This document shows, piece by piece, positions 1-64,000 of a DNA stretch of 64,000 bases. The translations under genes and the position numbers were made by a program. Below the pieces are notes generated by a model. The model had not been told where the DNA came from. It saw nothing but the letters and a program-made list of their open reading frames with translations, and ran no database searches. Each line of letters begins with the position of its first letter. Position 1 is the stretch's first letter. The stretch is from Octopus bimaculoides. Its lineage: Eukaryota. The stretch covers positions 26,360,022-26,424,021 of the forward strand of contig NC_068986.1 of assembly GCF_001194135.2 (NCBI RefSeq), given 5' to 3'.

Positions 1-79
1 TGCTTTGGTATAGTTTGGAGAGCTCAATGTCGACTATTATATAGAGTGTACTGGATGCCTTATTTTCCATCTATATATA

Positions 80-2368
<2,289 letters not shown>

Positions 2369-4028
2369 TGTTTCAAACAATAGTGTAATATTCCCCATAC
2401 ATATTTTGACAGGTGTGTTATTTAATGCGTTAATACCATATAAGAAGCTGTGTCATAAACATATAATTCCTCGTTAACTATTTTGGCAATAATACCTACG
2501 ATTAACACTCTCTCCCTCTGTCTCTCTGTCTGTCTGTCTCTCTCTCTTTGTCTCTCNNNNNNNNNNNNNNNNNNNNNNNNNNNNNNNNNNNNNNNNNNNN
2601 NNNNNNNNNNNNNNNNNNNNNNNNNNNNNNNNNNNNNNNNNNNNNNNNNNNNNNNNNNNNNNNNNNNNNNNNNNNNNNNNNNNNNNNNNNNNNNNNNNNN
2701 NNNNNNNNNNNNNNNNNNNNNNNNNNNNNNNNNNNNNNNNNNNNNNNNNNNNNNNNNNNNNNNNNNNNNNNNNNNNNNNNTTTTAATTAAAGGATACGAC
2801 TGAACTGATTAATTCAAAGATCATCACAGAACCATCCATATATAGAACTTAAATGTGATCTATTATCTTTTATCTTTTACTTGTTTCAGTCATTTGACTG
2901 TGGCCATGCTGGGGCACCACCTTGAAGGGTGTTAGTCAAATAAATTGTCCCCAGGACTTATATCTTTTTTTTTTTTAAGCCTAATACTTACACTTTCAGT
3001 CTTTTACTGAGCCGCTAAGTTACAGGGACATAAACACACCAACACTGGTTGTCGAGCAGTGGTGAGGGACAAACACAGACACAAAGATACACACACACAC
3101 ACATAAATATATACATACACACATACACACATATACACGTACATGCATTCATACATACATACATACATACATAATACATACATACATATANNNNNNNNNN
3201 NNNNNNNNNNNNNNNNNNNNNNNNNNNNNNNNNNNNNNNNNNNNNNNNNNNNNNNNNNNNNNNNNNNNNNNNNNNNNNNNNNNNNNNNNNNNNNNNNNNN
3301 NNNNNNNNNNNNNNNNNNNNNNNNNNNNNNNNNNNNNNNNNNNNNNNNNNNNNNNNNNNNNNNNNNNNNNNNNNNTATATATATATATATATGTATGACA
3401 GGCTTCTTTCAGTTTCCATTCTACCAAATCCACTCACAAAGCTTTGGTCAACCTGAGACTATAGTAGAAGACACTTGCCCAAGGTGTCATACAGTGGGAT
3501 CGAATCTAGAACCATATCATTGGGAAGCAAGCGCCTTACCTCACAGCTATGCCTGCTAGACATTTCTGACACAGCATTCAGTCTGATTATGTTATACTTA
3601 CTTTTAAGACATTTTTCCTTAAAGGAATAGTTTATATCTATAACAGCATATGTGACTCTTGGACTCGGAAGAGGAGAGAAACTAACTGGATAGATTGCAT
3701 CAATGACAATTTGTTAAATTTCTCCACAAGTGCAGGGTGGTTATGTGGTAAGAGGTATGCTTTCCAGCCGCATGGTTCTGGACTCTGTCCTGCTGTGTGG
3801 CACTTTGGGCAAGTGTCTTGTACTATTGCCCTGGGTCAATCAAAGCCTTGTAAGTGGATTTGGTAGATGGAAACTGAAAGAAGCCCATCACACACACACA
3901 CATAGTCCATTCTGATGAGTGGTTGGTGTTAGGAAGGGCATCCAGCTGTAAAAATCCTGCCAAAACGGTTACAGAAGTCTGGTGCAGGCTTCTTCCTGGC
4001 CAGGTGTTGTCAAACTGTTCCACCCATG

Positions 4029-5011
4029 NNNNNNNNNNNNNNNNNNNNNNNNNNNNNNNNNNNNNNNNNNNNNNNNNNNNNNNNNNNNNNNNNNNNNNNN
4101 NNNNNNNNNNNNNNNNNNNNNNNNNNNNNNNNNNNNNNNNNNNNNNNNNNNNNNNNNNNNNNNNNNNNNNNNNNNNNNNNNNNNNNNNNNNNNNNNNNNN
4201 NNNNNNNNNNNNNNNNNNNNNNNNNNNNNNNNNNNNNNNNNNNNNNNNNNNNNNNNNNNNNNNNNNNNNNNNNNNNNNNNNNNNNNNNNNNNNNNNNNNN
4301 NNNNNNNNNNNNNNNNNNNNNNNNNNNNNNNNNNNNNNNNNNNNNNNNNNNNNNNNNNNNNNNNNNNNNNNNNNNNNNNNNNNNNNNNNNNNNNNNNNNN
4401 NNNNNNNNNNNNNNNNNNNNNNNNNNNNNNNNNNNNNNNNNNNNNNNNNNNNNNNNNNNNNNNNNNNNNNNNNNNNNNNNNNNNNNNNNNNNNNNNNNNN
4501 NNNNNNNNNNNNNNNNNNNNNNNNNNNNNNNNNNNNNNNNNNNNNNNNNNNNNNNNNNNNNNNNNNNNNNNNNNNNNNNNNNNNNNNNNNNNNNNNNNNN
4601 NNNNNNNNNNNNNNNNNNNNNNNNNNNNNNNNNNNNNNNNNNNNNNNNNNNNNNNNNNNNNNNNNNNNNNNNNNNNNNNNNNNNNNNNNNNNNNNNNNNN
4701 NNNNNNNNNNNNNNNNNNNNNNNNNNNNNNNNNNNNNNNNNNNNNNNNNNNNNNNNNNNNNNNNNNNNNNNNNNNNNNNNNNNNNNNNNNNNNNNNNNNN
4801 NNNNNNNNNNNNNNNNNNNNNNNNNNNNNNNNNNNNNNNNNNNNNNNNNNNNNNNNNNNNNNNNNNNNNNNNNNNNNNNNNNNNNNNNNNNNNNNNNNNN
4901 NNNNNNNNNNNNNNNNNNNNNNNNNNNNNNNNNNNNNNNNNNNNNNNNNNNNNNNNNNNNNNNNNNNNNNNNNNNNNNNNNNNNNNNNNNNNNNNNNNNN
5001 NNNNNNNNNNN
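4029..5011. other. Assembly gap (N run); other gaps at 2557-2780, 3191-3375 and 53782-54335
   Basis: Runs of N in the sequence. Confidence 0.99.
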
Positions 5012-5870
5012 NCAATCAAAGCCTTGTAAGTGGATTTGGTAGATGGAAACTGAAAGAAGCCCATCACACACACACACATAGTCCATTCTGATGAGTGGTT
5101 GGTGTTAGGAAGGGCATCCAGCTGTAGAAACTCTGCCAAATTAGATTGGAGCCTGGTGTTGCCATCCGGTTTCACCAGTCCTCAGTCAAATCGTCCAACC
5201 CATGCTAGCATGGAAAGCGGACGTTAAACGATGATGATGATGATGATGATATATATATGTATATATTTACCAATGTCATGTAACAAGCACCCTGCTGGTG
5301 GCATGTAAAAAGCACCATTCGAGCATTGGGCCTCATGGAGACAATGACAAAGTGAGTACTGGGGTCAATTTGTTTGACTAAAATCTTTAAGGCAGTGCCC
5401 CAGCATGGTCACAGTCCAATGACTGAAGCAAGTAAAAGTTAACATAGAAATAAAAAATAAATTTGGCACAAAGTGAATGTGTCAGTGATTTAACAGCATA
5501 TGAGAAAGAGTTTGGTATTTATCCTGTAATTCTCAGGAGTAGGATACAATGGATGTTATAGTTATTTTGTTAGCTGCAAGTTAGCCCTGATTGAATAGAT
5601 TTATGATTAAAGCATTCAAGCTATGACCAACCTGTCTTCTATATTTTTTTCCTAGCATTATATAGGATAGCCTTCATTGACTCCAATGTGTTCTCTTTTA
5701 GAAGACAGCAGGATGTGGTTTAATGAAAGTATGGTTGCTATTTCTTGTAGGTTAAGTGTCCACATAGTGACACCCTCATTGGCTCGTCACTATGGATGTC
5801 ACATATGTAACCAAGGGAGTTTCAACAAGTTAAGATAACTTTGTTACCCACAAACATCCTTGCAAATATA

Positions 5871-6085
5871 CTCTTTTACTCTTTTACTTGTTTCAGTCAT
5901 TTGACTGCGGCCATGCTGGAGCACCGCCTTTAGTCGAGCAAATCGACCCCAGGACTTATTCTTTGGAAGCCTAGTACTCATTCTATCAGTCTCTTTGGCC
6001 GAACTGCTAAGTTACGGGGACGTAAACACAGCACCATCGGTTGTCAAGCGATGTTGGGGGGACAAACACAGACACACAAACATAT

Positions 6086-6148
<63 letters not shown>

Positions 6149-6316
6149 TACGACAGGCTTCTTTCAGTTTCCGTCTACCAAATCCACTCACAAGGGTTTG
6201 GTCGGCCTGAGGCTATAGTAGAAGACACTTGCCCAAGATGCCACGCAGTGGGAATGAACCCAGAACCATGTGCTTGGTAAGCAAGCTACTTACCACACAG
6301 CCACTCCTGCGCCTAT
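5871..6316 (-). mobile_element. tRNA-derived SINE, full-length copy with internal (TA)n
   Basis: Reverse complement starts ATAGGCGCAGGAGTGGCTGTGTGGTAAG with A-box-like and B-box-like segments; high similarity to the copies at 10051 and 61044. Confidence 0.88.
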
Positions 6317-7664
6317 ATGATTATTACTTTCTAATAATTATTTTAATTTTGTGCATTTTACATATTAAATGGTTATGCATTTTGATAAGTGAGAAACCCA
6401 TTGGTTGGAATCTTGGTGATGTCCATGGACATAGTGAAGAAAGGTGGTCTTACAGATACAACATTGCCAAATATAGAACAAGTGTGTAGCTCAGCTCTAA
6501 ACAGTATATTTGTAATTGATGATTGTATGTTGTTTCATATATAAGGATATTACACCACCACTGAAAACATGGGCCTTAAAGGTTGACAAATTTAAGATAA
6601 TGTATTGTTTTGTCATAAAGGAGAAGCTAATTTTTTTTGCTTTTTTTTTTCAATGCAGCCTCTTCAAATACAACAGATTTTCATTCATAGCCTTGCTTTA
6701 CTGCGCATAGCATCCCTTTTCTTACCACTTACATAGTTTAAGAATAGAGGTAGTAGCTTCACCTCTAATATTTCATCATATCTGCAGCTGGTGATGTCAG
6801 CAACCAGAAAACTTATCTACTACTTCTGGGTAGACATTTGAGTAGCCCATAGTTGTAAGTTTATTACTGCTCATGCTGTTAGCTATTTCAATGCAGCAGG
6901 TACCTTGAAGATTTGATTCCTGGTGAACATACATATTTCATCATACCTTTTGTGTACCCAAAATTCTACTACTGTGCTGTATATCACACAGAGACACATC
7001 CACTTTGTAATTAAACAATTAAGCACTTAAGCTGTTATTTTAACAATATATTTTGTGTATATGTATGCATAGATGTATGTATGTATGTATGTATGTATTT
7101 ATGTGGATGTATGTATGCATGTACGTATGTATACATATATTTGTGTGAACATGTGTGTATGTGTGTGTGAGCCTATTTGTGTTTGTTTCTATGTGTAGCT
7201 ATATATTAAAAAAAAAACAGTCTGACATTAATTGATTCAATCAATTTTATTCTTATAAGGAAAAGGTTGACAGTGAATTTGAAGTTTCTGCTTAGTTGCT
7301 TTCATCTGACAAAGACAACTAAGTTAAGACTTCTCAAGTCTCTGTCTTCCTTGTAAAAATGTGTATGTGCATGTGTGATTGCATATGTGTGCATGCACAT
7401 TTACATGTACATGTGTATATAATTATGTGTAACATAAGCACTAAATAATAAGCACATCATGCATATATGTTTTCTTTACCTTCTTGTGTACTCAGTATTG
7501 TTATAAGAATGAATCCAAATGTTTGATCAACTGAAGAATATTCTCTCTGGCCACAAATAAAAATTTTTATATGTTGTTTTTAATATTATTAAGAGGTGAG
7601 AACATGACAAATTGGCTGATACATTAAAAAGTAATACACAATATTTTAAAAGCAGTGAGCTGGC

Positions 7665-7862
7665 AGAATTTTTAGCATCCAGGCAAGATGCTTAGCAGCA
7701 TTTCATCCATCTTTAAGTTCTCAGTTCAAATTCTACCAAGGTTGACTTTGCCTTTCATCTTTTCAGGGTCAATAAGTACCAGTTGAGTACTGGGGTCATT
7801 GAATCGACTTGGCTCCTCCCGCCAACTATTGGCCTTGTACCAAAATTAGAAACCAACATTAT
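7665..7862 (+). mobile_element. Second short interspersed repeat family; related copies at about 19320-19520 (+), 31045-31260 (-), 48890-49110 (-), 50560-50755 (-)
   Basis: Shared core gttcaaattc..aggttgactttgcctttcatcct..ggggtcaat..gtactggggtca. Confidence 0.7.
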
Positions 7863-10050
7863 TATGAGAATCCATCTATAAGCTGGTTGAAAGATTGATA
7901 GTATGGTTGCTATTTCTTGTAGGTTAAGTGTCCACATAGTGACACCCTCATTGGCTGAGACAATTAATCTTCAGATAGTACCATTATACCTAACTACAAA
8001 CAAGTACCATGGGTGGAGCAGCACTCTGTTATAAGCATCATAAGACCTGTGTTTCATTAGCTTGTAGTGTGGGGTTCAAATTTTAAGAAATATAGCTGTC
8101 TTATGGAGAAGCATGGACTCTACCTCTGCCAGGTTGCTTTTCTCTTGAAAACACATGATGGCAACAATTTTAAGTAAATTCCTGAGAATATGATACTGAA
8201 GAGGACTTAAATTGCAAGTAAATATACTACTATTAAAGTTAGGAAGCATCGTAGAACAAGAGATGGGCTCCCAATGAGCCAAGTTCTAAACTTGGTTTCA
8301 ATTTTCAGTTGTAGCAATTTCACTTTACTAACATGTCTTTGAAAAAAACACAAATATCATACAAGCGCTTTGAGGTTTGAAGAAATCAATATCATTAAAG
8401 AAACATGTGGTGAGAATTGTAGAAATAAAAGCCATGTTCCCAGAAAACAGAGGCTGTGTCATGACTTCAATTCCCATGTAAAGCTTATTCACTACATATA
8501 TCTTCTAAAGACTTATGTATCTAGTGAGGGAAAGAAATCAATATCCTTATAAGATAATTAAGAAACTATTTACAAAATGACATTGAAATTTTTGGTAATG
8601 TTTTCTTTTTAAATTTTTAGAATAAGTTTTCTTAACTTTCAGATACTTCAGAAAGTCATGCATTATCAAAGATCTCATTTGTCATTCCTATTAGAATAAC
8701 AAACAACATACTTTAAGGAGAAACCACGAGGAGTGACCTCTACTTGAACTAAACAATTACTCATTGTTTTTTAAACTCATTGTAGACGTAATACCGTAAT
8801 GTATAAACTAATATATTATTGTTATTCTTATTCATATTCATAATTCCTAGTACTCTTATACACAAAGAAAAGACAGATATGTTTATGATAAAATAGATGT
8901 ACCAAATCAAAATATATTTAAGAGTAAGAATGAAGTTTAAAAAATACAAGATATGTGTAGAATAAGACTTGAAACATGCAAAGTCTAAATGTTTGTCAAA
9001 TGTCTACAAAAAAAAAAAAAACTCCAAACCAATCCTCTTCAGCTTTTATTTGCTATTGATAATGCATTTCTGACAAATGCTGTTTATTTTCTGATAGAAG
9101 TATAGAGATATAGACATAGGCATGGCTATGTGGTTAAGAAGGTTGCTTTACAACCATGTAGTTTCATGTTCATTCCCACTATGAGGCATTTTGGGCCAGT
9201 GTTTTCTACTGTCACTCCAGGTCTTTTGAGTGAATTTGATAGGAGAAACTATGCAGAAGCTTGCCATGCATGTGTATTTGTCTCTCAATGTTTGGCAGTT
9301 GGTGTTGGTTTGTTGACATACCTATAACTCAGCGCTTTGGAAAAAAGAGATTCCCAGAATGAGTACCAGACTAAAAATAAGTACTGGAATTTATTTGATC
9401 GACTAGACCCATTAAGTTGGTACCCCAGCATGGCCACACTCCAATGACAGAAACTAGTAAAATAATTAAAGAATATCATAACTTTTAGGCTTTCTTTTTT
9501 CTTTTTTAAGTATGGTGGAGACAGCTGAGACAGGAGAGAAACAAAATTGAATGCTTTATGTACTTTACACTTTTGAATTGAAATCCTGCTGTGATTGACA
9601 TTAACTTCCATTACTTTTAATTCACTAACATAAATACATTTAATATACTGAAATAAATTCAATGGACTATACTCACTCTCTGTGGCAATAAACTTGTGCT
9701 TAGTCAATCAAAACCAATTTTTGTTGTTTGGTAGTAAACTACTTAGAAAAGTGATGAGCTCCAGATAACTGAATCTGTGATGTAGATTGGATTGTCAATT
9801 AAGCACGAACATTACAAAATCAAATTATCTTTACAGTATCATGCTTAATATTGTGCATTTATTTTGTAGTTAATGATCAGAAATATTTTCTACTCATCTT
9901 GTTAAAAAATATATATTAGCAATATCATCAATATTAATACCAAGAGGCAATATTTATCCCCACTTAAACGTGGATGTTCTGTTAGAACAAACTATACTGC
10001 AGAGGATATCGTGAGAGAAACTCTCATACTGGGTTTTGGTACAAAATGCT

Positions 10051-10426
10051 CTCTTTTACTCTTTTACTTGTCTCAGTCATTTGACTGCAGCCATACTGGA
10101 GCACTGCCTTTAGTTGAACAAATCGACCCCAAGACTTATTCTTTGTAAGTTTAGTACATATTGTATCAGTCTCTTTTGCCGAACTGCTAAGTTACGGGGA
10201 TGTAAACACACCAACCTCAGTTGTCAAGCAATAGTGGGAGGGACAAACACAAACACACAAATACATATATATATGATGGGCTTCTTACACTTTCTGTCTA
10301 CCAAATTCACTCACAAGACTTTGGTTGACCCGAGGCTATAGAAGACTCTTGTCCAAAGTACTACACGGTGGGAATGAACCTGGAACCATGAGGTCGGGAA
10401 GCAAGCTTCTTACCACACAGCCATGC
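10051..10426 (-). mobile_element. tRNA-derived SINE, same family; further partial or diverged copies at 2868-3555 (-), 3731-3890 (+), 9117-9470 (+), 17940-18170 (+), 27200-27440 (-), 46570-46720 (+), 53282-53431 (-)
   Basis: Shared blocks cttttacttgtttcagtcatttgactg, gccgaactgctaagttac and ctatagtagaagacacttgcccaagg. Confidence 0.85.
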
Positions 10427-13400
10427 CACCTCCAGTACTGAGTCCAGCAGATCATGTGATATCAATCTTCCTTGGTCTTGTCAATGACAGATGCTCAGCC
10501 GGTAAGGACATCAGTGATGCATCTCCCCATCAGCGATATATAAAATAACAGTGTCAGAACAGGCGCTGGTGTTTTGATTAACCAGTGAGCTTGTTAACAA
10601 AATTTATATTAGCGTCAGAAGCAGTATTAATACAGAGAGGTAATATTTGTCCCCACTTAAATGTGGATGTTCTATTAGAACAAGCTATACTGTAGTAGTT
10701 ACCCCGAGAGAAACTCTCATATTGGTTTTTGGTGCAAATGCACTCTTGTTTATATCGCTAGTGGGGAGATAAATCCCTGCCACCTCCAGCACTTAGACCA
10801 CCAGAACACTTAGTTTCATAAGACTCTGGTTAAACATTGTTCAGTGAATTATCCCCTGGTAGGATGCCAGTATGTCACAGGTAACATTCATAGAATATCT
10901 GGTACACAAAAGACACAAAAGGCTTGCAGCTAATTTGAGCATAAAGTCTATGAACTGTTAATCTCACCTGTGTGGCCTCTTCATTTACTACCTATTCATT
11001 TTTAATATCAAATCAACAGTATTAGTACTCGTTACTTCCATTTATCTGCAGCTCATTACCTGTTTAGATTAAAATCTTGAAGTTGAATTAAAACTGAATT
11101 AATTTTCTCTTATTTTATACCTAATTTGATAGGCAATTCTTACATCAGGACTGACATTTAATCTCCTTTTAAAGATTCTCAAAAAGTTAATTATAAATCC
11201 AGATATTATCACAGAGTAACAGGATTTTCCTACATTACATATAATAAAAAAAAAGAAAAAGTACCAACAGCAATAATAATAATCGTCACCACCCATTAGC
11301 ATCCCATAACACACCGAAGCTTCGTCTAACTCATCTCACATGAGATTATTTTTGCTCAGTATTGTGGCATGTCTTCTTTTACCTATAAGTTAGAACGTCT
11401 TGGATATATCATATGTACTGCTTAAACCTAAGTAAAGCTTCTGAGTTCTTATATTACTTAGACAGTTATAACCAATTAGTCTCTTCTTTTAGTTGTTTTG
11501 CTTATTTTTAATTATATCATATAACTTACTTCATTTTTTAATATAACAGATTTACAAATGATGAAAAATTTAATATATTTTAGCACCTTGATACATTTTT
11601 CAGCATAAAGTAAAAGGAAAGTCTGTCAATTTGAACATATTCCCTCATCAATTTCAGAAGCTGCTATACTAATAAGATATCTAAAATTGGAACAACTCAC
11701 ATTTTCCATCTCCTCCCAGTACCACCCTATGAAAATAAACTTACAGCCCTATCCACGTGTGACTGCACAGGGTTCTTAAATTTTCTGCAGCAGTCTGAAG
11801 CTAGAATTTACAATGATCTATATCAGAAACCTTAAAAATAGCAACAACGAGGGTTTCTTCTGCAGTTTCTGGTACCACTGTGTCGAGGGCACATGGACAT
11901 ATTCAGAAGAAGCAACAAGTATGACACTGGAGTTCAGAAATAGTTTAGGAATAAATTCCTCGTAGAGGAGAAGGTAGAGTAATTGTTACTGAAAACATAT
12001 GAGCATCTCCTCAAAAGGAGTGTAGACAGGTATTACCTCAGTGGAAATATTCTCACATCTCTTAGCCCCCAGAGTGAATCTATAAAAACAAAGAACTCTA
12101 TTTAGAAGTATTTTTAGCGCCTAGCTTAAGAATTAATTGAGAGTATACTATGTAGCATGATGGGTAATGACAACCATTTCACTTATGTACATATCCACAT
12201 ACATACTCATATATCCATGCACCTGCACATAGTTACTACAAGCACATGCACTCACACACACTCTCTCTCTTTCTTTCTCTCCCTCTCTCTCTCTTTCTTT
12301 CACACACACATATACATATTTATGCACTTGCACACTTTTAAGTGATTATGTTATTTTAAACATAAAAGTACTTATATAGACAGTGGAAAAAAAAAACTAT
12401 TTTCCTGTCGAATTGTAACATTTTTTTCATGCTTATTTTCCAATTTGTTTTATTGAGACATTATTCTGTCATTTGTGTCTACCTAGCTTCTTAAACCTAT
12501 CATTATCACTGTATTCATTGTATGTACAGAAAGAAAATACATATTAAAAATAGTAAAAAATAGCAATCCTGAAACAGAATCAAATGCAGTTTCATGAGTT
12601 TAAAGCACATAAGGTTTAATATATATTTATAGCAAAGCTACAACTAAAAGCCTAAAACTGAAAGCATTTTGTTACTATTTTATCTGGTATGAAAGATTTC
12701 TCACATGCTTTATGACAAGAATAGAGACTTTGTTAAAAATATTGTATGGATGATGCAGTTAAGTTGCTGAATAATAATTCTGATTTGTTTGGACTATTTT
12801 TTTAAACACTGTTATAGAAAAGACAAATAGTTTGAATAGTAAAATTCCAGTGATAACAAAAAAGGTAGAAAGAGAGATAGTGGAAGAAGAAACATGTTTA
12901 GTTGATTACAGTTGGTTAATCTGCAATAGAGACCATTGTTGTTTCAAAGTAATTTTGATTACTAAGAGTAGGAGTGGAAACATTACAAATTTTTGAAATC
13001 ACTGCCATAAAATGAATCTCAGGACTTGCACAAGTCTAGTGACATCTTTCACTGATTGGTTATATTTACTGTAGAAAGCTTAAAAGTAAATCATTCAAGA
13101 AATTTCAGCAAAGGAGTCTCTACATAAGGCATGGGCAACTTTTTTTTATAAGAAGCAGATCACATGAGACATGATTCATCTTCAGGTGGGCTGCACAACA
13201 AAAAAAATTCAAGGTAATGTTTCATCAACTATGCTATTCAGAAGGTCATGTAGGTCACAATAGTCACTTGACCTGCTTGTAATAGTAGCGTAATCTCCCT
13301 CGAATCACACTCTGCTGCCTTTACAGATGAAAAAATGCTGAAGGTTAGGAAAAAAAAAAAAGAAGACAGTATGGTCACAGTTAGAATGCTTTTGATCAAA

Positions 13401-13796
13401 GTTAGTTTGACCTGGGCCAACTTAGGGTTAAATAAAATGACGTGCTTTCATAAATTGGACCTTGCTCATCTACCCAATCCCTTTGTCTGATCCATATCGA
13501 GTATTGTGAGAGATTAGCTTTTCTAATGAAATCAAACTCTTAACATTATGGACTGCACGTGTGGTAGGACAAATGAAAGAAATGAAGTGGCTTCTACAAT
13601 GTTCTTTCAAAAATTTGATCCATTAAATTTTTTATTTGAGTGGTAAAATTATCTCCCATTACACACACACACCCATGCATGTACTCACGCACACACGCAT
13701 GTACTCACACACACACATACACACAAACTCACACACTACATTATACATAGAGACACAATGTAGATACATATATAACACACATGCATACACAACACG

Positions 13797-14150
13797 GGAT
13801 ATGGCACTTTGGTCTAAAACCCCTTTGGTCTAAACCACTTTAGTCTCAGACACATGGGTCTAAAAGCATTTTCGTCAAAAGACACTTTTGTCTAAGCATT
13901 TTCATCTAAAGACAAATAGGATTATTAGAGTATAGTTATTTAGATCTTTTACATTTTTTGTTTGAGATTCTATAGACAAAATAGTTATTAGACCAAAGTG
14001 AATTTAGACGAAAATCTCTTTATATTGAATGGCATTTAGACAAAACTGTCTTTCGACTATAGTGTATTTATACAAAAGTCACTTTAGACCAATGTTCTTT
14101 AGATCATAGTGCATTAGACTGAAGTGTTTTAGACGAAAAGTCCTAGATCC
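13797..14150. mobile_element. Foldback MITE, Mutator(MULE)-like, with internal GTCTAA/TTAGAC subrepeats in opposite orientation in each half
   Basis: TIRs GGATATGGCACTTTGGTCTAAAA versus reverse complement GGATCTAGGACTTTTCGTCTAAAA; flanks CACAACACG and CACAACACA form a 9-bp TSD with one change. Confidence 0.7.
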
Positions 14151-14887
14151 CACAACACATATGCAGATACTACACAAACATTTACTAGCTAAATGGACAT
14201 GGTAGAAATAACATATACGACATGCTAGAAAAAGTAACTAATTCATCTTCAATCTCATTTCTAAAATCTTGGGATAAAAACAGAAGGAAACATTGGCAAA
14301 TGTTGTCCTGGTACACTATGTGATTAAGTAAGGGTGGTCATAACTGGAATACCTTTATCAAAGTTAACAACATGCAAACTTAGACACATTTGTACATTAG
14401 TACTAGAATACTGTAACAAGGACTTATGACTGGTTATATTCGAGACCTCATAAAAATAGAGAAAATTTGATATAAAAGTACAGTCTACCCAAACATATCT
14501 GGAAATCAAGGTTGAGATGCTGCTCCTTACTGTAAAAATTAATTTACTGTAAAACAAATAACAATTTTACAGTTACACATTTTGCTTTCAATTTTTCAAC
14601 GGAAAGGGATGGTTAGGCAGTAGATAAGTGTTTGATTAAGTACTATATATCATCATCATTTAACGTCCACTTTCCATGCTGGCGTGGGTTAGATGGTTTG
14701 ACTGGAACTGGTAAGCCAGAGATCTGCACCAGGTTCCAATCTGATTTGGCATGGTTTCCACACACACACACACACACACACGCACACACACAACACGCAC
14801 TCACGTGTGCATGCACACACACTCACACACAAATTTACGTATGTACAAATATATATATCTATATATGTGTGTGTGTGTGTGTGTGTA

Positions 14888-16418
14888 CAGTGGTGGGCAC
14901 AGCCAACCAAAAAGTTAGCTTTGCTAACTGCTAATCTGCTAACTAAAAAATTAACTTTGCAAATGCTAAACCGCTGAATAGGTAAAAAGAATTAGCTGAA
15001 GCTAATGCTAACTGATAATTGCTAACTTTTATCATATAAATTTAGATTTGGTTTGGTTTTGGGGGCTCTAAAACCCTTAAAAAGCAGACCTAGAGAGCTG
15101 AAATTTTCATGTAGCTTAGACATAGAGACTTCCAAAAAGGTCTAGTATACCAAGATCAGATGACAATCAAGGTTTATGCAAATAATTAAGTGAACAAGTG
15201 AAATTAAACATTAGTTTTTCAGAAATAATATATTTCTAAATCTCTCAGAGAGATCTATGCAGTAGTGGTACGATGAAGTAGTTGTATGCTGTCAACTTAA
15301 TGTGACAGTCCCCTGAAGGGAATAATACTACTGTTGGATAGACCTAGGAAGCTGGACCGCTTCCTGTCGGCCTTGACACATTTCCTGTGTCCTTATGTCA
15401 CATTAAGTTGACAGCATACAACTACTTCATTAGTTTTTCAGTCAACATACACTTTATTTACTGTACTAAACAAAGTATTAAACAAATCAAAAGAGTATAG
15501 TATAGGTATCATGCCAAGATCAGGTGATGATCAAGGTGTACTACTCTGGCTGGGCCTTTTCCGTCGCCTCGACATGATGCTGGTTGCCCTTCATAAATAT
15601 CAGCATCTCAAAGTTACCATCTGACAGGGTGGCTCTCTTGGCCCTAAAAATATCTTTGCCTATAGAGAATAGGTGCTCAAATGCAGCATTGGATGGGATG
15701 GAAATGTTACACTTGGTGAATAGGTTGATCAAGACCTGCTCACTCAAAAAGGTGACTTCAGTCAGGACTGCCTTTGAGATGGCCTCCAGCCAGGTCTTCC
15801 GTTTGTCCCCTCTGTGTGTAGCCCCTCATGTAAAGAAATAAGAATCAGTGAAGATCTGCAGTTTCAGCTGTGTCATCACCCTGTGGATAGCTCCCCTATT
15901 CTTCTCCAGCAGATTGTTGAGGATAATAATAGAGTCGGAGGTAGAGTTCCATCTGGTACTGTTGGGGACCACCAGTCTCCTCTTCAATGTGTCCAGAATG
16001 CTGTCTGTCACCACCATGCTGCGGTTCTGCAGATTCCACAGCTGCTGTGTCTTGGACATGGCTTTCCTGTGGGCCGACTTGAATGAAGCACTGTCAAGTG
16101 CCTTGTCGGTATCCATGCTGGCTACCAAATTGAAGGTATGGGCTGTGCACTTGATGTGCACTGGCATGTTGAGGCCTAGGCTGCAGGACTCATCAAGAAC
16201 AGCATTGACAGAGGTGTACTCAGCTTTGTCCATATCCCAGCCTCGGGATCCACATCCAGGGCCACATCCTCAATGCCCCCCACATCTGGATCGGATGCAG
16301 TCTGAAGAATGTCTGGCAAGATTTCAACTTCTGTACCAAACTGCATAAATGCCTTGACAAAGTTTTTGCCATTGTCTGTTGTGGTCCTGGTCACCTTGTA
16401 TTGCAGATGGAACTTGAG
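14888..16418 (-). mobile_element. hAT (Ac-like) DNA transposon relic: 3' terminus CAGTGGTGGGCA at 14888 plus frameshifted, internally deleted transposase (15541-16418)
   Basis: Motifs VTRTTTDNGKNFVKAF, CTAHTFNL, NSTRWNS and dimerisation domain SNAAFEHLFSIGKDIFRAKRATLSDGNFEMLIFMK. No matching 5' TIR found. Confidence 0.9.
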
Positions 16419-17298
16419 GCAGGACAGTATCTTATAACCAGATTTTGTTTATAGAAATCACACATTGTAGTTTAACATTTGTTTCTAGGCTGTTCTAAAT
16501 TCGTGGAAATATTGCTTATAATTTAAAGCCTTGATATTAAACTTTTGAAAATAGTGACACTATCCTGGTAGGTGATGTGTTGTGGTGAGAGGAATGAATA
16601 ACCGAGATGAGGGATGGAATGATGGCTGGAATTTGATAAGTTCAGAACTTAAGGTTCGTTTATGTGTTATTTCATTAAAGACTGCTGTTTTGGCTGCGCA
16701 GACTTAATCATGAGTGGAATATATGTATACCATATATTGTATATTATGACATTTATTTCAATTTATATATATATCTATGTATATAAACTTATTGTTGATA
16801 AAGACTGTGTGCCATTCAATTATTTATTAAATAAAAATGAAAAAATACATTAAGTACAGGACATCACCAATGAGTAAAAAATACATAAACACACAAGAGA
16901 CAAGTATGAGTCAAAATACAAAAAGAAGTCTAACTCCTCCTCAGTTGTCAACTGTTTATTACTATCTGTTTTGTGCTTTTAATGACAAGATAGCAGCATC
17001 CAGAAATTTTAAAGATATAAAATTTGTAAAGAGGTAGGACTTTGAATGAACAACTGACACCAGAGTGGACGTATAGAAATGATCGGTGTCATGGGTTCAA
17101 TTGCTAGACTGGACAGCTCATTCAGTTCTTGAGCAAAACACTTCATTTCATGTTCTTCCAGTACACTCAACTATAAATGTCAGGGAGAATGTTAGCCTGC
17201 TCACTTAACCAGCAGGGTGGTCTCATTTGAAAGCTAAAACAATGCATTGTGACCAGTGATGTATCAGAAAACATCCAATGGTTGAGTCTGTGGTATCA

Positions 17299-17360
<62 letters not shown>

Positions 17361-17878
17361 GTGAACCCTTCAATACAAGCACTACACTCAAAACCAAAAA
17401 CATAACACACACAACCATTAAAACAAAAAGCCTTACAAAAACAATAATCTTGACCTTATCCTATTTTAAGACCAAGCCTTAACTTCGGACAATGACGAGT
17501 GAAGTTGAGGTCAACAGCACATACCTATAAATAACAACACATCTCAAACACACACACCTCCCACAGAACACTAACTAACAAAATTTACTTCAATCAGTTC
17601 ACTTTGAGGATGACCAAATGGATGGACCTTAATAAAGCTGTTCCGACAATATTGTATGCTAGGTTGCATTTGCAACAGTGAGAAGAAACATGTGTAGGTC
17701 ATTATAATATGTTGTATATAACTATAAAATAAAATAAATTTTGTGGATGTATAAGTCTCCATACTCTTTATTCTTATTCATATATATAGAAATATACTTT
17801 ATTGAAAAGCAGCAGAAATATCACAAAAACTGTTACTAAGAGTTTTCCGTTCCCGTTCATTGGAGAGTTTTGTTTAGA

Positions 17879-17929
<51 letters not shown>

Positions 17930-19549
17930 TATATAGATACATGTGTGTGTGTGTGTGTGTATTTGTGTTTGTCCCCCACCACTGCTTGACAACTGGTGTT
18001 GGTGTGTTTATGCCCCATAACTTAGAGGTTCAGTAAAAGAGACTGCTAGGATAAGTCCCAGACTTTAAAATGAGAACAAATATAAGTACAGGTGTTGATT
18101 TACTTGACCAAAACTCTTCAAGGTGGTGCCCCAGCATGGCCACAGTCTCATGACTGAAACAAGTAAAAGATAACAGGTAATTCTTAAAAATAACTCTATT
18201 TCCGTTAAGTCCACTTACAAGGACTTTATTATTCTAAGAGATTATTATTAAGAACTGTAACCGCATTCTATTTGCCATGGCATTCTGTATAAATCTGGAT
18301 TTAATTCTCTTTTATTGCTGAATTCACAGGTAGACCTGCAGATAACAACAGTAAGAATGTTGTTTTGATAAAATCATAAATGAGAAGCAGGAACGATAGA
18401 AGAGAGATGAGAAAAAGTAGCTGCTAGAAGTCTCCAAAATGAACTTCTCACTTTGGTAGTCTTTAGAGTGATGGTTACTTGGCCCAATAGTAGTATTTTC
18501 CCATATTATAATCTTCCTCACAACAACAAAACAACTTCTAGAAAACAACATGAGTGTGGATAATAAACTGTTACTCTAATATTGCATGCACTTTTACTAA
18601 TCAGCAAGGTTGCCTCAATTCAGTAGCTCAGCCTGCCAGAAGAAACAGTAAAATTTCCTTTAAATCACACCCTACAAACTTAAAAAGGAGGACACATTGG
18701 ATAATATAGTCCAACATATCATTATAAAGATGAGATAGTTTTGGTTGGAATGTCACTGATCATAGGTCTACATAAGCAGGCTTGACTTAGAATTAAACAA
18801 CAAGTGTAAAAGCATGTGTACAAACAAATGTAATAATTGTTCAATTAATAATTAAATGAAGCAATTGAAGTATAATAAAATAATGACTGTAGCATCATAT
18901 AATGACTGTAGCATCATGGAATGACAACACTACATGAACAAAATCAATATCTTTGAATACATTAGATATTCGTAGTTGCTTGACACTTTGGATGCATTTG
19001 CTTTGGCATAATAAAGTGACACTGCCAGATACCATTCAACTTAGTAAATGGAAAGAAGTTATTTTAAAATGTCGGGATAACTGACAAGGATCACCTCTTT
19101 GGAATCTACTTTGCCATAAGGAGGAACATTGCTAGTAATTTAGAATCTCTTCATGTTGGACAGATTCAGATTCTGATATTTTATGTAGTTTTACTGGTCT
19201 AAACTGATAGGCCTTGCTTATCAGTGCATATGTACTGATTAGCCAACTGTACAACTGATGAGATGTTTCTACTTTGACTTACTCTCTCTCTCTTATTTTT
19301 TCTTAATGAGGAAATACCCAGCCTTAGCATCAGACAAAATACCTTGGAAGTATTTCTTCCAGTCATATTCTGATTTCAAATCCTGCCTTGGTCAGCTTTG
19401 CTTTTCATCCTTTTGATGTTGATGAAATAAAATACTAGTCACTTGACTAGTATAATACTGTGACTAATCTCTCCCCTCAGAATTGCTGGTCTTGTGCCTA
19501 AATCAGAAACAATTATATCATCTCCATTATGCAATCTAGTACTTATTTC

Positions 19550-20900
19550 ATTAAACTATAATTATAGTTAAATCCACCTTTGGTGTAATTACACGTAACC
19601 TGATACTCATATTCTGCGAGGCATTTTTGCTTGATGCACTGATAACACTTATCCACATGCATACATAACAAATGATGAAGGACAGTAACAAGTGATAAAA
19701 GAGTCTGCCTGGCATTGTGTCGTATACATGAATCCAAAATTCTAAGATTTGGGATCAATGCATATTGATCCCAAACAGTTCTTAGAAATTTTTTGAGATA
19801 ACCATTTCATCTAATCTGTAGGCTTGTGGGTATTTTTCACTATGATGCTCATAAATTCCAAACGGTGTCTACTTTCTGCTAAGAGACTATCATTGTTGCA
19901 CTCTGGCAATTTTTTTGATTTCTGGTCTTCTGTTATTTTTCTTCTCAAATATTTAAATCAATCAACTTGCTTCAATGTCCTTCTGCCATTTCAATTAGTT
20001 TGAATATTTTCTTTTTACTTTTGTTTTCAGCATTTATTTCTATTCTTTATTTTCTTAAAGTTATATCAAGATTTGTTAAACATCTAAGTTCATCTTCATT
20101 ATGTCCTATTAAATCAATGTCACCAGCAAAATGGAAATTATTGACTACTCTTCCTCTTATTTTTTCTACAAAAGACTAAAAGCCTTTTGCCATTTTGTAT
20201 TTTAGGAATACAGAGAAAAAGCTTGTTGTATTATAGTAACAACAAATATTTTAAAGAGCAATAGTAAAATCAGTTGTACTCAACAGGTATGGATCATAGA
20301 CATTAGATGTTCAAAGTCTGAATATTGAACTAATGAGATTTTTAGGAAAGAAATTGTTGGAAATACAATGAACACCAAAATTCTTCTGTTTGTTGCTAAA
20401 AGAAAATGAAGTGACACTCTCTCCCAAGCAAATATAGTTATGCATGGAGAAAGCCCTGGTAAAAGTGATATTGGAATACCACAAAAAGGATGATTGAGCA
20501 ACATTGAAAAATGGCCTGAGAAGATAGTAGAAAACATTAGGTTGACTGCTAAATGGATGAGACGGAGGGAGGATACCTTCTAAGGTTATGAGTTTTTGAT
20601 TGGTTGATTGATTATAGATTCCAAATTATTCAGGGCAATCTTATATCCCTAACAATCATTGATATCCAAGTATATTATGGATGCAGTCATGCTTTGACAT
20701 TTCTGATTTTAGCTGCAAGGACACACCTTTAGTACATACATACAAAGTGATCAGCTTCTTATATTTGGAACTTGTTTTGGCCTAGACTAGAGACCTATTT
20801 AGCCTTTGGCATAATGAAACTTCCAGAAGTTGTCTTCAGATTTCAGTTTGCATACTTCTATTGCATTTGAGGGTAATCTGAATTTCAATGTCATGACAGA
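19550..20900 (-). mobile_element. Old, heavily decayed RTE-like LINE reverse transcriptase
   Basis: Manual minus-strand translation gives RGRVVNNFHFAGDIDLIG..EDEL (about 20100-20160, FADD-like), EINAENKSK, YL..KITED and KCL; many stops and frameshifts. Boundaries approximate. Confidence 0.65.
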
Positions 20901-20983
20901 AACATGGATGGACAGCTCAAGTGATACTTTGGATTGCTAGCATCACCTTCACCTCATTTACGTTGTTGATCTACAAAATGATG

Positions 20984-21879
20984 TCATCGTTAAATGTCCG
21001 CTTTCCATGCTAGCATGGGTTGGACGATTTGACTGAGGAATGGCGAACCAGATGGCTGCTCCAGGCTCCAATCTGATCTGGCAGAGTTTCTACAGCTGGA
21101 TGCCCTTCCTAATGCCAACCACTCCGAGAGTGTAGTGAGTGCTTTTACGTGCCACCGGCACGAAGGCCAGTCAGGTGGTACTGGCAATGGCCATGCTCAA
21201 GTGGTGTTTTTTACATGCCACCTTTACAGGAGCCAGTCCAGCGGCACTGGCAACGACCTCACTTAAATTAATTTTCACGTGCCAGTAAGGTGATGCTGGT
21301 AACGATCACGCTTGAATGGTGCTATTTACGTGCCACCGGCATGGAAGCCAGTCAGCTGCTCTGGTAGCGATCATGCTCGGACGGTGCTCTTAGCGCTCCA
21401 GTGTCACGGGTGCCAGTCATCGAATTTGATTTGATTTTGATTTCACTTGCCTCAACAAGTCTTCACAAGCAGAGTTTAGTGTCCAATGAAGGAAAGGTAT
21501 GCATAAGTGGGCTGGTTACACCACTGGCATAGGCCACGGGTTATGGTCTCACTTGACTTGCCGGGTCTTCTCACGCGCTGCATATTTCTAAAGGTCTCGG
21601 TCACCAGCAGAGGTAAGAGCTCTCTGAACTTTGCCCAGGCTATTCTTATTCTAGCAGCTACACTTTCAGCGCACCCTCCTCCGCTACTGACTTGGTCACC
21701 TAGGTAACAGAAGCTATCAGCTACTTCTAGTTTTTCTCCCTGGAATGTGACGGAAGTTGTTTTCTGCATATTTTCAGTGTTTATTGCTCCTGAGCATCTT
21801 CTACAAACAAAAACTATCTTCCCAGTTAGCCTTCCCTTGATATTGCTGCACCTCTTATGTGTCCATAGCTTACACTGGG
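20984..21879 (-). mobile_element. RTE-clade LINE, 5'-truncated and internally deleted, with intact 3' UTR and (ATG)-type tail
   Basis: Translation QCKLWTHKRCSNIKGRL..CRRC..GEKLEVADSFCYLGDQVSSGGGCAESVAARIRIAWAKFRELLPLLVT then jumps to the element 3' end shared with 5095-5250, 57029-57297 and 62950-63165. Confidence 0.85.
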
Positions 21880-23099
21880 TTATTATGATAGCGTTGTCAA
21901 AGTAGAAGCTAATGTTTTGAGTTCTTTCAGAGCTGCCATGAACTGTTTAGACTCATGAATACACAAATGAAATCTAAAGCTTTGGTAAGCATTGTCTGGT
22001 TGATTACAATATTCAGCCTATGCAAAATTATATCAAGCATCAATTTCTTTTGTAGCTATAGATGGTTGCTTTTGATGCCAAACCCTGTTCAGAACACAAC
22101 TCATTTAATATTTAGCCTCTCTTTGTTAGCTGATATAGAATCATTAATTTTATTTCTTTAATGCTCGGCAGTTATCCATAACACTGCAGTAAGTAATACA
22201 AAGACACAGCTTCACCCTCATAAACATTAGCTAACACTTGTCACCATGTAGAGACATTTAGATATAAATTAAAAAGCAATGTTCTCTAACAAAAGGAATA
22301 TGTTCCTGTCCCACACCGTAAAGTTAAGGCACCTTACATAGGATTATAAATTAAGAAACTTTGCAACAGCTAATCACATGCTCAATATAATCTCAATCGC
22401 CAAAAACAAGTGGATAATAATAGATTAATTCGTAGACATGAATAGATGAATTCTTATTCACGAAATTTCACATGCAAAATGGGATTTGATTAGATCATTG
22501 TACAAAACATATTTGTCAAAATTTTAAAGAATCTATTTTAAAATTAGACGATAATTGACAACCGTGCCTGGCCAACCTAATTAAGGCTTCATCCATTGTA
22601 ACAGCTTTTATTGATCAATAACCAATATGTCGGCAAGCCAAAAGAATACGACTTGAATATTACTGAATTAGTAGCATAAGTTTACATCATCAGTGACTAC
22701 TAGGAGCATACATAATGCATTGTTGCAATTGTGTGCTATTGAACAAAATACTTATCATAGCTTCTTTATCAGCTATTTTGTGCAGCTGGGATACAGACGG
22801 TTAGTATGAATAAAATTACTCAGTCTTTTTGAGAGAGCAAAGAAAGCAAGATATAAAATCAAACTGAACGTATATATAATTTCAGTTTGGTTTTACATGT
22901 CAGGATTGTTTTTAAAAATAGGAATATCAATAATCAAGGTATCTTTAAAAAAAAAAAAAATTACCAGATCTACACATACACTTAGTGAATGCTTGGGAAA
23001 AACCTCACAATAACAGACTATGCAAGTCTAATCAATATGACAAGTGATCAAAAAGGCAATCGCTATAATAGCAAATAAAAATTTTCTAAGCTAAGAAAA

Positions 23100-23433
23100 T
23101 ATATGCGCGCAGTTGGGTAGAAGAAGGTTTTGAAGTGAGATGAGGCGTCACCGCGTAATGGGGAATAAACAACCACATCGATGACGAAGATGGTGATGGA
23201 TAGTCACATGATCGTCAGTCACATGATAAATCGCCATCGTCATATGCAACAACGCTACAAACTCTTTCGGACGAGTCCAATATATGCTTGGAGTGCCGCA
23301 AATTGCCTTGCACTCCCACGAAGCTGAAATAGACTGCGCTACTTGTTGAACTAGTCCACAATTTCATCTTGTCGGCCTTACTATCAACTGTAGCTATTTC
23401 GCAGCTGGACATAACAACTGCTACACATACAAG
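23100..23433 (+). promoter_or_regulatory. CpG-rich promoter/5' UTR region of REEP5 with two GTCACATGAT E-box motifs (23203-23212, 23218-23227)
   Basis: Local cluster of CpG dinucleotides (tgcgcgca, gcgtcaccgcg, cgccatcg) in otherwise CpG-poor DNA, directly upstream of the ATG. Confidence 0.65.
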
Positions 23434-45047
<21,614 letters not shown>

Positions 45048-48000
45048 GAAAAACAAAGTGAAAGAAATGTAAAAATAAATACCAACAGAAGTGAAGATTT
45101 CATTGGAGTGTCTACTTTTCTGCCACAAATCCAGCCTTCCAGCTATTAAAACTATTTAACCCAAACAATCATTTCAGCCATCTCTTTTCTAATGCTTCAA
45201 TTTTTTTTTTTTTTTTCTTAAACCTGTACTGCAAGGCCCTTTTAATTTTTTTTTATCTGGCATTCCAATTTTTGTTTCTGGTCCTTGCCATTTAGACTCT
45301 TATGAAGTTGTTTGTATATCAATGTACTAGTTTTACTTTTGTATTTTTCTATTTGAAGAATATGTTGTAATATTTTGTTTTTGATTAAAAATATACTCTC
45401 CTCTTTTAATACCACCATGTCATATTTAGCTAAGATGGCACCAATTCAAGTGTTAAACATCAAGAAATTTGATTCAGCTCAGTGTTTGATTCTGAAATGG
45501 ATCTTGGAACACTTCAAACATTTGCTGGTGCTTAACTGCATTTTTGCTACATTGGGTGCAATGATTTGTCTCCATAGTTATTGAGAAGAAAAAAAAAAAA
45601 AGCAAAACTTTAATTAATATCTGGAAATTTCTTTTCCCAATAAATATAGATTTTTACTAAGTTTATAATATAACTAAAAACAGTTTTCAATATTGTTTTA
45701 TGAAAGTATTTTTAGTTTGAATACTTTCCTGGTAATTATCAAAGCACCATTTAATCTTTCTCTCATCTACATATCTTTTGGCTGGAACAATAATTTGCCA
45801 TTATTATATGGATGTTTTTTTTTTAAAATTTTTTTTATCCCTTCCCAAACATAACTTCCAAATATTTCATAGCTAAATTCTAATTACTGACATCTACTTT
45901 CTGGAGTGTTATTGATGTTTTAAAGAACTATCCCCCCACTTCCACTCTACATGAATGCAACTATTTTGTTTTTGTATGTCAGAAGCGAAGCAGAGAATTT
46001 CTTTGCTTCCATCACAAAATAGCAATTAACTTCTTGGCTTCTTTTAAGTGACCATTTCACTGCTTGGTGCCTGCTGTGATTACCATATTCTTTGGCTGTG
46101 CATGTAGTACTGTGAAAGGTTATGTGTTTTTGTTTAGAACATTGTATGCATTCCAATAATGGATCTACAAGAAAATCACGCTGCGTGTAAGTCATGTGGA
46201 ATATTTTTCTACACTTCCCCTTTTGGTGATAATATGTAAATAAAACTCAGTTTTCTCTTTAATTGTCCTTTGTATGTTTTTTTTCCTCCCCCACTTCTCA
46301 CAAGCTTCATCTGAATTAACTATTTTGCCATCATTTTTTTTTTTTTGTAAACATCATTCTACTCATATTTTCTCTATGAAACTATTCAAATTCAAGATTC
46401 CTAACGAAATTAAATTTGGTTGCTTTTTCTTACTCATTGTTTCGAAAAAGAAAAACGTTATTTAAAAAGTTATTGTAACTATGGTAACTTAAATAAAAGT
46501 GAATAATAATTCTTCAAAAGCTGGAATTTTTTTTTCTTTCCTGAATGTTTTAATTTTCACACTTACTTTGCATGGCTGTGTGCTTAAATTTGCTTTTCAA
46601 CCATGTTTCAAATTTGATCTGTGTGTGGCACCTTGGGCAAGTGTCTTCTACTATACAGCCCTGGGCCAATAAGTCTCATGAGTCGAATTGACAGATGGAA
46701 ACTGTGAAAGCCCGTTGTGTGTAACTGCAGATGCTGACATTCCATCACTTGTTACTAAAATGGTAATGTGCTGATATTACAAACAGCTGATGTGTACCTG
46801 TTCAAAAACCAGTGGAATAAGATTACTGACTTGAAAAACTAGGATTGGTGATAGGAAAGGCATGCTGCATCAAATTTCTATCCAAGTCGAAGTAGCATGG
46901 ATAAAAATTTTAATATCTTTGGAACTAGTGTAAATAATTTACTGTAACGAGGAACTTCTATTTCTACATGATTGGTGCACCACTCTACTTTATGGATATT
47001 GGCAAACAATATATCTGTTCAGCTCGTGGCAGCATACCAACAAAACTAATCTATTTGTCGTAATCCTACCTTCTGATCTAAAGATGTTTGACTCTTATCA
47101 AGTTAAAACAAATCTGCATAAATAGGATATCTTGACTGCATTATATAGTTTTGTTTTGAATCGATGATTGTACTAATTTTTAGGATAACTTAAGACTTGG
47201 ACTTGGCACTTTCAACCTAAGAAGTCACCTGTATTCTTTGCTCAAGTAGCACAAAGCTACAATCCTATAGAATTCCATCATCCCAGTTGTGTGTGGGGGG
47301 GGGGGGGGGGGGGTGCAATGTACCTGGTAACCCTGTCATGAAATTTTTACAGCCAGTTTCAATTTAGATCACAAAATTTGTAGTGTAAAACCAGGGGTGT
47401 TCTTAGGTTGGTATCCAAAGAGTTAAGATTGCAATAGGCTGACTGGTTCTGCAAACTTGGATATTTTGACATTATAAATGTTTTAGTGCTGGCTGGCAAA
47501 TGAACTTCAGAGTTGTGCTGTTCTCTCAAAACCAATATCTACTTCAAGGACAAGTAGAAAAGCTACAGTTTTGTAGACATTTTTTAAGATTACTGTCCTT
47601 TGCAAAATTTCTCTAGAGTAAAATCTGCTAAAGAGCAAGATGAATGAACAAAACTTAATTTTACATGCATTTGATAGGGGAGATAGACTGAGTATTAAGG
47701 GCTCATGGGCATAATTATTTACTGGGTCCCTTTGAATGTGTGTTCTAGTAGAGTTAACATTTAAAGTGCAGGCCCCTCAGGCGCTGCCCATTTGACCAAC
47801 AGCTCAGTCTGCCCCAGCCTTAACCCATTTTACTTGGTATATAACTGGCCGAGATAGACATGGGCACAGAACAAAAAGCTCTGATTATAGGAGAAACATG
47901 AAAAATGGAAATCACATGCTGCTAAATATGGGATTTTCCATTATAAATGAGGAAAATCAGAAGCAGTATGAGCAATGCAAGTATGGTTACTTGACCTAAA

Positions 48001-48681
48001 CATAATAGTTAAATCTTCTTATCCTATTTGTTTAGATAAAGACACCTGATATAACATCCTTGATACATTGAGGTGGTTGGTTATAATTGAAATGCTTTTG
48101 ATTATATGTCTACACAATCATGACTAAACAAAAATATCAAGAGCTGTACAAACTATACTTCATGGTAAATGAAAAATTGTCCATTACAGTGCTGGAAGAT
48201 AAGATAAACCAGAAATTTTCAAACTACACTAAAATTTGTTACTAAAGAAGCAATTGTTTTGTTAGCAATAACTTTTTTTTTCTTTTTTAATAAGTTAAGA
48301 TGAGCTGGGCCTGTGTCTGTGGTTTTTATAGATCATCATCATTGTTTAATGTCCACTTTCCATGCTGGCATGGGTGGGACAGTTTGACAGGAGCTGGCAA
48401 GGCAGGATTTTTACAGCCGGATGCCCTTCTTAACACCAAGTGTTTTTTACATGGCACAAGCACAGGTGAGGTCGTGGTTGATAAATTAGCTTGAACATTT
48501 CTTAGAAAAATTAAAGAATTTCAAGAGTTATCAAAGGAAACAGCAGAAGCAAAAGTATGTAGTTGATTTATCAGAACAAACATTATAGTGGCAACCAAAT
48601 ATTCTGCTTTTGTTCTCTTTATTACATTCATTGTACCTTTTCTTTTTTTTCTTGAGCCCCTGGACTGATAATGCCTTAACC

Positions 48682-48823
48682 CAGGGGCAAACTGAGAGTA
48701 TTAAGGACTCACGGGCATAATTATTTACTGGGCCCCTTTGAATGTGTGTTTTAGTAGAGTTAACATTTAGAATGCAGGCCCCTCAGGCAGTGCCCATTTG
48801 ACCAACAGCTCAGTCTGCCCCAG
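48682..48823. mobile_element. hAT-type MITE (142 bp) with 8-bp TSD CCTTAACC/CCGTAACC; second copy plus right flank at about 47675-47861
   Basis: TIRs CAGGGGCAAACTGAG versus reverse complement CTGGGGCAGACTGAG; an 8-bp TSD is typical of hAT. Confidence 0.7.
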
Positions 48824-49942
48824 CCGTAACCCATTTTACTTGGTATATAAATGGCTGAGATTACAACCCTGAGCTGAACACTATTAAGTTGCAGATTCAA
48901 GGCCAGTAATTTTTGAGGAGAGAGGACAAGTTGATTATATTGATGCCAGGACTTGACTGGTATTTTATTTTAATTGACCCCAAAGGGATGAAAAGCAAAG
49001 TTGACCTTGGCAGGATTTAAACTCAGAATATAAAGATCTGGAAGAAATACTGCTAAGAATTTTCTTTGATGTTCTAAATCTCCTTCTGCCTGCTTGCTGC
49101 TGCCCAACCATGTACATTTTTCTAGAATTACACTTTGTTGAAAAGTTGGCTGATAAAAAAAATTTCTTCCTGTTCTAACAAAATATTCCTTTGAGTATTC
49201 TTGTTCTAACAAAAAATTATTCCTTTGAGTATTAGAGTCAAACCTCAGTAATCTGAACATCAATTATCTGAAATTTAGATTATCTGAACATGTCAAGATG
49301 GAGTTTATCAAGGTAGATTTTCTACAGCTGGATGCTCTTCTTGCTGCCAATACTCACCTGTTTCAAAGGAAGGCAATAATTCCCTATGGCCAGACATGTT
49401 TTTACAGAATATTGAAAATGAATGACACTACTTGTATGGCAGTAAAACTCATTTACAACTGTCATCATGTGATGTCAGGACAAGAAAACACATTCATACA
49501 TACATTATCACATGTCTCTATATAGAAGGTGGCCCAAATGTAGGTTTATAGTTATCACATAGGCACTTTAAATTTCTTTTAAAACATTTTATCACATTTA
49601 AATTTCCATCTTACAATTAACTAAATTCGCATAAAATAATGGTTTCATATTTTTTCATAATCAAGATCTAAACTTAATATATGAATGCGAAAGAGATAGT
49701 TGAATAACTGTAAACCTACTTTTGGGCCTGTATACACAAGATCCTGTGAATATTGTGTGTAAGCCAAATTAGCATAGTACCAGTCCAACCATTTCAGCTT
49801 TTGATTACAATGATTAAAAAAGAATATGCTTTACTGAAGAACACATGAAAACATTACGACAATGGTGCTATAATTACATCTGTTGTTTACAGTTATCAAA
49901 ATATCACATGTTGATTGGTTTGATTTTAGTTGATCACATTAA

Positions 49943-50152
49943 CCCTTTTTGTTACCAAATTCCTGTTCTACTACACTACCTGTGTTTTAATTAACCTTAT
50001 TAATAAAGAAGTTATTTAGCAAAATAAATTATTAAACTGGAGTTTGAAAAATGAATTAACATGAAATGGTTATGGAATTTTAGACCACTTTACAATAGGG
50101 AGTTTGTGTCAGAGATCTAGGGATTATCTTAGGCAGTTTGGTATCAAAAGGG
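49943..50152. mobile_element. piggyBac-like MITE; a similar element lies at 39254-39444
   Basis: TTAA|CCCTTTTTGTTACCAAA ... TTTGGTATCAAAAGGG|TTTAA: CCC/GGG termini in TTAA-like context. Confidence 0.6.
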
Positions 50153-50856
50153 TTTAAGCTGTTGAATTAATTTAACAAATAATTCTAAAGGATTTAAAAG
50201 CGTAGCAAAATCAGCGATGACTTCATTTACTCTACAAATGCTCCAAGTATGTAACAAGTAATTGCATTTGTTGTTGTTACTATATCCATGAAAATAAACA
50301 CCACTGACAATCAAATAGAAAAGTGAGATTTTGCAGTGTTTGGCTCATGATGCAATAGTTTGAAAGATTGCAGAAGAATGAATTTTAGTAACTGAATGAC
50401 AAAAACTGTGCCAACATTTTTTTTTTATTAAGTAACTATGTTCAGTATGGTTTCTTTTGTTTTATAATCAGATCAGTTACTCAAACAAAACACTCTCAGT
50501 TCATTTTGGTCAGATAATCAAGAACTATATATATTTGAGGAAAGTACTTCCAAAATTTGGCTTCAAATTTTGGCATAAGGCTAGTAATTTTAGTGGAAAG
50601 AGTAAGTCCAATTACATTGACACCAGTACTTATTCTAAAAGGATGAGAAGTATAGTCAACTTCAGCAGAATTTGAACTCAGAATACAAAGAGCTGGACGA
50701 AATGTTGCTAAGTATTTTGTTTGATGTGCTGATGATTCTGCCAGCTTGCCACCTTTTAGTACTCTTAAAAATTGGCATAATATTATAAGTTGATGATAAC
50801 TGGATAAAATAATGGAAAACTGTTCAATCAGCTTTGATATTTTCAATTTAATTATT

Positions 50857-51490
50857 TGGTTTAGCCTTATTCAGTTCAACCTTTATTTGGTTCAACAACG
50901 TTATTTGGTTCAGCCTTATTCAGTTCAGCCTTATTCAGTTCAGCCTTATTTGGTTCAGCCTTATTTGGTTCAACTTTATTCAGTTCAACCTTATTTGGTT
51001 CAGCCTTACCCAGTTCAGGCTTATTTGGTTCAACCTTATTCAGTTCAGCCTTGTTCAGTTCAACCTTACTAGGTTCAGCCTTACTCAGTTCAGCCTTACT
51101 CGGTTCAGCCTTATTTGGTTCAACTTTATTCAGTTCAACCTTATTTGGTTCAGCCTTATTTGGTTCAACTTTATTCAGTTCAACCTTACGCAGTTCAGTG
51201 TTATGTGGTTCAGCCTTACTCGGTTCAACCTTATTCAGTTCAGCCTTATTTGGTTCAGCCTTATTTGGTTCAACTTTATTCAGTTCAACCTTATTTGGTT
51301 CAGCCTTATGCAGTTCAGCGTTATGTGGTTCAGCCTTACTTGGTTCAACCTTATTTGGTTCAGCCTTACTCGGTTCAACCTTATTCGTTTCAGCCTTATT
51401 TGGTTCAGCCTTGTTCAGTCCAGCTGTATTCAGTTCAACCTTATTTGGTTCAGCCTTATTTAGTTCAACCTCATTTGGTTCAGTTTTATT
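50857..51490. repeat. 15-bp minisatellite (about 41-42 units, minus-strand consensus AATAAGG(C/T)TGAAC(CA/TG)) with a 120-bp higher-order duplication
   Basis: Units such as ttatttggttcagcc and ttattcagttcaacc are directly visible; the rare variant block gcagttcag(c/t)gttatgtgg recurs 120 bp apart (about 51190 and 51310). Confidence 0.95.
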
Positions 51491-51519
51491 CATACCTGGA
51501 TTCAGTAATTCCCTCAGAT
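50876..51519 (-). CDS. TIR gene exon DLRELLNPG reading on into the (NKAEP/NKVEL)n repeat ORF; an internal donor CAG|GTATGA at 51496 could instead make it a 24-nt micro-exon
   Basis: Acceptor ctaattaacttttttgttttttttccag| with a branch-point-like CTAAT; phase 1 places it in frame with the 205-aa repeat ORF of the track. Confidence 0.55.
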
Positions 51520-54500
51520 CTGGAAAAAAACAAAAAAGTTAATTAGTTACATAAATATCTATTGGTTGTCAGATAAATTCGTTTCTTTTGCTTTCTTTGT
51601 ACTTGGCACTCCATTACACTGTGTAACATTTTTTCTTTTTATTTTCTCTTTAGTTTCTCTTTGCTTCTATCTAGAAATCAAAGGAAATGATCACTATTCC
51701 CTTCAAACTTTGCTTTTGTGACCTGAACATCAATTACACTTCAGACAGCTGAAATAGCAAATATTCTGCTCAATACCACAGATTTGCTTGTCAGTGGTTT
51801 GACCGTAACCACTTGAGCATGTCCCTTAGTGGCTGACACTATGTGCATTTCTGATCATGAGTAGAAGTGGGGAAGTATCATAGCTATGTGTTGAGAAGGA
51901 TTCTTTGAGGTTTGAATAAATGTACAAAAGCAAAGTTTGAAGGAAATATTAACCATTTTTCATACTTTCTAGGGGTAAGCAAACAAGAAATAACAGTTGC
52001 TACCCAAGGACAAAAATCACGTTACACAGTGTTGTTATATTTGAAAAGAGGTAAAGTTTTTTCAAATTTCAAAATTGGTAAAAATAAAACTTGTAGGAGG
52101 AAGATTAGATCTACAAAAAGAAAAAGAAGAAAAAAAAGAAACCTATAAAACACTATGATAAAAATATTTTCATGTTAATTTAAATAATATAGTGAAAAAT
52201 TTAAACAAATGGGAAAAAAATGAACACGTTTACTGGATAACACAATAAACTATTTTAAGATATTCAGTGGTAAACAAAACTCTGATGGTATTTTGGCTTA
52301 AACATTATCAAGTCATATTTAATTGCATTTTAACCATATTTAGGATCATCCTTGTTAGAAAGTAAACTTGTAACAAGTAGTCATGCTGAATATGTAGTTT
52401 TCTCTCCTCGCATTCCGCATTCCCTTTTCAGCACTTCCCGTTGAATTCTCTTTGTATTTTCTCACAAGAAGGAAGTGAGTCACTTAAAGGGCTCCAATAA
52501 ATACATGAGTTTATTCCAGCATGGAACATGATTCAAACACCCAAGTGGAAGTTTACAAGGATTACAAGAAATGTAATAACAGAAGATGTATCTCCAAACA
52601 TGTTCATATCATTCTCCTAGTAATTAGCAATAGGCTTTTCTTCAGGTAAAACAAAAAGGGGAACTCAAGGAAATAACCCTTAAAGATAATCATCCATTTG
52701 AGATGGGCTAATTGTTCTAATGGAGAACGTGTTGAAGGCACATGTGTGGCATAAATGCTGAGAGGGTCCCATACAGGTTTGTCCTTGCTGAAAGTCAATC
52801 GCCTACTGGATCCTTTTTGGCATGCAGCCAAAGCTAACAGTTGAAAGGATGCCACCTATTGAGGTAGCCTAAAAACACTCAACTGCCAAGGGAGATTACT
52901 TCAACCATGTTGTTTACAGATTGATGTAACAACTATCACCAAACCATCTGTGCTACAAACTAAATAAATGGCTAATTAGAGTTGATATTGAGTCATAACT
53001 AACAATTCATCATCATCATTTAATGTCCACGTTCCCACGATTGCATGAATTAGACTGAATTTATTGAGGCAGATTTTCTATAGCCAGAAGCCCTTCCCAT
53101 CACCCGTTTCCAAGAAAAGTAAATTTTTCTCATAACTAGACATGTTTTTCACAGAAGGCTAGAAACAAACAACCTTGCTTCTATGACAATGATGTTCATT
53201 TACAACCAAAATGTGATGTCAAGACAAGGGTACACACAAACGCACATGTATGCACACACACATGCATGCATATGTACACAATGGGCTTTCTGTTTAACAA
53301 ATCCACTCACAGGGCTTTGGTTGACCCAGGGATATAGTGGAAGACATTTGCCAAAGGTGCAACTCAGTGAGTCTGACCCCAGGACCACATGGTTGGGAAG
53401 CAACCATGTGGTTATAAACACCTGTGTCTATAGCGGATTCCTATAAGGTTGTTATCCACCCCTGATTGGAACTCTCCCGTATGACATGTACGCATGCTCA
53501 GTGACTTGCTTTAACTACCGCAGACGCAAATACTGTTGTATATGCAGCCACTATAGAGGGAAGAATGTAGACGGCAAAGTTATTTCACTATATAAATATC
53601 CTGAAAACGTAGCTATTTGTCGTATTTGGCTTCAGAGATCGAGACTTGTAAGGAAAGACTTTGTTTACACTGCAAATAGCCAAATGTGTTCCCAGCATTC
53701 CGTCAATTTTAATGGACCATCGAAAGATCACCCCTTGCCATCCGTTTTGCCAAACAAAGTATTTAAAATATCAGTAAGTGCNNNNNNNNNNNNNNNNNNN
53801 NNNNNNNNNNNNNNNNNNNNNNNNNNNNNNNNNNNNNNNNNNNNNNNNNNNNNNNNNNNNNNNNNNNNNNNNNNNNNNNNNNNNNNNNNNNNNNNNNNNN
53901 NNNNNNNNNNNNNNNNNNNNNNNNNNNNNNNNNNNNNNNNNNNNNNNNNNNNNNNNNNNNNNNNNNNNNNNNNNNNNNNNNNNNNNNNNNNNNNNNNNNN
54001 NNNNNNNNNNNNNNNNNNNNNNNNNNNNNNNNNNNNNNNNNNNNNNNNNNNNNNNNNNNNNNNNNNNNNNNNNNNNNNNNNNNNNNNNNNNNNNNNNNNN
54101 NNNNNNNNNNNNNNNNNNNNNNNNNNNNNNNNNNNNNNNNNNNNNNNNNNNNNNNNNNNNNNNNNNNNNNNNNNNNNNNNNNNNNNNNNNNNNNNNNNNN
54201 NNNNNNNNNNNNNNNNNNNNNNNNNNNNNNNNNNNNNNNNNNNNNNNNNNNNNNNNNNNNNNNNNNNNNNNNNNNNNNNNNNNNNNNNNNNNNNNNNNNN
54301 NNNNNNNNNNNNNNNNNNNNNNNNNNNNNNNNNNAACAACCATTCACTGATTTGGCCATGAGCATGATGAGGTATAGAAGAGGTAGGGACAGTCACACTA
54401 TAAAGTCTAATAATTAGAGGAATATTAGATTCAATGCTGTAAATTTATTATTTAATCAAACAAACACACACACACACACATATATATATATACACACAAA

Positions 54501-57500
54501 AATAAGAGGAATGACCAGCAAAAGTGGACTTCTATATGCTAGAAATAGATGCCGATTCGGCACTTTAGCTGGTCATTCCTCTTATTTTTGTGTGTATATA
54601 TATATATGTGTGTGTGTGTGTGTTTGTTTGATTAAATAATAAATTTACAGCATTGAATCTAATATTCCTCTAATTATTAGACTTTATAGTGTGACTGTCC
54701 CTACCTCTTCTATACCTCATCATGCTCATGGCCAAATCAGTGAATGGTTGTTGAAAGCAGATTGGGATCAGGCAATACTTCTGCTTATTCCTGTCTGAAG
54801 TATCAGACTTATCGTCCTATGAATTTACTTCGTTGACATATCGACAGAATTTTTATACCTTTCAACCTTTCAATCAAGTCCGCCTTTCTTCCAGTAACAT
54901 ACTGTCCATATAATCTTAATTATTTCTTTAACTCAGGCACAGTAAGTACTTCGATAGCTGAATCATCGAATTGCTTTATATCCATGATAAGACGTAAAAC
55001 AATAACAATAGCGTAGATAGTCTGCGGAAGTTTAATTGTCTACATGGAGCGCCGCCTAGCCAAGGGAGATAACCTACTTATAGGAAAGCCCTATAGCGTA
55101 GATAGTCTGCGGAAGTTTGTCTACATGGAGTGCTGCCTAGCCAAGGAAGATAACCTACTTATAGGAAAGCCCTATAGCTAAACATTACAAAAAGAAAAAT
55201 TAAACATAAAACAAAAAATTAATATCTTTATAGCTATATCTATGCACACCCACACACAAAAGCTTCACACTGTCTTGGCTCAAAGAGAACCAAATCACAT
55301 TGTTAACGAGCAACTTTTATTGTTAAAAACTTATATTTTAAGATACATAAGTACAAAGGCAGTACAAGGCAACCAGACGTCATTCACGACCAAATATTGC
55401 TTAGTAATATGTGCCATACTTTTGCTAATTGGTTTAGGTATCTATGTAGTTGTGAGCTGATATAAATACCTTCTTGGCTCCCTCATCTTTGACCCAGAGG
55501 CATATCTAGGATGTGACAGATGGATGGAAAGATAGCTGTACCAAAACTCAGCTTCACTACAGTTGAGAATTAAACCCACAACCTTAGAATCATGAGCTGG
55601 ACATTCTAACCACCAGTCCACATGCCTTTATTCACCTGCATAAAAACACCCTTTAATATCAATGTATGCCATTGCATGCTATATTAATCTCAGTATCCAT
55701 CCATTCACTGGCCTCATCCTTACTACTAGGTAATCTATCCTGTTTTGATAATCTTCCCTTTACCTTAAATAATAAGCAACTAGAATGTAATCAAAATGGC
55801 TAACTTTTCCATCCTAAATATATGCCTATGTGAGATGTGGTTTCCTTTTTAGCAGTAGAAGCAATTCTCTCTAGGTAAATAGGTACTGGAAAGACTCTTC
55901 TCTAACAAGTTAGTGACCATTACGTCTCTGTCAAGTTAGATGAATTCCAATATAAATTAGAGGTGAGTTGGCAACAAAAGGACTCTCTTTCAGAGTGAAA
56001 GGTAGACTATATGATGCTTGTGTGTGAACAGCTAATACTCCATGGTAGTGAGACATGGGCTCTGAATGCAGAAGACATGTGTAGACTGGAGATAAATGAA
56101 GGTAGTATGCTCTGTTGGATGTGCAACATCAGTGTGCATGTACAGCAAAGTGCAAATGGATTGAGAGAAAAGTTGGGCATAAGAGGAATCAAATGTAGAG
56201 AAGACTACATTGGTTTGGACATGTGATGCATATGAATGAGGACAAAGAAAAATAATGTAATATATTACATCCTGTAACACCAGAAGGCTACAGAAAAGAT
56301 ATGATGACAGATTCACTTAGTGAAGAAAAGAGCAAACATGAATGAGTTCGAAAACGTTTTAATCGATGTGATTAGATCATGGATTATTCTGAATAAAAGC
56401 ATATTGTGTTTATATGAATTAGAATATCATATAACAGAATTGTATTTGACCTGACAGTGGCACACTTAGTTGCAGTAACAATGAAAAGAAATAAGTATGA
56501 AAGAGGTGACTAAAGCAAGGAATATGAATGGATATCTAATAAAGATTCATACATGTATAAAGTTAATAATTAAGGACATTAAGACAAGAAAAGATGCAGG
56601 TCCATCAAAAGATAGTTGTTGAATGTTGAAAGTACTAGAATTTGCTGGTACTTTACTAATTACCTACTAAGTTTATTAAGTTACACTATTTTCAAAAGTA
56701 TATACAACAGTGACAATATCTGTAGCTTCACATTGTATACAAGTAACAACAGGAGCCTCAAGAAATTAGGCAAATTCAGAGAGTCTAGCAAAGTTAGAAC
56801 AGTTTAGATATGATACTGTTTGGGTTTGCAGTTGAGATAGAATAACAGGTGCTACATTTTTAGTGATCTCTTCAGAAGAACTGATTTTGCATTCACTTAC
56901 CTCTAGGTTTCTCAGTGGCCCCAAACACCTGAAAAAAATGAAACATAAATAAATGACTTAGAATAGTTTTAATGGATAATTCAGTGTACAGGTAAGTGTT
57001 CATAGGGCTCTGTCTTTAAATAAGTATTCATCATCATCATCATCGTTTAACATCCGCTTTCCATGCTAGCATGGGTTGGATGATTTGACTGAGGACTGGT
57101 GAAACCAGATGGCTACACCAGGCTCCAATCTGATTTGGCAGAGTTTCTACAGCTGAATGCCCTTCCTAACGCCAACCACTCAGAGAGTGTAGTGGGTGCT
57201 TTTACGTGTCACCCGCACGAAGGCCAGTCAGGCGGTACTGGCAACGGTCACGCTCAAATTGGTACATTTTATGTGCCACCCACACAAGAGCCAGTCCAGT
57301 ATTATAATTCTAGAAACAAGAACCAAAGGTTTAGAACGAGATGTTTTTAGAAAATGATAACTTGCTTCTCGTGGCAGTTTGTCAAGGAGCTTCAAAATCT
57401 AAAAGAGGGCAATTTTCAGTCCAGTAGTATAAAATACAACATAGTAATATACAAATTACTAACCAAGTACATGACATTTAAATTTCATGTGGGAAGTTGC

Positions 57501-60500
57501 CGTATACAGTATGTGGCAAAAGAGAAGATTGTGGACTTTAGCAACAACAAACAAACTAAAGATGTAAATGTGATATCTAATAAACTGACAGAGAAGCAGG
57601 ACTATGAATGCATTAGAGGAATGGAAGGGTTACCAATAGGGGTAGCAATAAATAGTAGTGCCGAGGCTATTCAAGACATGCATTTGTTGTAATTTATAAT
57701 TATTGTTAACTAGGTGAGTTAAGAAATACTGAAGAAGGTCGAGAGAAAGTAACAACAGTGTGCAAGTAGAAGTTCAATCTTGACATGTGTGAATAACTGC
57801 AAATACACACACACACACAGAGTCATCAAGGATAGAAAATGATCTTACATTTCAGATCATAATGCAGAGAAGTTTATAGGGGGAATGTTTAAATGTGGAG
57901 AGCAAGCTTATGGCTGGATGTTCTTCCTAATGTGGAGAGCCACTTATGGCTGGATGTTCTTCCTAACACCAACCACTTTACAGAGTGTACTAGGTGCTCT
58001 TTATATGTTGCTGGAATGGGGGCTTTTTCATGTGATGCCAACATGGGTACCTTTTCGTGTGGCACTAGTACAAGTGCTTATTTACATAGAGCCAGCATGG
58101 GTGAACTAACTGGCATAGGTGCTTGTTACATGGCACCGACACGAGTGCATGTCTACATGACACCAACATGGGATCGCCAGAGAAGATACTTGGCTACCCC
58201 AGTAGGGTAAAGAAGTGGAGGGAGGTGGAAGAGTGTGAGAAAGAGAAAGATAGAGACAATAAGAGAGAGAGAGAGAGCTGGTGCATAGAGAACAGTGGAG
58301 GGAAGTATAAGTAGTACAGATGGGACAGAGATGTTCCATAAGCATGTGAGGGGAGATATTTAGAGATAGCAAGTGATGGTAAGAGGTACTAGAGGCCTGC
58401 AGTGGGTGGTGGTGTTTTAGGGAGATGATTTGTGGTGAGCTTTGCCAGAGGACAGAATTATGTGTAGGGAGAAGGGAGTGGGTTTAGGGCCATAAAGGAC
58501 ATGTCTGTATGTGTGGGTAGCCATGATTTTATTTAGCTTGACGTATTTTCTCAAGCAAAGCAAATTGCCATACACATAGTGTACCTTGGTGTCTGTAGCC
58601 ATGCTTACATTTGTTTATGTAACCTAGTGGTTCAACAAACAAAAATTGATACAGTTAGTACCAAGCTTAAAACAGGCTCTAAGGTCATTCTGCTTAACAA
58701 GGTGTTGCAGATAGCATGGACATGGTTGAATGACTGAAACCAGCATATAAGAAAAAGAAAACAGCAACTTTAAAAAAAAACAAATTAATTATATTTTTAC
58801 TTACATTGACTACATTATTGTGACCTGCTTGCATGATGGCATTTTGAACATAAATGATGGATTTAGGTGGTACTAGTGATGTCGATTCAGGTTCTATATC
58901 TTTAAAATATTTTTCAATTTTTTTCTCTTTGTTGCTTTTTTGCCAATCTATTTTTCTATAAGAACTAATTCCAAAATCGTTCTGTTTTACATTTCTATTT
59001 TCTATAATAACTATTCTATTTGGTTCCATTCGAATTAATTCATCTCTCAGATGCTGAGTTCTCTCATCATTTTCCATATTTTCTGTTATGAGCAAAACAA
59101 TAACACTACACTTTTGTGTGATTTCACTCAAATGATCAAAAATTTTATTTTTTCTTGTATTTATCTCGTTATATAGATTACATTTACATTTTGATACCTT
59201 GGAAATTTGGTCAACAACATCAGAAGCTAATGCTTCATCATCATCATGATGAAAGACACAAATACCATGTTCACGGCTGTTTTTGAAGTTGGTAGGGGAA
59301 GATCCTAAAACCAAAAAAACATATACAACGTTACGGTGTGTAGTGATATATAACTATTAATTAAATCTGATATTTTAATAGTGTTTTAGATAATAACAAT
59401 CATCATCATCATTATTTAACATCCATTTTCCTTGCTGGTATGGGCTGGACAGTTCAACAGGTGCTGACAAGCCACAGGATGGTACCAAGTTCCAATGTCT
59501 GTCTTGGTATGGTTTCTATGGCTGGATGTTCTTCCTAACACTTTACAGTATATTGGGTGCTTTTTACAAGGCACTGGCACTAGTGAGGCCACTTGGTAAC
59601 TTGCAAGACAAGACTCCTCAACTACTGAAGGGAGTAGTATTAAGGGAGTTGGCTTTTTACCAGGTGATGAGAGGTTAAAGTAAGATAGACAGAGACAAGA
59701 ACAAGTGTTTTGCTGTAGCAGAGATACATGATTACCTCAGCTGGGAAAAGAAAGAGAATGGTTGTGAAGATGTGTCAGGGTGAATCCTCAAGTTACAGCA
59801 AGGTGAATATAAGTGATATGGGTGGGTAAGTAAGTATGCAGGAGTGAGAGAGATGAGTGACAGGTGGATAGAGATAGGGGTAGTAGGAAATGCAGTGAGT
59901 TGTGAACATGTGTGGAAGCATGCCAGCAGGCATATCAAAGTAAATCCAATATCCATCATTGGTTTTATTATTGGATAACATTAGACTTAGCATCTTGCTA
60001 GCTCTAAGATGGATCTATAAGATAATACTTTTCAGACAGGGAGCCTGAACAGCCCTTCAGGTCCTGTCAAACCATCCAACCTATGCCAGCATGGAAAATG
60101 GACGTTAAATGATGAAAGGGGCAGTAAAAAGGGGAGCAAAACAGCAGAACTGGTAAACTGTTAGAGAAAATCTCTTGCAGTGTTTAGATAGACACCTTTA
60201 TATGTTAAGTTTTAAACTTGCTAAAATCAGCTTTAACTTTCTTCTTTTTGGGAATGAAAAATAATTACAAGCCAAGTACTAGGGCTTACTAAAACTGACT
60301 TCACCTGTACTTTATTTACATTATTTACATTCGATGGATATTTGTCCTCATCTTGTTTGTTGTTAACACAATGTTTCGGCTGATATACCCTCCAGCCTTC
60401 ATCAGGTGTCTTGGGGAAATTTCAAACCTGAGTTCTCATTCCTAAGGTATTTTTCGATGTTGTTGTTATTATTATTATTAAGGTCACTGTTTGGAATTGA

Positions 60501-62263
60501 ACTCAGAATCTTGGGGTTAGTAGTCCACTCTTTTAACCACTATGCCATATGCCTGTGGGCAATTATGGAGTGAATTTTAGGGCTTATAAATCTAATATTC
60601 TCCTATCCTTCCTTAATACCGGTATATCAGCCGAAACATTGTGTTAACAACAAACAAGATGAGGACAAATATCCGTCAAATATAAATAAGGTAAATAATT
60701 CCTCATCCCTTAAATATAGAAGTTTTAATTGTACTGTCCAACTTTGTGTCCCTGTAAGAAACGATGATTTAGGCAGAGAAGGGAAGGTAACTCCAATAAC
60801 AGTAGCAGGTTTTTCTAGAATAGTTAGGTCAATGTCATAGAATTCAATGTAAATTGCTGGACGATACAAATAAATCACTGAAAAATTGCTGTTTTACACA
60901 GCCTACACTTCAGACAATCAATTAATAAAACTTCAAAGTGACTAAGAGCTCTTATGTTGTCATTTAAACCAAATTAATATCTTAAATTAGACTAGGGCAG
61001 TTGGTAACAGAGAAAATACCATGTACTGTTTAGTTACACTAATTCTTTTACTCTTTTACTTGTTTCAGTCATTTAACAGTAGCCATGCCGGAGCACCGCC
61101 ATTAGTCGAGCAAATCGACCCCAGGACTTATTCTTTGTAAGCCTAGTACTTATTCTACCAGTCTCTTTTGCCGAACTGCTAAGTTACAGGGACGTAAACA
61201 CACCAGCATCGGTTGTCAAGCGATGTTGGTAGGACAAACACAGACACACAAACATACACACACACACATATACATATATATGCATATATACGACGGGCTT
61301 CTTTCAGTTTCCGTCTACCAAATCCACTCACAAAGCTTTGGTCGGCCCGAGGCTATAGTAGAAGACACTTGCCCAAGGTGCCACGCTGTGGGACTGAACC
61401 AGGAGCATGTGGTTCATAAGCAAGCTACTTACCATACTCCTCTGACAAAGTCAACTTTACATTTCATCCTTCTGAAGTAAATAAAGTAAAATAGTAATGA
61501 AGTACTGGGGTTGGTAAAATAAAGTACTAGTATACATATAACCAACCATATATCTCCCCCAAAATGTGTAGCCTTGTACTCATGTTAGAAATTTATATTT
61601 TAGCTATATCACATTAAAAGTAAAAAGACTAACACATACATTATATGTTACCAAGAAGCTTGGTCTATAAGAATTTGCAGTAACCATTATTATCATCATC
61701 ATCATCAGCATCATTTAAGGTCCATTTTCTATGCTGGCATGGGTTGGACAGTTTGACAGGATTTGATGGTCCCAAAGATTGCATCATACTCCTGTGTCTG
61801 TTTCGAATGGTTTCTACAGTTAGATGCCCTTCCTAATGCCAATCACTTTACAGTGTGTACCGAGTGCTTTTTCATACCATCAGCACTATTGGGGTCACTG
61901 TGCAGTTTGCAAGACTACAGAGCTTGAGTAGAAAGGTGGGGGTGCTTTATGCCAATAGCACAAGGAGTAGAGAGGGGTAAAGTACAAGAGAACAGGATGA
62001 GAGCAGAATGGGTTTCTTGCTGAAGAAGAGCTATATGACTATCTGTGTTTTAGAAGAGTGGATGAGTGGGGGGAAGAGTTAGAAAATTGTGATAAGGTGC
62101 CAGAGTGTGAAAAATATATTGTAAGGGGAGTTTGTACCAAGACATGTAATGAAGAGAATTAAATAAAATTAGGTCACTTGAAGATGAAATCACAATGTAA
62201 CAGGCAACTTGACATACCTGAACAATGAATGTTAGAAACAGTATTTGATCCGTTGCCCTCCAT
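50876..62263 (-). CDS. TIR-domain protein with RHIM-like motif and pentapeptide-repeat tail; proposed join of minus-strand exons 62263..62218, 59304..58805, 56928..56901, 51519..50876 (1218 nt = 405 aa + stop)
   Basis: Four exons with canonical splice signals and compatible phases (1,0,1) give one uninterrupted ORF. The 3' exon structure is less certain than the TIR exon. Confidence 0.6.
53486..53773 (+). pseudogene. THAP zinc-finger exon of the transposon (CCICSHY..ISLYKYP..IW..R..CSQH..LPSV)
   Basis: C2CH spacing and the conserved P, W and CSxH residues of THAP; the canonical HF is HS here. Ends at a GTAAGT donor just before an N-gap. Confidence 0.85.
54336..54751. repeat. Long inverted repeat: 191-bp arms 54336-54526 and 54561-54751, 34-nt loop
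   Basis: Arms are reverse complements including a mirrored (CA)n(TA)n tract; one mismatch seen near the loop; the left arm starts at the gap edge. Confidence 0.93.
54860..54985 (-). pseudogene. SAP-domain ORF start of the transposon second gene (MDIKQFDDSAIEVLTVPELKK*LRLYGQYVTGRKADLIERLK)
   Basis: Manual translation matches the SAP pattern LTVxELKxxLRxxGxxxxGxKADLIERL; one in-frame TAA at 54920-54922 explains its absence from the ORF track. Confidence 0.8.
55008..55178. repeat. Tandem duplication of the transposon right end (85-bp and 81-bp units) bounded by ATAGC
   Basis: Units 55008-55092 and 55093-55173 differ by a small indel and a few substitutions. Confidence 0.92.
55983..56245 (+). 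mobile_element. RTE LINE RT C-terminal fragment
   Basis: LSFRVKGRLYDACV..LHGSETWALNAEDM.RLE.NE.SML.WMC..LREKLGI..LHWFGHV. Confidence 0.85.
56901..56928 (-). CDS. TIR gene 28-nt micro-exon (VFGATEKPR-)
   Basis: Strong acceptor gtttcatttttttcag| and donor GAG|GTAAGT; phase 0 in, phase 1 out. Confidence 0.7.
58805..59304 (-). CDS. TIR gene main exon: TIR/TIR_2-like domain (about 59269-58904) followed by RHIM-like segment SIIYVQNAIMQAGHNNVVN (58861-58805)
   Basis: 500-nt stop-free exon; acceptor gtttttttggttttag|, donor AAT|GTAAGT. Pattern ICVFHHDDDEALASDVVDQI..CNLYNE..IFDHLSEITQKCSVIVLLITENM fits the TIR bA-aA-bB-aB-bC order. Confidence 0.82.
60311..60700. mobile_element. Penelope-like element remnant with inverted terminal segments (about 78-bp arms 60311-60389 and 60621-60698)
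   Basis: Arms are reverse complements with a few mismatches; it carries the CTGATGA..GAAAC motif characteristic of Penelope pLTRs. Confidence 0.65.
60366..60409 (-). ncRNA. Minimal type-I hammerhead ribozyme motif (probably degenerate) within the Penelope-like repeat
   Basis: Minus strand reads ACAC-CUGAUGA-A-GGCUG-gagggtatat-CAGCC-GAAAC-AUU-GUGU: both core boxes, a perfect 5-bp stem II, and stem I ACAC/GUGU. Confidence 0.65.
61044..61437 (-). mobile_element. tRNA-derived SINE, same family as 5871-6316
   Basis: Colinear similarity over about 390 bp. Confidence 0.88.
62218..62263 (-). CDS. TIR gene first coding exon (MEGNGSNTVSNIHCS-G); exon 62270..62218 includes 7 nt of 5' UTR
   Basis: Minus-strand acceptor atttttatag|, ATG in ATTATGG context, donor CAG|GTATGT; phase 1 matches the TIR exon acceptor. 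Confidence 0.7.
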
Positions 62264-62419
62264 AATAATTCTATAAAAATAAAACAAATAGATAAATGAA
62301 AATTAAAAGATATAAACACTAAGTTAGAATAAAATGAATCTCTTTAAAATACTGAAAAAGAATATGACAAATTTTAGGGACAACAGAATTTAATTCAAGA
62401 GGCAGTTGGTGTCCAAAAT

Positions 62420-62945
62420 CATTACCTATCTGGGCATTTCGATTTTCATGTGTTTTCATATCATTCACGTATCCTGCTTTTGACAATAGAACATGATCAC
62501 ATATAATACATATCCAATGTTTACTGTTGATTACAGTTCCAACTGTTCCTTTATGACAATCTCTTTTAAGCTCAGAGTGCTGAAACATCTTTTCCTCCCA
62601 AGCATTGCACCTCTCCACTTGTTCCGATCTAGAACATCATTTTTCCTTATCACTTTTGTTCATATCTAGTTTCTTCAGGTTTTCCTTCACACAATCTTTA
62701 TACCTTTTCCTTGGCTTATGTTGTGGTTGCTTACCAGAGTTGAACTCATCATAAAAAGACACTTGGCAAACGCTTGTTTTTCATTCTAATAACATGTCCA
62801 GTCCATCTCATTTGAGCCAAAGTAACATGTTGTTCAATTGAGCTACAACATGCCATGAACAAAACTTCTGTATCTGGTATGAAACATTCCCACTTGACTC
62901 CTAAGATATGTCTAAAGCACTTTTGATGAAATCTCTCATGAAATT
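62420..62945 (-). mobile_element. RTE-type LINE 3' ORF fragment ending in a C2H2-like finger
   Basis: ERFHQKCFRHILGVKW..PDTEVL..SIE..AQMRWTGHVIRM..RLP followed by CIICDHVLLSKAGYVNDMKTH. Confidence 0.8.
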
Positions 62946-62949
62946 TCAA

Positions 62950-63165
62950 GCGTGGCCGTTGCCAGTACCGCCTGACTGGCCTTCGTGCCGGTGGCACGTA
63001 AAAGCACCCACTACACTCTCGAAGTGGTTGGTGTTAGGAAGCTGTAGAAACTCTGCCAAATCAGATTGGAGCCTGATATAGCCACTTGGTCCACCAGTCC
63101 TCAGTCAAATCGTCCAACCCATGCTAGTATGGAAAGCGGACGTTAAACGATGATGATGATGATGA
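62950..63165 (+). mobile_element. RTE LINE 3' end with (GAT)n tail; related copies at 5095-5250 (+), 57029-57297 (-), 14650-14760 (-), 48333-48470 (-), 59400-59600 (-), 61700-61880 (-)
   Basis: Shared motif ...cagtcaaatcgtccaacccatgctagcatggaaagcggacgttaaacgatgatgat. Confidence 0.8.
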
Positions 63166-64000
63166 TATATATATAAAATATAAAATGGGACAAGAACGCA
63201 AAACATCCAGACAGTTAGGTGATACAAAAAAAGGGACAACAAAACATTCAGATAGACAATACAAAGAAAACAAGGATGGGTCATTTGGAGTTTTCTTTCC
63301 TCAGTCGAGTTTCAGATTATCTTTGCAATTTTGGCTGGTTATACTCGAGATTGCTCCAATCTGGCCAGCCCCAAGGAAAAACTAAGCCAAGAGCATTAGA
63401 TTCCTTGGAAGAAAGCAGCGAATGTATACGAAAACAAGGACGGAAAAAAAATGGAGAATGTTACACAAATACAAATAACAGGACATAACATGTTATGTAA
63501 ATAGAAAGAGCTGTAAGTGAAGATGACCAATTTGCTGTTAATAATAAACAATTATTAACTTCACAATCTCCATTTTCTTCTTTTAAATGAATATAAATTG
63601 TTTTTATATATACCTATTATTTTAAGGAAATTCATTCCCTCAAAATACTAGTATTGAACCAGTATTTCCTTTGATGAAACCATCCCTTCATGAAGTTAAC
63701 ATAACCTCTAATTAAATTTAATTATATATATATATAGATAGATAGATACTTTTATGCATTTCAGGCAAAAGGCTGTGGCCTTGCTGGAGCACCCACCAAT
63801 ATTATCATCTTTTCAATGGCCATTCCTGTCTGATTGGCTTTTGGTAAATGAGAGAGTTTAATATTGTGTACCTCGGTTGAGATTCTTGTCATGATGTAGG
63901 TTTATCTCGGATCATGGACAGCAGAAGGTCAAGTTGCTTCTTGGAAACATCTACCCCCACTTCATGTAAATCTGTTTTTTTTTTTTTTTTTTTTTTTTTT

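What the first reader, a model, noticed from the sequence alone, without database searches (positions are those of the whole stretch)
58805..62263. TIR domain followed by a RHIM-like motif: TRIF/TICAM-like adaptor architecture in a probable cephalopod
Seen: a 500-nt exon encodes a TIR-like fold and then, after a short Pro/Ser linker, SIIYVQNAIMQAGHNNVVN(V). A phase-matched upstream exon supplies the ATG, and no transmembrane or LRR region is visible, so this looks like a cytosolic adaptor. Established: RHIMs have a (I/V)Q(I/V/L/C)G core preceded by an I-Y-x-x-N-type strand and followed by xxN-hydrophobic (RIPK1 IQIG, RIPK3 VQVG, TRIF VQLG), and they form signalling amyloids. TIR followed by a C-terminal RHIM is the TRIF/TICAM layout, usually regarded as chordate. 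Inference: this may be an unrecognised lophotrochozoan TIR-RHIM adaptor, homologous or convergent, that links TLR-type signalling to amyloid-based death/NF-kB signalling. Caveat: the core MQAG is non-canonical.
Basis: partly seen in the sequence, partly recalled or inferred. Interest (0 to 1): 0.85.

Follow-up and report, generated by a model that had tools for sequence, protein, structure and literature searches.

The report
Fast-evolving octopus TIR-domain protein
This is a real Octopus bimaculoides gene for a small cytosolic immune-type TIR-domain protein, found only in octopods and evolving faster than its own introns, but the proposed RHIM (amyloid death-signalling) motif after the TIR does not pass any RHIM test.

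Summary
The full 4-exon, 405-aa model equals RefSeq XP_014786310.1 of Octopus bimaculoides, which carries the misleading name "kinase kinX".

The TIR call is supported:
- Two AlphaFold models return almost only TIR domains from the PDB.
- Sequence and profile comparisons beat shuffled controls for TRAM, TRIF and TIRAP, but not for SARM1.
- No Pfam TIR model reaches its curated cutoff, and the Pro-Gly BB-loop is absent.

The RHIM call is not supported:
- Pfam RHIM detects RIPK1 and TRIF control peptides but none of the three octopod peptides.
- The strict consensus fails.
- A profile comparison with RHIMs is no better than column shuffles (p about 0.1).
- In Argonauta hians the xQxG core is not kept in register.

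There is no TRIF N-terminal domain, no pLxIS motif and no TRAF6 motif. The family was detected only in Octopoda.

New finding: exon 2 differs 15.8% between O. bimaculoides and O. sinensis, against about 7% for the flanking introns. dN/dS is about 1.5 and the reading frame is intact, which points to positive selection.

Best reading: a lineage-specific orphan TIR adaptor or regulator with a disordered pentapeptide-repeat tail.

The parts
62218..62263 (-). Coding exon 1: ATG and MEGNGSNTVSNIHCS plus the first base of Gly16. The donor is G|GTATGT.
   Evidence: The spliced model is identical to XP_014786310.1. The O. sinensis orthologue has the same exon.
58805..59304 (-). Coding exon 2 (500 nt): TIR domain, Pro/Ser linker and the Q/N/G-rich segment. 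The exon boundary directly after the segment is conserved in O. sinensis and Argonauta.
58895..59266 (-). TIR domain, residues 29-152, with beta-A to alpha-E topology.
   Evidence: AlphaFold models. Foldseek top hits are MyD88, TRAM, MAL, TIR-STING and TLR10 TIRs. hhalign and Smith-Waterman against TRAM, TRIF and TIRAP. Weak Pfam hits to TIR_2 and CAP12-PCTIR_TIR, both below cutoff.
58862..58894 (-). Pro/Ser-rich linker EPESTSLVPPK, residues 153-163. It has 0% identity to the Argonauta sequence.
58805..58861 (-). Beta-prone Q/N/G-rich segment SIIYVQNAIMQAGHNNVVN, residues 164-182. The core MQAG lies at 58834..58823. This is the proposed RHIM-like motif. The invariant pattern across octopods is N-x5-G-x-N-x-V-x-N.
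56901..56928 (-). Coding exon 3 (28 nt): VFGATEKPR plus one base. Reading through its donor gives ...PRGK*, the same ending as O. vulgaris CAI9724215.
50876..51519 (-). Coding exon 4 (644 nt, including the TGA stop): DLRELLNPGM followed by about 42 pentapeptide repeats of the type NK(A/V)E(P/L). It is encoded by a 15-bp minisatellite at 50852..51483.

Best explanation
The locus encodes a 405-aa cytosolic, octopod-specific 'orphan' TIR-domain protein. It has a short N-terminus, one TIR domain of the TLR-adaptor type (most like TIRAP, TRAM and TRIF), a Pro/Ser linker, a conserved beta-prone Q/N/G-rich 19-mer, and a long disordered pentapeptide-repeat tail.

Shown here: the gene structure, the TIR fold, the restriction to Octopoda, and a rate of protein change above the local neutral rate with the reading frame preserved.

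Inferred: it acts as an adaptor, regulator or decoy in TIR-TIR signalling assemblies of the Toll/IL-1R type. Positive selection would then reflect conflict with pathogens, or co-evolution with fast-evolving receptors. The 19-mer is probably a short interaction or self-association element whose mode of action is unknown. It is not a demonstrable RHIM.
For: Gene model:
- Four GT-AG exons give a product identical to XP_014786310.1.
- The locus is collinear with O. sinensis LOC115213021. The same exon is present in Argonauta hians.

TIR domain:
- The Foldseek PDB hit lists are dominated by TIR domains for both models. Model pLDDT is 46.9 and 69.8, and the best E-values are 3e-4 to 5e-4.
- hhalign of the octopod profile gives z 8.7 for TRAM, 5.1 for TRIF and 4.2 for TIRAP. 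MyD88, SARM1 and CheY give z below 1.
- hhalign against a TRAM+TRIF profile gives E 5.3e-5 over 128 columns.
- Single-sequence Smith-Waterman gives O. bimaculoides-TIRAP z 12.4, O. sinensis-TIRAP z 5.9, and Argonauta-TRAM, -TRIF and -MyD88 z about 4.
- The comparison sequences were checked against PDB chains.

Cytosolic, single domain: no transmembrane segment and no other domain.

Lineage restriction: only three clusters were found among 1.84 billion representatives, all from octopods.

Fast evolution with function retained:
- Exon 2 divergence is 15.8%, against 6.7% and 7.1% in the flanking introns.
- Nonsynonymous change against intron change gives Fisher p 1.6e-8. Only 3.6% of random sets of 78 substitutions keep the ORF open.
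- dN/dS is 1.5 for the exon and 1.37 for the TIR domain. All indels are in frame.
Against: - No Pfam TIR family reaches its curated cutoff. The best are CAP12-PCTIR_TIR at 14.1 bits against 24.7, and TIR_2 at 13.5 bits against 28.
- A HMMER profile of the family finds no TIR in the PDB. The Argonauta and O. sinensis TIR sequences alone find nothing.
- The models rest on a 4-sequence alignment and have only modest confidence.
- The BB-loop Pro-Gly used by TLR adaptors is absent.
- No expression, interaction or localisation data were available.
- The role in Toll-type signalling is inferred from the domain family only.
- dN/dS comes from a single species pair.
Confidence: 0.6

Rival explanations
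1. The protein is a TIR-RHIM adaptor, TRIF-like by homology or by convergence. After TIR-driven recruitment, the SIIYVQNAIMQAGHNNVVN segment would form a cross-beta (amyloid) assembly that recruits other motif-bearing proteins for NF-kB or death signalling.
For: - The segment lies outside the TIR fold, after a Pro/Ser linker. It is beta-prone and rich in Q, N and G.
- It shares QxGxNN with RIPK1 and RIPK3 (alignment).
- It is 79% identical between Octopus species and keeps N-x5-G-x-N-x-V-x-N in Argonauta, where the neighbouring linker has 0% identity.
- Its position at the 3' end of the TIR exon is conserved.
- The TIR is closest to TRAM, TRIF and TIRAP.
- Loosely defined 'cryptic RHIMs' (VxxG) are accepted in insect and shrimp immune proteins, and RHIM-bearing RIPK homologues are reported from molluscs (review PMC13506858).
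Against: - Pfam RHIM gives no hit for three octopod peptides, while the RIPK1 and TRIF controls score 23.6 and 41.8 bits.
- The strict consensus is absent from the window.
- The profile comparison with RHIMs is not better than shuffles (10.5% reach the score).
- The spacing from the IY strand to the core is one residue longer than in RIPK1 and RIPK3.
- Argonauta has VQGANS. Either the Q shifts by one position or six residues (NAIMQA) are missing.
- The motif is not more constrained than the TIR domain (omega 1.34 against 1.37; Octopus-Argonauta identity 26-32% against 40%).
- No second motif-bearing gene was seen in the window or in the two orthologous loci.
- 223 residues follow the motif in the main isoform.
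Confidence: 0.1
2. The TIR is an enzyme, an NAD+ hydrolase or cyclase of the SARM1, bacterial or TIR-STING kind, acting as an effector rather than a scaffold.
For: - TIR-STING, SPARTA and AbTir NADase TIRs are among the Foldseek hits.
- The best Pfam hit for the window protein is the CAP12/Pycsar effector TIR.
- A glutamate in helix alpha-C (E104 in RDEL) is invariant in all four sequences.
Against: - SARM1 gives no sequence signal (z -0.4 to 1.5).
- The aromatic residue four positions before the catalytic Glu (the W of the WxxxE motif) is His or Gln here.
- E104 lies three residues further from strand beta-C than the catalytic Glu of TLR2-type or plant-type TIRs. In the hhalign alignment it does not fall on the equivalent TRAM position.
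- The equivalence could not be settled with these tools.
Confidence: 0.12
3. The gene is a young or decaying locus drifting without protein-level function, and the TIR-like and RHIM-like features are remnants.
For: - dN/dS is at or above 1 between Octopus species, and 0.6-0.9 against Argonauta.
- The repeat tail is highly variable.
- No relatives were detected outside Octopoda.
Against: - The ORF, the exon boundaries and all indels are in frame in three genera.
- Only 3.6% of random substitution sets keep the ORF open, even for the closest pair.
- Exon divergence exceeds intron divergence 2.3-fold. Drift cannot produce that.
- Core TIR positions are invariant.
Confidence: 0.08

Closest known systems
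TRIF / TICAM-1 (vertebrate TIR adaptor with a C-terminal RHIM)
   Same: - A cytosolic protein with one TIR domain, followed downstream by a short beta-prone Q/G/N segment.
- The TIR shows detectable sequence similarity (hhalign z 5.1; with TRAM, E 5e-5).
- It shares the LL(L/I)T(E/S)N(F/M) strand beta-C and the H-x-x-D-type strand beta-A.
   Different: - No TRIF N-terminal domain, no pLxIS, no TRAF6 sites and no EDFxxPG BB-loop (PMC7075850).
- The motif fails the Pfam RHIM model and the consensus.
- A long repeat tail follows the motif.
- TRIF-like TIRs are reported only from jawed vertebrates, and no intermediates were found.
TIRAP/MAL and TRAM/TICAM-2 (small TIR-only bridging adaptors)
   Same: - Small proteins with a short N-terminus and one TIR domain.
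- These give the best sequence matches: phmmer against TIRAP chains E 0.25, O. bimaculoides-TIRAP Smith-Waterman z 12.4, TRAM hhalign z 8.7.
- TRAM and MAL are among the top Foldseek hits.
   Different: - No N-terminal myristoylation signal (the protein starts MEG, not MG) and no recognisable PIP2-binding motif.
- The BB-loop Pro-Gly is absent.
- Extra C-terminal segment and repeat tail.
- Similarity is far too low to claim orthology.
Molluscan orphan TIR-only proteins (for example the 17 TIR-only 'OrTIR' genes of Aplysia, PMC9334734)
   Same: A lophotrochozoan cytosolic protein whose only recognisable domain is a TIR. It belongs to a lineage-specific, diversified repertoire, and its function is unknown.
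   Different: - So divergent that Pfam does not call the TIR, and the reference annotation names it after its repeat tail.
- Detected only in Octopoda.
- Carries a conserved post-TIR segment and a coding minisatellite tail.
Cryptic RHIMs of Drosophila IMD, PGRP-LC and PGRP-LE, insect STING and shrimp SRB2; HET-s-type amyloid signalling motifs
   Same: A short hydrophobic/Q/G/N segment in an invertebrate immune-type protein that deviates from the vertebrate I/V-Q-I/V-G core (review PMC13506858).
   Different: - The cRHIM definition (VxxG) is too loose to test membership.
- No amyloid data exist for the octopus segment.
- No partner protein carrying the same motif was found.

Membership tests
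TIR domain superfamily | Profile match at or above the curated Pfam threshold (TIR, TIR_2 and related families) | tested here: not met
   The best hits are CAP12-PCTIR_TIR at 14.1 bits (cutoff 24.7) for the window protein, and TIR_2 at 13.5 bits (cutoff 28) for O. sinensis. Argonauta gives none.
TIR domain superfamily | Flavodoxin-like five-stranded beta-A to alpha-E fold that superposes on solved TIR domains | tested here: met
   Two AlphaFold models (pLDDT 46.9 and 69.8) show the beta-alpha-beta order. Foldseek top hits are almost all TIRs (MyD88, TRAM, MAL, TIR-STING, TLR10, Hydra TRR-2), with E down to 3e-4 and TM about 0.55. The alignment is shallow, so confidence is moderate.
TIR domain superfamily | Sequence similarity to bona fide TIRs above composition-matched chance | tested here: met
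   hhalign against TRAM+TRIF gives E 5.3e-5 over 128 columns. The z-score is 8.7 for TRAM, while CheY and SARM1 are below 1. In Smith-Waterman tests, 0 of 300 shuffles reach the score for O. bimaculoides-TIRAP, O. sinensis-TIRAP, O. sinensis-TRAM, Argonauta-TRAM and Argonauta-MyD88.
TIR domain superfamily | BB-loop (Box 2) with conserved Pro-Gly | tested here: not met
   The region between beta-B and alpha-B reads LYNEINTRKNKIF, with no Pro-Gly. Motif definitions are from PMC7075850.
RHIM (Pfam PF12721) | Match to the RHIM profile at or above the gathering score (20 bits) | tested here: not met
   No hit at E<=10 for the 50-aa peptides of O. bimaculoides, O. sinensis and Argonauta. The same call scores RIPK1 at 23.6 bits and TRIF at 41.8 bits.
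RHIM (Pfam PF12721) | Core consensus [IV]Q[ILV]GxxNx[MLI] (as given in PMC9440496) | tested here: not met
   The sequence is MQAGHNNVV. Q, G and N match, but the three hydrophobic positions are M, A and V. There are zero strict matches in the window or in either orthologous locus.
RHIM (Pfam PF12721) | Core tetrad conserved among orthologues | tested here: not met
   It is kept in O. sinensis and O. vulgaris (MQAG). Argonauta has YVQGANSVIN, so either the Q shifts by one position or six residues are missing.
RHIM (Pfam PF12721) | Forms amyloid fibrils and mediates homotypic interaction | not testable with these tools
   This needs ThT and EM assays, nucleation assays in cells, and partner pull-downs.
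TICAM (TRIF/TRAM) family | TRIF N-terminal domain, pLxIS motif and TRAF6-binding PxExx(Ar/Ac) motifs | tested here: not met
   No Pfam TRIF-NTD hit. Regular-expression searches for [NDQEKR]LxIS and PxExx[FWYDE] find none.
TICAM (TRIF/TRAM) family | TIR groups with TICAM TIRs rather than with other TIR families | tested here: inconclusive
   TRAM, TRIF and TIRAP score best with the family profile. However, Argonauta alone scores MyD88 and TLR2 equally well. Only six reference TIRs were compared, and no phylogeny is possible at 15-20% identity.
TICAM (TRIF/TRAM) family | Orthologues traceable across taxa or shared synteny | tested here: not met
   Only octopod sequences were found in 1.84 billion representatives and in the 5.8 billion-sequence index. 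The neighbouring genes are Exo70 and a REEP-like gene.

The most novel reading that the evidence does not exclude
Octopods have independently built a TIR adaptor whose post-TIR Q/N/G segment is a non-canonical amyloid-type (RHIM/cRHIM-like) self-assembly switch. The whole protein is under an arms race with pathogens. This would be a convergent, TRIF-like 'TIR plus prion-like motif' signalling module in a lophotrochozoan.
Probability: 0.1. Interest if true: 0.8.

Novelty: new member of a known kind. Interest (0 to 1): 0.38.

Why it matters
- **Annotation.** Cephalopod innate immunity is poorly charted. This gene is an unrecognised TIR protein, named after its low-complexity tail and carrying no Pfam assignment. 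It adds a lineage-specific adaptor candidate to the octopus Toll pathway.
- **Evolutionary signal.** An exon that diverges more than twice as fast as its introns while staying in frame is a clear sign of adaptive evolution. It marks the gene as a likely point of host-pathogen conflict.
- **The larger claim.** A TIR-RHIM or TRIF-like module outside chordates would change views on the origin of MyD88-independent and amyloid-based signalling. That claim is not supported by any test available here.

Tried and rejected
- **HMMER searches for TIR matches.** A HMMER profile of the family against PDB sequences returned no TIR. phmmer of the Argonauta and O. sinensis TIRs against PDB returned nothing. 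Detection by HMMER alone is therefore marginal.
- **Search for relatives.** The word-indexed and the exhaustive protein searches found no relatives outside Octopoda.
- **Motif-only search.** A search of the big database with the motif alone was not run. E-values are capped at 10, so a 32-residue profile could only find near-identical motifs. A negative result would have said nothing.
- **Genomic context of isoform X2.** The exact-match look-up for O. sinensis isoform X2 failed. Isoform X1 worked.
- **Literature.**
  - No paper cites these accessions.
  - The paper that looked relevant for 'RHIM and mollusc' (PMC6294789) concerned Molluscum contagiosum virus, not molluscs. In the paper checked for RIPK genes in Mollusca (PMC10825024), 'Mollusca' appeared only in a cited title about gasdermin.
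- **Rejected explanations.**
  - A transmembrane receptor: no hydrophobic segment.
  - A kinase ('kinX') or 'sporozoite surface protein': these names come from the repeat tail only.
  - A SEFIR domain: SEFIR structures rank below TIRs in Foldseek and there is no Pfam hit.
  - TRAF6 or pLxIS motifs: none present.

Full report
**1. What is in the sequence**

The gene lies on the minus strand and has four GT-AG coding exons:

| Exon | Coordinates | Length | Content |
|---|---|---|---|
| 1 | 62263..62218 | 46 nt | ATG and the first 15 codons |
| 2 | 59304..58805 | 500 nt | TIR domain, linker, Q/N/G segment |
| 3 | 56928..56901 | 28 nt | VFGATEKPR |
| 4 | 51519..50876 | 644 nt | Repeat tail and TGA stop |

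The 405-aa product is identical to RefSeq XP_014786310.1 of Octopus bimaculoides. That record is named 'probable serine/threonine-protein kinase kinX isoform X1', and another isoform is named 'sporozoite surface protein 2-like'. These names can only derive from the tail. The tail consists of about 42 pentapeptide repeats of the type NK(A/V)E(P/L), encoded by a 15-bp minisatellite with 41.9 copies at 50852..51483.

The protein is laid out as follows:
- residues 1-28: N-terminus
- residues 29-152: TIR-like domain
- residues 153-163: linker EPESTSLVPPK
- residues 164-182: SIIYVQNAIMQAGHNNVVN
- a short spacer, then the repeat tail

There is no hydrophobic segment (maximum Kyte-Doolittle 19-residue mean 1.22). 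No other Pfam domain was found.

**2. Relatives**

An exhaustive phmmer search of 1.84 billion representatives found only three clusters:
- the O. bimaculoides protein itself;
- O. sinensis LOC115213021, with the O. vulgaris proteins CAI9724214 and CAI9724215 in the same cluster, at 68-70% identity;
- Argonauta hians GAB1611125, at 34% identity.

Word-indexed searches with the single protein and with a family profile found nothing more.

The window is collinear with the O. sinensis locus over the whole gene and beyond. In both O. sinensis and Argonauta the TIR and the segment lie in one exon that ends directly after V(V/I)N. The family is therefore detectable only in Octopoda.

**3. Is it a TIR?**

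Evidence from HMMER alone is marginal:
- Pfam gives CAP12-PCTIR_TIR at E 0.048 for the window protein and TIR_2 at E 0.1 for O. sinensis. Both are below the curated cutoffs.
- phmmer against PDB sequences hits only TIRAP chains, at E about 0.25.
- The family profile and the other two orthologues find no TIR in the PDB.

Three other lines agree that it is a TIR:

(a) Structure prediction.
- The model of the O. bimaculoides exon has pLDDT 46.9, and the model of the Argonauta TIR has pLDDT 69.8 and pTM 0.64. Both show the beta-A/alpha-A ... beta-E/alpha-E order.
- Foldseek against the PDB returns almost only TIR domains at the top: TIR-STING, MAL, TRAM, MyD88, TLR10 and Hydra TRR-2. The best E-values are 3e-4 to 5e-4.

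(b) Profile comparison.
- hhalign of the octopod TIR profile gives these z-scores against shuffled targets: TRAM 8.7, TRIF 5.1, TIRAP 4.2, TLR2 2.8. MyD88, SARM1 and the non-TIR control CheY are all below 1.
- Against a TRAM+TRIF mini-profile the alignment spans 128 columns, with E 5.3e-5.

(c) Single-sequence comparison.
- Smith-Waterman scores of each orthologue exceed all 300 shuffles for several adaptor TIRs. O. bimaculoides-TIRAP gives z 12.4, O. sinensis-TIRAP z 5.9, and Argonauta-TRAM and Argonauta-MyD88 z about 4. Argonauta-TRIF (z 3.9) was reached by 1 of 300 shuffles.
- SARM1 never exceeds its shuffles.

Shared signatures are the beta-A strand, CVFHHDDDEAL against TRAM's VILHAEDDTDEAL, and the beta-C strand, LLITEN(M/F) against TRAM's LLLTENF and TIRAP's LLITPGF.

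The canonical BB-loop Pro-Gly is missing.

Conclusion: this is a TIR domain of the animal adaptor type, too divergent for curated profiles.

**4. Is the following segment a RHIM?**

- **Pfam profile.** In one call, the Pfam RHIM model scored control peptides of RIPK1 (23.6 bits) and TRIF (41.8 bits). It returned nothing at E<=10 for the 50-residue peptides of the three octopod species.
- **Consensus.** The published consensus [IV]Q[ILV]GxxNx[MLI] (PMC9440496) is not met. MQAGHNNVV matches Q, G and N only. The strict pattern is absent from the window and from both orthologous loci.
- **Profile comparison.** hhalign of the octopod segment against a RIPK1/RIPK3/TRIF alignment aligns only six columns (QAGHNN against QIGAYN). 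The score is 10.2, and 10.5% of column-shuffled nulls reach it. Leave-one-out controls score 13.8-29.6.
- **Conservation within Octopus.** The segment is 79% identical between O. bimaculoides and O. sinensis.
- **Conservation in Argonauta.** The sequence there is NVVYVQGANSVIN. An ungapped alignment moves the Q next to the G and puts the conserved Asn at G+2. The gapped BLAST alignment instead deletes NAIMQA.
- **What is invariant.** Only N-x5-G-x-N-x-V-x-N is kept across all sequences.
- **Constraint.** The segment is not more constrained than the TIR. Omega is 1.34 against 1.37, and Octopus-Argonauta identity is 26-32% against 40%.
- **TRIF features.** None is present: no TRIF-NTD, no pLxIS and no TRAF6 motifs.

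The literature places TRIF-like TIRs only in jawed vertebrates (PMC7075850) and finds no TICAM in Aplysia (PMC9334734). Loosely defined 'cryptic RHIMs' (VxxG) do exist in arthropod immune proteins (PMC13506858). That definition is too permissive to serve as a test.

The segment is a conserved, beta-prone element at a fixed position, so an interaction or self-association role remains possible. RHIM membership, however, fails every test that could be run.

**5. An unexpected property: very fast evolution**

All comparisons below are between O. bimaculoides and O. sinensis.
- Exon 2 differs at 15.8% of aligned sites. The 1 kb of intron on either side differs at 6.7% and 7.1%. Fisher's exact test gives p 5.8e-9.
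- Nonsynonymous differences alone, compared with the introns, give p 1.6e-8.
- Nei-Gojobori dN is 0.186 and dS is 0.122, so omega is 1.5. For the TIR domain alone omega is 1.37.
- All indels are multiples of three.
- Only 3.6% of random sets of 78 substitutions keep the reading frame open.
- The frame is also intact in Argonauta.

Drift cannot make an exon diverge faster than its introns. The simplest reading is recurrent positive selection on a functional protein, as seen in genes at host-pathogen interfaces. This rests on one species pair. Gene conversion from an unseen paralogue is the alternative to exclude.

**6. Mechanism**

Most likely (about 0.6): a lineage-specific orphan TIR adaptor, regulator or decoy that joins TIR-TIR assemblies of the Toll pathway.
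- The post-TIR segment would be a short interaction element.
- The repeat tail would be a disordered spacer of variable length. RefSeq isoforms are 405, 390 and 340 aa, O. sinensis proteins are 268 and 253 aa, and Argonauta has no tail.

Rivals:
- An amyloid or RHIM-like switch (about 0.1).
- An NADase-type TIR (about 0.12). A Glu in alpha-C is invariant, but its equivalence to the catalytic Glu is unresolved and SARM1 shows no similarity.
- A drifting, non-functional locus (about 0.08). The intact frame and the exon/intron contrast argue against this.

**7. Verdict**

- The TIR interpretation holds.
- The RHIM/TRIF interpretation does not.
- The gene is a new, unrecognised member of the known class of molluscan orphan TIR proteins. 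It is notable for its octopod restriction, its TIRAP/TRAM-like signatures and its signature of adaptive evolution.

Noticed in passing
window 58805-59304 versus flanks 57945-58785 and 59325-60311: The coding exon diverges 15.8% from O. sinensis, while both flanking introns diverge about 7%. dN/dS is about 1.5 and the frame is intact. This is an exon evolving faster than the local neutral rate.
   Followed up: yes
window 50852-51483 (minus-strand coding): A 15-bp coding minisatellite (41.9 copies, 78% matches, no indels) encodes about 42 NK(A/V)E(P/L) pentapeptides. Copy number differs between RefSeq isoforms (405, 390 and 340 aa) and between species. The repeats are absent in Argonauta. They are the source of the misleading 'kinX' and 'sporozoite surface protein' names.
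   Followed up: partly
window 53486-53780 (+), inside intron 3: An ORF with a THAP zinc-finger match (Pfam THAP, E 2e-4, just below the cutoff), cut off by an assembly gap of Ns at about 53780-54340. It is probably a transposon-derived fragment.
   Followed up: partly
window ~42489-47228, e.g. ORF 43874-44077 (+): A block 92% identical to the O. sinensis region that carries a TB2/DP1/HVA22 (REEP-like) gene on the opposite strand. The ORF reads like a REEP exon. In Argonauta the upstream neighbour of the TIR gene is Exo70.
   Followed up: partly
window ~61700-61915, ~59399-59608, ~57030-57208: Several copies of one roughly 200-bp interspersed (SINE-like) repeat lie in the introns. They match many places in the O. 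sinensis locus at 70-74% identity.
   Followed up: no
window 56898-56928: Reading through the exon-3 donor gives ...EKPRGK followed by a stop. This is the same C-terminus as O. vulgaris model CAI9724215 (193 aa). Such a short isoform would end just after the Q/N/G segment and lack the repeat tail.
   Followed up: partly
window 62749-62997 (-) and 15826-16233 (-): Two ORFs that look like transposable-element remnants: a reverse-transcriptase-like C-terminal piece and a hAT-like piece. Neither gave a Pfam hit at E<=0.1.
   Followed up: partly
window 83-2243, 42295-42544; N runs ~3100-3300 and ~4000-5000: Long CA/TA microsatellite tracts and several assembly gaps. They produce long spurious ORFs in the mechanical ORF list.
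   Followed up: no
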